Part shown: positions 1 through 61,850 of the stretch, piece after piece | How positions within the stretch are numbered: position 1 is the stretch's first letter | Layout: the number at the start of each line of letters is the position of its first letter | Assembly (NCBI GenBank): GCA_947591575.1 | Contig: CANQDI010000001.1 | Coordinates: 1-61,850, forward strand | Reading direction: 5' to 3' | Source: an uncultured Bacilli bacterium | GTDB lineage: Bacteria > Bacillota_I > Bacilli_A > RF39 > UBA660 | Length of the DNA stretch: 61,850 nt | Notes under the pieces: model-generated | What the model was told of the DNA's origin: nothing | Databases searched by the model: none | Seen by the model: the letters and a program-made list of their open reading frames with translations, nothing else | Program-made: the position numbers and the translations under genes

Positions 1-5228
<5,228 letters not shown>

Positions 5229-5317
5229 CCCAATACCTAAATTTTTGCTTCTTTTATATTTCTATAAATAATACGTTGCCAATTTATATTATTAGCACAA
5301 AATGCACAACAAGTCAA

Positions 5318-5905
5318 TTAAATTTTACATTTCACAATAAAAAAACCTTTTTTCTTGATTATAATATGAATATGGTACACCTTTTCTATGTCGGAAAGAA
5401 TCGATTTAGCTCCTTGTTCCTTTCGAATGACAAAGTATAGTGTTCCATTTTTTTCTAAATGTTCTTTAGCATTCATTAAAATATTATAAACGACGGTCTT
5501 ACCTGCTCGAATAGGAGGATTCGTCAAAATAAGAGCATATTTTTGTTGAACATTTTGATAACAATTACTTTCAAATATCTCTAAGCCGTTACATCCATTT
5601 TCTTTTGCATTTTTCTTTGCTAAATGAAGGGCCCTTAAATTGACATCAATAAGATCTCCTGTGATCCCATAAAGACGATTTAATAAAATTCCAAGGACAC
5701 CAACACCACAACCGACATCTAAAAAAGGAGCCTTTATATCTTCTTTTTCTAGATTTTCAATTAATAACCGGCTTCCAAAATCCAATCCTTTTTTGGCAAA
5801 GACACCATAATCTGTAAAAAATATAAAATTTTGTCCTAACACTTGTACTTCGTTTTTTTGTAATTTGCTTTTTAATTCTGAATCATTTTCAAAATATTGA
5901 CTCAT
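5318..5905 (-). CDS. class I SAM-dependent methyltransferase, RsmC/YbxB-like (probable rRNA guanine-N2 methyltransferase)
   Basis: It has the SAM-binding motif LDVGCGVGVLG and the N-methyltransferase motif LTNPPIRAGK. It occupies the same rplL-rpoB slot as B. subtilis ybxB. I prefer the ATG at 5905 (MSQYFEND), which follows GGAGTG, over the ORF-track start at 5941. Confidence 0.8.
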   Translation of the reverse strand: MSQYFENDSELKSKLQKNEVQVLGQNFIFFTDYGVFAKKGLDFGSRLLIENLEKEDIKAPFLDVGCGVGVLGILLNRLYGITGDLIDVNLRALHLAKKNAKENGCNGLEIFESNCYQNVQQKYALILTNPPIRAGKTVVYNILMNAKEHLEKNGTLYFVIRKEQGAKSILSDIEKVYHIHIIIKKKGFFIVKCKI

Positions 5906-5920
5906 TTCATCACTCCGTAA

Positions 5921-5960
5921 AAGAAAAAAAGATAACTGCATCTAAAATGATAGAGTTATC
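5921..5960 (-). terminator. possible intrinsic terminator/attenuator upstream of the methyltransferase gene
   Basis: On the minus strand, GATAACT, a 16-nt loop and AGTTATC are followed by TTTTTTTCTT. The large loop makes this a weak call. Confidence 0.4.
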
Positions 5961-6002
5961 TCCTTTCGTATTTGTATAATACAACAAAATATAGAAATCG
6001 TC

Positions 6003-6045
6003 AACTAAAACAAAAAGATATCCACAATTTTTGTGAATATCTTTT
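6003..6045 (-). terminator. intrinsic terminator after rplL
   Basis: On the minus strand, a 15-bp stem with one mismatch and one G-U pair (AAAAGATATTCACAA, loop AAA, TTGTGGATATCTTTT) is followed by a T-rich run (TTGTTTT). Confidence 0.7.
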
Positions 6046-6057
6046 GATTTTATTTTC

Positions 6058-6432
6058 TTACTTAATTTCAACAGTAGCTCCAGCTTCTTCAAGTTGAGCT
6101 TTGATTTGATTAGCTTCTTCCATAGAGATGTTTTCTTTAATTGGTGTTCCTGCATTATCTACTAAATCCTTAGATTCTTTTAATCCTAATCCAGTGATTT
6201 CACGAACTACCTTGATAACAGCAACCTTTGCAGCCCCAGCATCAGAAATAGATACAGTCACAGTTGCAGGTGTATCATCAACACTTGCTCCACCAGCTGC
6301 AGGAGCAGCGACTGCTACCGCACTTGGATCTACTCCAAATTCTTCTTTCATTGCATCAACTAATTCTTTAATTTCTAAAAGATTCATCTCTTTTAAAGCA
6401 CTAATAAAATCATCTTTATTTAATTTAGCCAT
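6058..6432 (-). CDS. rplL: 50S ribosomal protein L7/L12
   Basis: The 124-aa ORF has the typical N-terminal dimerisation region, an Ala-rich hinge and a C-terminal domain ([24 protein letters not shown]). Confidence 0.97.
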
Positions 6433-6462
6433 TTTTTATTCCTCCTTTATTTTTGCTAAATA

Positions 6463-6960
6463 TTATTCTTTTTCATTTTTTTGTTCAGCATATAAATCTA
6501 AACAAATAGATAAATCTCGTACCAAACCAATCATTCCACCTGCTAACATAGTAAGTAGTCCATCTCTAGATGGGATTGTTGCATATTCTTTTAATTTTGC
6601 TTGATCAGCAATTTCTCCATCAACCATACCTAATTTCAAAATAAGAGCTGGATGATCTTGCGCAAATTTTGAAAGTACTTTGATAGGAGCAATTTGATCT
6701 TCGCTATAAGCAAAAGCACTTGGTCCAGTTAAAGCTTCATTCATATCCAAATTTAAATCATTAAATGCACGAGCCATCAAAGTGTTTTTATAAACTTTAT
6801 AATCTGCTCCAGCATCTTTTAAGGCATGTCTTAATTCTTTTGCTTCACTATCAGTAATACCACGATAATCAAACAAAACAATACTATTACTATCTTCTAC
6901 ATGTTTTTTAATTTCATCAATTACTTTTTGCTTGGCTTCTAGAATTTTTGCACTTGCCAC
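6463..6960 (-). CDS. rplJ: 50S ribosomal protein L10
   Basis: The 165-aa ORF lies immediately upstream of rplL and has an L10-like sequence (VLFDYRGITDSEAKELRHALKDAG). Confidence 0.96.
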   Translation of the reverse strand: MASAKILEAKQKVIDEIKKHVEDSNSIVLFDYRGITDSEAKELRHALKDAGADYKVYKNTLMARAFNDLNLDMNEALTGPSAFAYSEDQIAPIKVLSKFAQDHPALILKLGMVDGEIADQAKLKEYATIPSRDGLLTMLAGGMIGLVRDLSICLDLYAEQKNEKE

Positions 6961-7137
6961 AATAACACCTCCTTTTTCAGATATTGAGTATTGAGGTCCA
7001 TAAAAAAGTTCTTGGTAATGCCACCAAGAACTTTTCTAACTATTATGTTAAAAGTTTTTCAAAGTCCTCGGTAGGATTTACTGACTTACCTACTGTCTAT
7101 GGCACTCAAATCAATTGTTATTATAGATATTTTTTCT
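6961..7137 (-). promoter_or_regulatory. L10 (rplJL) leader with terminator-type hairpin
   Basis: The 177-nt untranslated gap between rplA and rplJ contains, on the minus strand, GTAGGTAAGTCAGTAAATCCTACCGAGG. This is followed by the hairpin AAGTTCTTGGTGGCATTACCAAGAACTTTTTT (plus 7002-7035). That arrangement is expected for the Firmicute L10 autoregulatory leader. Confidence 0.6.
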
Positions 7138-7836
7138 CTATTTGTCAAATGTATTTAGTTGAATTTTAATTCCAGGTCCCATCGTAGAAGAGATTGAAAT
7201 ATTTTTTACATAATCTCCTTTTACTGTAGAAGGTTTAATTTTTAAAATTTGAGATACAAATGCATTCAAATTATCTATTAAATCTTCTTCACTAAAACTT
7301 GCTTTTCCAATGATACCATGAATATTTCCAAAACTGTCTGTACGATATTCAATACGTCCTGCTTTTGCATCTTGTACTGCCTTTGCGACATCAGTTGTAA
7401 CCGTTCCTGTTTTAGGGTTAGGCATTAAACCTTTTGGTCCAAGTACACGTCCTAAACGTCCTAGAAGTGGCATCATGTCAGGTGTTGCAATCATCGTATC
7501 AAAATCAAACCAGTTTTCTTTTTCAATCTTTTCTAATATATCAGTATCTCCAACGAAATCTGCTCCTGCTTCTTTTGCTGCTTTAGCATGATCTCCCTTG
7601 GCAACTACTAGTACTTTTACTTCTTTTCCTGTTCCTTTAGGAAGTACAATGGCTCCTCTTAATTGTTGATCTGCTTTCTTTGTATCTAGATTAAGACGCA
7701 TTGCAACTTCAATAGAGGAATCAAAAGAAGTAATCGCTGTTTCTTTGACAAGTTTTACTGCTTCTTCTTTTCCATAAGCTTTGTTCTTTTCAATCTTCGA
7801 AAAAGCTTCTTGATATTTTTTACTTCTCTTTTTCAT
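7138..7836 (-). CDS. rplA: 50S ribosomal protein L1
   Basis: The 232-aa ORF has L1 hallmark sequence ([28 protein letters not shown]) and lies downstream of rplK. Confidence 0.97.
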
Positions 7837-7923
7837 TTTATTTCCTCCTTATGTGGTATCCTCTTGTCTTTACTTGATGTATTTCGCGGACGAATTCCTC
7901 CCACATAGGTTTCCCTATATGTG

Positions 7924-8478
7924 TTATTCAGTTTCTTCTTTTGTTTCTTCTTGTTGTTCTTGTGCTGCTTGTTCTTCTTTAGCAGCTTCTCTTGCTTGAC
8001 GAGCTTCTTCTGCTTGTGCTTCTGCTACTTCTTCTTGCAATTCTTTATCGTTCACTCCTTCAACAGCAATTCCCATGTTTCTTGCAGTACCTTCAACAAT
8101 TTTCATTGCTTCTTCTACTGTGTAACAATTCAAATCTGGAAGTTTAATTTCTGCAATTTCACGAATTTGATCCTGTTTCAAAGTTGCCACAATTTCATGG
8201 GCACCTTTTACAGCTCCCTTATTAATCTTTGCATATTTCTTTAATAAGAAGCTTACAGGTGGAGTTTTAATGACGAAATCAAAACTTCTATCCTCATAAA
8301 TAGAAATCTCAACTGGTAAAACATCGCCCATTTTATCACGAGTTGCATCATTGTACTTTGTACAGAACTCTTGTAAATTAATTCCTGCAGGTCCAAGTAC
8401 TGTACCAACAGGTGGCGCTGGTGTTGCTTTTCCAGCTTCGATTTGTAGTTTAATTTTCTTTACAACTTCTTTTGCCAC
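7924..8478 (-). CDS. rplK: 50S ribosomal protein L11 with ~42-aa E/A/Q-rich C-terminal extension
   Basis: It has the L11 core ([25 protein letters not shown]). I prefer the GTG at 8478 (VAKEVVKK), 10 nt after AGGA, over the ORF-track GTG at 8487. The protein continues about 42 aa beyond the usual L11 end. Confidence 0.94.
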
Positions 8479-8588
8479 GAAAAACACATCCTTTCTTTAA
8501 TTCTTCGCGAGTGGTTCAATCAGCTTTTGTCCGCAATATAAGCGCTTGCTTCCCACTAAATCTATATTTTAATCAATATAGCCATTCA

Positions 8589-8617
8589 ATAATATCATAA
8601 AATTTTTTCTCTTGCAA
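8589..8617 (-). promoter_or_regulatory. candidate sigma-A promoter for rplK-rplA
   Basis: The minus strand reads TTGCAA, a 17-nt spacer, then TATTAT, just downstream of the nusG stop. Confidence 0.45.
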
Positions 8618-8622
8618 CTATT

Positions 8623-9156
8623 TTATGCTTTTTCAATTTGACTTAATTCTACTTCTACAGAAGTTTCTTGACCAAATAAATCTACCAATAAGATAATCTT
8701 TTGATTTGGTAAATCAATACTATCAACTGTACCAAACATTCCTTGAAATGGCCCTGCGATAATTTTTACTTTTGTACCTTCTTTTAAATCTTCATCTACA
8801 TCAATACGGCTAATACCCATATTGCCAAGTACTTTATCTACTTCATAAGGTTGTAAAGGAGTTGGTTTAGCCCCTTTTCCACTTGATCCAATAAATCCTG
8901 TAACTCCTGGAGTATTTCTTACAACATACCAAGCTTCATCGGTCATAATCATTTCAACTAAAATATATCCAGGGAACATCTTCTTGATCTTCTTTTTTGT
9001 CACACCCTCTTTGACTTCAATTTCTTCTTGTTCTGGTACGACAACGCGAAAAATATAATCTTGCATTCCCATTGATTCAGCACGCATTTCAAGTTTTTCT
9101 TTTACTTTATTTTCATGTCCTGAATATGTATTGACAACATACCATTGTTTATCCAT
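8623..9156 (-). CDS. nusG: transcription termination/antitermination factor NusG
   Basis: The 177-aa ORF has an NGN domain (WYVVNTYSGHENKV) and a KOW domain (GTKVKIIAGPFQGMFGTV). It sits in the secE-nusG-rplK order. Confidence 0.96.
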   Translation of the reverse strand: MDKQWYVVNTYSGHENKVKEKLEMRAESMGMQDYIFRVVVPEQEEIEVKEGVTKKKIKKMFPGYILVEMIMTDEAWYVVRNTPGVTGFIGSSGKGAKPTPLQPYEVDKVLGNMGISRIDVDEDLKEGTKVKIIAGPFQGMFGTVDSIDLPNQKIILLVDLFGQETSVEVELSQIEKA

Positions 9157-9166
9157 CTTATCCCTC

Positions 9167-9484
9167 CTATCCTATTAGTGAATGAATCACTGCAAAAATA
9201 AAATCAATAATATAAAAGAATACTGCAAAGAAAAGAATAAAAACAATCGTAGCAATAGAATATTTTATCATATCTTTTCTTGTAGGCCAATGGATCCTTT
9301 TGGTTTCTACTTTAACACCATGGGCAAAACCAACTGTTTTTTCCTTTAAATTTTTTTTCGTTTGTCGTTTCTTTTCTTCCTCTTTTTTCTTGGGTGTGGC
9401 ACCTTTTTTTGGGACCGTTTTTGTCGATGTTTTCTCAGTTTTCTTTAATTCTTTGAAGTTTTCATTTTTTTCTACTTGAGCCAT
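9167..9484 (-). CDS. secE: preprotein translocase subunit SecE with lysine-rich N-terminal extension
   Basis: The C-terminal 55 aa match SecE (VKVETKRIHWPTRKDMIKYSIATIVFILFF, a single TM). It lies immediately upstream of nusG. The first ~48 aa are K/E/T-rich low-complexity sequence. Confidence 0.85.
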   Translation of the reverse strand: MAQVEKNENFKELKKTEKTSTKTVPKKGATPKKKEEEKKRQTKKNLKEKTVGFAHGVKVETKRIHWPTRKDMIKYSIATIVFILFFAVFFYIIDFIFAVIHSLIG

Positions 9485-9508
9485 TTTTCATCTTCCTTTT
9501 TTCAAAAT

Positions 9509-9533
9509 AAAAACACATCTCATTTGTGTTTTT
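9509..9533 (-). terminator. hairpin plus U-run between a promoter-like site and secE
   Basis: The minus strand reads AAAAACACA, loop AATGAGA, TGTGTTTTT, then ATTTTG. It overlaps the predicted transcription start of the promoter at 9537-9565, so its role (terminator, attenuator or 5' stabiliser) is unclear. Confidence 0.4.
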
Positions 9534-9536
9534 ATT

Positions 9537-9565
9537 AACATAACAAAATTTTTTTTCTTTGTCAA
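9537..9565 (-). promoter_or_regulatory. candidate sigma-A promoter for secE-nusG
   Basis: The minus strand reads TTGACA, a 17-nt spacer, then TATGTT. Confidence 0.5.
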
Positions 9566-9587
9566 ACAAAAAAGCACTAAATAGTAC

Positions 9588-10943
9588 TTATTGTTGGAAC
9601 TGATAAGGATTTTCTTTTGTTCCTAATCCTGTTATATCAATGTTGCTTTTTAAGTAGAAGGTTGGATAAACTGCTTTTTCTTCTTCAACTGAACTATGAT
9701 AGTTTAAAAGTCCCTCTTTAGATAAAGAAATAATGTGGTCTTTTTCTTGACTATAATATGAAAGAAACCAACTTTCATTTTCTTGCATCATAGACTTCAT
9801 CCAACTATTTTGACAATTTTCATTTCGAGAAAAACAGTCTTCATTATATCCTAAAGCATAAGTATATTGATAATCACTTGGAGATAATAGAGAAACAGGG
9901 TAGAAATAAGCGACACTAGCTTGCTCGTCATTTCGCTCTTTTTGGTAAAGATCAGCAATAGACGAATTAGACATGTCTCCTATATACCATTCTACTTCTG
10001 CAACCATTTCTTGTACATTTTTAGGGAGTCTTTCATAATATTCATCTAATTTTTTTTGCACAATAGAGTCAGAAAATGTATTTTTAGATGATTGTTGATA
10101 GGAAGTAATCGCAATAGGATCTGCTTTTACCATTTTAATTCGTTTTTCGAGAATTCCATAAGAATCCTTTGTAGTAAAGATACCAACAATTCGATAAAGC
10201 TCGTCCGCAATTTGTGCATAATTATTAGGGTTTGTTCCTAGGTAGCGATAATCCGTTCTTTCTTCTTCAGACCAATCTTTTTGTTTAGCCGAATTCATTA
10301 CCATAGAGTATAATTCTTTTTCTGTTTCTTCGCGATAAATACTTTCTTGATTGACCTTTGAAATCAAATGACTTACAGCAGGGCCATCCTCTACTTGAAA
10401 CGGTTCGATTTCATTTTGATCCGTTGGAAAAAGAAGAGAATTATTGGCAAGACCAACATCACTTCCAAAAGTAACTGTTTCTTTTTTGTCGCCCTTATTA
10501 TAAAGACGAATAATAAATTCTTTATCATCCCCTTGTTTAATGATAAAACCTTCTTTTTCTGGAATGGACGAAGATGTTAAATACCCTACTTTGACATTAT
10601 CCATTGAAGATGTTTGATAATAGAGGTTAAATTTGGCATCTCTACTATTTACATTTTCTATTTTCAATTCAATCGTTCTTTCTTCCTTTGGATTTAATGT
10701 AAAACTTGTTTTAGAATTTGGAGAAAGTGAATTTGCCATAACAGTCATTGTTTTTTGATTTTTGTCTGTTAACTTAGAGTAAAGAGACCCAGCCACAATA
10801 CGAATAGCTTCTTTATGTTCCTCTTGCACTGTAAATAAAGCATAACTATAATAGAAAACAATTATAAATAATGTTATCATTCCTAGCAGGATCATATAAG
10901 ATTTTTGAATATTCATTTTAAAAATCTTTTTCATTTGGCTCAC
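9588..10943 (-). CDS. secreted/anchored hypothetical protein with SipW-type (TasA-like) N-terminus and unknown ~250-aa C-terminal domain
   Basis: The 451-aa ORF has an N-terminal TM (MILLGMITLFIIVFYYSYA) followed by LFTVQEEHKEAIRIVAGSL. This is the same A-x-F-T ... G-x-L pattern as the three TasA-like proteins at 55.6-57.7 kb. It has its own promoter and a weak terminator. Confidence 0.8.
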   Translation of the reverse strand: MSQMKKIFKMNIQKSYMILLGMITLFIIVFYYSYALFTVQEEHKEAIRIVAGSLYSKLTDKNQKTMTVMANSLSPNSKTSFTLNPKEERTIELKIENVNSRDAKFNLYYQTSSMDNVKVGYLTSSSIPEKEGFIIKQGDDKEFIIRLYNKGDKKETVTFGSDVGLANNSLLFPTDQNEIEPFQVEDGPAVSHLISKVNQESIYREETEKELYSMVMNSAKQKDWSEEERTDYRYLGTNPNNYAQIADELYRIVGIFTTKDSYGILEKRIKMVKADPIAITSYQQSSKNTFSDSIVQKKLDEYYERLPKNVQEMVAEVEWYIGDMSNSSIADLYQKERNDEQASVAYFYPVSLLSPSDYQYTYALGYNEDCFSRNENCQNSWMKSMMQENESWFLSYYSQEKDHIISLSKEGLLNYHSSVEEEKAVYPTFYLKSNIDITGLGTKENPYQFQQ

Positions 10944-10971
10944 CTCTATTATGTAAATATAGCATATTTAT

Positions 10972-11000
10972 ATTATACGAAGATATGAGCATTTTTTCAA
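10972..11000 (-). promoter_or_regulatory. sigma-A promoter of the 451-aa secreted protein gene
   Basis: The minus strand reads TTGAAA, a 17-nt spacer, then consensus TATAAT, about 30 nt upstream of the RBS GAGGTGA. Confidence 0.6.
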
Positions 11001-11042
11001 TCGTATTTTTATAATTTTGTGTAAAAAAAAGAATAGATATTT

Positions 11043-11705
11043 CTATTCAATTCTCCAATCAATGGGTGGTTTTCCATGTTCTTTTAAAAAAGTATTTGTT
11101 TTAGAAAAAGGATGACTTCCAAAGAACCCATGATAGGCAGAAAAAGGAGATGGATGAGCTGATTCTAAAATATAATGTCTTGAGTGAGTAATCAAACTTT
11201 TTTTAGCCCGTGCATAACTTCCCCATAATAAGAAAACAATTGGTTCTTCTTTCTCATTTAAAATGCGTATTACTTCATCTGTAAATTGTTCCCAACCCTT
11301 GTCTTTATGGGAAGCAGCTTTATCTTTTTCCACTGTCAATACACTATTTAAAAGCATTACACCTTGCCTTGTCCATGCAATAAGACTATTATGCTTTGGA
11401 AAAGGAATTTGTAAGTCACCTTCTAATTCTTTAAAAATATTTTGTAATGAAGGAGGCTTTGCAACCGTATCACGTACAGAAAAAGAAAGTCCTTGTGCTT
11501 GTCCTTCTCCATGATATGGGTCCTGTCCTAAAATAACTACTTTCACATCCTCATATGGTGTATAACGAAAAGCATTAAAAATTTCATTTTTTGGAGGATA
11601 GATTATTTTAGTTTTATATTCTTCCGTTACAAAATTTAAAAGTTCTTGAAAATATGGTTTTTGGAATTCTTTTTCTAAATATTGATCCCAACTATTTCCA
11701 ATCAT
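11043..11705 (-). CDS. ung: uracil-DNA glycosylase
   Basis: Family-1 UDG motifs are present (VVILGQDPYHGEGQAQGLSFSV and HPSPFSA). I prefer the ATG at 11705 (MIGNSW), which follows GGAGTG, because the ORF-track start at 11744 overlaps rlmH. Confidence 0.95.
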   Translation of the reverse strand: MIGNSWDQYLEKEFQKPYFQELLNFVTEEYKTKIIYPPKNEIFNAFRYTPYEDVKVVILGQDPYHGEGQAQGLSFSVRDTVAKPPSLQNIFKELEGDLQIPFPKHNSLIAWTRQGVMLLNSVLTVEKDKAASHKDKGWEQFTDEVIRILNEKEEPIVFLLWGSYARAKKSLITHSRHYILESAHPSPFSAYHGFFGSHPFSKTNTFLKEHGKPPIDWRIE

Positions 11706-11724
11706 ATATGTCACTCCACTTCTT

Positions 11725-12174
11725 TTATTTATGATATGTTTCATGATTTCGAATTTTATAACTTCGATAAATCTGTTCTACTAGTAAAACTCGAAAAAGT
11801 TGGTGTGGAAAAGTCATTTTCGAAAAAGAAATCGCAACATTACTTCTTTCTTTTACTTTTGAGGAAAGTCCATCACTTCCTCCAATGACAAAAACAATAG
11901 AACCTAACATTTCCTTTTCTTCAAGATATTTAGAAAAGGAAGCAGAATCCATTGAAGTGCCATCAATTTCTAATGTAATCACAAAGTCTTTGTCTTTGAT
12001 ATGGCTTACTATTTTTTCTCCTTCTATTTCTTTATTCTTTGAAATATCATCATAGGCTGAATCTGCAACTTCTATACACTCAAGTTTTGTATATCGTCCA
12101 AGTCTTTTTTGATATTCAAAAAAAGCTTCTTTTAAATAGGTTTCTTTCAATTTTCCAACACAAATTATTTTCAT
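11725..12174 (-). CDS. rlmH: 23S rRNA (pseudouridine1915-N3)-methyltransferase RlmH
   Basis: The 149-aa SPOUT-family protein starts MKIICVGKLKETYLKEA and ends in an RlmH-type YRSYKI...YHK. Confidence 0.92.
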   Translation of the reverse strand: MKIICVGKLKETYLKEAFFEYQKRLGRYTKLECIEVADSAYDDISKNKEIEGEKIVSHIKDKDFVITLEIDGTSMDSASFSKYLEEKEMLGSIVFVIGGSDGLSSKVKERSNVAISFSKMTFPHQLFRVLLVEQIYRSYKIRNHETYHK

Positions 12175-12175
12175 G

Positions 12176-12937
12176 TTATACCTCTATTAATTCTGATTCT
12201 ACATTTTGTCTTGCAATCGTAATTTTGGGAGAAAAGGACGTACTTTGGATAGCTGTCTCAACTGCTTGCAGCGCTAAAGACTCTAAATTATTTTGTTCAC
12301 TTAAATGGGCTAAAAGAATGGCTTTGGTATTTTCACCGATTAATTCTTTTAAATAATTTGCTGTTAATCGATTTGATAAGTGTCCTTTGTCTCCTAATAC
12401 TCTTTGCTTTAAATAGTATGGGTAAGGTCCATTCATTAACATGGATTCATCATGATTACTTTCAATAAAATAAATCGTCTTATTTGATAGCGCTTTGAAA
12501 TATTTTCTTGGAAGATATCCAGTATCCGTTACATAAACGAGACTTGTATCTCCATCTTCTATCAAAAATCCACAAGAAAAGGGAGCATCATGACTTGTCA
12601 AAAAAGGTGTAATTTGGAGATTTCCTATGATCATTTGCTTTGGATAAAATTCAATTTGATCTTTAGAAAGAATATTTTTTACTTCCTGATAAAATCCTTC
12701 TTGTATATAAATTTTAGCTGATGTATGCTTTGCAAGTACTTCCAGTCCTGCAATATGATCTTTATGAGTATGGGTAATTAAAATTGCATCAATATCGTCT
12801 AACGATAAGGAACTATTTTTAAGCGATGAAACAATACGGTGGTAACTGATTCCAGCATCAATCAATAATTTGGTATTTTTTCCTTCAATATAGGAACAAT
12901 TTCCTTTTGAGCCAGAAGAAAACGATTTTATTTTCAT
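12176..12937 (-). CDS. MBL-fold metallo-hydrolase (YycJ/WalJ-like)
   Basis: It has the beta-lactamase-fold motif ILITHTHKDHIAG. Its size and position beside rlmH and dnaB match Bacillus yycJ. Confidence 0.85.
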   Translation of the reverse strand: MKIKSFSSGSKGNCSYIEGKNTKLLIDAGISYHRIVSSLKNSSLSLDDIDAILITHTHKDHIAGLEVLAKHTSAKIYIQEGFYQEVKNILSKDQIEFYPKQMIIGNLQITPFLTSHDAPFSCGFLIEDGDTSLVYVTDTGYLPRKYFKALSNKTIYFIESNHDESMLMNGPYPYYLKQRVLGDKGHLSNRLTANYLKELIGENTKAILLAHLSEQNNLESLALQAVETAIQSTSFSPKITIARQNVESELIEV

Positions 12938-12938
12938 A

Positions 12939-14414
12939 TTAATAAAGCGTTAAAGGATTTAACACAGTACCACCACGATATGGTGGACCACCTTTCCATA
13001 ATCCAAAGTGGAGATGCACCCCTGTCACATACCCTGTTGATCCCATACCACCGATGACTTGTCCTAATGAAACGACTTGTCCGACTTGCACATAAAATGT
13101 ATCTAAGTGACCATAGATTGTATAATATCCATTATTGTGATTGATTACAATATAGTTTCCATCTGGCCAACGATAAGTTGCTTCAACTACAACACCGTTA
13201 TTCGCTGCATAAATTGGTGAGCCTCGACCGGTTCCAGCAATATCAATTGCATCATGATAACTTCCCCAACGATATCCTAAACCAGAGGTAATCGTATAAG
13301 GTGTTTTGGTTGGCCATGCCCAATATCCAGAATCAGCATAAGAATTGGCACGTCCTCCACGAACAACAATTTCATTAACGGCAGGTGTAATAACTTCCGT
13401 AGATGATTGATCCGTTGCAACGGAAGTAATTTCACCATTTACCTTTTTGACCTTTCTGGTCGTTCTTGCGAGCCCATCTTGTCCTGATTGAATCACATTT
13501 GTTGTTCCAATTAACAAATTATTATCATAACGAACTTCTCTGGTATATTTAATTGCTTGTAATTCAACAACGTGATCTACCTCAACTAAATCAAATTGTG
13601 GCTGTAAAATACCAAGTGTTACTTCTTGTCCTGGGAAAAGAAGACTATTTTCATCTTGAAATTGAGGATTTGCAACTAAAAATTCTTCGTTAGAGATTTT
13701 ATTATTATAAGCAACATCACTAATGGTATCTCCTTCTTGAACGGTATATTTTTTTTGTTCTTCAAGAGTTCCAAACATCAAAAATTTTGATAAATCTTCA
13801 ACATTTTGATAAATCGTTTCATCTGCTGAAATATTTTCTTTTCGAATAATAATTTTATTTTCAATAAAGACATCTTCGATTTGACTTCCAACATCTTTAA
13901 TTTCCTCTTGTGTTCCATTGACATATTTTTCATATTGATCTTTATCAATAAAAGATGCAATCATATTGTCAACAGCTTGATCAAATATTTTTTGATCAAG
14001 AACATAAATGACTTTGTCTTCAGTTGTCACTTTTTCTCCTGCTTCATTTGTTTCTTCAATTCCTTTGATAGTGATACTATAACCACTGATTGTAAAAGGA
14101 GTAATATTTTTTATTTTGTCATAAATTTGTTGCGTTGTATTAATTCTCTCATCATAAGTAATTTCTTGTTCAATATCTAAATCCGTTGGAGCATAAACTT
14201 TATCAATATTATATTTTTCTTTAAGAGCTTGTTGTTCACTATCTATATAGTTTTCTAAATCCTGTTTTGATTCAATAAGACCTAATGATTTTCCTTCTAG
14301 ATATACTCGATATACTTGAAGAGGTTCTGCTACTTTTGATTCATATCCTAAAAGAACACAGCCAAAAGAAAGGATACTTGCAAAAAGAGCTTGTATAATT
14401 ATTTTAGAATTCAT
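12939..14414 (-). CDS. M23-family peptidoglycan metalloendopeptidase with LysM and G5 domains
   Basis: It has an N-terminal signal/anchor, a LysM-like segment (YTVQEGDTISDVAYNNKISNEEFLVANP) and a G5-like segment (NVIQSGQDGLARTTRKVKKVNGEI). The M23 motifs HDAIDIAG and GVHLHFGLW are also present. Confidence 0.85.
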   Translation of the reverse strand: MNSKIIIQALFASILSFGCVLLGYESKVAEPLQVYRVYLEGKSLGLIESKQDLENYIDSEQQALKEKYNIDKVYAPTDLDIEQEITYDERINTTQQIYDKIKNITPFTISGYSITIKGIEETNEAGEKVTTEDKVIYVLDQKIFDQAVDNMIASFIDKDQYEKYVNGTQEEIKDVGSQIEDVFIENKIIIRKENISADETIYQNVEDLSKFLMFGTLEEQKKYTVQEGDTISDVAYNNKISNEEFLVANPQFQDENSLLFPGQEVTLGILQPQFDLVEVDHVVELQAIKYTREVRYDNNLLIGTTNVIQSGQDGLARTTRKVKKVNGEITSVATDQSSTEVITPAVNEIVVRGGRANSYADSGYWAWPTKTPYTITSGLGYRWGSYHDAIDIAGTGRGSPIYAANNGVVVEATYRWPDGNYIVINHNNGYYTIYGHLDTFYVQVGQVVSLGQVIGGMGSTGYVTGVHLHFGLWKGGPPYRGGTVLNPLTLY

Positions 14415-14415
14415 C

Positions 14416-15762
14416 TTACTCCTCCTTTTTATCTTTGGTTAAATTTAAGAATGTACTTGTATCTTTTTTAAAGAGCAATTCAATAGTGGCTGTAGAACCA
14501 TTTCGGTTTTTTCCAATAATCAGTTCACTGATACTTGTATTATCATTTAGGCGAGCTTCTTTATTATAATAGTCATCACGATAAAGAAAAGCAACAATGT
14601 CAGCATCTTGTTCTATAGAACCTGATTCGCGTAAATCACTCATCATAGGACGTTTATCTTCACGACTTTCTACAGCACGAGATAACTGAGCTAGTGCAAC
14701 TATTGGAATATTTAGTTCCATTGCTAATGTCTTTAAACTACGAGATATATCGGCTACTTCTTGTTGACGATTACTACCATAATTACGGCCACCTGAAATT
14801 AATTGTAAATAGTCTATCACTACTAGTCCAAGCCCTTTTTCACTTGCAGAAAGTCTTCTACATTTAGCACGAATTTCTCCGATGCTAATTCCTGGAGTAT
14901 CATCAAAATATAAAGAAGCATCTTCTAATTGGCTTACAGCTTCATTAATTCTTTTCCAATCTTGATTTAATAAATTTCCAGTTCGTAGTTTGTATCCTTC
15001 AATTTGCCCAAGAGATGAAAGAATTCGATTGACAAGTTGTTCTGCACCCATCTCCATATTAAATACAGCAACTGTTTTATTCGTGTTCATAGCAACATTG
15101 GTTGCTAGATTTAAAGCAAAAGCAGTTTTTCCCATTGCAGGACGAGCAGCAATAATAATGAGCTCATTTTCATGAAGTCCTGCGGTAACCTTATCTAAGT
15201 CATACCATCCTGTTGGAAGTCCTGTAATTTCTCCTTTTGACGCAGCTAAACGCTCTAAATTACTTTGGGTTTTTACAAGAACTTCTTGAATAGAGCGAAA
15301 TTCTGTTGTCTTTCTTCTTTTAGAAATAGATAAAATCTTTCGTTCTGCTTCATCAAGCATTTCATTAATATTTTCATCTTGATGATATCCAGATGTAGCA
15401 ATATTCGTTGCTGTATCAATGAGCTTTCTTAATATAGCATTATCATCAACTTCTTTAATATAGTATAGTGCATTGGCACTTGTTGGAACAAAATTGACCA
15501 CTTCTGTTAAATAAGGAACGCCTCCTGCTTCTGTCAGTAAATTTTTCTTTTGAAGTTCACTTGTTACCGTCGTTAAATCAACTGGAATTTTTTGTTCTAC
15601 AAGACTTGCTAAAGCACTAAAAATTTTGGCATTTTTATCATCATAAAAAGAGTCTTCACTCAAATTTTCAACTGCCGTTGTAAGTGCTTCTTTGGAAAGA
15701 AAACAAGCGCCTAAAACACTTTCTTCTGCTTCTAAATTGTGTGGTAACTCCCGTAATGCCAT
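14416..15762 (-). CDS. dnaB: replicative DNA helicase (DnaB family; DnaC in Bacillus nomenclature)
   Basis: The 448-aa ORF starts with LPHNLEAEESVLGA and has the Walker A motif ARPAMGKTAFALN, with typical C-terminal RecA-like motifs. Confidence 0.96.
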   Translation of the reverse strand: MALRELPHNLEAEESVLGACFLSKEALTTAVENLSEDSFYDDKNAKIFSALASLVEQKIPVDLTTVTSELQKKNLLTEAGGVPYLTEVVNFVPTSANALYYIKEVDDNAILRKLIDTATNIATSGYHQDENINEMLDEAERKILSISKRRKTTEFRSIQEVLVKTQSNLERLAASKGEITGLPTGWYDLDKVTAGLHENELIIIAARPAMGKTAFALNLATNVAMNTNKTVAVFNMEMGAEQLVNRILSSLGQIEGYKLRTGNLLNQDWKRINEAVSQLEDASLYFDDTPGISIGEIRAKCRRLSASEKGLGLVVIDYLQLISGGRNYGSNRQQEVADISRSLKTLAMELNIPIVALAQLSRAVESREDKRPMMSDLRESGSIEQDADIVAFLYRDDYYNKEARLNDNTSISELIIGKNRNGSTATIELLFKKDTSTFLNLTKDKKEE

Positions 15763-15774
15763 CTTTACCTCCTA

Positions 15775-16215
15775 CTATTTTATTAAATGTGCTTTTATTT
15801 TTGCTTTAATCTCTTGAAAAAGATGAATTTCTATCTCATGAAATCCTAAACTTGCAAGAGATGATAATGGTACTATTTGTGTTTTATCGATAGAATACCC
15901 TTTTTTTTCCAAAGCCTCTTTGATTTGCTTTATACTGATGCTTCCGAAAACTTTATCATCTTGTCCTGTTTTCACTTGAAAATCAAAAATTTCTTTTTCT
16001 AATTGCATTTTTACTTTTTCTGCTTCCTCTCGCTTTTTTTTGATTTCGAGTTCTTTTTTGTGATTTTCTTCTTTTAATGCCATTCTATTTTTATCATTTG
16101 CAGCAACAGCATAACCTTGTTTTATTAAAAAATTCTCTGCATAACCATCTTTTACTGCCTTAATTTCTCCCTTTTTTCCTTGTCCTTTTACATCTTTGAT
16201 AAAAATAACTTGCAT
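15775..16215 (-). CDS. rplI: 50S ribosomal protein L9
   Basis: The 146-aa ORF starts [31 protein letters not shown]. Confidence 0.95.
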
Positions 16216-16217
16216 AT

Positions 16218-17213
16218 TTATTCTCCTTCCATTTCTTTTAGAAGTTTTGTTAAATTTGCTGTAACTTTTGTAATGGTACTATCTTCGATTCTTGCTGCCG
16301 CTCCATATTCATCTCCACCACCATGAAACTGTGCAAGTAAATTACCAACATTGATTTTTCCACTACTCCTAGCACTAATTCCAATAGTTTTCTCCCCAAT
16401 TTTTCCAATTACAAAAGTAGTTTCAACATCATTGAAGAAAAGAAGTGTATCAGCAATTTTTGCTAGATCTTCTCGTCTATAGATAGTATAGGCACTTCCT
16501 TTCGAAATTGCAATTGTTTTATGAAGAATATCCACATTGAGCATTAATTTCTGTCGTTCAATATATTCTTTTAAATCTTGCTTTAATAAGTATTGTACTT
16601 TTTTAGGGGAAGCACCTTGATTGGTTAGATAATACGCTGCATAATAGGTTTCTTCTGTTGTTTTTAAAGTAAAATTATTGGTATCCAAAACAATACCTGA
16701 TAATACAAGTGTACTATAATAGGGATCAATCTTCATTCGATAAGATTCCATCAAATTGGCAACCATCTCACAAGTACTAGAAACTTCTTGATCAATAATT
16801 TCTAAATCACAAGGTATAGAACTCTCTCCTTTATCATGATGATCAATAATAATTCTATGATCTTCATCGAAGTATTCTAATACAGTTGAATTCTGAACTA
16901 ACTCTGTTTTATTCGTATCTAAAATAAGTAATAAATTTCGGTTCATTCTAGGATAAAGATATTCTTTGATGGTATTTCCTTGAATAATTGAGATACAACC
17001 ATCTAGCTCTTTTAAAATCTTAGACACTCCTAACTCATTTCGTTTGTCATCAATTATTAGATAACAATTCTTGTTCATTTTTTCAAGAATAAAATAAAAT
17101 CCTATAGAACTTCCTAAAGCATCTAAATCCAAATCATGATGAGCCATAATAAAAATTGTTTTTGCTTTTTTGCATCGTTTTTCCAATTGATTTCTTTGTT
17201 CTATAATTTTCAT
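16218..17213 (-). CDS. stand-alone DHH/DHHA1 phosphoesterase (GdpP catalytic-domain-like, no sensor domains)
   Basis: The motifs [20 protein letters not shown] and DTNNF are present, plus a [18 protein letters not shown] block typical of GdpP. It sits in the rpsR-gdpP-rplI slot. It is only 331 aa, and the DHHA1 motif reads GGGD rather than GGGH. Confidence 0.8.
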
Positions 17214-17287
17214 ATGATCCTCCTAGACAAACCCTAGATTTATTATACTATATTTGAAAAAAAAAGAAAAGAAGTGTCATCCACCTC

Positions 17288-17509
17288 TTATTTTGTATAT
17301 GGTAATAAACCAATTGCACGAGCACGTTTAATTTGTTCAGCAATATATCTTTGATGACGAGCACAGTTTCCTGTTACACGGCGAGGAAGTATTTTTCCTT
17401 TTTCATTGATATATTTTTTTAATGTTTCTACATCTTTATAGTCTACTGTTTTTCCAGTACACATAAAACAAATTTTTTTCTTTTTTCGGTAAAATTCTGC
17501 CATTTCCAA
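17288..17509 (-). CDS. rpsR: 30S ribosomal protein S18
   Basis: The 73-aa ORF has a conserved S18 core ([35 protein letters not shown]). Confidence 0.96.
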
Positions 17510-17518
17510 TCCTCCTTT

Positions 17519-17998
17519 TTAGAATGGTAATTCGTCATCATTTATTTCTATGCTAGATCCAAAGTCTGCAAAAGGATTTCCAGAAACATCTGTAGTAGCT
17601 GGTTCTTCCTGTGGAAAATCAGAAAATACAGGTGCGTCTTGTTTAGATACCCCTTGAGATGCTTCATTATTATCAGCATTTCTTTTAGTACCTACAAATT
17701 CAACATTATCTGCAATGACTTCTGTTACATAATGACGTTTTCCATCAGTACCATCATAACTTCTAGACTGAAGACGTCCATCTATAGCTACTTGACTTCC
17801 TTGCGTTAAATAATTTTTCACATTTTCTGCCTGTTTTCTCCAAACTACTATATTAATAAAATCTGCTTGACGCTCTCCATTTTGTCCAGTAAAAGGACGA
17901 TTCACAGCAATCGAAAACGTAGCTACTGCTGTATTATTCCCTGTATAACGAAGTTCTGGATCTCTTGTTAATCTTCCGATCAAAAATACTTTATTCAT
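17519..17998 (-). CDS. ssb: single-stranded DNA-binding protein
   Basis: It has an OB fold (MNKVFLIGRLTRDPELRYT) and the acidic tip DDELPF. It sits in the rpsF-ssb-rpsR operon order. Confidence 0.96.
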   Translation of the reverse strand: MNKVFLIGRLTRDPELRYTGNNTAVATFSIAVNRPFTGQNGERQADFINIVVWRKQAENVKNYLTQGSQVAIDGRLQSRSYDGTDGKRHYVTEVIADNVEFVGTKRNADNNEASQGVSKQDAPVFSDFPQEEPATTDVSGNPFADFGSSIEINDDELPF

Positions 17999-18011
17999 GA
18001 TAACTCCTTTT

Positions 18012-18299
18012 TTATTCGTCTACTTTGATTACTAAATGACGAATAATATTTTCATTAATTCTTGCAACTCGAGAAAATTCTTCGATTGCTTCTTTTCCAT
18101 TTTCAACAACAAATAAATAGTAAAAACCTGTTTTGTATTTGTTCATTTCATAAGCTAAGTCCTTTTGACCCATTGCCTTTTCTTCTACTATCTTTGTTCC
18201 TTTATCCATTAAGACCTTCTTCATTGTATCCACTGTTTTTTTCATATCAGCTTCTTCTAGGTCAGGTCTTACGATAAACATGATTTCATATTTGTTCAT
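18012..18299 (-). CDS. rpsF: 30S ribosomal protein S6
   Basis: The 95-aa ORF starts MNKYEIMFIVRPDLEE. Confidence 0.95.
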   Translation of the reverse strand: MNKYEIMFIVRPDLEEADMKKTVDTMKKVLMDKGTKIVEEKAMGQKDLAYEMNKYKTGFYYLFVVENGKEAIEEFSRVARINENIIRHLVIKVDE

Positions 18300-18368
18300 C
18301 TTTTCACCTCCTCTTGGACATAAGGCTTACCATATCGTAAGCAAGGAGTATTTCAAATACTCGCTAAT

Positions 18369-18397
18369 ATTATAACAAACAAATATTTTATTGTCTA
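18369..18397 (-). promoter_or_regulatory. candidate promoter of the rpsF-ssb-rpsR operon
   Basis: The minus strand reads TAGACA, a 17-nt spacer, then TGnTATAAT. It is followed by a leader with two small hairpins (GAGTATT/AATACTC and GCTTAC/GTAAGC) before the RBS GAGGAGG. Confidence 0.5.
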
Positions 18398-18472
18398 CAT
18401 CTTTCTTTTTGTTTTGATACTCAAAAATGATCATCTTTCTTATATTCTTTATGATTGAAAATAGTTCCATTG

Positions 18473-19573
18473 CTAAACATTAAATCGAAATAAACAAATA
18501 TCCCCATCTTGCATAAGATAATCTTTTCCTTCTAGCCGTGATTTTCCTTTTTCTTTCACTTTTAATTCACTTCCAGCCTCTACTAAATCAGTATATGACA
18601 TTACTTCTGCTTTAATAAATCCTTTCTCAAAATCCGTATGAATAATCCCTGCACATTGTTTTGCATTCATTCCTTTTTTAAAGGTCCATGCTCTTACTTC
18701 ATCTTTCCCTACAGTAAAGTAAGTAGCTAATCCTAGCAAATCATAGGTTGCTTGAATTAAATTATTTAAACCACTTTCTTCAAGACCATACATCGAAAGA
18801 AGCTCTTGTTTTTCCGTCTCTTCTAATTCACATAAATCTGCTTCTACTTTACAGCAAAGTGGTACCACTTTAGCATTTTCTTTTTGAGCATACTCTTCTA
18901 CTTGTTTTACATATTTATTTTTTTCTTTTCCAAGTTCATTTTCTGCAATATTTGCAAGATAAATAATAGGTTTTAATGTTAAAAATTGAAAAGACTTTAA
19001 GGAATCTAATTCTTCTTTGGTAAATGGTACAAGGCGAAGCGGAATACTTTCTTCTAATGCTTTTTTTGCTTTTTCTAAAGTAGTTAATTCTAATAAATCA
19101 TTTTTATCTTTGGTCGTTCTTGCTTTTTTTGATACTCTTTCAAGTCGTGTATTGATACTTTCTAAATCAGCAATAGCAAGTTCTAAATTGACTGTTTCAA
19201 TATCTCGAATAGGATCAATTTCTCCTTCTACATGAATAATTTGCCCATGATCAAAACACCGTACTACTTCAACAATAGCATCTGTCTCTCGTATATGGGA
19301 TAAAAATTGATTTCCTAATCCTTCTCCTTGACTGGCTCCTTTTACAAGTCCTGCAATATCTGTAAATTCATAGCTTGTAGGAATACATCTTGTTGGTTTA
19401 TACATTTGATTTAATAAATCTAGTCTTTTATCAGGAACCATTACGACTCCTACATTTGGTTCAATTGTTGCAAAAGGATAATTGGCAGCTAAAATATTTT
19501 GTTTTGTAATAGCATTAAATAATGTACTTTTTCCTACATTAGGAAGTCCAACAATTCCTGCTTTTAAACTCAT
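18473..19573 (-). CDS. ychF: redox-regulated ATPase YchF
   Basis: The 366-aa ORF has the G1 motif GLPNVGKSTLFNA and a TGS-type C-terminus. Confidence 0.96.
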   Translation of the reverse strand: MSLKAGIVGLPNVGKSTLFNAITKQNILAANYPFATIEPNVGVVMVPDKRLDLLNQMYKPTRCIPTSYEFTDIAGLVKGASQGEGLGNQFLSHIRETDAIVEVVRCFDHGQIIHVEGEIDPIRDIETVNLELAIADLESINTRLERVSKKARTTKDKNDLLELTTLEKAKKALEESIPLRLVPFTKEELDSLKSFQFLTLKPIIYLANIAENELGKEKNKYVKQVEEYAQKENAKVVPLCCKVEADLCELEETEKQELLSMYGLEESGLNNLIQATYDLLGLATYFTVGKDEVRAWTFKKGMNAKQCAGIIHTDFEKGFIKAEVMSYTDLVEAGSELKVKEKGKSRLEGKDYLMQDGDICLFRFNV

Positions 19574-19639
19574 AATAACGCCTCTTCTTTCTTGGGTTAT
19601 GGTATCATGTTTTCTGGTTCATGTCAAAAAAAGCTTATC

Positions 19640-21235
19640 CTATAATGTAGGATAAACTCCTGGACCGATAGGAAGTCCGATTAGATACCAACCAAGAATT
19701 AATAGAATCCATGATAAAGATATAAATAAAAAATAAGGAGATAAAAACTGAATTGCCTGACGAATGGTAATGGGCTTATTTTTTCTTTGATTATAAATAT
19801 TTAGATATCCAATATAAATAACAAATCCGGCTAATAATGGTGTCACGCCATTTGTAATCGAATCACCTGCTCTTAATAAGAATTGAGAAAAAGCAGGAGA
19901 GATATTGGCTTGCATCAAAGCAGGAACAACCACAGGGGCAAATATACTCCATTTTAATGTTGGTGTTGTACTGAAGATATTCGCGATACCAATCATTACA
20001 ATAACTAAGATAATCAATGGAATACCTGAAAAAGATAAATTTTGTATGACATTGGCACACCAACAAGTAATAATCGTTCCTATATTCGTATTTCTAAAAA
20101 TAGAAATAAATTGACTTGCCACAAAAATAAGAATAAATAATTCTCCTAAATCTGCAAAAGTACTTTTACAACCATTAATAATATCCTTATCATTTTTAAT
20201 GGTTTTTGCACCAATTCCATAAGCAAGACCCATTCCTAAGAAAAATAAACACATCATATAAGTAAAACCGTCTTGAAAATAACTGTTGCTTCCAAACAAT
20301 TGGTTTAGGTAAGTTGTTTCTTTCATATCAAGAAGCATTCCTGAATTAGGAAGTCCTGGAATAATCATATAAATGAAAGCAATAACGATGAATATACCTG
20401 TAATATAAGCTGCACGTAAACCTCTTTTTTCACATTTTTCTTCAGCAATACGAGTCTGTTCTAATTCTTCTTCATTCATTAAAAGAAGTTCTTCTGTTCT
20501 TTCAAAATTATCTTTTTCATGATATTTTCCTATTTTAGGTGCAATAAAGCGTTCAATAATAATCGTTCCTATTATAGATAATAAAATAGAAAAAGCAATG
20601 ATAATAAACAAATTAGACGTAAGAGAAACATGCGTTGTTTCATCTATTAAATAAGCAGAAGATGTTGTATAAGGAATCAAACCTACTTCCATACTTCCTA
20701 CAAATAAACTTACTCCATACCCAAAAGAAACTCCACAAAAAGCTGTGACAATTCCAAGAAGAGGGTTTCTATTATTCATCATATAGAAAATAGCAGCTAA
20801 TGGAATTAAGAAAGAATATCCAACTTCGTTAATTAATGAAGAAATGGTCGCGATAAATAATATAATAAAAGTTAAATTTCTTTTTCGCATTTTGGAAAAA
20901 TATTTTTTTCCAAGTGTATCAATTAATCCTGTTGCCTGGGCTACAGAAATACCAATAAGAGCTAGTAATAACATTCCAAGTGGTGTAAAAGAAATAAAAT
21001 TTCGCATAGCATTACTAAAAATATATTTCATTCCATCAAAGTTCAACATATTTTCAACCGTTACCAAAACAGGTTCCAATTCATTGGTGGCAACATTTAC
21101 AGTATTATAAGTTCCTTGCATTTCAAAAATAGAAAAAATAGCACTTAAAAGGATAACAATGAGCGTTAAGAATAAAAAAATGGTAATAGGATGAAAATAA
21201 AATTTCTTCAGTCTTAATTTTTTTCGATTTTTCAT
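19640..21235 (-). CDS. AbgT-family (p-aminobenzoyl-glutamate-type) transporter, putative
   Basis: This is a 531-aa polytopic membrane protein. Its N-terminal HP-x-T-x-F helix and overall size and topology resemble the AbgT/YdaH family. The family assignment comes from recollection only. Confidence 0.5.
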   Translation of the reverse strand: MKNRKKLRLKKFYFHPITIFLFLTLIVILLSAIFSIFEMQGTYNTVNVATNELEPVLVTVENMLNFDGMKYIFSNAMRNFISFTPLGMLLLALIGISVAQATGLIDTLGKKYFSKMRKRNLTFIILFIATISSLINEVGYSFLIPLAAIFYMMNNRNPLLGIVTAFCGVSFGYGVSLFVGSMEVGLIPYTTSSAYLIDETTHVSLTSNLFIIIAFSILLSIIGTIIIERFIAPKIGKYHEKDNFERTEELLLMNEEELEQTRIAEEKCEKRGLRAAYITGIFIVIAFIYMIIPGLPNSGMLLDMKETTYLNQLFGSNSYFQDGFTYMMCLFFLGMGLAYGIGAKTIKNDKDIINGCKSTFADLGELFILIFVASQFISIFRNTNIGTIITCWCANVIQNLSFSGIPLIILVIVMIGIANIFSTTPTLKWSIFAPVVVPALMQANISPAFSQFLLRAGDSITNGVTPLLAGFVIYIGYLNIYNQRKNKPITIRQAIQFLSPYFLFISLSWILLILGWYLIGLPIGPGVYPTL

Positions 21236-21429
21236 GATACTTCCTCCGTTAAAATTTTTTTAATCTTTTTATTTAATTGAATTCTAGAAATAAAAACCAT
21301 TCTTCCACAACCACAACATTCAATTTTAATATCTGCGCCCAACCGTACAATTTTCCATTCATTGCTTCCACAAGGATGCCCCTTTTTTAAAATAATATGA
21401 TCTCCTATTTTATATGTTTTATCATTCAT
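21232..21429 (-). CDS. DUF951-family small protein (YyzM-like)
   Basis: The 65-aa ORF has CGS...CxGC cysteines and overlaps both neighbouring genes. A DUF951 gene lies in the same parB-ychF neighbourhood in Bacillus. Confidence 0.55.
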   Translation of the reverse strand: MNDKTYKIGDHIILKKGHPCGSNEWKIVRLGADIKIECCGCGRMVFISRIQLNKKIKKILTEEVS

Positions 21430-22225
21430 AATGTACCTCCACTTGAGGGTATGGAATACTAAATCCTGCTTTTTCTAAACCTATTTTATAATCTCTTTTT
21501 AAATCACGTTCTATTTGAAATTGTTTACCTACTTCAGTTAAAACAGAAATCTTATAAACAACACTTGATTCATCTAGTCGATCAACACCAAGAACTTGAA
21601 CTGGTCCTTTTAAATTCTGGTAAGTATTTTCGATTTTTTTCGCAATTTTAGAAAGAGCTTTTTCTAATTTTTCTAAATCACTTTCATAACGAACAGGAAG
21701 TTCTATCAAAGCAAGAGGTGAATTTAGACTATAATTAATTACTTCTGTAATATTATGATTTGAAATAATTTTTACCGCCCCTTGATAATTTTGTATTCTA
21801 GTTGTCTTTAATCCCATAAAAGTGACTTTTCCACGAAATCCTGCAATTTCAACATCATCACCGATTTCAAATTGATTTTCAACAACAATGGATATTCCTG
21901 CTAAAATATCTTTTAAGATATCTTGGAAAGCAAGTCCAGCAATGGCAACACCAATTCCAAGTCCTGCAATAATTGATTTTACATCTACATGATAGGTACT
22001 AAGAATAGTTAATACAACAATTATTATAATAAAATATTTCAAAAAGTTTTCAAGAATCATTTGAAGTGTTTCTAACCTTTTGTTTTTTTGATGTGTATGT
22101 TTTGTAGTTTGAAAAATTTTATGAAGAACAGTTTTTAATAATTTAAAAATACTATATCCTATAATAATATAAATGATGGGTAATGTAATATAGTGAAAAA
22201 GATCTGTCTTTACAAAATCGCTCAA
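21422..22225 (-). CDS. mechanosensitive ion channel family protein (MscS-like)
   Basis: It has three N-terminal TMs followed by an MscS beta-domain-like sequence (FEIGDDVEIAGFRGKVTFMGLKTTRIQNYQG). I prefer the TTG at 22225, 5 nt after AGGTGA, over the ORF-track GTG at 22234. Confidence 0.8.
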   Translation of the reverse strand: MSDFVKTDLFHYITLPIIYIIIGYSIFKLLKTVLHKIFQTTKHTHQKNKRLETLQMILENFLKYFIIIIVVLTILSTYHVDVKSIIAGLGIGVAIAGLAFQDILKDILAGISIVVENQFEIGDDVEIAGFRGKVTFMGLKTTRIQNYQGAVKIISNHNITEVINYSLNSPLALIELPVRYESDLEKLEKALSKIAKKIENTYQNLKGPVQVLGVDRLDESSVVYKISVLTEVGKQFQIERDLKRDYKIGLEKAGFSIPYPQVEVHYE

Positions 22226-22234
22226 AAAGATCAC

Positions 22235-23113
22235 CTACTTATTTATTTGCATAACTTCTAGTATCCGATTCAAATCATTTTTATTTGTAAATGAAATCAC
22301 TAACTTATTATTTTTTACTTTTACTTTTGTTCCTAATTTTTCTTCAAGGAAATTCTCTATATAAGTATATTCTTCATCTATAGAAACTTTTCTTTTCATT
22401 TCCCTTCTTCGTGGATATTTTTCTTGGGTTGCTAGTTCCTCTAAAGCTCGAACACTTAACCCTTCTGCTACAATTTTTTCTGCAAGATATTTTATTTGTT
22501 CTTTATCTACTAATTTACTTAGAACTCGAGCATGTCCCATTGAAATTTGATTGGTAGTAATAAAATCTTTTACTTCTTCTGGAAGTGTCAACAAACCAAG
22601 CATATTTGTTACATAACTTCTGCTTTTTCCAAGACGATGAGCAAGCATATCTTGGGTAAGCGAAAGAGTTTCTTGCAATTTTTTATAAGCTGATGCTTCT
22701 TCTAATGGAGATAAATTTTCTCTTTGCAAATTCTCTAGAATAGCTATTTCCATCATTGCTTCATCTGAAAAATCTTTTACAATGGCTGGAATTACATCAA
22801 GTCCTGCTAACTGTGATGCTTTTACACGACGTTCTCCGGCAACAATTTCATATCCTTTAATACTTTTCTTTGCTATAATTGGTTGAAAAACACCATGTTC
22901 TTGAATGGATGTTGCCAATTCTTTTAATTTTTCTTCATCAAAATTTTTTCGTGGTTGATATGGGTTTGGTCTTAGTTCACGAATAGGTAAATTTACCACT
23001 TCTTCTTTTGGAGTAGATTGAACAATTTTTTCTTCTAATTGTTGATAGTCAATTGGTTCATTATAAAATAATTCTTCTAATCCCTTTCCAAGTGCTCTTC
23101 GTTTAGTTTCCAT
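22235..23113 (-). CDS. parB: chromosome partitioning protein ParB/Spo0J
   Basis: The N-terminus reads RRALGKGLEELF and the CTP-binding motif GERR is present. The HTH region reads LGKSRSYVTNMLGLL and ISMGHARVL, which is the ParB type (R and G at the positions that differ in Noc). It lies downstream of parA. The ATG at 23113 overlaps the parA stop. Confidence 0.93.
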   Translation of the reverse strand: METKRRALGKGLEELFYNEPIDYQQLEEKIVQSTPKEEVVNLPIRELRPNPYQPRKNFDEEKLKELATSIQEHGVFQPIIAKKSIKGYEIVAGERRVKASQLAGLDVIPAIVKDFSDEAMMEIAILENLQRENLSPLEEASAYKKLQETLSLTQDMLAHRLGKSRSYVTNMLGLLTLPEEVKDFITTNQISMGHARVLSKLVDKEQIKYLAEKIVAEGLSVRALEELATQEKYPRRREMKRKVSIDEEYTYIENFLEEKLGTKVKVKNNKLVISFTNKNDLNRILEVMQINK

Positions 23114-23888
23114 TACGATCAATCACTTCCTTTGCTAAATTAATATAGGCTTCACTACCCCTACTTTTAGGATCATATGCAATGATTGGTTCTCCATGAG
23201 AAGGTGCTTCTGTGAGGCGAATTAAACGTGGAATAATAGTATTATAAACTTTTTCTTTGAAAAATTTACGAATATCTTCTACCACTTCAAATCCTAAATT
23301 GGTTCTTGAATCAAGCATTGTTAAAAGAACTCCTTCTATATCTAAATTAGGATTTAATTGTTTTTGAGCAAGACGAATTGTGTTTAATAATTGCATAATT
23401 CCTTCCAAAGCAAAAAACTCACATTGAACAGGAATAATAACGGAATTACTAGCTGTTAAGGCATTGGTTGTTATAAGTCCTAATGAAGGAGGACAATCAA
23501 TAATGATAAAATCAAAAAAATCTTGAATCTCATTTAAATGATTTTTTAATTGAGCTCCCTTTGCAAAACCTGGTTCAATTTGACTTTTTTCTAATAATTC
23601 AATATCAAGTCCTGCTAAATTAATCGTCGCAGGAATCACATAAAGTTGTTTATATTTTGTTTGAATCATTGCATCTTTAATCTGACATTTTCCAATTAAT
23701 ACATCATAAATACTAAGAGAAATATCACCTTTATTGATACCAATTCCTGTGGTTGTATTTCCCTGCGGATCTAAATCAATTAAAAGCACTTTTTTCCCCA
23801 ATATTGCTAGACTGGCGGAAAGATTGATACTTGTTGTTGTTTTTCCGACTCCACCTTTTTGATTAACTAATGCGATAACCTTTCCCAT
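23103..23888 (-). CDS. soj: chromosome partitioning ATPase ParA/Soj
   Basis: It has the deviant Walker A motif NQKGGVGKTTT and is 261 aa long. Confidence 0.95.
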   Translation of the reverse strand: MGKVIALVNQKGGVGKTTTSINLSASLAILGKKVLLIDLDPQGNTTTGIGINKGDISLSIYDVLIGKCQIKDAMIQTKYKQLYVIPATINLAGLDIELLEKSQIEPGFAKGAQLKNHLNEIQDFFDFIIIDCPPSLGLITTNALTASNSVIIPVQCEFFALEGIMQLLNTIRLAQKQLNPNLDIEGVLLTMLDSRTNLGFEVVEDIRKFFKEKVYNTIIPRLIRLTEAPSHGEPIIAYDPKSRGSEAYINLAKEVIDRNGN

Positions 23889-23979
23889 TTTACTTCACCT
23901 GTTTCTTTCATATCATAAATCATTGTAACAAAGTTTCTAGGCTTTTTCTAGAGTCTCGATAAAAAAAGTAGATTTTGTT

Positions 23980-25284
23980 CTACTCTTCTATTTGATCTTT
24001 CATAAATCTAATAACAATTTGATAGTCTTTATCAAAATCCATTTCTTCTTTTTCAATATGAATACCAGCTTGTTCTAATTTGTCAATAGTATTACGAACT
24101 TCTTCAATTGCATCTTTCATTGTATAATGATTTCCATTTTCTTCTATAGGAGAAGATGGCTTTTCCTCCTGTAGTTGAGAAGATATTCCTTTAGACTGAA
24201 TGTCTGGTATTTGAAAAGGATTCATAGCTTGATTCATTGTGTTTATATTGTTTGTTGGAACAAGATCAGGCACTTTAAAAAGATCTTCATTTATGGAAGA
24301 ATGAATTGGGGAATTTTCTTCCATACTTGGACGAATAAATTTAAATGTTTCTTGAGGTGGTTCTTGAGTTTCACTTCCCACTTGTAATAGACTGTCTAAA
24401 TCAGCAGCAGGCATTGTATCTTGATGAATATCCTGTGCATTTTGTCTTAAGGCATCTATATCTGGCGTATTGATTGCAGAACTTTCCCCAATATCTCCTA
24501 TATCTTCTTCCTCTTCTAAACCATAATTAATAAATTTAGGAGGAGTACTATAATCAATAATGGATGTATCATCTGTTTGTGGACTAGTTGATCCTTGGAA
24601 AGGCATAATAGGAGGGTTTTGATCTGGAATCATATTGATAGAAGAAGCATTCTGTAAGTCATGCGATGATTCTGCTTTTTCTTTTGGCGGATTGATTTCA
24701 TTTTCAAGTTCTCTTACTGTCATTTTTTTATCAATGACTTTCTTTAACATTTTTTTTTGTTCTTCAGGATTTTCAATACTTAATAAACTTCTTGCATGTC
24801 TTTCTGAAATTTGTTCTTTTAAAACAGCATCTTGTACTGCTTCTGAAAGCGAAAGAAGTCGTAATTTATTAGCGACGGCTCCCTGACTTTTTCCCATTGT
24901 TTTTGCAAGTTCTTCTTGTGTCATCTGATCAAGTTCTAAAATTTTTTGATATGTTCTTGCCTCTTCAATTGGATTTAAGTTCTTACGTTGTAAATTTTCA
25001 AGTAAAGCAACTTTAGAACTTTCTTTATCATCTAAGTTTCTAATAATTGCTGGAATTTTCGTAAGACCTGCTAAAGCACTTGCTTTATATCTTCTTTCTC
25101 CTGCAATAATTTCATATTTATTTCCAATATTTCTTACAATGATAGGTTGAATTACTCCATGTTCTTTAATGGAAATCGCTAGTTCTTTTAAAGCTTTTTC
25201 ATCAAAAATTTCTCTAGGTTGAAAACGATTTGGAATAATATCATCTAAATGTAATAGTACTACTTCATTTTCTCCTTGCATCAT
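23980..25284 (-). CDS. noc: Noc-like ParB-family protein (no N-terminal amphipathic helix; ~187-aa low-complexity insertion)
   Basis: It has the ParB N-domain motifs IIPNRFQPR and GERR. The HTH region reads GKSQGAVANKLRLL and ISERHARSL, which matches B. subtilis Noc (GKGQSTIANKLRLL and ITERHARAL) rather than Spo0J. The C-terminal 45 aa resemble the Noc C-terminus. It sits in the rsmG-noc-soj-spo0J order. Confidence 0.8.
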   Translation of the reverse strand: MMQGENEVVLLHLDDIIPNRFQPREIFDEKALKELAISIKEHGVIQPIIVRNIGNKYEIIAGERRYKASALAGLTKIPAIIRNLDDKESSKVALLENLQRKNLNPIEEARTYQKILELDQMTQEELAKTMGKSQGAVANKLRLLSLSEAVQDAVLKEQISERHARSLLSIENPEEQKKMLKKVIDKKMTVRELENEINPPKEKAESSHDLQNASSINMIPDQNPPIMPFQGSTSPQTDDTSIIDYSTPPKFINYGLEEEEDIGDIGESSAINTPDIDALRQNAQDIHQDTMPAADLDSLLQVGSETQEPPQETFKFIRPSMEENSPIHSSINEDLFKVPDLVPTNNINTMNQAMNPFQIPDIQSKGISSQLQEEKPSSPIEENGNHYTMKDAIEEVRNTIDKLEQAGIHIEKEEMDFDKDYQIVIRFMKDQIEE

Positions 25285-25360
25285 TACACATCCTTTTTAT
25301 TCTTTATAAAACCCTATATTAACATTATAACATGATTTTTGTCATTCGAAAATAATTTTT

Positions 25361-25999
25361 TTATTTTTGAATAAAAGATAATAAAGTCCTTTTACTTTCT
25401 TCTGTTGGAAGATAAAAAGAAATTTCCTTTGTAAGTATTATATTTTTTTTCTTCATCATTTTTCTTACTCCTTCAAGCTCTTCATCAACATTTGCTTTCA
25501 TTGCTAAAAAAACACCATGTTTTTTTACTAAAGGTATACAAATCGGTAATAGCTTATCTAATGGTGCTACTGCTCTTGCAACAACAAGATCAAATTGTTT
25601 TTGATGATACTCCTCTCCTCTTAAATGAATTGCTTCGATATGATCCAGTTTTAAAAAATGAATACATTCATTTAAATAATTTACTCTTTTTTGTAAAGCA
25701 TCTAATAAAACTATTTCAAGATGAGGAAAAACAATTTTTAAAACAATTCCAGGAAAGCCAGCACCACTTCCAACATCACATAATGTTTTTATCTCATTCA
25801 TGTTAATGGCTTTAACAATAGAAAGACTATCATAAAAATGTTTTAAATAAACATCCTCTTTTTTTGTAATTCTTGTTAAATTCATCACACAATTTTTTTG
25901 AATAAGAAACTCATAAAATTTTTCTAATTGATTTTCTTGCTGAATTGATAAATCGATTCCTAATAAATGTAGTTGTTCTTTAAACTCTTTTTGATTCAT
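25361..25999 (-). CDS. rsmG: 16S rRNA (guanine527-N7)-methyltransferase RsmG
   Basis: The 212-aa ORF has the motif LCDVGSGAGFPGIVLKI and lies downstream of mnmG. Confidence 0.93.
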   Translation of the reverse strand: MNQKEFKEQLHLLGIDLSIQQENQLEKFYEFLIQKNCVMNLTRITKKEDVYLKHFYDSLSIVKAINMNEIKTLCDVGSGAGFPGIVLKIVFPHLEIVLLDALQKRVNYLNECIHFLKLDHIEAIHLRGEEYHQKQFDLVVARAVAPLDKLLPICIPLVKKHGVFLAMKANVDEELEGVRKMMKKKNIILTKEISFYLPTEESKRTLLSFIQK

Positions 26000-27848
26000 A
26001 TTGACCTCTTTTTAAATAGATGGAAAGAATAGCAATGTCACTTGGATTTACTCCACTAATCCTACTAGCTTGTCCAAGAGAAGTTGGTCTAATTTCTTCT
26101 AATTTTTGTTTTGCTTCTGAAGCAATATTGGGAATATTTTGATAATGAATTGTTTCTGGAATAGATACATTTTCTAATGCAAGCATCTTTTCTGCTTCTT
26201 TCTCTGCTTTTTTAATGTATCCCTCATATTGAATTTCTATTTCTACTTCTTTTAAAACTTCTTCTTGATAAGGTAAATCAATCCATTTTTTGCAGTGTTC
26301 TATTGTGAACTCAGGGCGTTTTAATAATTCATAAAAAGAAATTCCTGATGAAATAGGACTGCTTCCAATCTGTTGTAAAAAATCATTTAACTCCTTTGTA
26401 GGAGAAATTTTCGTTTTCTTTACTTTTTCTAGTACTTCCAAAATATCTTGTTTTTTGGTAAGAAATTTTTCATATCTTTTGGAATCAATCAATCCGATTT
26501 GATAACCATAAGGACGTAAACGTAAATCTGCATTATCATCTCGTAAAAGAAGACGATATTCTGCACGAGATGTTAATAACCTATAAGGATCTTTTACTCC
26601 TTTTGTGACCAAATCATCGATTAAAACACCAATATAAGATTCATTTCTTTTTAATATAAGAGGTGGTTTCCCTTGCAATTTCAAGCAAGCATTGATTCCT
26701 GCAAGAAGTCCTTGTCCTGCTGCTTCTTCATATCCAGAAGTTCCATTGATTTGACCTGCGGTAAATAAATTTTCAATGATTTTTGTTTCTAATGATGGTT
26801 TTAATTGCTTTGAATCAATTGCATCATATTCAATCGCATAAGCATATTTAACAAATACTGCATCTTCAAGTCCTTTGATACTATGAACAATTTGTTCTTG
26901 AATATCCACTGGCATACTAGTAGATAACCCTTGAATATAAATATCATCATAATACATACTTTCAGGTTCTAAAAATAATTGATGTCTTTCCTTATCGTGA
27001 AAACGTACAACTTTATCTTCAATAGATGGACAATATCTAGGACCAACTCCTTCTACATAACCACCATACATACTAGATTTTTTTAAGTTATCCATAATAA
27101 TTTTGTGTGTTTTTTCGTTAGTGTATGTCAAATAACAAGGTATTTGCAAGTGATAAGCAGTTGAAGTATTACTATCATATGAAAAAGTTAAAAGTTCTTT
27201 GTTCCCCTCTTCAAGGGTTGTTTCTTCAAAATGAATACTCTCTTTTTTTATTCGAGGAGGTGTGCCTGTTTTTAATCTCAAAATAGAAAATCCTAATTTT
27301 TTTAATTTATCACTTAGAAAAAGACTAGATCTTTCTCCATGAGGTCCTTCACTTTTCTTTTGATCTCCTATCAATATAGAAGCTTTTAAATAAGTGCCTG
27401 TCGTTAAAATAACTACTTTAGAAAAAATGTGAGTTCCATCTTCTAAGACTACACCTTTTATCGTTTTATTTTCTACGATTAAATCTTCTACAAGACTTTC
27501 TTTTAAAATAAGATTTTTTTGTTTTTCTAATGTTTTTTTCATTTTTTGTGGATAAGTTATTTTGTCTGCTTGGGCTCGTAATGCCCAAACAGCAGGCCCT
27601 TTTTTTGTATTCAAACGTTTCATCTGTAATGAGGATTTGTCTATATTTCTGGCCATTTCTCCACCTAAAGCATCTATTTCTCTTACAACAATCCCTTTAG
27701 CAGGCCCACCAATAGAAGGATTACAAGGCATATCTGCAATATTTTTTAGGTTTCCTGTTACTAATAATGTTTTTTGGCCTAATCTTGCGCAAGCTAATGC
27801 CGCTTCACATCCAGCATGTCCTCCACCTACTACAATTACATCATACAT
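25980..27848 (-). CDS. mnmG: tRNA uridine 5-carboxymethylaminomethyl modification enzyme MnmG (GidA)
   Basis: The 622-aa ORF starts with the FAD motif YDVIVVGGGHAGCEAA. Confidence 0.97.
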   Translation of the reverse strand: MYDVIVVGGGHAGCEAALACARLGQKTLLVTGNLKNIADMPCNPSIGGPAKGIVVREIDALGGEMARNIDKSSLQMKRLNTKKGPAVWALRAQADKITYPQKMKKTLEKQKNLILKESLVEDLIVENKTIKGVVLEDGTHIFSKVVILTTGTYLKASILIGDQKKSEGPHGERSSLFLSDKLKKLGFSILRLKTGTPPRIKKESIHFEETTLEEGNKELLTFSYDSNTSTAYHLQIPCYLTYTNEKTHKIIMDNLKKSSMYGGYVEGVGPRYCPSIEDKVVRFHDKERHQLFLEPESMYYDDIYIQGLSTSMPVDIQEQIVHSIKGLEDAVFVKYAYAIEYDAIDSKQLKPSLETKIIENLFTAGQINGTSGYEEAAGQGLLAGINACLKLQGKPPLILKRNESYIGVLIDDLVTKGVKDPYRLLTSRAEYRLLLRDDNADLRLRPYGYQIGLIDSKRYEKFLTKKQDILEVLEKVKKTKISPTKELNDFLQQIGSSPISSGISFYELLKRPEFTIEHCKKWIDLPYQEEVLKEVEIEIQYEGYIKKAEKEAEKMLALENVSIPETIHYQNIPNIASEAKQKLEEIRPTSLGQASRISGVNPSDIAILSIYLKRGQYESKRV

Positions 27849-27858
27849 TTTTTACCAC

Positions 27859-29214
27859 CTACTTTCCAACACAAAAATTTGCAAATAAAGTATCTAGAAT
27901 TTCATCTTGATATGTATCTCCTGTAATCATACCTAATGTATCTAGAATTTCTTTTAAATCGAAAGAAATCATATCGAGTTCAATTCCTTTTTGTAAAGAC
28001 TTTTTTACCTCTTCTAACAATTCACTTGCTTTTTCTGCAAGATGAACTTGTCTTGTATTTAAAAAAATCCTTTGATCTTCTTCTTCTAATTCTTCCTGTT
28101 CAAACATTTTTAAAATTTCTTGTTTTAATTCTTGAAGTCCTTCTAGTGTTTGCGTTGTCGTATATACTACATGCGGAAAAGAAATATCCTCTCGCATAAT
28201 TTTTGCAGGTATATCTGATTTATTTAATACGATGATCGTTTTATCTTTATTCAATGTATCTAGAAGTTTTTTTTCATCCTCGCTCATAGAATTTGAACGA
28301 TCGAGAACATAAAGTACAAGACTTGCCTCTTTTAATAGCTGTTTGCTTTTTTCAACGCCTATTTTTTCAACAACATCATTCGTATCTCTAATGCCTGCAG
28401 TATCCATCATTTGTAAAGTAAGGTTTCCTAATTGAATTTCTCCTTCCACAATATCTCTTGTTGTTCCTGCTATAGAAGTAACAATTGCTTTTTCTTCTTC
28501 AAGAAAATGATTTAAAATACTACTTTTTCCTACATTTGGACGTCCTACAATCGCTGTTTGAATTCCATTTTTTAAAAGTTGATGATTTTTGGAATGAATA
28601 ATAATTTCTTCTAGTTTTTCTGTTAATTCATTTAGTAATATTAAAAGTTTGTCTTTGGTCATTTGTTCAATATCATGATATTCTGGATAATCAATATTGA
28701 CTTCGATTGAGGCAATGATCATTTTTAATTTTTCTCTAAATTCTTTCACTAATTGAGAAGTACTACCGCGCAAGGAAGAAAGGGCTATTTTTCTTGTTTT
28801 TTCATTTTTACTTTCAATCAATTCCATGATTGCTTCTGCTTGTGATAAATCAATTCTTCCATTTAAAAAAGCCCGTTTTGTAAATTCACCTGGTTCTGCT
28901 AAACGAATACCTATTGATAATAATCGTTCCAAAACTTTTTGAGTAGTCAAAATTCCACCATGGCAATTAATTTCTACCACATCTTCACGAGTAAATGTTC
29001 TAGGAGCTTTCATAACACTGATTAAAACTTCATCAATAATTTCATTTTCTCGCATAATAAATCCATAATGGATCGTGTGACTTTCGACTTTTTCTAGATT
29101 TTTTCCTTTAAAAATGGTATTTACCTTTTGAATAGCATCTTTTCCACTAACTCGAATAATTGAAATAGCTCCTATTCCTAATTTTGTTGCAATAGCACAG
29201 ATTGTATCATTCAT
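27859..29214 (-). CDS. mnmE: tRNA modification GTPase MnmE (TrmE)
   Basis: The 451-aa ORF has the G1 motif GRPNVGKSS and the C-terminal FCVGK motif. Confidence 0.97.
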   Translation of the reverse strand: MNDTICAIATKLGIGAISIIRVSGKDAIQKVNTIFKGKNLEKVESHTIHYGFIMRENEIIDEVLISVMKAPRTFTREDVVEINCHGGILTTQKVLERLLSIGIRLAEPGEFTKRAFLNGRIDLSQAEAIMELIESKNEKTRKIALSSLRGSTSQLVKEFREKLKMIIASIEVNIDYPEYHDIEQMTKDKLLILLNELTEKLEEIIIHSKNHQLLKNGIQTAIVGRPNVGKSSILNHFLEEEKAIVTSIAGTTRDIVEGEIQLGNLTLQMMDTAGIRDTNDVVEKIGVEKSKQLLKEASLVLYVLDRSNSMSEDEKKLLDTLNKDKTIIVLNKSDIPAKIMREDISFPHVVYTTTQTLEGLQELKQEILKMFEQEELEEEDQRIFLNTRQVHLAEKASELLEEVKKSLQKGIELDMISFDLKEILDTLGMITGDTYQDEILDTLFANFCVGK

Positions 29215-29286
29215 ACTTTCAACTCCTATTTGCTATATCACTTTTGCGCACCTATTATAACATGTTTTTACCAAAAGAAAAAGAGT

Positions 29287-29901
29287 TTATTTCTCCTCTT
29301 CTTTTGGTTTAATGACAACTGCTCGATTTGGTTCTTCTCCAATGCTTTCAGTATACACATATTTATTTTTAGAAAGAGCATTATGTACAATTCTTCTTTC
29401 ATAAGAATTCATGGAATCCATTTTGACTGCTACTTGACTTTCTTTGACTTCTTTTGCAAGGCGACGAGCTAAAAACTCAATATTTTTTTCTTTCTTTTCT
29501 TTATAATCACTAACATTTAATAAGAATTTATATGTTTCTCCAATTTCATTTTTTATCATTTGATTAACCAAAGTAAAAAGGGCATTTAAATTTCTTCCAT
29601 TCTTACCTATTAATAGAGAATCATGATCTGAATAAATTGTATAAATAGGAGTATCCTTTGAAGAGCGAATTTCTATTTTCGCTTCAAATCCTAAGTCTTT
29701 TAAAAGATTACTTAGTACTTCCTTAACGTAAGGTTTTATATTTCTTTTTTCAATAACTTCAATTTCAATCTTTTTTCCAAATAAACTTTTTTGCTCTCCT
29801 ATTTCTCGAATAATTAAGTTTTCTTCCACTTCTTGTAATGAAATTTTTGCTTGATTGATTGCATCTTCTTTATTTTTTCCTACAAATTTATGCTTTTCCA
29901 T
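29287..29901 (-). CDS. jag: KH/R3H RNA-binding protein Jag (KhpB)
   Basis: The 204-aa ORF has a KH-like core and an R3H motif (ERRIVHNALS). It overlaps the yidC stop, as in the spoIIIJ-jag operon. Confidence 0.85.
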   Translation of the reverse strand: MEKHKFVGKNKEDAINQAKISLQEVEENLIIREIGEQKSLFGKKIEIEVIEKRNIKPYVKEVLSNLLKDLGFEAKIEIRSSKDTPIYTIYSDHDSLLIGKNGRNLNALFTLVNQMIKNEIGETYKFLLNVSDYKEKKEKNIEFLARRLAKEVKESQVAVKMDSMNSYERRIVHNALSKNKYVYTESIGEEPNRAVVIKPKEEEK

Positions 29902-30817
29902 GATATTCCTTACTCCTTTTTACTAATAAATTCTGTATGATTGTAAACAAGTTACTTGTTATCCAATAAATTCCTAGTGCTGATGGCATAAATAAACCTG
30001 TAATAAAGATAATTCCTGTCATCATATATGGCATCATTTTCATAGAAGGATCCATATTAGCTGTCGCATTTAATTTAAAAGAAAAGTAAGTAGATAAAGC
30101 GATTAAAATCATTATCAAAATATACCCAATAATCATATTAGTCCCAAATCCTATAATAGGAGTGGTTCCTAATTGAATTCCAAGAAATGTATCTTCGAAG
30201 ATTGCAGGAACTCGATTAATTGCTTCAAAAAAGGCAATAAATAAAGGAAGTTGTATAAAGGAGAAAAGACATCCACTCATAGGACTGATATTATATTTTT
30301 TATAAATCATCATCATTTCCTGACTTTGCTTCATCATTGATTCTTGATCAGTTTTTCCTTCATATTTTTTCTTTAAACGTTCAAGTTCTGGATTTGCTTT
30401 TTTTAATAATTCAGATTGCATTGCTGTTTTTTTTGTAACCGGATAAGCAATAAATCGAATAACTAAGCTGACAATAATTAACGCAATAGCAAAGCTTCCA
30501 ACATATTTTCCAATCCATAATATAACAAAAGCAAGTGGTTTAATTAAAAGACTTGTCCACAATCCTTCATATTTTCCAGAAGTGATTTTAAATTGATCAC
30601 AATCTGGTAATTTATCGATTTTTACACCATTTTTTTCATATGTTTGAATCGTCATTTCAGATGTTGGTTTACATAATATATTTTCTGTTAGAGATTGACC
30701 TGTTTCAGGATTTTTAACAGGTTTCTTATCTTTATCAACTAAAGTAGTCGCACATCCTGTCATTAAGAATAGAACCATCAACAAAAGAAATACTTTTAAT
30801 CCTTTTTTTATTTTCAT
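29888..30817 (-). CDS. yidC: membrane protein insertase YidC (SpoIIIJ/OxaA type lipoprotein)
   Basis: It has a lipobox (LMTGC) and a polytopic core with the conserved MQSELLKKANPELERLKKKY segment. It lies downstream of rnpA. Confidence 0.92.
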   Translation of the reverse strand: MKIKKGLKVFLLLMVLFLMTGCATTLVDKDKKPVKNPETGQSLTENILCKPTSEMTIQTYEKNGVKIDKLPDCDQFKITSGKYEGLWTSLLIKPLAFVILWIGKYVGSFAIALIIVSLVIRFIAYPVTKKTAMQSELLKKANPELERLKKKYEGKTDQESMMKQSQEMMMIYKKYNISPMSGCLFSFIQLPLFIAFFEAINRVPAIFEDTFLGIQLGTTPIIGFGTNMIIGYILIMILIALSTYFSFKLNATANMDPSMKMMPYMMTGIIFITGLFMPSALGIYWITSNLFTIIQNLLVKRSKEYHGKA

Positions 30818-30818
30818 T

Positions 30819-31154
30819 TTATTGCTCCTTTTCTATTTGTGTTAGTAACTCAATGATACTTTGTTTTTGAACTTCATAACTTGTTCCAATACAGCTCTTT
30901 CTTATCATTATAATACAGTTATAAGAATTTGGATAGTTCTTTTTATAAAAGGATAAAATTTCTCTTGTTCTTCTCTTTAAAAAATTTCTTACATGTGCTT
31001 TACCACATTTTTTAGGAACTGTAATGCCATAAAAAGTGTTTTCGAAGGGCGATTTTTCATAAAAAATAAGTACATATTTATTTTTTTTCATTGGACAATT
31101 TTGAATCATTCGATCAAATTCCTTACTATCTTTTATGGTTTCGCTTTTTTTCAT
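30819..31154 (-). CDS. rnpA: ribonuclease P protein component
   Basis: The 111-aa basic protein has the RNR-type motif KCGKAHVRNFLKRRTRE and lies downstream of rpmH. Confidence 0.9.
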   Translation of the reverse strand: MKKSETIKDSKEFDRMIQNCPMKKNKYVLIFYEKSPFENTFYGITVPKKCGKAHVRNFLKRRTREILSFYKKNYPNSYNCIIMIRKSCIGTSYEVQKQSIIELLTQIEKEQ

Positions 31155-31170
31155 TCTATCCCTCCTTTAA

Positions 31171-31198
31171 AAAGTAAAAAACCACTGTCTATCAGTGG
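31171..31198 (-). terminator. hairpin plus U-run between rpmH and rnpA (partial terminator)
   Basis: The minus strand reads CCACTG, loop ATAGA, CAGTGG, then TTTTTTACTTT. Confidence 0.5.
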
Positions 31199-31199
31199 A

Positions 31200-31322
31200 T
31201 TATTTACATAATTCCTTACGTCCCTTTTGACGACGGTTTTTAATTACTTTTGTTTTCATACGTGCAAAAAAACCATGTTTTTTAGCTTTTTTTCTCTTAT
31301 TAGGTTGAAAAGTTCTCTTCAT
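31200..31322 (-). CDS. rpmH: 50S ribosomal protein L34
   Basis: My hand translation of the minus strand gives [40 protein letters not shown] (40 aa), preceded by GGAGG. It is too short for the ORF track. It sits in the classic rpmH-rnpA position beside oriC. Confidence 0.9.
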
Positions 31323-31395
31323 CTATTACACCTCCAAACATAAATCTCCATTATTATAAGGGTATTCTTCTCTTTTTGTCAATTGCATTTTTTTG

Positions 31396-31570
31396 TTTTC
31401 CACTTTATTCACATCCTGTTGATATTCTTTTTTCACATTGTGCAATAAAAATTGTGGAAACTGTGGATAAGTTTCTTTTTCTTTGATTTTATAAGTCATT
31501 TAATTGTGAATAAAATTGTGAATTTCTTGTGCAAAAAAATTTTTGAAATTTTTCTGTTTATTTTTCCACA
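31396..31570. other. oriC part 1: DnaA-box cluster upstream of dnaA
   Basis: There is one perfect DnaA box, TGTGGATAA, at 31462-31470 (reverse orientation). Near-consensus boxes are TTATTCACA at 31405-31413, TGTGAATAA at 31505-31513 and TTTTCCACA at 31562-31570. Weaker boxes lie at 31396-31404, 31453-31461 and 31517-31525. A TATAAT lies at 31583-31588. Confidence 0.8.
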
Positions 31571-31621
31571 AATTTAGTCTATTATAATGGTAAATTCTTT
31601 ATTTTTAGGGGAGATGGTCGG

Positions 31622-32989
31622 ATGAATGTAGACATTTTATTTCAAAATGCACTAAAAATCATTAAAGAAGAACTATCTTCCCTTTCTTTTAATACTTGGT
31701 TTGAAGAATTAAAATTAGTTTCTTTAAAAGATGGTATTGCTACATTTCAAGTTCCAATGGCAATACATAAAAAACAATTAAACAATAACTATTATGATAT
31801 TATAAAAAATGCTCTTAACCAAATAACTGGAACAAATTTTGATTTAGAGTTTTTGCTAGAAGATGAAATTCAATCAAAAGAAGAAGCAAAGCAAAAAGAA
31901 AATAAACAAGAAGAAATAGGTGTTCCTCAGGAATTTAAAAATCGATCCAATTTAAATAGTAATTATACCTTTGATAATTTTGTTGTAGGAAATAGTAATA
32001 AATTTGCACAAGCTGCGGCATTATCTGTGGCAGAAAATCCTGGAAAAATGTATAATCCTTTATTTTTATATGGAAACAGTGGTCTTGGAAAAACACACTT
32101 GATGCATGCCATTGGAAATTATATTATTCAAAATAGTAATCGTAAAGTACTTTATGTTACAAGTGATCAATTTATTAACGATTTTATTAACATCAATAAA
32201 AAAGATGATCAAGGAACAAATTTTAATTACGTTGACTTTTTTAAAAATAAATATCGAAACATTGATGTTTTAATCATTGATGATATTCAATTTTTAGGCG
32301 GAGCAACCCAAACACAACAAGAATTTTTCCATACTTTCAATACTCTATATGATGATAGTAAACAAATTATTATCTCTTCTGATCGTTCACCAGATGATTT
32401 AAAATTATTAGAGGAAAGACTGAGAACTCGCTTTTGTTGGGGATTAACAGTAAATATTTTTCCACCTGATTTTTCTTTAAGAACTGAAATCTTGCGAAAA
32501 AAAATTTTGGCAGGACATTTTGAACAAGATATTCCAGAAGATGTAATTGAATATATTGCATCAAATATAGGAAGTGATGTACGACAATTAGAAGGTTCAA
32601 TTACAAGATTAGTTGCTTATTCCACAATTATGGGAGGTGCCTCCATTACTTTAGATCTTGCCATTGATGCTTTAAAAGATTTTATTAGTAAAGGAATTAG
32701 TGAAAAAAATGATATTGCAAGAATTCAAAAACTTGTTGCAGAATTTTTTCAAATTAATGTAGAGGATATTCGCTCCAAAAAAAGAAGTGCTAACATTGCT
32801 TTTCCACGACAAGTAGCCATGTATCTTTGTAGAACGATGACTTCTGAATCTTTCCCTAAAATTGGAACAGAATTTGGTGGAAAAGATCATTCAACTGTTA
32901 TGCATTCCGTAGAAAAGATTGAAAAAGAAATAAAAGTTAACCCAGATTTAGCAAATATTATTGAGAAACTCAAAAAGGATATTGAATAG
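31622..32989 (+). CDS. dnaA: chromosomal replication initiator protein DnaA
   Basis: The 455-aa ORF has the AAA+ Walker A motif GNSGLGKTHLMHA and the C-terminal DNA-binding signature (FGGKDHSTVMHSVEKI). Confidence 0.98.
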   Translation: MNVDILFQNALKIIKEELSSLSFNTWFEELKLVSLKDGIATFQVPMAIHKKQLNNNYYDIIKNALNQITGTNFDLEFLLEDEIQSKEEAKQKENKQEEIGVPQEFKNRSNLNSNYTFDNFVVGNSNKFAQAAALSVAENPGKMYNPLFLYGNSGLGKTHLMHAIGNYIIQNSNRKVLYVTSDQFINDFININKKDDQGTNFNYVDFFKNKYRNIDVLIIDDIQFLGGATQTQQEFFHTFNTLYDDSKQIIISSDRSPDDLKLLEERLRTRFCWGLTVNIFPPDFSLRTEILRKKILAGHFEQDIPEDVIEYIASNIGSDVRQLEGSITRLVAYSTIMGGASITLDLAIDALKDFISKGISEKNDIARIQKLVAEFFQINVEDIRSKKRSANIAFPRQVAMYLCRTMTSESFPKIGTEFGGKDHSTVMHSVEKIEKEIKVNPDLANIIEKLKKDIE

Positions 32990-32992
32990 GGG

Positions 32993-33120
32993 TGTGGAAA
33001 AGAAAAAGATAAACACAGGATTTTCCACAATCAAAAAAACGTGGTAGAATAGAAAACTATAGGAAATTTAGCGTTATTCACAATTTCCACAGTAATAATA
33101 AAAATAGTATTTAAAGAAAG
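32993..33120. other. oriC part 2: DnaA boxes plus AT-rich candidate unwinding region between dnaA and dnaN
   Basis: Boxes are TGTGGAAAA at 32993-33001, TTTTCCACA at 33021-33029, TTATTCACA at 33074-33082 and ATTTCCACA at 33083-33091. They are followed directly by G-TAA-TAA-TAA-AAA-TAG-TAT and further A/T sequence. Confidence 0.72.
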
Positions 33121-33131
33121 AAGGAATTTAT

Positions 33132-34262
33132 ATGAAATTAACTATTAAAAAAGAAATTTTACAGGATGCTTTAAATAAAGTATCAAAAGCAATTTCTACA
33201 AAAAATTTAATTCCTGTTTTAGCAGGTATACGTTTTGAATTAACAAAGAAAAAATTAACATTAACAGCCAGTGATAATGATATTACAATTCAAACCTTTA
33301 TTCCTTGCGATCATCAAGACGATGTTGATGTAAAAGAAGAGGGGAGTATTCTTATTCAAGGCAAATATATATTGGATATTGTTCGTAAACTTCCTGATAA
33401 ATATATTCACATAGAAGTGATAGATGAATTAAAAATAAGAATATATACAGAAAACAGTGAGTTTAATTTAAATGGAATTAGTGAAAGTGAGTATCCTAAT
33501 ATTGAATTGAATGAAAGTAAAAATTATATTCAACTTCCTATTAAAGAGTTAAAAGATATTGTTTCAGAAACTGCTTTTGCTACTTCTATGGATGAGACAA
33601 AACCTGTTCTTACTGGTATTAATTTTAAAATTTCTGGAAATATGATGGAATGTAACGCAACTGATTCTTATCGTTTAGCTAGAAAATTAATTCAATTAGA
33701 AAACCCTATAGAAGAAAGTTACAATATTGTTATACCTAGTAGAAATATTATAGAATTTACTAAAATACTACCTAGTGAAGAAGAAGGAAATGTTGAATTA
33801 CATATTTTCAATAATAAGATTTTATTTAAATATAACCATATTCTTTTTCAATCTCGTTTAATTAATGGAACTTATCCTAATACAACCAATCTTTTACCAA
33901 CTACTTCAGAAATGATTTTAAAACTTAATTTACGTGATTTCTATGATGTTATTGACCGTGCTAGTATCCTAACAAGTGATAAAGATAAGAACATCGTAAC
34001 TTTAGAGACTGATGGTAATCTTTTAAAAGTGAAGTCTTCTTCTTTAGAAATAGGTAAAGTAGAAGAAAAAATGGCTGTGGAAAAAGATAAAGAGATAGAT
34101 ATTAAAATTTCTTTTAGTGCTAAATATATGATGGATGCATTAAGGGCTTTTAACACAGAAATGATTGATGTTTATTTTGTAGGAGAAATTAAGCCAATTG
34201 TGTTGAAAACATCTGAAAATGAAAGTTTAACACAGTTAGTTCTTCCTATTCGTACCTATTAA
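33132..34262 (+). CDS. dnaN: DNA polymerase III subunit beta (sliding clamp)
   Basis: The 376-aa ORF has a three-domain clamp length, lies downstream of dnaA and ends in LVLPIRTY. Confidence 0.96.
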   Translation: MKLTIKKEILQDALNKVSKAISTKNLIPVLAGIRFELTKKKLTLTASDNDITIQTFIPCDHQDDVDVKEEGSILIQGKYILDIVRKLPDKYIHIEVIDELKIRIYTENSEFNLNGISESEYPNIELNESKNYIQLPIKELKDIVSETAFATSMDETKPVLTGINFKISGNMMECNATDSYRLARKLIQLENPIEESYNIVIPSRNIIEFTKILPSEEEGNVELHIFNNKILFKYNHILFQSRLINGTYPNTTNLLPTTSEMILKLNLRDFYDVIDRASILTSDKDKNIVTLETDGNLLKVKSSSLEIGKVEEKMAVEKDKEIDIKISFSAKYMMDALRAFNTEMIDVYFVGEIKPIVLKTSENESLTQLVLPIRTY

Positions 34263-34269
34263 TAAACCA

Positions 34270-34325
34270 AAAAAGTGAAAAGATATTATTTCTTATATAT
34301 AATCTTTTTCACTTTTTTTTTAATT
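34270..34325 (+). terminator. intrinsic terminator after dnaN
   Basis: AAAAAGTGAAAAGA, a ~20-nt loop and TCTTTTTCACTTTTT are followed by a T-run. Confidence 0.65.
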
Positions 34326-34426
34326 TTTTTGTGGAAAACTTGAAAAATTCGTCTTTTTTCGACAGTAAAATATAGTAAGCTGATAGGCATGAAAGCACAG
34401 AAAATGCTTTCGAAGGGGGAATTTAT

Positions 34427-34888
34427 ATGCAAAAAGAAGCTTATGAAATTAATGAAGGAACTTATGCTATCTGTTCTAATGATAGACTAGGTTCAACTAT
34501 TTTGGAGGAAGAAGGGACCTATGAAATTTTAGAAAATCCTTCTCATGTCATTGATTATGGTTGTAATTATTTTGGAAGTACCTATAAAGGGAGAAGAGAG
34601 GGGGCTATTCATATTTTAAATAGTCGTTATAAAGTTCCAATTGTTATTGAAGATAGTCAAAATATGATTTTCTTTCCAACTGGAAATAAAGATGATTATG
34701 AATGTAGTTGGATTGCTCTTAACAAAATTAAAAATTATGCACCTTCTGGTAGAAAAACGAAAGTAGAGTTTATCAATGGTGAAATATTAACATTTGATAT
34801 TTCTTTTCGTTCTTTTCAAAACCAGGTTTTAAGAGCGAGTAGGTTGGATTCTATTTTAATGAATCGAAAGAATAAAAAAACAGTATAA
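34427..34888 (+). CDS. ComK-family protein (competence transcription factor family)
   Basis: The 153-aa ORF aligns by eye with B. subtilis ComK in four blocks. YEINEGTYAI pairs with YEVNGATIAV, and VIDYGCNYFGSTYKGRREGA with IVDRSCRFFGSSYAGRKAGT. YKVPIVIEDSQNMIFFPTGN...CSWIAL pairs with HKPPIMVDPSNQIFLFPTLSS...CGWISH, and ISFRSFQNQVLRASRL with ISYNSFENQVYRTAWL. It has the RBS GAAGGGGG. Confidence 0.8.
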   Translation: MQKEAYEINEGTYAICSNDRLGSTILEEEGTYEILENPSHVIDYGCNYFGSTYKGRREGAIHILNSRYKVPIVIEDSQNMIFFPTGNKDDYECSWIALNKIKNYAPSGRKTKVEFINGEILTFDISFRSFQNQVLRASRLDSILMNRKNKKTV

Positions 34889-34998
34889 AAATTGTTTTTT
34901 TTCTTTTTTATGATGATTTTTGTGATATAATATAGTTACGTGTATAGGAGTACTGGAGGATGGTAATTTTGTTTCAATGAGGTTAAAATACAGCAAAA

Positions 34999-36108
34999 AT
35001 GATAATTAAGCATTTAAGTTTACTTCAATTTCGTAACTATAAAAGATTAGAACTAGATTTTCATCCTACTATGAATATTTTAATAGGGGACAATGCAGTT
35101 GGAAAAACAAATATTTTAGAGGCAATTGAAGTATTATCTCTTACAAAGAGTCATCGTGCAAGTGATTCTAGTCTTATCATGTATCATAAATCACTTGCTA
35201 AAATAAAAGGAACTGTTTTAGTTGATAACATTCTTCGAAAATTAGAAGTTGACTACGATACAGTCCAAAAAAAAACAAAAATTAATGGAACAGTCATTTC
35301 TAGAATAAGTGATTATATTTCATCATTAAATGTGATTGTTTTTACACCAGATGATATTGAAATTATTAAAGGATCTCCTAATATTCGGAGAAATTTATTA
35401 AACATGGAATTATCACAAATATCAAAAAACTATTTATCAACTTATAACCAGTACAACAAACTCCTTAAAACACGCAATGAATATTTAAAAATACTTTTGA
35501 CAAATCATCTTGCAGATAGAAATTATTTGAACGTGATTACAGAAAAACTTGTTGAAAAAGCTGTTTTTATTTATCGATATCGAAAAGAATATATTGATAA
35601 AGTAAATGAAAATATCAGTAGTATTTTTAAAGATATTCATAGTTTTTTTTCCTTGAAAATTCAATATGAACCGAATGTATCTTTTTCATCTTATGAAGAA
35701 AAAGTAATGAAAGAAGAATTACTTTCTATTTATCAAAAATATAGTCAAAAAGAACAGAATTATGGGATGACTTTGTATGGACCTCATAGAGATGATTTTA
35801 CTTTTTATTTAAATGAAAAAAATATTAAAATATATGGGTCTCAGGGTCAACAAAAAGCAGCTGTTTTAGCTTATAAACTTTCTTGTATTCCTATTTTTTT
35901 AGAAAAAACTGGAACAAGACCAGTTTTATTATTTGATGATATTTTTAGTGAATTAGATGGAAAAAAACAAAATAAATTATTAAAATATATAGGAAAAGAT
36001 ATTCAAAGTATTATTACAACAACAGATGTGAAAAATATTCGTAAAAGTTTATTAAAAGATGCTGCAATATTTACTGTCATATCTGGAAATGTGGAAAGGA
36101 AGATGTAA
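34999..36108 (+). CDS. recF: DNA replication and repair protein RecF
   Basis: The 369-aa ORF starts MIIKHLSLLQFRNYKRLEL, has the Walker A motif GDNAVGKTNILEA and an SMC-like signature (GSQGQQKAAVLAYKL). Confidence 0.95.
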   Translation: MIIKHLSLLQFRNYKRLELDFHPTMNILIGDNAVGKTNILEAIEVLSLTKSHRASDSSLIMYHKSLAKIKGTVLVDNILRKLEVDYDTVQKKTKINGTVISRISDYISSLNVIVFTPDDIEIIKGSPNIRRNLLNMELSQISKNYLSTYNQYNKLLKTRNEYLKILLTNHLADRNYLNVITEKLVEKAVFIYRYRKEYIDKVNENISSIFKDIHSFFSLKIQYEPNVSFSSYEEKVMKEELLSIYQKYSQKEQNYGMTLYGPHRDDFTFYLNEKNIKIYGSQGQQKAAVLAYKLSCIPIFLEKTGTRPVLLFDDIFSELDGKKQNKLLKYIGKDIQSIITTTDVKNIRKSLLKDAAIFTVISGNVERKM

Positions 36109-38034
36109 ATGGACGAAAAAATAGAGACAAAATATGATTCTTCTGCAATACAAGTATTAGAAGGATTAGAAGCGGTTAGAAAAAGACCTGGTATGTATAT
36201 TGGAACAACAAGTTCTAGGGGTCTTCATCATTTGGTATGGGAGATTGTAGATAATGCCATTGATGAAGCTTTAGCAGGTTTTTGTTCTCATATTGAAGTA
36301 ATAATAGGAAAGGATAATACCATTACAGTAAAAGATGATGGCCGTGGAATTCCAGTAGATGTTCACCCCAAAACAGGGCTTAGTACAGTTGAAACAGTAT
36401 ATACTGTATTACATGCAGGTGGTAAATTTGGTGGTGGCGGATATAAAGTATCAGGAGGACTTCATGGAGTTGGTGCCTCTGTTGTAAATGCTTTAAGTAT
36501 TTGGCTTGAAGTAAAAGTATATAAAAATGGACATGTTTATTATCAAAAATATGTAAATGGTGGGCATCCACAAGAACCTCTTCATGTGATTGATGATTGT
36601 GATGAAGATCGTACCGGAACAACTGTTACTTTTTTGCCAGATCCAGAAATTTTTACTGAGACGACAGTTTTTGATTATGAAATATTAAAAAATCGATTGA
36701 GAGAACTTGCTTTTTTAAATAGAGGTCTTCGAATAACTTTGTATGATGATAGAGAAGCAGATAAAAAAGATTCTTTTTATTATGAAGGTGGCATTACTGA
36801 ATATGTTGCTTTGTTAAATAAAAATAAAAATCCAATTCATCCTACGATTATTGATGTTTCTGGAGAAGAAAATGATATTATGGTTGAGGTTGCACTACAA
36901 TATAATGAAACGTATAATGCTAGTATTTATTCTTTTGTAAATAATATTACAACTCCTGAAGGTGGAACCCATGAAGATGGTGTTAAGATGGCCTTAACCA
37001 GAATTTTAAATAAATATGCTCAAAATAGTGGAATGTTAAAAAATAATGATAATTCCTTAATGGGAGAAGATGTAAAAGAAGGAATTACGATGATTGTTTC
37101 TGTTAAACATCCAAATCCACAATTTGAGGGACAAACCAAAACAAAACTTGGCAATAGTGAAGTTCGTGGAATTACTAATCATATTTTTGCCGATGCATTT
37201 GAACGTTTTTTGATGGAACATCCTGAAGAAGCAAGAGTTATTGTTGATAAAGCAATGACAGCTTCTCGTGCTAGAGTAGCAGCAAAAAAAGCAAGAGAAC
37301 TTACACGACGCAAGGGAGATCTTGATGTTACTAATTTTTATGGAAAATTATCAGATTGTAAAAGTAAAGATGCGGAAGTAAGTGAGATTTTCCTAGTCGA
37401 AGGGGATTCAGCTGGTGGTTCTGCGATTAAAGGAAGAGATAGTGTAACGCAAGCTATTTTGCCACTTCGTGGAAAAATTTTAAATGTAGAAAAAGCAAGA
37501 CTTGATAGAGCTCTTTCTAATGAAGAAATTCGAACGATTATTACTGCATTTGGAACAGGAATAGGAGAAGAATTTGATCTTTCTAAATTGAGATATAACA
37601 AAATTATTATTATGACCGATGCAGATGTAGATGGTTCTCATATTCGAGTTTTGTTACTTACTCTTTTTTATCGGTTTTTTAAACCGATTGTAGAAGCAGG
37701 TCATGTATATGCAGCTCAACCTCCTTTATTTGTTATTAAACATGGAAAAACTATTAAATATGTTTTAAATGAACAAGAGCGTGATGAATATTTACAATCT
37801 CTTCCTCAAAACACTAAATATGAAATTGCTCGTATGAAAGGTTTAGGAGAAATGGATGCAGAAGAATTGAATGAAACAACGATGGACATTCATAAACGTG
37901 TTTTAAGACAAATTACCGTAGAAGATGCTATTGCAGCAGATGAAGTTTTTTCTAAACTCATGGGTGAAGAAGTGGAACCAAGAAGAGAATTCATTGAGAC
38001 AAATGCTACATATGTAGAAAACTTAGATGTATAG
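36109..38034 (+). CDS. gyrB: DNA gyrase subunit B
   Basis: The 641-aa ORF has the GHKL ATPase motifs ([13 protein letters not shown] and [14 protein letters not shown]), the Toprim motifs EGDSAGG and [10 protein letters not shown], and DADVDGSHI. Confidence 0.98.
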
Positions 38035-38043
38035 GAGGACAAC

Positions 38044-40479
38044 ATGGATAGATTAGAAAAAAATAGTATTGTAAAAGAAGTAAAAGACTCTTTCCTAGAA
38101 TATTCAATGAGCGTTATTGTAGCACGCGCATTACCAGATTTACGGGATGGTTTAAAGCCAGTTCATCGTCGTATTTTATATTCTATGTATGAGTCAGGAT
38201 ATACTCCAGATAAACCTCATAAAAAAAGTGCAAAGACAGTTGGAGAAGTCATGGGAAATTACCATCCACATGGAGATTCTAGTATTTATGAAGCAATGGT
38301 TCGTATGGCACAAGATTTTTCATATCGCTATATGTTAATTGATGGTCATGGAAACTTTGGAAATATTGAAGGATATGGTGCTGCTGCAATGCGATATACA
38401 GAAGCACGTTTATCCAAGATTTCGTTAGAATTACTTAAAAATATTAATAAGAATACTGTTAATTTTATTCCAAATTTTGATGAAACAACGAAAGAACCTG
38501 AAGTATTACCATCTAGATTTCCTAATATTTTAGTAAATGGTACAACTGGAATTGCAGTAGGTATGGCAACGAATATTCCACCACATAATTTAGGAGAAGT
38601 TATTGATGGGTGTGTTGCTTATATCGATAATCCTGATATCGATGTAGATGGATTGATGAAATACATTAAGGGACCTGATTTTCCAACTGGAGCAACTATT
38701 TTAGGAAATAGTGGTATTCGAAAAGCCTATGAAACAGGGCGAGGAACGATTACAATTCGAAGCAAAGCTCAAATTGAAGAAAAAAATGGAAGACAATATA
38801 TTATTGTTGATGAAGTACCTTATGGTATTAATACTTTAGAACTTAAAAATAAAGTGGCAGAGCTTGTACATAATAAAGTTATAGATGGTATCGCAGATTA
38901 TCATTCTGATTTAAAAGATGGTATTAAAATTACGATTACATTGAAAAAAGATGCTAATGCACAGGTTGTGTTAAATCAACTTTATAAACATACTTCTTTT
39001 CAGACAACTTATGGTATTATTTTCTTAATGTTAGATCAAGGTGTCCCAAAAACCCTTGGATTAAAAGATATTATTGAAAAATATATTGAATTTCAAAAAG
39101 AAATCATTATTCGTAGAACTAATTTTGATCTTGAAAATGCAGAAAAAAGAGTTCATATTTTAGAAGGCTTGAAAATTGCACTCGATCATATTGATGCAGT
39201 TATTAAGCTAATTCGTGGATCTAAAACAGATGACGAAGCAAGAAATGGTCTTATGAATCAGTTTGGACTAACTGAGATTCAATCAAATGCTATTCTAGAA
39301 ATGAGACTACGTCGATTAACTGGTTTAGAACGCGAAAAAATCGAAAATGAATTAAATGATCTTTTAAAATTGATTGCTGAACTTAAAGATATACTAAGTA
39401 GTGATGCTAAAATTTTAAATGTTATTCGTACAGAATTATTAGAAATTAAAGGTAAGTATGCTGACGAGCGTAGGACAAATATTGATATGACAGCAATTGA
39501 ATATATTGAAGATGAGTCTCTTATTCCAGTAGAAGATATTATTATTACCTTAACAAATAAGGGATATATTAAACGTTTAAGAGCAGATACTTATCGTGCT
39601 CAAAATCGTGGTGGTGTTGGAATTAAAGGAATGACAACGAACGAAGAAGACTTCGTAGAACATATTGTATCCATGAAAACTCATGATTATCTCTTATTTT
39701 TCTCAAATAAAGGTAAAGTTTATAGATTGAAAGGGTATGAAATTCCAGAATTTACGCGTCAATCAAAAGGTTTACCTATAGTTAACTTATTATCACTGGA
39801 AAAAGATGAATATATCAATTCAATAGTAGAGTTAAATTCAAAGGAAGATATTTATAAATATTTAATGTTTGCAACGAAAAATGGACTTGTCAAACGAACT
39901 CCAATTGGTGAATTTGATAATATTCGTAAGAGTGGTAAAATTGCAATTATTATTAAAGAACAAGATGAATTAATAGTAGTAAGAAAAACAACAGGTGAAG
40001 ATGAAATCATTATCGGTGGCAGTAATGGACGGATGGTTCGTTTCTTGGAACAAGAAATCCGATCTATGGGAAGAGGAACTTCTGGCGTAAAAGGGATGGA
40101 TTTAGAAAATGCAAAAGTCGTTGGTGCAGAAATTATTCATAGCGATGAAGAAGTTTTGATTGTTACTGAAAACGGATATGGAAAGAAAACAAACATTGGA
40201 GAATATCGCCTAACACATCGTGGAAGTAAAGGCGTCAAAGCTTTAAATTTAACCGAAAAAAATGGTAATATGGTTAGTCTAAAACGTGTTGAATCTATTG
40301 AAAATAATGATTTAATGATTGTAACTGATAATGGTGTGATTATGAGAATGCCATTAACACAAATTTCTACATTGAAAAGGGCTACACAAGGAGTAAGATT
40401 AATTCATCTTAAAGATAATCAAAAAGTAGCAACGGTTGCTATTGTTGAAAAAGAAATAATTGAAAGTCAACAAGAATAA
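38044..40479 (+). CDS. gyrA: DNA gyrase subunit A
   Basis: The 811-aa ORF has a QRDR-like [28 protein letters not shown], the active-site motif [10 protein letters not shown] and C-terminal beta-pinwheel repeats. Confidence 0.98.
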
Positions 40480-40509
40480 AGTAAATTATCTTTCTTTTCT
40501 TGTTTGAAA

Positions 40510-40525
40510 TATTTCCCGGGAAATA
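40510..40525. promoter_or_regulatory. Noc-binding-site (NBS) type palindrome, copy 1
   Basis: This is a perfect 16-bp palindrome, TATTTCCCGGGAAATA. It contains the B. subtilis NBS consensus ATTTCCCGGGAAAT. Confidence 0.8.
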
Positions 40526-40533
40526 AAATAACA

Positions 40534-40549
40534 AGTTTCACGTGGAACA
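40534..40549. promoter_or_regulatory. parS site, copy 1
   Basis: The site reads AGTTTCACGTGGAACA. Its reverse complement, TGTTCCACGTGAAACT, matches the B. subtilis parS consensus TGTTNCACGTGAAACA at 15 of 16 positions. Confidence 0.85.
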
Positions 40550-40558
40550 TCTCAAAAA

Positions 40559-40574
40559 TATTTCCCGGGAAATA
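40559..40574. promoter_or_regulatory. NBS-type palindrome, copy 2
   Basis: This is a perfect TATTTCCCGGGAAATA. Confidence 0.8.
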
Positions 40575-40582
40575 AAATGATA

Positions 40583-40598
40583 AGTTTCACGTGGAACA
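40583..40598. promoter_or_regulatory. parS site, copy 2
   Basis: The site reads AGTTTCACGTGGAACA, identical to copy 1. Confidence 0.85.
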
Positions 40599-40609
40599 TC
40601 TCACTAAAA

Positions 40610-40625
40610 TATTTCCCGGGAAATA
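40610..40625. promoter_or_regulatory. NBS-type palindrome, copy 3
   Basis: This is a perfect TATTTCCCGGGAAATA. Confidence 0.8.
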
Positions 40626-40635
40626 AAATGGACGC

Positions 40636-40664
40636 TTTACAAAAAAAATATTTTGTAATAGAAT
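40636..40664 (+). promoter_or_regulatory. candidate sigma-A promoter of the SRP RNA gene
   Basis: TTTACA (40636-40641), a 17-nt spacer and TAGAAT (40659-40664) place the transcription start at about G40671. Confidence 0.55.
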
Positions 40665-40670
40665 GAATTT

Positions 40671-40742
40671 GTGCAATAAGTAGTGTTGGAATCAGGTCAG
40701 GACTGGAAAGTAGCAGCCTTAACAATTTCTGCTTATGTGCAC
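40671..40742 (+). ncRNA. ffs: small (4.5S-type) signal recognition particle RNA
   Basis: CAGGTCAGGACTGGAAAGTAGCAGCC matches the universally conserved SRP domain IV (E. coli 4.5S has CAGGUCAGGUCCGGAAGGAAGCAGCC, with a GGAA tetraloop). The 5' GTGCAATAAGTAG pairs with the 3' CTGCTTATGTGCAC, and a TTTTTT run follows. It lies near dnaX, as in Bacillus. Confidence 0.85.
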
Positions 40743-40767
40743 TTTTTTAGTTTAATAGGTGATAAAA

Positions 40768-41211
40768 ATGAATTTAAAATATATGGAATTGGCTATACAG
40801 GAAGCAAAAAAAGCATATAAATCAGGAGAAATTCCTGTTGGTGCCGTTATTGTGAAAGAAGATAAAATTATTGCAAAAGCACATAATCAAAAAGAAAAAA
40901 ATAAGAATGTGATTTGTCATGCAGAAATGATAGCTATAAAAAAAGCTTCAAAAAAAATAAATAATTGGAGATTATCTAATTGTGATATATATATTACGTT
41001 GTTTCCATGTCCTATGTGCGCTAGTGCAATTCAACAATCTAGAATAAAAAATGTATATTATGCATTACAAAATTCAGATTTAAAAACAGTAGAAATTGTG
41101 CAAAAAATTTTTTTAGGATCTGCAATAAATAAAAGTGTTCATTACGAACAAATTGATTGTGACAAAGAATCATTGAAATTATTACAAAATTTTTTTCAAA
41201 AAAAAAGATAA
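40768..41211 (+). CDS. tadA: tRNA adenosine(34) deaminase TadA
   Basis: It has the CDA-fold zinc motifs HAEMIAI and PCPMCASAI. I prefer the ATG at 40768, 5 nt after AGGTGA, over the ORF-track GTG at 40759. Confidence 0.93.
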   Translation: MNLKYMELAIQEAKKAYKSGEIPVGAVIVKEDKIIAKAHNQKEKNKNVICHAEMIAIKKASKKINNWRLSNCDIYITLFPCPMCASAIQQSRIKNVYYALQNSDLKTVEIVQKIFLGSAINKSVHYEQIDCDKESLKLLQNFFQKKR

Positions 41212-41271
41212 AAATACGGTTTCTACGCTTTTTTTATAAAGCTTTGTGATATAATAGTATTGCTAGGGGTG

Positions 41272-42993
41272 ATGGAATTGTATCAAGCTTTATATCGAAA
41301 ATATAGACCTCAAAAATTTGAAGATATTTATGGACAAAACGTAATTGTTAAGACATTGAAAAATAGCATTTTACACAAAAAAATTGGACATGCTTATATG
41401 TTTTCTGGACCTAGAGGTACAGGAAAAACAACGATAGCAAAAATTTTTGCTAGAGCAGTTAATTGCTTGAATTCTATAGATGGAGAAGCTTGTGAAACTT
41501 GTTCCAATTGTTTAAATAGTTTTTCAAAAGAATGTGTTGATATTATTGAAATTGATGCTGCTTCTAATAATGGAGTTGATGAAATACGTGAATTAAAAAA
41601 TAAAGTAAATATTGTTCCTTCCAATTTAAAATATAAAATATATATTATTGATGAAGTTCATATGTTATCAATTGGTGCCTTTAATGCATTATTAAAAACA
41701 CTGGAAGAGCCTCCAGAACATGTTATCTTTATTCTTGCTACCACTGATCCACAAAAAGTTCCTATTACAATTATTTCACGATGTCAATGTTATCAATTTA
41801 AGCGAATTGATGATATAAGTATGTACAATCGCTTAAAAAAAATAGTTGAACTTGAAAATTTTCAAGTTGATGATGATGTTTTGAATGCAATTGTATCAGT
41901 TACAGACGGTGGCCTAAGAGATGCCATTGGATTATTAGATCAAATTACTTCTTATAAAAATGGGCATATCACATTAAATGATTTTCATGAAATATATGGA
42001 AATTTAATGGAAGAAGAGCTAGATAATTTTATAGATTTAATTTTTCAAAACAATGTAAAAGGGGTTATCGATTGCATAGAAAAATATAATTGTGAAGGAA
42101 AAAATATCATTCAGATTATGAAACAAGTTACTTTGACATTAAAGAATAGATTAATTGATTTTTATCTTTATTCAAAAAAAATGACTTGTGATGAAGAAAT
42201 AATTATTCAGTTGATTAATCAATTAAATGAACGAATGTTCGATATTAAAAAAACAGATGATCCAAAAACATATCTAGAAATTTTCTTATTAAATTTCATG
42301 CATAAAAATTTAAAAGATGAAATAAAGGAAGAAAAAGATTTACATTTAACTTTTGATTTAAAAGAAAAAAATGGTTCTATAAATTATAAAGAATTATCTG
42401 ACGAGAATATGGTAGAAGAGAAAATATCAAAAGTTCAAAAAGAAAAAGAAAACCAGACTATTCAAAAAGAAAATAAAGTGATAGATCAAACAAAAGAAAT
42501 GCTTGAAAAAATGTGTATTGAAGCACACAATGTTTTAGTAAATGCATCTAAAAGTGAATTAAATTTGGTAAAAGATGGTTTTGATAAATTATCTGATTTT
42601 ACTTTTGACAGCAATATAGGATATATTGTATGTTATTTAATGGATGGTAATTTAAGAGCAGCTAATCAAGAAAAATTTATTTTAAGTTATGAATATGAAT
42701 CTATGATAGAAAAGATTTTACCAAGTTTAGATAAAATGATGTCTAATTTTAATAAAATTACAAATTTAAAAAAGAAAATAGTTTGCATTACAGATCATCA
42801 ATGGGATAAATTAAAAAAAGACTTTATATATTGTAAGCAAAATGGAATATCCTTTGAACAATTGCCAGAAAAAGCAATGTCCGAAAATAATGGCATAAGC
42901 AATAAAGAAATAGTTGAATCTAAAGCATCATCTATATCTACAAAAGAAAATGAGACATTATCCCTTTTTGGAGATATTGTTGAAATAAATTAA
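41272..42993 (+). CDS. dnaX: DNA polymerase III subunit gamma/tau
   Basis: It starts MELYQALYRKYRPQKFEDIYGQ, has the Walker A motif GPRGTGKTT and the zinc module CETCSNC. The exact start codon is uncertain (the ORF-track TTG is at 41260). Confidence 0.93.
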   Translation: MELYQALYRKYRPQKFEDIYGQNVIVKTLKNSILHKKIGHAYMFSGPRGTGKTTIAKIFARAVNCLNSIDGEACETCSNCLNSFSKECVDIIEIDAASNNGVDEIRELKNKVNIVPSNLKYKIYIIDEVHMLSIGAFNALLKTLEEPPEHVIFILATTDPQKVPITIISRCQCYQFKRIDDISMYNRLKKIVELENFQVDDDVLNAIVSVTDGGLRDAIGLLDQITSYKNGHITLNDFHEIYGNLMEEELDNFIDLIFQNNVKGVIDCIEKYNCEGKNIIQIMKQVTLTLKNRLIDFYLYSKKMTCDEEIIIQLINQLNERMFDIKKTDDPKTYLEIFLLNFMHKNLKDEIKEEKDLHLTFDLKEKNGSINYKELSDENMVEEKISKVQKEKENQTIQKENKVIDQTKEMLEKMCIEAHNVLVNASKSELNLVKDGFDKLSDFTFDSNIGYIVCYLMDGNLRAANQEKFILSYEYESMIEKILPSLDKMMSNFNKITNLKKKIVCITDHQWDKLKKDFIYCKQNGISFEQLPEKAMSENNGISNKEIVESKASSISTKENETLSLFGDIVEIN

Positions 42994-43009
42994 GAAAAGA
43001 GGAAGAAAT

Positions 43010-43306
43010 ATGAATATTCAAGCAATTATGAAACAAGCTCAAACTTTGCAAAAAGAAATGATGAAAGAAAAAGAAGTGATTGATAATACTGAATTTGAAG
43101 GTGAAAATGGATTTGTATTGGTCACGGTAAATGGAAAAAAAGAAATATTATCTGTAAAAATTCGCCAAAATCAAATTGAAAGTGATGATATAGAAATATT
43201 ACAAGATATGATTTTAATTGCAACAAATAATGCTATGAAAAAAGTTGATGAATTAACAGAACAAAAAATGAGTAAATTTACAAATGTAATGCCAGGTTTA
43301 TTTTAA
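43010..43306 (+). CDS. nucleoid-associated protein YbaB/EbfC
   Basis: The 98-aa ORF has an N-terminal MKQAQTLQKEMMK and sits in the dnaX-ybaB-recR order. Confidence 0.9.
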   Translation: MNIQAIMKQAQTLQKEMMKEKEVIDNTEFEGENGFVLVTVNGKKEILSVKIRQNQIESDDIEILQDMILIATNNAMKKVDELTEQKMSKFTNVMPGLF

Positions 43307-43899
43307 TGTATCCAGATAGTTTTAAAAATTTAATTGAAGCATTTAAATTTTTTCCAGGAATTGGAGAAAAAACGGCAGAGAGAATGGCATTTTCAACACT
43401 TGATTTAGAAGAAGAACAAATCCATTTATTTGCAGATAGTTTAAAAAAAGTAAAAGCTCAAATTCATCCATGTTCTGTTTGTAATTCTTTAACTGACCAA
43501 GAAATATGCAGTATTTGTAATAGTTCTCTTAGACAAGACACACTTTGTGTGGTAGAAGATCCCAAAATTGTATTTTTGTTTGAAAAATTGGGAACATTTC
43601 GAGGAAAATACCATGTTCTATCAGGCTTAATTTCTCCTTTAGAAGGAATAAATCCTGAAGATATAGGACTAGAGAAACTTATTGATAGAATAAAAAAAGA
43701 AAAGTTTAAAGAAATTATTTTAGCATTTAAACCTAGTATAGAGGGAGAAACAACGTCGCTTTATATTAAAAGAATATTAGAAGGACTTGATATAGAAATT
43801 ACCAAATTAGCAAGTGGTGTTCCAATGGGAGCAGATATGGAATATGTAGATGCTCTAACATTAGAAAGGGCTTTATTTGACCGTAAGAAAGTAGAATAA
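43306..43899 (+). CDS. recR: recombination protein RecR
   Basis: The 197-aa ORF has the helix-hairpin-helix motif FPGIGEKTAERMAF, a C4 zinc finger (CSVCNSLTDQEICSIC) and a Toprim domain. Confidence 0.96.
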   Translation: MYPDSFKNLIEAFKFFPGIGEKTAERMAFSTLDLEEEQIHLFADSLKKVKAQIHPCSVCNSLTDQEICSICNSSLRQDTLCVVEDPKIVFLFEKLGTFRGKYHVLSGLISPLEGINPEDIGLEKLIDRIKKEKFKEIILAFKPSIEGETTSLYIKRILEGLDIEITKLASGVPMGADMEYVDALTLERALFDRKKVE

Positions 43900-43937
43900 C
43901 TTTTCCCTTCATTCATACGATTTAATAGGTGATACGA

Positions 43938-44123
43938 ATGAAAATAGTGTTTTCATTATTTAAGAGAGTCGTGTTAAGTGTTTTTATTATCTATGGATAT
44001 AACTTAATAGCAGTTTCTTTTAATCAAATAATTCCTATCAATTTTATTACCGTAGGAGCTGTAAGTGTTTTAGGCTTTCCTGCACTATTTACTTTCATTT
44101 TGTTAAGAGTCTTTCTATTTTAG
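43938..44123 (+). CDS. BofA-family small membrane protein (pro-sigma-K processing inhibitor family), putative
   Basis: This is a 61-aa protein with two TMs. IIPINFITVGAVSVLGFPALFTFILL resembles the B. subtilis BofA C-terminal half (HVPINLVTTAISGILGIPGIAALVVI). It sits downstream of recR as in Bacillus. The ATG follows AGGTGA. Confidence 0.55.
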   Translation: MKIVFSLFKRVVLSVFIIYGYNLIAVSFNQIIPINFITVGAVSVLGFPALFTFILLRVFLF

Positions 44124-44132
44124 GGAGGATTT

Positions 44133-44999
44133 ATGTGTAGTCAACTCAAAGAAAAACAATTAACTTTTTATCATCATGTTATTGAACCCTTACGAAAAAA
44201 TAGGAAGGTTCAACACGCATATTTAATTGAAACAAATGATGTCGATCAAAAGGAAGATTATGTTTTAGAGTTTGTTGAACAACTTTTTTTGTTAAGACAA
44301 AATAAAGAAATCATCACACCTGATCTTTTACATCAATATATTGTAAAAAATCATTTTCCAGATTTAAAAATTCTAAAGCCTTCTAGTAGTGTAATTAAAA
44401 AAGAAGAATTGTTGGAAATTAAAAATTCTTTTAGAGATAAATCTATTTATGGTGGCTATCAAATTTATATTATTTATGATGCAGAAAAATTAAATAGTAG
44501 TTCTGCTAATACTATTTTAAAGTTCTTAGAAGAGCCAGAAGATGATATCATTGCTGTTTTAGTAACAGATAATCGATATAAAGTATTAGATACTATTTTA
44601 TCTAGATGTCAGATTTTATCTTTTTGTCAAGATGAAAAAGTTTTAGAAAAAAAAATATCTCCACCTTTTATTACATTCATTAATTTGTTGATAAATAGAA
44701 AGAAAAAAGATTTAATGTTATCCTATCAATTTATTTTAGATGAAATTTTCCCCGATAAAGATTCAATTTTATCTACTTTGCAAACATTAGAAATATTTTT
44801 TGCACAAATTCTTCAAAAATATTATAATATTAATCAAAGTAATTGTTCTGAAATGGTAATAAAATATGAAAATCACTTTTCTTTAAATGAAATTATAAAA
44901 TTTTTATCTATTTTTGATGAAAAGCAGAAAGAATTAGAATATAATTTGAACTTAAAAGCTTGGATTGATTCTTTTCTTCTTAGATTAATGGAGGTATAA
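44133..44999 (+). CDS. holB: DNA polymerase III subunit delta'
   Basis: The 288-aa ORF has an AAA+-like core (HAYLIE...ILKFLEEPEDDIIAVLVT...ILSRCQ) and sits in the holB-yaaT order. Confidence 0.85.
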   Translation: MCSQLKEKQLTFYHHVIEPLRKNRKVQHAYLIETNDVDQKEDYVLEFVEQLFLLRQNKEIITPDLLHQYIVKNHFPDLKILKPSSSVIKKEELLEIKNSFRDKSIYGGYQIYIIYDAEKLNSSSANTILKFLEEPEDDIIAVLVTDNRYKVLDTILSRCQILSFCQDEKVLEKKISPPFITFINLLINRKKKDLMLSYQFILDEIFPDKDSILSTLQTLEIFFAQILQKYYNINQSNCSEMVIKYENHFSLNEIIKFLSIFDEKQKELEYNLNLKAWIDSFLLRLMEV

Positions 45000-45779
45000 A
45001 TGAAAAAAGTAGTTGGAGTACAATTAGAAAATGATCCAAAAATATATTTTTTTCTAGTGGATGGAATTCATTTAATAAAAGAAGATGAAGTGATTGTTGA
45101 AACAGAACAAGGAATACAAATTGGAAAAGTAAAAACATTTGTAAAAGAATATGAAGATAGAGATGTCAGTACAGTCATGAAAAAAGTACTTCGAAAGGTA
45201 ACACCAGAAGATTTGATCCAACAAAAGCAGAATCAAAAAGATAGCATGGAAGCTCTTGAAACTGCCAAAAAACTTGCTTTAGAGTTAGATTTACCAATGC
45301 AATTTTTAGATGCTAATTATATTTTTAATAGAAATCAGTTATTTTTTTCTTATCTTGCAGATACGAGAATTGATTTTAGAATACTTGCCAAAAAACTTGC
45401 ATCTAAGTATAAAACAAGAATTGAACTTCGACAAATTGGAGTACGAGATAAAGCAAAAAAAGTTGGTGGATTAGGACCCTGTGGTCTCATTTTATGTTGT
45501 AATCGATTTTTAGATGATTTTGTCCCTGTTTCTATTAATATGGCAAAAAATCAAGATCTCGCTTTAAATCCAACTAAAATCAATGGTTTATGTGGTAGAT
45601 TATTGTGCTGTTTAAATTATGAAGATGAATTATATAAAGAATTACGAGAAAAAATGCCTAAAATAGGTGAAATCATTACGACTGCACATGGAAAAGGAAA
45701 AGTTGTTTCTATTAATTTGTTAAATCATACCTATTATGTCGAATTATCAAATAAAGAAGTTATTGCAGAAAGTGTTTAA
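45000..45779 (+). CDS. PSP1-domain protein RicT/YaaT (stage 0 sporulation protein)
   Basis: It has PSP1 C-terminal cysteine clusters (GPCGLILCCNRFL and GLCGRLLCCLNYE). Confidence 0.9.
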   Translation: MKKVVGVQLENDPKIYFFLVDGIHLIKEDEVIVETEQGIQIGKVKTFVKEYEDRDVSTVMKKVLRKVTPEDLIQQKQNQKDSMEALETAKKLALELDLPMQFLDANYIFNRNQLFFSYLADTRIDFRILAKKLASKYKTRIELRQIGVRDKAKKVGGLGPCGLILCCNRFLDDFVPVSINMAKNQDLALNPTKINGLCGRLLCCLNYEDELYKELREKMPKIGEIITTAHGKGKVVSINLLNHTYYVELSNKEVIAESV

Positions 45780-45781
45780 AT

Positions 45782-46477
45782 ATGGAAGTATTACGAGTGA
45801 TAGATTTTCATGATAAAAAAATAAAAATATATGAAAATACTGATTGGTTTTCAACTACTACAGATAGTGTGTTATTGAGTGACTTTGTTTCATTGCAATT
45901 GAAAGATCAAAAAATTTTAGATTTAGGAAGTGGAGTAGGGACCATCCCTCTTCTTTTATCATGTAAAACGAAAGCCCAAATTTATGGAATTGAAATTCAA
46001 GAAGACGTACATGATTTAGCAAGAAAAAATATTCAATTAAATCACTTAGAAGAACAGATTAAATTGTTTCACGGAGATATGAACAATATTTCTATCTTAT
46101 CTTTAGAAGGAAAATGTGATGTTGTTATTTCAAATCCACCATATTTTCCATATGATGAGGACAAAATAACTAATCTAGATATTCATAAAAAGTATGCAAG
46201 ACATGAAGTTACTATTACATTAACGCAACTTCTTCAAGTGGCCAAAAGATTTTTAAAAGATCATGGTAGACTCGTCCTTATTTATCGAACAGAAAGATTA
46301 TTAGATGTTTTAGAGGAATTAAAAAATCAAGGATTTGAACCAAAAAGACTTCAATTCATTCATCATTCTAGAAATAGCATTTCAAAACTTTTCTTGATAG
46401 AAGCAAAAAAATATGGTAAAAGAGAATTAAAAATATTAAAACCATTATATATTTTAGAACGGAAAGAAAGTGAATAG
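45782..46477 (+). CDS. tRNA (adenine-N6)-methyltransferase-like SAM methyltransferase (YabB/TrmN6-like)
   Basis: It has the SAM motif ILDLGSGVGTIPL and the N6-adenine motif SNPPYF. Confidence 0.8.
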   Translation: MEVLRVIDFHDKKIKIYENTDWFSTTTDSVLLSDFVSLQLKDQKILDLGSGVGTIPLLLSCKTKAQIYGIEIQEDVHDLARKNIQLNHLEEQIKLFHGDMNNISILSLEGKCDVVISNPPYFPYDEDKITNLDIHKKYARHEVTITLTQLLQVAKRFLKDHGRLVLIYRTERLLDVLEELKNQGFEPKRLQFIHHSRNSISKLFLIEAKKYGKRELKILKPLYILERKESE

Positions 46478-47312
46478 GATGCAAAAAAGTTATGAATCAA
46501 AAAATGCTCTCTATATTATTCCAACACCTATTGGAAACTTGGAAGATATTACACTTCGAGCTTTATCGACTCTAAAAATGGTTGACTTACTACTTTGCGA
46601 AGATACAAGAACAACAGGTATTTTATTATCCAATTATAAAATCAAAAAAAAATTGATTAGTTGTCACGAATATAATGAAGAAAAAATGAAAAGTGTAATC
46701 TTATCTTATTTAGAAGAAGGAAAAAATATTGGACTTGTAACAGATCAAGGAACACCTATTATAAGTGATCCTGGATATCGAGTTGTTTCCTATTTAATTA
46801 AATGTGGGAAAACGGTTATTTCTTTACCAGGAGCTACTGCTTTTGTTCCTGCACTTACATCAAGTGGCCTACCTCCTCAACCTTTTTTATTTTATGGATT
46901 TTTAAATGCTAAAAGTAGTAAAATGAAAAAAGAATTAGAACAATTGAAACAATATCCATTTTCTATTATTTTTTATGAGTCTCCTCATCGCATACAAGAA
47001 ATGTTAGAAAACATGCTAGAAATCTTTGGAGATCGTAAGATAACTCTTGCAAGAGAAATTTCTAAAATCCATGAATCATATTACTATGGCCAAATCTCTT
47101 CTGTTCTTGAGGAGATTCCTTCAATAAAAGGTGAAATAGTTATTGTTGTAGAGGGTAATCGTGATAGTATCTCTTATCAAAATTTATCTTTAAAAGAACA
47201 TGTCGATTTATATGTTCAAGATAACATGTCTTTGAATGATGCTATGAAAAAAGTAGCGAAAGAACGTGGAATGGCTAAATCAATTGTTTATAATGAATAT
47301 CATCAAAAATAA
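46470..47312 (+). CDS. rsmI: 16S rRNA (cytidine1402-2'-O)-methyltransferase RsmI
   Basis: The tetrapyrrole-methylase-fold N-terminus reads LYIIPTPIGNLEDITLRAL and CEDTR. The true start may be the ATG at 46479. Confidence 0.92.
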   Translation: MNRMQKSYESKNALYIIPTPIGNLEDITLRALSTLKMVDLLLCEDTRTTGILLSNYKIKKKLISCHEYNEEKMKSVILSYLEEGKNIGLVTDQGTPIISDPGYRVVSYLIKCGKTVISLPGATAFVPALTSSGLPPQPFLFYGFLNAKSSKMKKELEQLKQYPFSIIFYESPHRIQEMLENMLEIFGDRKITLAREISKIHESYYYGQISSVLEEIPSIKGEIVIVVEGNRDSISYQNLSLKEHVDLYVQDNMSLNDAMKKVAKERGMAKSIVYNEYHQK

Positions 47313-47313
47313 G

Positions 47314-47337
47314 AAATTATTTCCCGGGAAATAATTT
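47314..47337. promoter_or_regulatory. isolated NBS-type palindrome (24-bp perfect palindrome)
   Basis: AAATTATTTCCCGGGAAATAATTT contains the same 16-mer TATTTCCCGGGAAATA (47318-47333) as the 40.5-kb array. It lies 2 nt after the rsmI stop. Confidence 0.75.
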
Positions 47338-47355
47338 ATAAAAGGAGTTGATCAC

Positions 47356-47922
47356 ATGAAAATGGTTGTAGCATTAGGAAATCCAGGTGAAGAATACGAA
47401 AATACACGACATAATACAGGATTTTTCTTTTTAGAATCTTATTTAAGAGAAAAAGGTTTTACTGTTTGGAAAAAAAAGAACAGAGCTAGATATATTGAAA
47501 AATATGTAAATGGCGAAAAAGTTATTTTTTTAGAGCCTCTTTCTTTTATGAATTTATCTGGAGAAGTTGTTTCTGTTTTTAAAAAATATTATAGTATTCC
47601 AACAGAAGATATTTTAGTAATTTGTGATGATTTAGACTTAAATTTGGGAAAAATAAAATTAAAAGCGAAGGGAAGTTGTGGTGGTCATAATGGCCTTAGA
47701 AATATTGAACTTCATCTAAAAACGCAAAACTACAAACGACTTAAAATAGGAATTTCAAATGACAAAGATAAAAGTACAATTGATTATGTTTTAGGAAAAT
47801 TTACGAAAGAAGAACAAACTAAGTTAAATGACTTGGTTCCAAAAATTTCTCAGATTATTGATCGCTTTTTTGTGACAGATTTTTCTCTTTTAATGAGTCA
47901 ATATAGTGAAAAGAATAGGTGA
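47356..47922 (+). CDS. pth: peptidyl-tRNA hydrolase
   Basis: The 188-aa ORF has the motifs GLGNPG-like ALGNPGEEYENTRHNTGF and GGHNGLRNI. Confidence 0.95.
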   Translation: MKMVVALGNPGEEYENTRHNTGFFFLESYLREKGFTVWKKKNRARYIEKYVNGEKVIFLEPLSFMNLSGEVVSVFKKYYSIPTEDILVICDDLDLNLGKIKLKAKGSCGGHNGLRNIELHLKTQNYKRLKIGISNDKDKSTIDYVLGKFTKEEQTKLNDLVPKISQIIDRFFVTDFSLLMSQYSEKNR

Positions 47923-50900
47923 TGATAGTGAAATTTTTAAATAACTTATTTTCTTTTCCAGAAGAGTTTCCATCCTCTTTTGGAGGCCTTACGAAAGAAA
48001 CCTATAGTATTTTGTTAGCTTCTCTATGTCAAAAAGAAAAGAGAAGCATTTTAGTTGTTACAGCAAGTTTATATGAAGCCAATATTTTAGTTGATTCTCT
48101 TTCCACTTACCTTGAAGAAGTTTATTTATTTCCGATGGATGACTTTTTAACAAGTGAAGCAGTTGCAATGAGTCCCGATTTAAAGATACGAAGACTTGAA
48201 ACACTATCTCGCATCAATTGTAGTACTCCTAAAATTGTTGTTACAAACTTAATGGGATATCTACGCTATCTTCCTCTTCCAAATGTTTATCAAAAATGCG
48301 TACAAAACATAAAAAAAGGTGATGAAATTTCACCTAAAGAATTCATTCAAAATCTTTATCACTTAGGATATCAAAAAGAAACCATTGTCACTAACACTGG
48401 AGAAATGGCAGAAAGAGGTTTTATTGTTGACGTTTTTCCTCTTTTAGAAGATCATCCAGTTCGTTTTGAATTTTTTGGAGATATGATTGAATCCATTCGA
48501 TATTTTGATGAAAAAAACCAAAAATCTTTAACGGAAATTCATGAAGTTACTATTTATCCTTTTACAGAATTTTTAACTTTACAAGAACAAGAACTATTTC
48601 TTCAAAAATATTTACCAGAATATGGAAAAGTTGCATCAATTTATGATTATTTAAAAAATCCTATTTTAATTTATCAAGATGATACAAGAATTGAAACAAC
48701 TTATCGTTCCATACAAGAAGAAATTTTTACGTATCAGACGACAAAAGATATTGAATTTAAAGGGAAATATATGCATGAGTTGCCCTCTTTTTCCTCTCGA
48801 AATATTCTATTTTATTCAAGTGTTGATAATTATGAAAAAAATCAAAAATTTTATGATTTTCATATTCAATCTTTACCAAAATTTAATGAAGATATTGAAT
48901 CCATTCGTAATTTTATTCAAAAAAATTTACAGAAAGATAAATATATTATTGTTGCGTTAAAGGATTATCAATTACCATCTTTTGCAAAACAAATATCTAT
49001 TTCTTATCAAAAAACAACCTTTGATAAATTATTGAAAGGGTGTATCAATTTAGTGCCTTTTGAAATGCAAGAAGGATTTCTTTATAAAGATTATGTATTT
49101 TTGACAGCAAATGAATTATTTAATGTTCAAAAACCAAGAAAAACTTATAAAAATAAATATAAGTATGCTACTAAGATACATGACTTAAATAAATTAAATA
49201 AAGGAGATTATGTTGTTCATGAAGTACATGGAATTGGCATTTATCGAGGAATAAAAACGCTTTCTCAAATGGGTCTTGAAAAGGATTATCTTGAAGTGGA
49301 GTATTTAGGAAAAGATAAATTATATATTCCTGTGGAAAAAATAGAATTATTAAGTAAATATACAGGTAAAGAAGGTATTCGTCCTACAATTCATAAACTA
49401 GGAGGAACAGTTTGGACAAAGACAAAGGAAAGAATTCGCTCAAAGGTTCAGGATATGACAAAACAGCTTTTAGCACTTTATGCTAAAAGAGAAAGCCAAA
49501 AAGGTTATGCTTTTTCACCTGATACAGAATTACAAAAACATTTTGAACAAGCTTTTCCTTATAAACTTACAAGTGATCAAAGCAAAGCTTTATTGCAAAT
49601 TAAAGAAGATATGGAAAAGGAGTCTCCAATGGATCGTCTTCTTTGTGGAGATGTTGGTTTTGGAAAAACAGAAGTTGCCTTTTGTGCAGCATTTAAAGCA
49701 ATTAATGATAGTAAACAGGTTCTATTCTTGTGCCCTACGACGATTCTTTCAAATCAGCATTATCAAAATGCTAAAGAGCGTTTTCATGATTTTCCAGTAT
49801 CAATGGCTTTGTTAAACCGTTTTACGCCAATGAAAGAGGTCAAGAGAATTTTAAATGGATTAAAAGATGGTACGATTGATATGGTATTTGGAACACATCG
49901 TTTATTATCTGATGATATTCATCCCAAAGATTTAGGCTTATTAATTATTGATGAAGAACAACGTTTTGGTGTTAAACACAAAGAAAAAATCAAACAATAT
50001 AAAACAAATATAGATGTGTTAACATTAACAGCAACTCCTATTCCAAGAACTTTGCAAATGTCTATTGTGGGAATAAGAAGTCTTTCGTTAATTGAAACTG
50101 CACCTATGGATAGATATCCAATTCAGACATACGTATTAGAAGAAAATATGCAAGTAATCAAAGATGCTATTTATAAAGAATTATCTCGTTATGGACAAGT
50201 TTTTATTCTTTATAATCGAGTTGAAAGTATAGAAAGACAGTTATTGAAAATTCAAAATTTAGTGCCTGATGCTAAAATTACATTTGCTCATGGACAAATG
50301 TCTCGAGAAAAAATTGAAGATAGAATGTTCGCTTTTATGAATCATGAATATGATATTTTACTTTGTACGACGATCATTGAAACTGGCATTGATATTCCTA
50401 ATGTTAATACTTTAATTATTTTAAATGCAGATCAATTTGGATTAAGTCAGTTATATCAAATTCGTGGGCGAGTTGGAAGAAGTAATAAAATTGCTTATGC
50501 TTATTTGATGTATCAGTCTCAAAAAGTTTTGACGGAAACTGCAATGAAACGGTTAAATGTCATCAAAGAGTTTACGGAACTTGGAAGTGGTTTTTCCATT
50601 GCTACAAGAGATCTTTCGATTCGTGGCGCAGGAGATATTTTAGGGAGTGAACAAGCTGGATTTATAGATACGATAGGAATTGATTTATATCTAAAAATGC
50701 TTAATGAAGAAGTAGTTAGACAAAAAGGTCAACAAAAAGAAGAGTCTATTACAACAGAAAATGAAACAAAACCCCTTCTTTCTGTTTCCACACATATTAA
50801 AGATGAATATGTCAAAGAAGAAGAATTAAAAATTGAAATTCATCGTAAAATTAATGAAATCCAAGATAAGAAATCTTTTCAGTCAGTAAAAGAAGAATTA

Positions 50901-51224
50901 GAAGATCGTTTTGGAACACTACCAGAAGAAATGATTATATATATGCATGAAGAATGGTTTGAAAATCTTGCTAAAAAATTACCTGTTCATCGTGTAAGAC
51001 AAATGAAAAATATGATTGAAATGAACTTTACGAGTGAATTTGTTGCTATGATCGATACAGAAAAACTTTTTGTTGATGCTTTTCACATTACACCGATGTT
51101 TCGGTTTAAAAGCAGTCATGGAGATTTAACTATTTTGTTAGATACAATTCGTTTAGAAAAACATCCTGTTTTTTATCTTGTACAAATTTTAGAGTCATTA
51201 TATCTTCAAAAAACACAAAAGTAA
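47919..51224 (+). CDS. mfd: transcription-repair coupling factor
   Basis: The 1101-aa ORF has an RNAP-interacting domain (GDYVVHEVHGIG) and SF2 helicase motifs (GDVGFGKTEV, DEEQRFGV, TATPIPRT, QLYQIRGRVGRS). Confidence 0.97.
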   Translation: MMIVKFLNNLFSFPEEFPSSFGGLTKETYSILLASLCQKEKRSILVVTASLYEANILVDSLSTYLEEVYLFPMDDFLTSEAVAMSPDLKIRRLETLSRINCSTPKIVVTNLMGYLRYLPLPNVYQKCVQNIKKGDEISPKEFIQNLYHLGYQKETIVTNTGEMAERGFIVDVFPLLEDHPVRFEFFGDMIESIRYFDEKNQKSLTEIHEVTIYPFTEFLTLQEQELFLQKYLPEYGKVASIYDYLKNPILIYQDDTRIETTYRSIQEEIFTYQTTKDIEFKGKYMHELPSFSSRNILFYSSVDNYEKNQKFYDFHIQSLPKFNEDIESIRNFIQKNLQKDKYIIVALKDYQLPSFAKQISISYQKTTFDKLLKGCINLVPFEMQEGFLYKDYVFLTANELFNVQKPRKTYKNKYKYATKIHDLNKLNKGDYVVHEVHGIGIYRGIKTLSQMGLEKDYLEVEYLGKDKLYIPVEKIELLSKYTGKEGIRPTIHKLGGTVWTKTKERIRSKVQDMTKQLLALYAKRESQKGYAFSPDTELQKHFEQAFPYKLTSDQSKALLQIKEDMEKESPMDRLLCGDVGFGKTEVAFCAAFKAINDSKQVLFLCPTTILSNQHYQNAKERFHDFPVSMALLNRFTPMKEVKRILNGLKDGTIDMVFGTHRLLSDDIHPKDLGLLIIDEEQRFGVKHKEKIKQYKTNIDVLTLTATPIPRTLQMSIVGIRSLSLIETAPMDRYPIQTYVLEENMQVIKDAIYKELSRYGQVFILYNRVESIERQLLKIQNLVPDAKITFAHGQMSREKIEDRMFAFMNHEYDILLCTTIIETGIDIPNVNTLIILNADQFGLSQLYQIRGRVGRSNKIAYAYLMYQSQKVLTETAMKRLNVIKEFTELGSGFSIATRDLSIRGAGDILGSEQAGFIDTIGIDLYLKMLNEEVVRQKGQQKEESITTENETKPLLSVSTHIKDEYVKEEELKIEIHRKINEIQDKKSFQSVKEELEDRFGTLPEEMIIYMHEEWFENLAKKLPVHRVRQMKNMIEMNFTSEFVAMIDTEKLFVDAFHITPMFRFKSSHGDLTILLDTIRLEKHPVFYLVQILESLYLQKTQK

Positions 51225-51274
51225 TCTTGTAAAAATGAGAAGAGATTGTTATTCTTATTATGGTAGGTGACAAG

Positions 51275-51919
51275 ATGAGTAATCGAATAGAAGAATATCA
51301 AAAAGTTCATAAAGAAAATTATATCAAAGTAATTCAAGAATTAATAAAAAATAATACAAGTGCTTTTATTCATGATGATATGTTTCCTTTATTTGATAAA
51401 CCTCCATTAGATTCAATGGATATGATACGGAATAAATTATTATCACTTGCAAAGGAATATAAAGTAGTATTACAAACAGAAAATCTTATCAAAATGATGG
51501 ATCATTACCAAAAAGCTATGAAAGAAGAAATAAAAATAATTGGAAAATACCGTGAAAAGAATCTTCTTCAATATTTAAATAATTTTATTGCTGGAAGAGA
51601 ACAGAATATTAAGATTTTAAAAAAAGATTTAGTCATTTTGGATAAACAAATTCAAAAATCATTTAAAGAGATTCTCCAAAAAAATTGTCAGTTTTATTTA
51701 ATAGAGAAAATAGATTCACTTTTTAATAGTCGTGATCAAGCAAAAATGGAGGAAATTCTAAAAAAAATGAAAGATTTTCTCAATAAGAAGTATTTGAAAC
51801 AACTTTTAGATAGTTTGGATATTAAGATGTTAGTTAAAGATACTACTCTTTTGAATGGAATCAAAGAGCAAACAAATCGTTATTTATTTACTTTAGAAAA
51901 TTCTCACTTATTTGATTAA
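51275..51919 (+). CDS. hypothetical protein (predicted helical, K/E-rich)
   Basis: The 214-aa ORF starts at an ATG 4 nt after AGGTGA and is followed by a good terminator. I do not recognise the family. Confidence 0.65.
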   Translation: MSNRIEEYQKVHKENYIKVIQELIKNNTSAFIHDDMFPLFDKPPLDSMDMIRNKLLSLAKEYKVVLQTENLIKMMDHYQKAMKEEIKIIGKYREKNLLQYLNNFIAGREQNIKILKKDLVILDKQIQKSFKEILQKNCQFYLIEKIDSLFNSRDQAKMEEILKKMKDFLNKKYLKQLLDSLDIKMLVKDTTLLNGIKEQTNRYLFTLENSHLFD

Positions 51920-51940
51920 AGCCTTAAAGGGCTTTTTTTG
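51918..51940 (+). terminator. intrinsic terminator
   Basis: A hairpin (AAAGCCT, loop TAAA, GGGCTTT) is followed by a T-run. Confidence 0.75.
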
Positions 51941-52120
51941 TGCTCTCATTTTATGTTTTCAAGAAAAATATATGTAATTTTGACATTTATTTCTCTAAAT
52001 CATTTGGAAATAATTACCAAGGGAATTATTTGTTGAAACGATTATAATATATGTAGACAAAAAATTGTATAACCTAACTAAATTTTGAAAACAATAATTG
52101 TAGATGGAAAGGGTGAGTAT

Positions 52121-52651
52121 ATGAAAACAACTGGCGTTGTGCGAAAAATTGATGATTTGGGTAGGATTGTAATTCCTAAAGAAATTCGTCGAACTTTAAA
52201 AATTCGAGACGGTGAATCATTAGAAATCTTTGTGGATAAAGAAATGGTAACCTTAAAAAAATATTCTACAATGGAAGATTTACAAGAGATTGCAAAAAAA
52301 TTAACAGACGCAATTTCTAATATTACAACAAAAAATATATATGTATCTGATAGAGATTGTTTTATTGCCGGAAATGGAGAGATGAAAAAACGTTTTTTGG
52401 GTCAAGCTATTTCTCCCTATTTAGAAGAAATTATAAAAGATTGTGAAAAGCAGTTATCAAAAGAAATTAAAAAGATAGAATTCATTTCTGGTGTCGAAGG
52501 AGAATATGCCTATGCGATTTGTCCTATATTATCTCAAGGATCTGCGATAGGTCTTGTACTAATTGTTTCAAAAGATAAAGATATTACAGAAGAGGATATG
52601 ATGATTACAAATATAGTTGCACAATTTCTTGCAAAATGTGTTGAAGAATAA
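52121..52651 (+). CDS. spoVT: AbrB-family regulator SpoVT (stage V sporulation protein T)
   Basis: It has the SpoVT/AbrB swapped-hairpin N-terminus (MKTTGVVRKIDDLGRIVIPKEIRRTLKIRDGESLEIF) plus a GAF-like C-terminal domain of ~120 aa. It sits in the mfd-spoVT order as in Bacillus. The ATG follows AAGGGTGAG. Confidence 0.85.
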   Translation: MKTTGVVRKIDDLGRIVIPKEIRRTLKIRDGESLEIFVDKEMVTLKKYSTMEDLQEIAKKLTDAISNITTKNIYVSDRDCFIAGNGEMKKRFLGQAISPYLEEIIKDCEKQLSKEIKKIEFISGVEGEYAYAICPILSQGSAIGLVLIVSKDKDITEEDMMITNIVAQFLAKCVEE

Positions 52652-52670
52652 ATTTTATTTGTGTTATAAT
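52641..52670 (+). promoter_or_regulatory. candidate promoter of the metG T-box leader
   Basis: TTGAAG, an 18-nt spacer and an extended -10 (TGTTATAAT, with TATAAT at 52665-52670). Confidence 0.55.
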
Positions 52671-52676
52671 TTTCCT

Positions 52677-52900
52677 TAGAAGTGATGAGGAAGAGCTTCT
52701 TTAAAAAAGATGAATGAAGAGAACTTCTGGTGGGTGAAAAGAAGGGTCATCATTAAAGAAGTATGGCTTCTGAACTATTATGTCGATAAGTAGATATAAT
52801 CGTATTCTGGCGTTAACGGAATAAGTGTGTAATAGAGTTTATTATAAAATAAGGTGGTACCGCCCGTTCTAGGGTCCTTATAATATAATAAACTTTTTTT
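52677..52900 (+). promoter_or_regulatory. T-box leader (Met specifier) controlling metG
   Basis: A Stem-I AG-bulge and distal-loop pair are present (AGAGAAC...GGTGGGTGAAA). A candidate specifier AUG lies at 52763-52765 and is followed by a purine. The T-box sequence AAGGTGGTACCGCC lies at 52851-52864. A long AT-rich helix (GTTTATTATA at 52837-52846 pairing with TATAATAAAC at 52884-52893) is followed by TTTTTTT. Confidence 0.75.
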
Positions 52901-52914
52901 AAGGAGGAAAATGA

Positions 52915-54429
52915 ATGAAGCAAAAATATTACATTACAACCCCGATTTACTATCCAAGTGCAAATTTTCATATTGGGCATTGTTATACAACGATTATTGC
53001 GGATGCAATTGCTCGATATAAACGCATGAAAGGATTTGACGTTTGTTTTCAAACAGGGACAGATGAACACGGTCAAAAAATTGAAAATAAAGCAAAAGAA
53101 GCAGGGGTTAGTCCAAAAGAATATGTTGATGAAATTGTTCAAAATGCAAAGGATTTGTGGAAATCACTTCAAATTTCATATGACAAATTTATTCGAACAA
53201 CAGATGAATTTCATGAAAAGGCTGTTCAAAAGATCTTTCTAAAACTTTATGAACAGGGAGATATATACAAAGGAGAGTATAAGGGACTTTATTGTACTCC
53301 TTGTGAATCATTTTGGACAGAAACGCAATTGATAGATGGAAAATGTCCTGATTGTGGTCGCGACGTACATGAGATAAAGGAAGAAGCATATTTTCTAAAA
53401 TTATCAAAATATCAAGATCGTTTGGTTGACTATATTGAATCTCATCCTGAATTTATTCAACCAGAATCGAGAAAAAAGGAAATGATAAATAATTTTATTC
53501 GTCCAGGATTAGAAGATTTATGTGTATCTAGAACAAGTTTTTCTTGGGGTATTCCTGTTTCTTTTGATCCCAAACATGTTGTTTATGTTTGGTTAGATGC
53601 ACTAACTAACTATATTACTTCTTTAGGTTATCTCAGTGATAATGATGAAGAATTTCAAAAGTATTGGCCAGCAGATTTACATTTAGTTGGAAAAGAAATT
53701 GTAAGATTTCACACCATTGTATGGCCTATTGTATTGATGGCATTAAATTTACCTCTTCCTAAACAAGTCTTTGGTCATGGATGGCTTGTTATTGATGGGG
53801 GAAAAATTTCAAAATCTTTAGGAAATTATAAAGATCCTAGAGAATATATTGAAGAATATGGAGTGGATGCTGTTCGATACTTTGTTTTAAGAGAAGTTTC
53901 CTTTGGAAATGATGGTACTTTTTCGATTGATGCCTTAATTAGTCGTACTAATGCGGATTTAGCCAATACATTAGGAAACTTAGTCAATAGAACTATTTCG
54001 ATGGCACATAAATATTTTTCCGGAACAATTGTTAATAAGAATCAGCAGGAATTAATAGATAAGGAACTTCTTCAAATGATTACTTCTCTTTCTTTGACTG
54101 TAGATGAAAAAATGAATCATTTACGAGTAAGCGAAGCTTTAGAAGAAATTTTTGAAGTTTTAAAACGGAGCAATAAATATATTGATGAAACAACACCATG
54201 GATCTTAGCAAAAGATGATTCTAAAAAGGATAGGTTAGAAACAATTCTATATACTCTTCTTGAATCCATTCGGGTTTGTGCTACTTTATTAGAACCATTT
54301 ATTCCAAGTACTTCAAAAGAAATATTTAAACAATTAAATGTAGAAGAGCATCAAGATACTTTCCTTGCCAATGTTACTTATATTGTGCAGGAACCAAAAG
54401 TTCTTTTTGCTCGAATTGAAAAAAAGTAA
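52915..54429 (+). CDS. metG: methionine--tRNA ligase (short form without C-terminal tRNA-binding domain)
   Basis: The 504-aa ORF has the HIGH motif (NFHIGH), the KMSKS motif (KISKSLGN) and a zinc knuckle (CTPCESFW...CPDCGRDV). Confidence 0.96.
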   Translation: MKQKYYITTPIYYPSANFHIGHCYTTIIADAIARYKRMKGFDVCFQTGTDEHGQKIENKAKEAGVSPKEYVDEIVQNAKDLWKSLQISYDKFIRTTDEFHEKAVQKIFLKLYEQGDIYKGEYKGLYCTPCESFWTETQLIDGKCPDCGRDVHEIKEEAYFLKLSKYQDRLVDYIESHPEFIQPESRKKEMINNFIRPGLEDLCVSRTSFSWGIPVSFDPKHVVYVWLDALTNYITSLGYLSDNDEEFQKYWPADLHLVGKEIVRFHTIVWPIVLMALNLPLPKQVFGHGWLVIDGGKISKSLGNYKDPREYIEEYGVDAVRYFVLREVSFGNDGTFSIDALISRTNADLANTLGNLVNRTISMAHKYFSGTIVNKNQQELIDKELLQMITSLSLTVDEKMNHLRVSEALEEIFEVLKRSNKYIDETTPWILAKDDSKKDRLETILYTLLESIRVCATLLEPFIPSTSKEIFKQLNVEEHQDTFLANVTYIVQEPKVLFARIEKK

Positions 54430-54456
54430 TTGACATTATTTTGTCAAATTTCATAG

Positions 54457-54488
54457 AAAAAGAAAAATTCTGAAGAGTTTTTCTTTTT
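54457..54488 (+). terminator. A/U-rich hairpin after metG (weak terminator candidate)
   Basis: The sequence reads AAAAAGAAAAA, loop TTCTGAAGAG, TTTTTCTTTTT. The stem is almost entirely A-U, so confidence is low. Confidence 0.4.
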
Positions 54489-54557
54489 GTTGTGGTATTA
54501 TCGAAGGGTAGTGCAAAGAAGTTTGGCGGTACTTGCGGTGAAGAAAGGAAAAGAAAA

Positions 54558-54728
54558 ATGCCAAAGTTAATCAAAAAAATAGGAGTAGAAAGACTTGTTT
54601 ATATTAGTATTACCCTTTTTTTGATTCTATTAGTAATTGAAGAAAGAAATGTTTTAGATTTCGGTTATTTATGCTTATTTATTTTTTATAGGATTCGTCT
54701 GCATCTTTTAAGACGGCACCTGCACTAG
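54558..54728 (+). CDS. possible small membrane protein (56 aa)
   Basis: An ATG follows GAAAGGAAAAG and there are two hydrophobic stretches (LVYISITLFLILLVI and FGYLCLFIFY). I do not recognise any homology, so this could be non-coding. Confidence 0.3.
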   Translation: MPKLIKKIGVERLVYISITLFLILLVIEERNVLDFGYLCLFIFYRIRLHLLRRHLH

Positions 54729-54770
54729 AAATAGTATGTAATTTATGATATCTTTGTTGTGGTGATATAG

Positions 54771-55520
54771 ATGATTGATACACATTGTCATTTTGATGTC
54801 AAAAGTAAGGATTTATTAAAAAAAGAATTAAAGGAAATTTACCAAAATGGAGTTGAAAAACTCATTGTAAGTTGTTGTACTAAAGAGGAACAAATGAAAA
54901 ATATTCCCCTTTTGTTAAACGAAGACATGGTTTATTTATCTTTAGGATTTCATCCAGAAGAAGCAGGAAAAATCTCTACAGAAGATTTGAATCATTTAGA
55001 AAAGATGCTGAAATCCCTTCCTCACGTAGTTGCTGTTGGTGAAATAGGACTTGATTACTTTTATACAAAAGACCAAAAGAAAGAACAAATTCAATTATTT
55101 GAAAGTCAATTGAAAATAGCAGAGAGACTTCATTTACCTGTAGTTATTCATTCACGAGATGCAACAGAGGATACTATTAATTTGCTTCAAAAATATAAAA
55201 TAAATGGGGTAATCCACTGCTTTTCTGGAAGCCTTGAGACAGCTAAAATTTATATGAAGATGGGATTTTTTCTAGGAATAGGAGGAGTTGTTACATTCAA
55301 AAATAGTCATTTAAAAGAAGTACTTTCTCAAATTCCATTAGAAAGCATTCTATTGGAAACAGATAGTCCTTATCTTACACCCGTTCCGTATAGAGGAAAA
55401 GAAAATAGTCCCAAATATCTTCCTATTATTGCACAATTTATCGCAGATTTAAAACAAAAAGATATTAAGATAGTAGAAGAAATTACGAATTCTAACTGTA
55501 AGCAAATCTTTCATATTTAG
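54771..55520 (+). CDS. tatD: TatD-family metal-dependent DNase/hydrolase (YabD-like)
   Basis: It starts MIDTHCHFD and contains EIGLDY, VIHSRDA, GVIHCFSG and LLETDSPYL. It sits in the metG-tatD order as in Bacillus. Confidence 0.93.
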   Translation: MIDTHCHFDVKSKDLLKKELKEIYQNGVEKLIVSCCTKEEQMKNIPLLLNEDMVYLSLGFHPEEAGKISTEDLNHLEKMLKSLPHVVAVGEIGLDYFYTKDQKKEQIQLFESQLKIAERLHLPVVIHSRDATEDTINLLQKYKINGVIHCFSGSLETAKIYMKMGFFLGIGGVVTFKNSHLKEVLSQIPLESILLETDSPYLTPVPYRGKENSPKYLPIIAQFIADLKQKDIKIVEEITNSNCKQIFHI

Positions 55521-55568
55521 ATTATTATGCAAATATCGAATATTTTAACAAAAAAAAGCAATGAAAAA

Positions 55569-55738
55569 TGTCAACTTAAAAAAAAGCTCTTGAGAAAGAA
55601 AAAAAGATATGTTATATTTTTAACATAAGGAGGATAGAAACATGAATAATAATTCATCAAAGCAAATCTTATTATCAGTGTTGGGAGTAGCTATTTTAGT
55701 AGTTGCAGTAGTTGGAGTATCATTTGCAGCATTTACAT
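55569..55738 (+). repeat. 170-nt direct repeat, copy A (promoter + RBS + signal-peptide coding region)
   Basis: It differs from 56311-56480 at only 3 positions. Similarity drops sharply at the predicted signal-peptide cleavage site. Confidence 0.95.
55590..55618 (+). promoter_or_regulatory. sigma-A promoter of TasA-like gene 1
   Basis: TTGAGA (55590-55595), a 17-nt spacer and an extended -10 TGTTATATT (hexamer at 55613-55618). Confidence 0.65.
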
Positions 55739-56274
55739 TTAGTGACACACAAGACAACAAGGAAAATACAATTACTACAGGTGCAATTACACTTACATAT
55801 CAAGAAAGTGAAAATGGTATATCTATTACGAATATGATGCCAACAAAAGATACAACAGGAAAAGCCTTAACGAATGATTCCACTGATGTAACAGGTGGTA
55901 GTACCAATGTGTTTGATTTTGCAATTAATGCAGACATTAAAGGAAAAACAACTATTAACTATACTGTTTCAGCAAAAAAACAAGATAGTACTCTAGATGA
56001 TAAATATGCCAAACTTTATTTAGAGACAATCAGTGAATTAGGTGCATCAACTGGTGTAGAAAAAATGGCTCCAAAAACTTACCAATTAGATGCTGATCCA
56101 AAGGTAGATAGTAATGGAAGACCAGCTGACGAAATGACTTTAACTACAGGAAGTTTCACAGCAAGTGCCAATCATTATTATCGTCTAAAAATGTGGGTTG
56201 ATGAATCATACGTGCCAGATGGTACTTCAAAGTCTTTTACGGTTAAAGTAAATGTTTATGCTAAAGCAGCATAA
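55642..56274 (+). CDS. TasA/camelysin-like secreted protein with SipW-dependent-type signal peptide (paralogue 1)
   Basis: The N-terminus reads MNNNSSKQILLSVLGVAILVVAVVGVSFA/AFTFSDTQDNKENTITTGAITL. This parallels B. subtilis TasA (...GGGTWA/AFNDIKSKDATFASGTLDL). The C-terminal motif is YYRLKMWV...FTVKVNV. The RBS is AGGAGG. Confidence 0.8.
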   Translation: MNNNSSKQILLSVLGVAILVVAVVGVSFAAFTFSDTQDNKENTITTGAITLTYQESENGISITNMMPTKDTTGKALTNDSTDVTGGSTNVFDFAINADIKGKTTINYTVSAKKQDSTLDDKYAKLYLETISELGASTGVEKMAPKTYQLDADPKVDSNGRPADEMTLTTGSFTASANHYYRLKMWVDESYVPDGTSKSFTVKVNVYAKAA

Positions 56275-56280
56275 TAAAAA

Positions 56281-56309
56281 AAGAAATCTTCCTTTGATTT
56301 CTTTTTTTT
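56281..56309 (+). terminator. intrinsic terminator after paralogue 1
   Basis: The sequence reads AAGAAATC, loop TTCCTTT, GATTTCTT, then TTTTTT. Confidence 0.8.
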
Positions 56310-56310
56310 G

Positions 56311-56480
56311 TGTCAACTTAAAAAAAAGCTCTTGAGAAAGAAAAAAAGATATGTTATATTTTTAACATAAGGAGGATAGAAACATGAATAATAATTCATC
56401 AAAACAAATCTTATTATCAGTGTTGGGAGTAGCTATCTTAGTGGTTGCAGTAGTTGGAGTATCATTTGCAGCATTTACAT
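56311..56480 (+). repeat. 170-nt direct repeat, copy B
   Basis: It pairs with 55569-55738 at a 742-bp offset. Confidence 0.95.
56332..56360 (+). promoter_or_regulatory. sigma-A promoter of TasA-like gene 2
   Basis: It is identical to the gene 1 promoter: TTGAGA, a 17-nt spacer and TGTTATATT. Confidence 0.65.
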
Positions 56481-56998
56481 GGAGTGCTGGTGATCAAAGT
56501 ACTAAATCAAATACAGTTAGTACAGGTACTATCACTATGACTTATCAAGAAGATACAAATGCTATTTCTATTCAAAACGCAATGCCTATGTCAGAGTCAG
56601 AAGGAATGAATCAAAGTGGAACAAATCAAGTTTTTGATTTTGGAATTCATGCAAGCATTAGCGGAAAAACAACTATTAATTATGCTGTTTCTGCAAAAGC
56701 AAAAGATGGTAATACATTAGATTCCCAATACGTTGATTTGTATGTTGAGGAAATTAATGAAATAGGTGGAACTAAATCTGGTGTAGCAATGGCAGCAACA
56801 CCATTTGCAACAACGGGAGCAGATACTACAACTGGAAAACCAGCAAATGAAATGACTCTTGTTTCAGGTAACTTTACAGCAACTGGTGATAAGTATTATC
56901 GCTTAAAGATGTGGGTTAACGAAAGCTATACAGTAGCTGATGAAGCAAAAACCTTTACGGTTACCCTTAATGCTTATGCTAAAGCGGCTGCTCAATAA
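56384..56998 (+). CDS. TasA/camelysin-like secreted protein with SipW-dependent-type signal peptide (paralogue 2)
   Basis: The signal peptide is identical at the protein level to paralogue 1. The mature start is AFTWSAGDQSTKSNTVSTGTITM. Shared blocks include NAMPMSE, VFDFGI, GKTTINYAVSAK, YYRLKMWV and FTVTLNAYAKAA. Confidence 0.8.
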   Translation: MNNNSSKQILLSVLGVAILVVAVVGVSFAAFTWSAGDQSTKSNTVSTGTITMTYQEDTNAISIQNAMPMSESEGMNQSGTNQVFDFGIHASISGKTTINYAVSAKAKDGNTLDSQYVDLYVEEINEIGGTKSGVAMAATPFATTGADTTTGKPANEMTLVSGNFTATGDKYYRLKMWVNESYTVADEAKTFTVTLNAYAKAAAQ

Positions 56999-57014
56999 GA
57001 TAAAGTATATTTAG

Positions 57015-57040
57015 AAAAGTAGATCATATCTACTTTTTCT
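57015..57040 (+). terminator. intrinsic terminator after paralogue 2
   Basis: The sequence reads AAAAGTAGAT, loop CAT, ATCTACTTTT, then TCTTT. Confidence 0.65.
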
Positions 57041-57068
57041 TTGCATTTTTTTCTCTTTATGCTATAAT
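57040..57068 (+). promoter_or_regulatory. sigma-A promoter of TasA-like gene 3
   Basis: TTTGCA (57040-57045), a 17-nt spacer and TGCTATAAT (TATAAT at 57063-57068). Confidence 0.65.
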
Positions 57069-57091
57069 TTTTTATAGTAGGAGGAGCAGAT

Positions 57092-57709
57092 ATGGATCAT
57101 AATGTTGAAGAAAATGAAAATAGAAAGGGTTCTTTATTTATTAGTATTTTAGCACTTCTCATTTTATTTGTTGCAATCTTTGGAGTATCTTTTGCAACCA
57201 TTACATTTACAAATAATGACAATTCATCTAATACAATTCGAACAGGAGAATTAAGAATGTATTATACAGAAGATACTAATGGTATTTCTATTGAAAATGC
57301 AATGCCTATGTCAGATGATGTTGGAATGAAAATGAATGCAGAAAATCAATATTTTGATTTTACCGTTGGAACAACAATTAAAGGGAAAGCAACAATTTCT
57401 TATGAAATTTCAGCAGAAAAAGATGTCAACTCTACTTTAAAGAATGAAAATGTTAAACTTTATTTAGAAAAGAAACGAGGAGCTATTTATGAACAGGAAA
57501 TGGCACCAACAGTCTTTACACCATTAAAAAAGCAAACTGATTGGGGAACAGAAAAAGGAACCATGTTGTTAGCTACAGGAACATCCAAACAAACAGAAGA
57601 GATTCAATATCGTTTAAGAATGTGGGTAAAACAAGATACAGTGATCACAGGTACTAGTGAAAATTTCACGGTTCGCGTAAATGTAAAAGGTGGAGTTCTT
57701 CCAGAATAG
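57092..57709 (+). CDS. TasA/camelysin-like secreted protein with SipW-dependent-type signal peptide (paralogue 3, divergent)
   Basis: The anchor LFISILALLILFVAIFGVSFA is followed by TITFTNNDNSSNTIRTGELRM. Shared blocks include NAMPMSDD, YFDFTV, GKATISYEISAE, YRLRMWV and FTVRVNV. Confidence 0.78.
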   Translation: MDHNVEENENRKGSLFISILALLILFVAIFGVSFATITFTNNDNSSNTIRTGELRMYYTEDTNGISIENAMPMSDDVGMKMNAENQYFDFTVGTTIKGKATISYEISAEKDVNSTLKNENVKLYLEKKRGAIYEQEMAPTVFTPLKKQTDWGTEKGTMLLATGTSKQTEEIQYRLRMWVKQDTVITGTSENFTVRVNVKGGVLPE

Positions 57710-57735
57710 CTATGTAAAACATGGCTTTTTCTTTG
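57708..57735 (+). terminator. probable terminator after paralogue 3
   Basis: AGCTATG, loop TAAAA, CATGGCT (with one G-U pair), then TTTTTCTTT. Confidence 0.5.
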
Positions 57736-57803
57736 ATATTTATTTTATTTTATCTTATTTTGTGTTATGATAATAATAGTTAAGAATAAGATGGGTGATA
57801 AAG

Positions 57804-58481
57804 ATGAGAGAAGAAAGTCATTCTCGTAAATCTACATTTTTTTATATTAAAAAAATATTGCATTTTATTACCACCGTTATCATGTATGTTATATTACTCA
57901 TCATGATTTTAGTGGCTATTCTTTTTGCCCTTTATTTTTTAGATCAAAAGAAAAACTTAGATAGTGGTAAAAATTTACCGCCTCTTTTTAATGCGTATGT
58001 TATTATTAGTCCTAGTATGGTGCCTACTATTAATGTAGAAGACGCTGTCGTTACAAAAAGAGTTAAAGAAAGCGAATTAAAAAAGGGAGATATTATTACA
58101 TTTAATTCTCCCGATTATCGGTACTCTGGAATTACCGTAACACATCGTATTGTAGGAATTGAAAAAACAAGTGATGGAAAAACACTCTACACTACCAAAG
58201 GAGATAATAATAATACCCCAGATAGTACAAGAATTACATATGATAATATCTATGGAAAAGCGATTTTGCGAATCCCAATGATTGGTTATTTACAGTACTT
58301 TTTAACACAAGCATATGGCTGGATTATTGCTGTTGTTATTCCTTGTCTTGGCATTATTATTTATGATATCATTAAACTAATTAAGACAATCAAAAGAAGT
58401 ATTGTTCCACAAAAAAAGAAGAGAAAAACTTATAAAGAAAAACCAAATCAAATGAAAGATAAAAGAAGGAGATTTAAGTAA
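57804..58481 (+). CDS. sipW: signal peptidase I, SipW (ER/archaeal Ser-His) type
   Basis: SPSMVPT (catalytic Ser), GDIITF, VTHRIV (catalytic His), TKGDNN and a C-terminal TM align with B. subtilis SipW (SGSMEPEF, GDVITF, VTHRIV, TKGDNN). It has a basic C-terminal tail. The ORF-track GTG is at 57795. Confidence 0.88.
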   Translation: MREESHSRKSTFFYIKKILHFITTVIMYVILLIMILVAILFALYFLDQKKNLDSGKNLPPLFNAYVIISPSMVPTINVEDAVVTKRVKESELKKGDIITFNSPDYRYSGITVTHRIVGIEKTSDGKTLYTTKGDNNNTPDSTRITYDNIYGKAILRIPMIGYLQYFLTQAYGWIIAVVIPCLGIIIYDIIKLIKTIKRSIVPQKKKRKTYKEKPNQMKDKRRRFK

Positions 58482-58483
58482 AA

Positions 58484-59020
58484 ATGAAAAAAAGAATTGC
58501 ACTGTTTTTTGCCGGAATTGTTTTGTTTGTATTCATCTTTATTACCTCGATTGCATGGAGTAGAATCTTTTTTAATGAAGAAGAAGTAGGAGATGTAACT
58601 ATTTTGAATATTGAATTTTCTGATGAACATCATTCAATCGATACAACGCAAGTGGCTCCTTTAGAAGAACCTATTGAAACATTAGAGCCCTATCAGTTTC
58701 GGTTAACGAATACAAGTTCTCATAATAGTCATTATCAATTACTTCTTGAAGAAGATCCTATTTCCAATAAAATTGGGTATCGTCAAGAAGATTTGTTGAC
58801 GAGAGAACAATTAAATTATGAACTTTCTTTAAATGGAAGTGTTATTAAAAAAGCTAAATTATCTACTATCAAAAATAATGTATTAGATGATCGGGTTATT
58901 CAGGGAAATAAAGAAAATAGTTATACTTTAAAAGTATGGGTTCATGATCAGGTAAAAGCAGGGGAATGGGAAAATAAGTATTATCATTATAAAGTAACTG
59001 TAAAAGTCATAGGAGAGTGA
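58484..59020 (+). CDS. membrane-anchored/secreted protein, distant fourth paralogue of the TasA-like proteins (TapA-like accessory candidate)
   Basis: An N-terminal TM ends in ...TSIAWSRIFFNEEE. The C-terminus YTLKVWVHDQVKAGEWENKYYHYKVTVKVIGE mirrors YYRLKMWVDESY...FTVKVNV of the paralogues. It lies 2 nt downstream of sipW. Confidence 0.7.
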   Translation: MKKRIALFFAGIVLFVFIFITSIAWSRIFFNEEEVGDVTILNIEFSDEHHSIDTTQVAPLEEPIETLEPYQFRLTNTSSHNSHYQLLLEEDPISNKIGYRQEDLLTREQLNYELSLNGSVIKKAKLSTIKNNVLDDRVIQGNKENSYTLKVWVHDQVKAGEWENKYYHYKVTVKVIGE

Positions 59021-59024
59021 TAAA

Positions 59025-59720
59025 ATGAAATCTTTCTTTGTAGAATATGCAAATATTGTTGCGACGACCATCCTTGGTTTGCTTTTTGGATTATCGTTTT
59101 TCTTGTTATATGTTAATTTTTATCATTATAAAGAAATTCAAACTACATATACTCCAAATACTGAAAATGGTACAGATTATGAAAATATACTTGCTCAAGT
59201 AAATGAGATAAGATCTGATGCTAATTCCTATTATCAAGCTACATACCGTGGACAAGAAAGTATATATGACATGTCTGGGTTACAAACAAAATTCAACTCT
59301 TGTATGGATAACTTTGAAAGCGAAGAATTAAAAAAATTACTAGATAAAGAAACTTTTGATATTCGTGATGTTTCTGATTTAATTCATTATTATCAAAATC
59401 GTATTTTAAATGATTGTCTTGTAGTGCAATTGTATAATATTGCCAATGAAGAAAATCCTAGTATTCAAATAGAACGATTAAAAGTATTAGCTCCATTTAT
59501 TAAAAACGAAATAGATTTATTTATTTCAACAGGTGTAGGATATGTAAAATCAAACATTCGAAATAATGATAGCTATTACTTTAGTAATCAAAGTGCTAAA
59601 AACACTATCTTTGAATTAACAAAAAATAGTTATTTAGAAATTATAAATCGTTATAAACAATCTTTAACATTTATTAAAACCTTGTCAGGTTGGTATAGAA
59701 CTGTTGCTCAAGGAGGATAA
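59025..59720 (+). CDS. hypothetical single-pass membrane protein (231 aa)
   Basis: It has one N-terminal TM (IVATTILGLLFGLSFFLLYV) followed by a ~190-aa soluble domain. It is tightly coupled to the flanking genes (4-nt and 1-nt gaps). I do not recognise the family. Confidence 0.65.
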   Translation: MKSFFVEYANIVATTILGLLFGLSFFLLYVNFYHYKEIQTTYTPNTENGTDYENILAQVNEIRSDANSYYQATYRGQESIYDMSGLQTKFNSCMDNFESEELKKLLDKETFDIRDVSDLIHYYQNRILNDCLVVQLYNIANEENPSIQIERLKVLAPFIKNEIDLFISTGVGYVKSNIRNNDSYYFSNQSAKNTIFELTKNSYLEIINRYKQSLTFIKTLSGWYRTVAQGG

Positions 59721-59721
59721 A

Positions 59722-60153
59722 ATGAAAAAAATATTTAATGTTATTTTCTATTATTTACAACTTATTTTATTTGTTGGTGCTTTTTGTTTAACTTTTTTCA
59801 TCATGTTACAGATGAATCGTCGTCTTGAAAAAAGTTTTTTTACAACAATTGATGTCTTTGTTCCTTTTATCATTTTATTTATTCTTTTAATCATCAATAT
59901 TCTTGCTAATCAAAAAACTGTAAAAAAGAATCTTTTTTATAATATTACCTCTTTTCTTATTTTTGGAACAATTTCAATCGTTGCATTAAGGGCAATATTT
60001 GATCATTATTTAATTATGGGAACACTTAATAGTTATCAAATTGATTTTAATTATTTTGCTAATTTTATTCCATTTTTGAAGATTATGATATATGGTCTTT
60101 CTCTTGCTAATTTTCTTTTTATGTTTCATCTTAAGGAAAAGAAGAAGCAGTAA
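59722..60153 (+). CDS. hypothetical polytopic membrane protein (143 aa, ~4 TM)
   Basis: I prefer the ATG at 59722, which follows GGAGGA, over the ORF-track start at 59704. It has four hydrophobic segments and is the last gene of the sipW operon. Confidence 0.65.
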   Translation: MKKIFNVIFYYLQLILFVGAFCLTFFIMLQMNRRLEKSFFTTIDVFVPFIILFILLIINILANQKTVKKNLFYNITSFLIFGTISIVALRAIFDHYLIMGTLNSYQIDFNYFANFIPFLKIMIYGLSLANFLFMFHLKEKKKQ

Positions 60154-60177
60154 GCACAGTAGTACTTTTTTCTTTGG

Positions 60178-60206
60178 TTGTTTCTATTTAAAAATTTCGA
60201 TATAAT
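60178..60206 (+). promoter_or_regulatory. candidate sigma-A promoter of rsmA
   Basis: TTGTTT, a 17-nt spacer and TATAAT (60201-60206). Confidence 0.55.
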
Positions 60207-60222
60207 AAATGTGGTGATCTAG

Positions 60223-61011
60223 ATGGAAACGTTTTATTTTAAAAAGAAATATGGCCAGAATTTTTTAAAAAATCCTAAAATTCTTGAAAAAATTGCAGCG
60301 ATTCCATGTTATCAAGAAGATTCTCTTGTTATGGAAGTAGGTCCAGGAGGAGGAGCTCTTACAAAACAGCTCGCCAAGCAAGTAAAGCAAGTCGTTTGTT
60401 ATGAAATTGACCATGATTTAGAAGATCCATTAGCAATTGCATTACAAGAGTTCTCTAATGTAAAGCTGTTTTTTGAAGATTTTTTAAAGAGAGATATTGT
60501 AAAGGATATTTCATCCTTTCATTATCAGCATTTATATTTTGTAAGTAATGTTCCCTATTATATTACAACGCCCATTCTTTTTAAATTATTAGAGTCTCAT
60601 CTTCCTTTTGAAGAAATTGTTATGTTGGTGCAAAAAGAGGTAGGAGAACGCTTTACAGCCCTTCCTGGAAGTAAGCAATATGGTGCTTTGACTGTTCTTC
60701 TACATTATTATTTTGATATTCAAAAATGTTTTGTTGTAGGAAGAAAAGAATTTGTACCTATGCCACATGTAGATAGTTTAGTTGTCTCTTTTCAAAGAAA
60801 AAAGGAATTGCTGTATTTAAAAGATGAAAAAACATTTTTTGAACTTGTTCATAATAGTTTTCGTTTTAAAAGAAAGACACTTTATAATAATTTAAAGGAG
60901 TATGATATAAAAAAATTAGAACCGATTTTAAAAAAATATGGATTTTCTTTCACAACAAGGGCAGAGCAGATTCCTTATGAAGTCTTTGTAGCAATGGCAA
61001 ATCAATTATAA
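60223..61011 (+). CDS. rsmA: 16S rRNA (adenine1518/1519-N6)-dimethyltransferase RsmA/KsgA
   Basis: It contains KKKYGQNFL, EVGPGGGALT and NVPYYITTPIL. Confidence 0.95.
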   Translation: METFYFKKKYGQNFLKNPKILEKIAAIPCYQEDSLVMEVGPGGGALTKQLAKQVKQVVCYEIDHDLEDPLAIALQEFSNVKLFFEDFLKRDIVKDISSFHYQHLYFVSNVPYYITTPILFKLLESHLPFEEIVMLVQKEVGERFTALPGSKQYGALTVLLHYYFDIQKCFVVGRKEFVPMPHVDSLVVSFQRKKELLYLKDEKTFFELVHNSFRFKRKTLYNNLKEYDIKKLEPILKKYGFSFTTRAEQIPYEVFVAMANQL

Positions 61012-61138
61012 GTATTTTAAATGCTTTTTTTTATCGTAGAAAAAGAAAAGATGTTTTTTTTAGAAAATGCTGTTTTAAATTCATTTTGTTTTATTCTAAA
61101 ATAGTTTGTTCTTTCATAAACTGTATTGGGTGAAGAGA

Positions 61139-61453
61139 ATGCAATTTAAAATAAAAGATATTGTAACAAGAAAATCCTATCAAAATGATATTTTATTTGA
61201 AATTGTGGATATTGATGATGATATAGCCTATTTAAAAGGGGTAGATGTTCGATTATGTGCAGATAGTCCTTTAGAAGATCTTGAAAAAGTAGGGATTTCT
61301 CGTGATGAAAAAAATGTAGATCAAGAATTTTATCAAAAACTAGATGGTTTTATTCAACTAGATAGAAATGAATATTTTTATTTACCTGGCAAAATTCTTC
61401 ATATTGACGCTGACATTAAATTAAATAACAACTCGCAAACTCTTATAAAATAA
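61139..61453 (+). pseudogene. yabG: yabG (sporulation-specific protease) N-terminal remnant, truncated after codon ~92
   Basis: MQFKIKDIVTRKSYQNDILFEIV...EYFYLPGKILHIDAD parallels my recollection of B. subtilis YabG (MQFQIGDMVARKSYQMDVLFRII...HYFHMPGKVLHLDGD). It sits in the conserved ksgA-yabG position. After HIDAD (61414) it reads IKLNNNSQTLIK-stop, whereas full-length YabG is about 290 aa. Confidence 0.6.
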
Positions 61454-61458
61454 GGAAA

Positions 61459-61540
61459 TGAAAAATCTTAAAATTTCTAAAAAATCTCAAAAATGCCAAA
61501 AAATAGGTAAAAAATTTAAAAAAATTTGCACTAAAAAGGA
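61459..61540. repeat. phased A-tracts (about 8 tracts at ~10-bp spacing)
   Basis: A4-A7 runs begin at about 61460, 61470, 61479, 61489, 61498, 61510, 61518 and 61533. The sequence reads GAAAAATCTTAAAATTTCTAAAAAATCTCAAAAATGCCAAAAAATAGGTAAAAAATTTAAAAAAATTTGCACTAAAAAGG. Confidence 0.8.
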
Positions 61541-61684
61541 GAGGGTGACATTTCTTAAGTAAATAAAATTGATATATTCTTAACAAATAAAACATAACAA
61601 GAATTGAATAAATTTCAGTTCTTTTTTTTTGCTATACATAGCCTTTTTTAGATGGCTAGAGTTTAAAAAGAAAGGAGGAAAAAT

Positions 61685-61850
61685 ATGTCTAATTGCAAAG
61701 TAATTGCAGTAGCAAATCAAAAAGGTAGAGTTGACAAGATCACAACGACATTTAATTTAGGCGTAGCATTATCGAAATTGGGTTATAAGGTATTGTAGTA
61801 GATACTGTTCCACAAGGTAATTTTGGGTTATTATGATCAAGATAATATGT
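61685..61850 (+). pseudogene. ParA/Soj-family ATPase gene, apparently decayed (degenerate Walker A, premature stop, frameshift); runs to the window edge
   Basis: MSNCKVIAVANQKGRVDKITTTFNLGVALSKLGYKVL is followed by TAG TAG. The canonical motif would be KGGVGKTTT. The expected continuation VVDTVPQGN appears in the +2 frame. The RBS is AAAGGAGG. Confidence 0.6.

Follow-up and report, generated by a model that had tools for sequence, protein, structure and literature searches.

We find that the spacer downstream of gyrA in an uncultured Bacilli bacterium holds a short tandem repeat in which predicted loading sites for two ParB-family proteins are interleaved, and that such paired sites recur at the gyrA/tadA locus in more than 100 species. 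With a probability of roughly 0.6, we read this repeat as a composite centromere that would load two CTP-dependent clamps, canonical ParB and a Noc-type paralogue, side by side. What the sequence shows is where the sites lie, how well they are conserved and which specificity residues the two proteins carry; from this we infer that the proteins bind and occupy the array together, and what the paralogue does, binding being predicted from residues and motifs tested experimentally in other species. Throughout, "the window" denotes the whole stretch of DNA that was analysed (61,850 nucleotides), and coordinates refer to it. A first-pass annotation of this DNA had proposed an interleaved loading array for ParB and a Noc paralogue, and the specificity residues, the identity of the paralogue and the conservation reported below, three independent lines, support that proposal.

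The array occupies positions 40507-40630 (no strand assigned to it or its sites), where Tandem Repeats Finder reports a period of 49 bp, 2.5 copies, 94% matches and a score of 216, each unit carrying one NBS and one parS. Three NBS, the predicted loading sites of the Noc-type paralogue, lie at 40510-40525 (NBS-1), 40559-40574 (NBS-2) and 40610-40625 (NBS-3) and are exact matches to the 16-mer TATTTCCCGGGAAATA, with the palindrome ATTTCCCGGGAAAT and the same core as the in-vitro substrate of Jalal et al. 2021. Between them stand two parS, the predicted ParB loading sites, at 40534-40549 (parS-1) and 40583-40598 (parS-2); both read AGTTTCACGTGGAACA, with one mismatch to TGTTCCACGTGAAACA on the minus strand, and match the parS palindrome TGTTNCACGTGAAACA at 15 of 16 positions. 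Centre-to-centre distances run 24, 25, 24 and 27 bp, the five sites span 116 bp in total, and 8-11 bp separate neighbouring 16-mers. Most of what the first-pass annotation had read here stands, namely the positions of the three exact NBS and of the two parS, the 15 of 16 matches on the reverse strand, the five sites in 116 bp and the tandem repeat itself (its figures now revised from about 2.3 copies of about 50 bp), whereas the claimed alternation of 24- and 27-bp spacings does not.

A fourth exact NBS, overlooked in that annotation, stands alone at 47318-47333 (no strand assigned) between an rsmI-like methyltransferase gene, whose stop is at 47312, and pth, which starts at 47356, so that the window holds four exact copies, three of the four clustered in the array and one apart. 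No further NBS was found in the 62 kb, and the 61.8 kb searched held no parS-like site with up to three mismatches besides the two of the array. Across 100 dinucleotide shuffles of the window, matches with up to three mismatches averaged 0.53 for NBS, against the four exact copies observed, and 0.40 for parS. The identical five-site array is present in an independent ENA assembly (L001; 99.9% identity over 12.7 kb). Short-read contigs stop in or beside arrays at a number of loci (L001, L006, L021, L056, L109, L122, L175, L176, L181), and because the repeats seem to break assemblies, array copy numbers may be underestimates; that of the window could exceed 2.5 if short-read assembly collapsed the repeat.

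The array lies between two conserved neighbours, gyrA upstream (38044-40479, plus strand; Pfam) and a tadA-like deaminase gene downstream (40759-41211, plus strand; Pfam). A small SRP RNA gene (40661-40755, plus strand; RF00169, 57.8 bits) precedes the latter, and its predicted promoter (TTTACA-17-TAGAAT, 40636-40664, plus strand; 10 of 12 matches in a promoter scan) begins 10 bp past NBS-3, in agreement with an array that had been described as ending 10 bp before the SRP -35 element. The replication origin region was delimited at 31405-33082 (no strand assigned), where clusters of DnaA boxes (31405-31570 and 32993-33082) flank dnaA and where the GC skew changes sign at about 31-32 kb; on the skew and the two clusters we place oriC 7.4-9.1 kb from the array, compatible with the distance of about 9 kb estimated before. 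Other features of the window can be recorded alongside. A ComK-domain gene lies between dnaN and recF (34427-34888) and keeps that place in 24 loci of the motif scan described below and in every DnaN-selected locus. A T-box leader (52676-52882, plus strand, 102 bits) and a ribosomal protein L10 leader (6993-7120, minus strand, 59.7 bits) are ordinary and bear no relation to the array.

Both cognate-type proteins are encoded in the window, as the first-pass annotation had it. A ParB of the Spo0J type (22235-23122, minus strand, with a likely ATG start at 23113) carries ParB_N, HTH_ParB and ParB_C domains, a ParA/Soj ATPase adjoins it (23103-23888, minus strand; AAA_31/CbiA/ParA domains), and a Noc-type ParB paralogue of 434 amino acids follows (23980-25284, minus strand; ParB_N and HTH_ParB by Pfam). 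The resulting order rsmG-paralogue-parA-parB equals the rsmG(gidB)-noc-parA-parB order of B. subtilis. Preference for parS or NBS is set by four residues (Caulobacter positions 173, 179, 184 and 201), a change of which switched Caulobacter ParB from parS to NBS; the ParB type has R..G, the Noc type has Q, K, K and R, and a single permissive lysine suffices (Jalal et al. 2020, PMC7383237). At these positions the window's ParB (GKSRSYVTNMLGLLTL...ISMGHAR) has R, M, T and G and is of the parS type, while the paralogue (GKSQGAVANKLRLLSL...ISERHAR) has Q, K, S and R, with a serine at Noc's second permissive lysine, and is of the NBS type. The four residues of the paralogue are invariant in 13 homologues from the clade, and the combination that marks NBS preference (Q173, R201 and a permissive lysine at 179 or 184) is present. 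The parS assignment, for its part, has its expected context in origin-proximal sites, a ParB of the R173/G201 type and an adjacent ParA gene. The CTP motifs GERRxKAS (GERRVKAS in ParB) and ENLQR are intact in both proteins, and ParB carries the N-terminal motif RALGKGLEELF.

Compared with solved structures, the paralogue scores highest against Noc (7NG0/7NFU, 212 bits; 7OL9, 187 bits) and lower against Spo0J (166-175 bits). On the Noc model TIGR04285 it reaches 289.4 bits, under the cutoff of 315 (the window's ParB reaches 231 bits), and the C-terminal 50 positions of the model stay unmatched. B. subtilis Noc needs an N-terminal amphipathic helix (amino acids 1-10) for membrane binding and function (PMC4331003). 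The paralogue, with the N-terminus MMQGENEVV..., begins only 8 residues ahead of its ParB_N domain and so lacks such a helix, and a longer reading frame is impossible because only 76 bp separate the rsmG stop from its start; the helix is absent from the paralogue and from all 13 homologues compared. It carries about 235 extra residues. From the N-terminus, the protein consists of a CTP-binding domain, a DNA-binding domain of the NBS type, a linker of about 185 amino acids that is predicted to be disordered, and a small C-terminal alpha/beta domain. An AlphaFold2 (AF2) model, built on a 13-sequence alignment with a mean pLDDT of 59.8 and too weak for a fold search, models residues 203-385 as disordered, followed by a small domain of one helix and two strands. 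Homologues of 427-500 amino acids align with the paralogue end to end, so that the long form is kept in the clade, and short motifs in its linker (IDYSTPPKFIDYG, FKFF.P and NNPFA.NPIF, within residues 200-434) are invariant. FKFF may loosely resemble FSRFF, from the membrane helix of Noc in B. subtilis. Judged by these features, the paralogue is not a canonical Noc. The label "Noc-like" given to it in the first-pass annotation agrees with its NBS-type residues, the noc synteny and its similarity to Noc structures but not with the TIGR04285 cutoff, and it requires a qualifier because the amphipathic helix that B. subtilis Noc needs is missing.

To find relatives of the array, we searched a collection in which each of 185,579 species is represented by one genome (596 Gb) for NBS cores with a parS core at a distance of 0-30 nt, a scan that by design selects for adjacency of the two sites. 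At least 120 loci were found, where by our own estimate about 0.1 such pairs would be expected by chance in 596 Gb. Among the matches listed, about 114 of 120 adjoin gyrA and/or tadA when searched by tblastn with the window's proteins (gyrA at 92, tadA at 89), and the identity of their GyrA to that of the window is 48-86%. The relatives are labelled as uncultured gut Bacilli, Ca. Onthousia, Ca. Scybalousia and Clostridium sp. CAG:710/1000/417, all of which we take to belong to the GTDB order RF39. Although the records of some relatives read "Tenericutes" or "Mycoplasma", a LysM/G5/peptidase M23 gene in the window (12939-14414) suggests a peptidoglycan wall.

Arrays in these relatives range well beyond that of the window in size, for example 12 NBS and 12 parS with a period of about 79 bp (L075), 7 NBS and 9 parS at 75 bp (L074), 7 and 7 at 82 bp (L013), 6 and 6 at 76 bp (L110), 6 and 6 at 64 bp (L016), and 7 NBS with 4 parS at 62 bp (L004). 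Repeat periods across species are 49, 62, 64, 75, 79, 82, 115 and 136 bp, the 49-bp unit of the window being the shortest among the strictly alternating tandem arrays examined, and some relatives match or exceed the window's site density in other site orders. Spacers diverge between species while both palindromes are kept, with decayed copies of both site types also present. The outer T/A positions of the two 16-mers, which were left free in the search pattern, are 93-98% conserved over 341 NBS and 620 parS sites in the clade (98% for those flanking NBS), and the clade consensus for parS is A-TGTTTCACGTGAAACA-T. Because the spacers differ and these unfixed outer positions are nonetheless conserved, selection appears to act on the sites and not on the repeat. 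Conservation in related genomes, which had been proposed as a check on the array, is borne out by NBS-parS pairs at the gyrA/tadA locus in more than 100 species, and the array is a clade-wide feature and not one unique to the genome of the window.

Lone NBS resembling that at 47318 also occur 6-7 kb beyond the array in relatives, their exact position varying: some lie upstream of pth (L050, L096, L104), others inside a homologue of the window gene at 45782-46477 (L019, L032, L057, L060). As a separate observation, an NBS core occurs inside the dnaX homologue of some relatives, about 1.5 kb past tadA (L003 at 3794, L008 at 3557, L010 at 4704, L090 at 3687); the window's dnaX (41260-42993) contains none.

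As a sample of relatives chosen independently of the motifs, we took 80 metagenome loci solely by similarity of the GyrA C-terminal domain (60-78% identity). In 167 kb downstream of the gyrA stop there are 85 NBS and 178 parS, and in 303 kb upstream of it there is not one site of either type. With two mismatches allowed, and counting the 64 of the 80 loci that have at least 600 bp of flank, parS-type sites are present in 50, NBS-type sites in 40, both types in 32, and a pair within 45 bp in 21; parS stands alone in about a quarter of the loci, and NBS alone in a few. The strict alternation described at first is found in the window (NPNPN, where N is NBS and P is parS) and is one of several orders in these loci, others being PPNPNPNPNP, PPPPP and NN. 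Interleaving is common, especially in closer relatives, but not universal in the clade.

In three origin regions of about 20 kb that were selected through the similarity of their DnaN, every NBS and parS falls within the gyrA-tadA spacer, where both types are interleaved; one region alternates strictly with an even spacing of 57-58 bp, and two of the three have the long paralogue beside rsmG. On a possible lack of the paralogue in parS-only lineages, the DnaN-based look-ups extend to close relatives only, and the nearest two contigs break off within gyrA or gyrB, short of the array. One locus (L202; GCA_947627225.1, CANQVB010000005.1, 1-2400) carries a mixed NBS/parS array after gyrA and has, beside rsmG, no ParB-family gene, that place being taken by an LGT gene and two small ORFs; its noc-parAB may lie elsewhere in the genome, and the contig ends 1.7 kb further on. 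In four loci (L162, L165, L155, L152), the first 250 bp past gyrA pair NBS with a hybrid palindrome, TATTTCACGTGAAATA, in which the outer discriminating base is NBS-like and the inner one parS-like, and which hints at a drift of ParB specificity in the clade.

These comparisons bear on whether the repeat concerns ParB-family proteins in the first place. Palindromes in the 3' region of gyrA that can fold, in an array ending 10 bp before the SRP -35 hexamer, could instead be hairpins or terminators of gyrA, promoter or operator elements of the SRP RNA gene, or a MITE-like mobile repeat; we consider any of these very improbable, given that each motif is base for base a protein site that has been defined by experiment. 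A terminator scan found no terminator-like site within the array, whose palindromes have neither loops nor T-tails. The SRP RNA adjoins tadA in relatives (detected in 14 of 18 examined), with the array 50-110 bp away from the SRP gene, astride it (L047, L065) or past tadA (L013, L007); because this distance varies, the 10-bp gap in the window is probably incidental. We rejected the terminator and promoter readings on these two grounds, the missing terminator and the varying promoter distance. The mobile-repeat reading was likewise rejected, the 49-bp unit occurring at a single locus in the window and being absent from the relatives' 303 kb upstream of gyrA. The sites of the relatives are confined to the gyrA-tadA-dnaX neighbourhood.

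Neighbouring parS-parS sites are rarely less than 40 bp apart and NBS-parS neighbours are mostly 21-40 bp apart, with NBS-parS distances concentrating near 26, 36, 47-49, 58 and 68 bp. To reduce shared ancestry, we grouped 346 distinct spacers into 176 similarity clusters, across which the periodogram of NBS-parS centre distances peaks at 10.3-10.7 bp with p about 0.003 against a smoothed null, a value for which several periods were tried and which overstates independence because the loci, and still the 176 groups, are phylogenetically related. The preferred remainder is 5.4, that is, half-integer helical turns. Spacings at 31-32 bp form a group off this phase of about 10.5 bp, and those of the window (24-27 bp) are near, not on, the 26-bp mode. 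Taken together, NBS-parS spacing is suggestive of a periodicity of 10.5 bp.

Spacing and recurrence also speak to another origin of the interleaving, in which an ordinary dispersed NBS that lay next to parS was copied along when the centromere underwent tandem duplication, leaving the interleaving without a function of its own. Lone NBS do exist (47318 in the window, and inside dnaX or near pth in relatives), units are alike within an array (94% in the window) as recent duplication predicts, and decayed copies of both site types as well as parS-only clusters in some lineages fit such a history. We nevertheless regard it as quite improbable. The pair recurs in more than 100 species with unrelated spacers and many unit lengths, NBS sit mostly 21-40 bp from parS where parS-parS distances under 40 bp are rare, the 85 NBS in 167 kb downstream of the gyrA stop contrast with none in 303 kb upstream, and the spacing is apparently phased.

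A different possibility accepts that both proteins bind and holds that they compete. A Noc-type dimer 24-27 bp from parS would then act as a roadblock that limits how ParB clamps escape or slide or how SMC is loaded, or vice versa, and the partition complex would be confined or tuned and not joint. The site and protein evidence serves this alternative as well as it serves a composite centromere; the 8-11 bp between 16-mers puts a bound neighbour in the path of a sliding clamp, and a comparable proposal exists for S. aureus, where RicO at the origin-proximal ricS may limit ParB sliding and SMC loading. The apparent half-turn phasing, however, persists at 47, 58 and 68 bp, beyond the reach of steric blocking of binding, and roadblocking does not predict phasing because it would work at any spacing. 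Moreover, the last site of many arrays can be of either type, and NBS are the only sites in a few lineages. On balance we think competition or insulation unlikely.

In the composite centromere that we favour, parS palindromes would load canonical ParB as a CTP-dependent sliding clamp, and NBS palindromes 24-27 bp away would load the Noc-type paralogue encoded beside parA-parB. Because parS and NBS adjoin, both clamps would be fed onto the same few hundred bp near oriC, where they may make one mixed nucleoprotein complex. To this complex ParB would bring its usual partition functions (ParA stimulation and probably SMC loading), and the paralogue, its membrane helix lost and a linker with invariant motifs gained, may bring a second recruiting or tethering activity at the origin region. 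The NBS-parS pair would be the unit that is amplified and trimmed by unequal recombination, which would explain the 2.5 units of the window against 1 to 12 in relatives. We further entertain, tentatively and as a rather doubtful extension, that ParB and the paralogue form a single cooperative, helically phased centromere machine, with alternating sites on opposite faces of the DNA and a linker that recruits a partner at the origin (a division, replication or tethering factor).

Much of this has counterparts in known systems. B. subtilis and S. aureus share with the window an identical NBS, a parS matching at 15 of 16 positions, paralogous CTP clamps, the gene order and the origin-proximal location; there, however, parS (about 10) and NBS (41-70 or more) are single and dispersed, with NBS spread across the half to two-thirds of the chromosome nearest the origin, whereas here they are interleaved 24-27 bp apart, and the paralogue differs from their Noc in having a long disordered linker and no membrane helix. 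Plasmid centromere arrays are built of short head-to-tail units that vary in copy number between relatives, each unit with an inverted repeat of 16 bp that serves a ParB-family protein, the sopC of the F plasmid consisting of twelve 43-bp repeats with one SopB site each; such arrays are not known to have more than one site type, for one protein, whereas the present one is chromosomal and alternates sites for two paralogues. Caulobacter, Corynebacterium, Streptomyces and Myxococcus have several parS within a few kb near oriC that serve one partition complex, but these clusters are not known to contain sites other than parS or to be tandem repeats, and they belong to phyla from which Noc is absent. 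In S. aureus, RicO at ricS is a second site-specific DNA-binding protein at the origin beside ParB-parS and may modulate ParB/SMC, yet it is not of the ParB family, is bound to the membrane through a C-terminal helix, and has its site at least 5 kb from parS compared with 24 bp here (bioRxiv 10.64898/2026.03.06.710092). Full-text literature searches turned up no account of parS and NBS that lie next to each other or interleave, in line with the first-pass statement that an alternating array of the two has no precedent. Known parts thus appear in new versions, as a conserved and perhaps phased array for two paralogues and as a Noc relative that has a linker but no helix.

Among CTP-switch clamps, ParB and Noc serve as the two models and have so far been studied as separate systems with dispersed sites. 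Here a conserved locus in more than 100 species places their predicted loading sites at distances of 24-68 bp and apparently in phase, which means that evolution repeatedly keeps both together. It raises the question whether two distinct sliding clamps travel along the same track, assist each other or stand in each other's way. This question is testable without culture because synthetic genes and a 124-bp DNA would suffice to rebuild so small a system in vitro. For a large, uncultured, reduced-genome group of gut Bacilli, the array would identify the main centromere, and a Noc-lineage protein without a membrane helix speaks against taking NBS-type specificity as a sign of nucleoid occlusion. 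Should the cooperative, phased machine prove true, a Noc-lineage protein could serve the centromere and not membrane-bound nucleoid occlusion, and the clade may retain, or may have evolved anew, the condition under which NBS arose through duplication of parS.

Follow-up and report, generated by a model that had tools for sequence, protein, structure and literature searches.

Results

A seven-gene block between tatD and rsmA is conserved across related gut Bacilli

Seven genes lying between tatD and rsmA in a 61,850-nt stretch of DNA from an uncultured Bacilli bacterium (GCA_947591575.1, CANQDI010000001.1:1-61850; hereafter the window) raise the question of whether they encode an extracellular fibre system of the TasA type, as a preliminary description made from the sequence alone had proposed. 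All seven ORFs are present where that description had placed them, and all are on the + strand (Table 1). The first three encode the expected paralogous proteins of about 205 aa (210, 204 and 205 aa), with parA 60% identical to parB and 41% identical to parC. A tight four-gene operon encoding a signal peptidase, p178, p231 and p149 lies 3′ of them; the peptidase measures 228 aa from a GTG start and 225 aa from the ATG chosen by the gene caller.

Table 1 Features of the locus, in window coordinates.
Feature	Coordinates	Strand	Description
parA promoter	55590..55618	+	TTGAGA, 17-nt spacer, TG-extended TATATT
parA	55642-56274	+	Candidate major-subunit paralogue, 210 aa; signal peptide with S-F-A/A-F site
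parA intrinsic terminator	56276..56309	+	AT-rich hairpin and T8 run; read directly from the sequence
parB promoter	56332..56360	+	Identical to the parA promoter
parB	56384-56998	+	Candidate major-subunit paralogue, 204 aa; modelled with AlphaFold2
parB terminator	57015..57042	+	Hairpin AAAAGTAGAT-CAT-ATCTACTTTT and T-run; read directly from the sequence
parC promoter	57040..57068	+	TTTGCA, 17-nt spacer, TG-extended TATAAT
parC	57092-57709	+	Candidate major-subunit paralogue, more diverged, 205 aa; cleavage region S-F-A/T-I
Terminator-like element 3′ of parC	57708..57736	+	Hairpin and T-run
Signal peptidase I	57795-58481	+	ER/archaeal (SipW) type; two TM helices, basic C-terminal tail
p178	58484-59020	+	Candidate minor paralogue, diverged; N-terminal TM or signal segment
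p231	59025-59720	+	One N-terminal TM helix, extracytoplasmic all-alpha bundle
p149	59704-60153	+	Small 4-TM membrane protein; 143 aa from the ATG at 59722

The gene order tatD-[1-7 paralogues]-peptidase-p178-p231-p149-rsmA is kept in all 49 related loci that are complete, which derive from different species-level gut MAGs. Because of this synteny the block is not accessory, and its initial portrayal as an insertion into a housekeeping string has to be abandoned: the locus belongs to the core of the whole lineage, is inherited vertically and occupies a constant chromosomal position in these uncultured gut Bacilli. Mapping across relatives, which the preliminary description had proposed as a check, found the neighbouring genes conserved together with the peptidase throughout this set. 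The block had also been thought to stand in place of yabE and rnmV. The window indeed has no yabE, but relatives keep a YabE-like gene beside the block, between tatD and the paralogues (7308-7895 in related locus L011); since this gene lies 5′ of the paralogues, the block occupies the yabE-to-rsmA interval, and yabE itself has also been lost from the window.

The locus is set among core housekeeping genes near oriC, and its neighbours include spoVT-like and yabG-like genes, the yabG here being a 115-aa remnant. The spoVT-metG-tatD...rsmA-yabG string represents conserved housekeeping synteny and is not a sporulation operon. The lineage carries spoIIGA and sigE.

Paralogue genes carry individual transcription signals

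The three paralogue genes had been described as separately promoted and terminated, which the transcription signals bear out. Every gene is preceded by a −35 element (TTGAGA or TTTGCA), a 17-nt spacer, a TG-extended −10 element and a strong AGGAGG ribosome-binding site, and is followed by an AT-rich hairpin with a T-run as terminator; a G+C-biased terminator scan missed the AT-rich hairpin of parA. This one-gene-per-transcript layout recurs in related loci, where the gene adjoining the peptidase is usually of the parC type. Some 70 nt of upstream sequence are identical between parA and parB, as are the first 31 residues of their products; a recent tandem duplication would explain this.

These promoters bear on a possible role of the paralogues in a spore-associated structure, as subunits of a coat, crust or appendage. 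The spoVT-like and yabG-like neighbours and the spoIIGA and sigE genes of the lineage would suit such a role, as would the label ‘spore coat-associated protein N’ that several databases attach to TasA-family proteins, TasA having originally been described as the spore coat-associated protein CotN. However, the paralogue promoters of both the window and its relatives resemble vegetative sigma-A promoters of the extended −10 kind with a near-consensus −35, and are unlike the sigma-E, -K, -F and -G types, as these promoter classes are known from B. subtilis; moreover, the surrounding gene string reflects housekeeping synteny, with yabG reduced to a remnant. A spore structure is therefore the least probable reading weighed here.

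The N-termini resemble TasA, within a family that current profiles do not recognize

Residues 11-70 of the paralogues, which span the signal peptide and the mature N-terminal strand, are their most conserved part, while residues 121-170 and 181-190 are variable; in parA a beta-sandwich domain is predicted besides the conserved strand. F28, A29, A30 and F31 show little or no variation across the family, and the resulting S-F-A/A-F site is in register with the T-W-A/A-F of TasA, with aromatics at P2 and P2′. In TasA, these aromatics render the protein refractory to E. coli LepB, and the dedicated peptidase SipW processes it (PMC10269814).

Profile comparisons uphold only part of the earlier claim of TasA-like N-termini. 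The cleavage site and the strand are supported by hhalign against a 35-sequence TasA-family alignment, which gave an in-register match limited to 60 N-terminal columns (Prob 29%, E 5.8e-4). The SipW-cognate signal peptide model TIGR04088, by contrast, aligned in register with the parB N-terminus over positions 2-34 of its 34 positions but scored only 9.7 bits (E 0.94), below its cutoff of 19 (TasA as positive control, 38 bits), and had no match to the full-length paralogues. When an HMM of TasA residues 1-70 was run on 1288 same-genome ORFs, the top 50 consisted of family members only, and 209 of 241 paralogues fell within the top 250; the best score was 17.3 bits and that of parA 16.1 bits, and a full-length TasA HMM scored the paralogues lower than this N-terminal model. 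The sequence likeness to the TasA N-terminus thus appears to exceed chance, yet it is weak.

Membership of the Peptidase_M73/TasA family, the other profile check proposed, was not borne out. PF12389 had no match at E<=1 in the four window paralogues or in 43 family members, while every TasA homologue retrieved as a control carries it. Searches of the paralogues against Pfam, NCBIfam (including TIGR04089 and TIGR04090) and PDB sequences likewise returned no significant match, so the paralogues do not fall within the TasA family. Type IV pilins were considered as well and rejected: the leader ends in ...S-K-Q ahead of the hydrophobic stretch, Gly at −1 and Glu at +5 are both missing, matches of family proteins to Pilin_N and PilA4 stayed at noise level, and the locus encodes neither a prepilin peptidase nor an ATPase or platform protein.

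Structure prediction gives the paralogues a beta-sandwich of the jelly-roll type, to which no PDB entry is close. In the AlphaFold2 model of parB (pLDDT 77 overall), the sandwich begins at about residue 50 and reaches pLDDT 85-96, whereas the conserved strand at residues 43-56 is of low confidence in the monomer. This pattern, expected for a strand that pairs in trans, is compatible with such pairing but non-diagnostic. Foldseek matches to the model are jelly-roll domains, among them CBM16/32, Eph ligand-binding domain, IBDV VP2 and TNF-like folds (E 6e-4 to 1e-2), with low TM-scores of 0.2-0.4 among the 50 best matches. The only filament subunit in these top 50 is the AbpA bundling pilin (7ueg_A; rank 25, E 4.5e-3, TM ~0.28), and the TasA structures 5OF1 and 8AUR are absent from them. 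The predicted sandwich type would suit the anticipated TasA-like fold; proximity to TasA itself is not supported.

A SipW-class peptidase is encoded beside its presumed substrates

The peptidase had been called SipW-type, and the assignment to this class is sound: it matches TIGR02228 with 108.6 bits (cutoff 51.85) and contains the motifs SPSMVPT, VTHRIV and TKGDNN on which the assignment had been based. Among 58 orthologues, S72-P-S74-M, H117, G136-D137-x-N139 and D143 are conserved at >=95%, and the TM helices of the window enzyme lie at residues 28-46 and 177-195. The Bacillus SipW equivalog NF046067, however, scores 87.5 bits, below its cutoff of 190; judged by these profiles, the enzyme shares the class of SipW but is not a SipW orthologue.

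The peptidase adjoins its presumed substrates in each of the 49 complete related loci. It might nonetheless be the general housekeeping signal peptidase of a reduced-genome lineage, with abundant secreted neighbours as ordinary substrates and no dedicated system. The core housekeeping surroundings near oriC would agree with this, and no P-type (LepB/SipS) enzyme was found in ~1.05 Mb, which represents a small and repeated part of each genome. Against it stand the strict gene order in 49/49 loci, the translational coupling in all of them to p178 and two family-specific membrane proteins, and the invariant TasA-like aromatic P2/P2′ signature of the substrates. A purely housekeeping role is thus very unlikely, and service as the sole signal peptidase could in any case coexist with a dedicated system.

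The operon also encodes a diverged paralogue and two membrane proteins

The product of the fourth paralogous gene, p178, had been noted as a shorter relative. Its pairwise identity to the major paralogues is only 16%, but hhalign identifies it as a full-length homologue of the major subunits (Prob 98.1%, E 7.7e-14); comparison with a TasA profile gave no significant match. Most p178 orthologues have no clear small-x-small cleavage site. The last two genes were correctly described as encoding membrane proteins with no recognisable family: p231, which carries the invariant cysteines Cys93 and Cys131, could be linked to no known family or fold, no family or fold match was found for p149 either, and no relatives of the two are detectable among known assembly factors.

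Paralogue family members vary in copy number and are fused to adhesin repeats

The paralogue family comprises 4873 cluster representatives. Loci contain between one and seven copies, and in MAG Lapin-012 bin84 at least 10 orphan copies are scattered among housekeeping genes. More than a third of the 150 best-scoring cluster representatives (54) exceed 300 aa and have the module at their very N-terminal end, and adhesin-type repeats (C-terminal Big_2 or Listeria-Bacteroides) occur in 5 of the 10 longest representatives scanned. The full sequences of three long members (P0215, P0181 and P0139) contain no C-terminal LPXTG, TM segment or other anchor. Classification of the window proteins as LPXTG surface proteins was rejected, as their C-termini contain neither LPXTG nor a TM segment; no sortase-like sequence was found in ~1 Mb searched, which covers part of the genomes only.

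These data could also be explained by a sortase-independent surface coat that forms no fibre, in which the N-terminal module acts as membrane anchor and stalk and presents large adhesins as well as variable proteins in monomeric form. The signal-anchor would remain uncleaved, or the peptidase would shed the protein in a regulated way, and arrays of paralogues would be a source of antigenic or functional variation within the gut. With its length of ~20-23 residues and its near-invariance, the hydrophobic segment would equally suit an uncleaved membrane anchor, and the variable segments lie on an otherwise conserved scaffold. The range in copy number, the dispersed orphans of Lapin-012 bin84, the many members with adhesin repeats and the missing C-terminal anchors of the three long members fit as well. 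The orders RFN20 and ML615J-28 have no srtA/B (PMC10868615), which is relevant only if the lineage falls within either. What speaks against a surface coat is the invariant and good −3/−1 site (S-x-A) with a dedicated peptidase gene adjoining; a passive stalk cannot account for a mature strand that is highly conserved and matches the register of the TasA donor strand, and p178 already resembles an anchored family member. We regard this explanation as rather unlikely.

Discussion

The explanation that we favour, with moderate confidence, is that the locus encodes lineage-specific, vertically inherited SipW-dependent surface polymers of a new TasA-superfamily-like clade, a family unrecognised by current profiles. 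The system probably represents a new branch among TasA-like fibre systems and not a member of the TasA family.

Such a system would work like the donor-strand fibres of TasA, Tafi and Abp. The three monocistronic, strongly promoted genes would supply major subunits for export by Sec, and we infer that the adjacent ER/archaeal-type peptidase cuts these after S-F-A. Cleavage would free the conserved strand AFTYS...NTITTGTITMxY, which could enter the predicted jelly-roll sandwich of the next subunit and so build a non-covalent fibre or sheath. The diverged p178, whose hydrophobic N-terminal segment mostly has no good cleavage site, may act near the membrane as anchor or nucleator in the way of TapA, AbpB or TafF. 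p231 and p149 would be membrane partners, forming either an anchoring or assembly platform or accessory subunits of the peptidase. Dispersed members that combine the same N-terminal module with Big_2 or Listeria-Bacteroides repeats might be shown on the polymer as adhesins.

Like the tapA-sipW-tasA operon of B. subtilis, the locus encodes an ER/archaeal-type peptidase beside its presumed substrates, together with a second, diverged secreted component. It further shares with TasA the mature N-terminal strand N-T-x-x-x-G-T-[IL]-x-[LM], followed by x-N-x-x-P and in register with the donor strand, and a globular jelly-roll-type beta-sandwich, which for the window proteins is predicted. The globular domain, on the other hand, is not alignable to that of TasA, fusions to adhesin repeats are common in the family, and the lineage has one to seven monocistronic major-subunit genes where the TasA system has one. 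Here the major subunits have a paralogue as minor component, whereas TapA is no paralogue of TasA, and two extra membrane proteins share the transcript of the peptidase.

The Tafi pili of haloarchaea (PMC11821415, PMC12337348) belong to the TasA superfamily and assemble by strand donation, which we infer for the window subunits. In locus logic they match the present system: duplicated pilins (TafA/TafE), a signal peptidase I (TafD), TafG, tip (TafC) and membrane-anchor (TafF) proteins, and an accessory membrane protein thought to help the peptidase. They differ in their archaeal origin and in being exported mostly by Tat; as accessory protein they have DUF5305, which was not detected in the window locus, and the latter contains no transcription regulator. 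Archaeal bundling pili (AbpA/AbpB and AbpX; PDB 7UEG; PMC9245690) are built of ~200-aa jelly-roll subunits, as predicted for the window paralogues, and AbpX has an adjacent TIGR02228 peptidase, with accessory anchor proteins in bacterial AbpX loci (bioRxiv 10.64898/2026.01.04.697558). The AbpX-associated peptidase, however, has ten TM helices as opposed to two, no sequence relationship between these pilins and the window subunits is detectable, and the structural match to AbpA is weak.

Within the Bacillota, sipW-bsaABC of C. perfringens is comparable as an operon that links SipW to matrix proteins and encodes several subunit paralogues, although the window proteins have no match to the model of the BsaA family (TIGR04090); BsaA polymers are reported with intermolecular isopeptide bonds (PMC11580942). 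TasA-superfamily loci have been described that combine major-pilin paralogues and a TIGR02228 peptidase with a minor or tip subunit and membrane anchors (bioRxiv 10.64898/2026.01.04.697558; PMC12337348).

Gene layout and genomic setting

All seven open reading frames (ORFs) proposed for the fibre locus are present on the + strand when the window is read for ORFs. Three encode the paralogous candidate major subunits parA, parB and parC, with parB and parC sharing 60% and 41% identity with parA in pairwise alignment. The upstream ~70 nt and the first 31 residues are identical in parA and parB, and the pair is therefore a recent tandem duplicate. Every paralogue is preceded by its own near-consensus -35 box, 17-nt spacer, TG-extended -10 box and AGGAGG ribosome-binding site, and behind it come an AT-rich hairpin and a T-run, which agrees with the separate promotion and termination reported in the preliminary description. 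This one-gene-per-transcript layout recurs in related loci. The sigma-A-type promoters speak against a spore-associated structure, a reading that we regard as most improbable. Four tightly packed genes follow 3′ of the paralogues (gaps of 2-4 nt, or overlap), encoding the peptidase, the shorter relative p178, and the candidate membrane proteins p231 and p149. The promoters of parA and parB contain A7/A8 tracts, but phase variation through these was rejected: tract lengths are unchanged in the near-identical contig L001, and the spacers of relatives differ.

The dnaA region and the coding-strand switch just upstream of dnaA place the locus on the leading strand, ~25 kb away from the putative oriC; dnaN, gyrB, gyrA, mfd and rpoB also lie in the window. 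The AbrB-domain protein encoded upstream of metG resembles SpoVT from end to end, with 161 bits on TIGR02851 (below the equivalog cutoff, 235.9), in contrast to the short AbrB that B. subtilis has at the corresponding position. A small ORF between metG and tatD, also called in L001, encodes a basic N-terminus and one hydrophobic segment and has no family match. Of the 283 positions in the YabG model, the yabG ORF aligns to 1-73; it has no continuation in any frame and looks like a truncated remnant. A ParA/Soj-like ORF carries an odd Walker A motif (KGRVDKITTT).

Features of the window and of two related loci, with positions and product sizes
Feature	Sequence	Position	Strand	Product
Replication-origin neighbourhood	window	31200-40500, plus 1584-5228 and 47919-51224
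dnaA	window	31622-32989
SpoVT-like AbrB gene	window	52085-52651
ORF between metG and tatD	window	54492-54728		78 aa
Seven-ORF candidate fibre locus	window	55.6-60.2 kb	+
parA (paralogue)	window		+	210 aa
parB (paralogue)	window		+	204 aa
parC (paralogue)	window		+	205 aa
SipW-type peptidase	window	57795-58481	+	228 aa
yabG ORF	window	61106-61453		115 aa
ParA/Soj-like ORF	window	starts near 61685
ORF between tatD and paralogue array	L011	7308-7895		195 aa
Multidomain family ORF	L003	6123-7943		606 aa

Paralogue N-termini resemble TasA

The paralogues had been likened to TasA, the B. subtilis biofilm-fibre protein processed by SipW. Pfam and NCBIfam scans of all seven window proteins, and of 43 and 38 family members, matched the peptidase alone, and neither single sequences nor profiles found anything among PDB sequences; parA, parB and parC thus have no match in these three resources, singly or as a 43-sequence profile. 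On TIGR04088, the parB N-terminus reached 9.7 bits against a cutoff of 19, though aligned in register; as a positive control, B. subtilis TasA (mature sequence verified against 8AUR_A) scored 38 bits. By these scores, the paralogues formally fall outside both the TasA/Peptidase_M73 family and the TIGR04088 signal class.

Profile comparison nevertheless indicates that the likeness of their N-termini to TasA is real and specific, if weak. Aligned by hhalign, the family gives a P of 0.0018 with TasA alone and an E of 5.8e-4 with a 35-member TasA alignment. In the latter, the signal peptides pair, S-F-A/A-F with T-W-A/A-F, followed by N-T-I-x-T-G-T-I-x-M with x-T-F-A-x-G-T-L-D-L and N-A-x-P with N-L-K-P. 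An HMM of TasA residues 1-70 was used to rank the 1288 ORFs that make up the window and 79 related loci: the top 50 were family members only and 209 of the 241 members ranked within the top 250; in the window, parA scored 16.1 bits versus 2.5 bits for the best unrelated ORF. The full-length TasA HMM scores lower on the family than this N-terminal HMM; the globular domains therefore share no detectable sequence relationship. The proposed TasA-like cleavage site and strand are thus upheld, while membership of the TasA family is not.

The cleavage signature is of mechanistic relevance: because of its aromatic residues at P2 and P2′, TasA is poorly cleaved by E. coli LepB, and its processing falls to the dedicated SipW (PMC10269814). 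Across the paralogue family, F(P2), A(P1), A(P1′) and F(P2′) vary little or not at all. Leader sequence and locus content rule out a type IV pilin identity.

Predicted fold of the major subunits

The AlphaFold2 model of parB (43-sequence alignment; pLDDT 77 overall) contains an N-terminal helix at residues 7-23 and, from about residue 50, a nine-strand beta-sandwich at pLDDT 85-96; confidence is low at residues 22-48, and residues 51-60 reach only 59. The most conserved part of the paralogue family, residues 11-70, contains this low-confidence stretch, and residues 121-170 and 181-190 are variable. Foldseek returned only distant jelly-roll sandwiches (among them CBM16/32, the Eph ligand-binding domain and IBDV VP2), with the archaeal bundling pilin AbpA (7ueg_A) at rank 25 (E 4.5e-3, TM about 0.28) and no TasA structure among the 50 best matches. 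Matches to viral structures were generic jelly-roll tail fibres and capsids, with no phage link. The modelled fold class is compatible with the TasA superfamily, which is no proof of membership.

The peptidase and its neighbours

The peptidase scores 108.6 bits on TIGR02228 (archaeal/ER-type signal peptidase I; cutoff 51.85) and 87.5 bits on the Bacillus SipW equivalog (cutoff 190), and it matches the bacterial P-type model below cutoff only. The S-P-S-M, T-H-R and G-D-x-N boxes and one further Asp are ≥95% conserved across 58 orthologues, and one TM helix flanks the catalytic domain on each side. The scores and the conserved boxes bear out the SipW-type Ser-His peptidase originally proposed, an enzyme that shares the class of SipW without being its orthologue. 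In the window and 79 loci, which cover a small part of each genome, tblastn found no match to approximate query sequences of SipS (B. subtilis) and SrtA (S. aureus). That the peptidase is merely a housekeeping enzyme appears very unlikely.

The fourth, shorter relative, p178, is identified by hhalign as a true, diverged full-length paralogue of the major subunits (Prob 98.1%, E 7.7e-14); its hhalign comparison with the TasA family was not significant. In most p178 orthologues, T-S-x-L-W-Y ends the hydrophobic segment without a clean small-x-small site, and p178 may therefore stay membrane-anchored. The p231 model comprises one TM helix and a seven-helix bundle (pLDDT 80), with two invariant cysteines; it has no sequence or fold neighbour, the best Foldseek matches in the PDB being generic helical bundles (best E-value 0.13). 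Four TM segments are present in p149. As first described, both are membrane proteins of no recognisable family, matching nothing in Pfam or NCBIfam.

Distribution, synteny and copy number

Pattern matching and tblastn, applied to one genome for each GTDB species, recovered 78 loci. Their sources are without exception uncultured gut Bacilli, among them Candidatus Onthousia, Clostridium sp. CAG:451 and MAGs that carry the label Tenericutes or Bacilli. The 49 loci holding both tatD and the peptidase share the order spoVT-metG-tatD-[paralogues]-peptidase-p178-p231-p149-rsmA, keeping the block together across relatives, and its G+C content equals that of the flanks. By position and composition, the block is thus an ancient core feature that the lineage has inherited vertically, in place of the accessory locus initially envisaged. 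A mobile-element or horizontal origin was rejected on the same two grounds, and the neighbours examined show no signatures of integrases or repeats.

A YabE-like gene sits between tatD and the array in most relatives and has been lost from the window. In locus L011, the product at this position has an N-terminal TM segment and a 3D/DPBB-like C-terminus, YabE-type as judged by eye, with no NCBIfam match. The gap from tatD to the paralogues is ~700 bp in most related loci versus 120 nt in the window and its closest relative, L002, where this gene is absent.

Across the 49 loci, the array holds one (4 loci), two (7), three (11), four (18), five (6), six (2) or seven (1) paralogues. Copy number also changes between very close strains, as L001 (an ENA ERZ27249059 contig, 98-100% identical to the window) carries parB and parC only, with parA absent; tatD in L001 is split into two ORFs (108 and 88 aa). 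A variable surface coat, membrane-anchored and non-polymeric, is a rather unlikely alternative to the fibre. The rabbit-gut MAG Lapin-012__bin84 holds, on contigs of their own, at least 10 further copies of the family (its loci are L003, L004, L006, L007, L012, L029, L035, L037, L044, L073 and L079). These sit among housekeeping genes (spoIIGA-sigE, PPDK, a MurJ-like flippase), and some are multidomain.

Family size and adhesin fusions

With clusters at 50% identity, an exhaustive profile search retrieved 4873 representatives at E≤1e-3, a number that falls to 2091 at E≤1e-10. No member returned by sequence search bore a Pfam domain or source name, and eight family clusters looked up were all unnamed. 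Among the 150 best representatives, 54 exceed 300 aa, the longest having 1743 aa, and the module lies at their very N-terminus; five of the ten longest carry Big_2 and/or Listeria-Bacteroides repeats. Three long sequences inspected in full have no C-terminal anchor.

Proposed mechanism and comparison with known systems

Taken together, the sequence evidence partly supports the original interpretation: the system probably works like TasA/SipW, with subunits that no current model places in the TasA family. In the best-supported mechanism, subunits would be exported by Sec, the SipW-type enzyme would cut after S-F-A, the conserved N-terminal strand would insert as a donor strand into the sandwich of the next subunit, and p178 with p231 and p149 would anchor or nucleate the fibre. 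The polymer would also display those family members that are adhesin fusions. We infer the cleavage, the polymerisation and the roles of the accessory proteins.

Sortases are reported absent in RFN20 and related orders (genome survey, PMC10868615). If the lineage belongs to one of these, the ~200-aa N-terminal module (SipW-type signal, donor strand, jelly roll) becomes a candidate general surface display system of a sortase-less gut Bacilli branch. In each genome, dozens of proteins, large adhesins with Big_2 and Listeria-Bacteroides repeats among them, would be processed by one dedicated peptidase and join a cell-anchored polymer by strand exchange, nucleated by p178 and held by p231/p149, with the tandem, individually promoted major-subunit genes as antigenically variable blocks. 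We consider this extension unlikely. If the proposed fibre system is confirmed, a large bacterial clade that Pfam, NCBIfam and the PDB do not cover at present would be added to the donor-strand fibres of the TasA superfamily, and p231 and p149 would be two new membrane partners of a SipW-type peptidase. It would also offer a concrete candidate for adhesin display by uncultured, reduced-genome gut Bacilli, the sources of the family, with their barely characterised cell surface. A seed alignment for a new protein-family model would come with it, ready for use in annotating gut metagenomes, where 'hypothetical proteins' of this family would number in the thousands.

The locus resembles TasA-superfamily fibre loci in its anatomy, combining duplicated major subunits and a TIGR02228 peptidase with a diverged minor subunit and accessory proteins of the membrane. 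TasA/TapA studies (PMC9674648, PMC10151520) reportedly provide a further instance. This anatomy is described for TasA-superfamily fibre systems in bioRxiv 10.64898/2026.01.04.697558, and the Tafi system has a comparable locus anatomy (PMC12337348).
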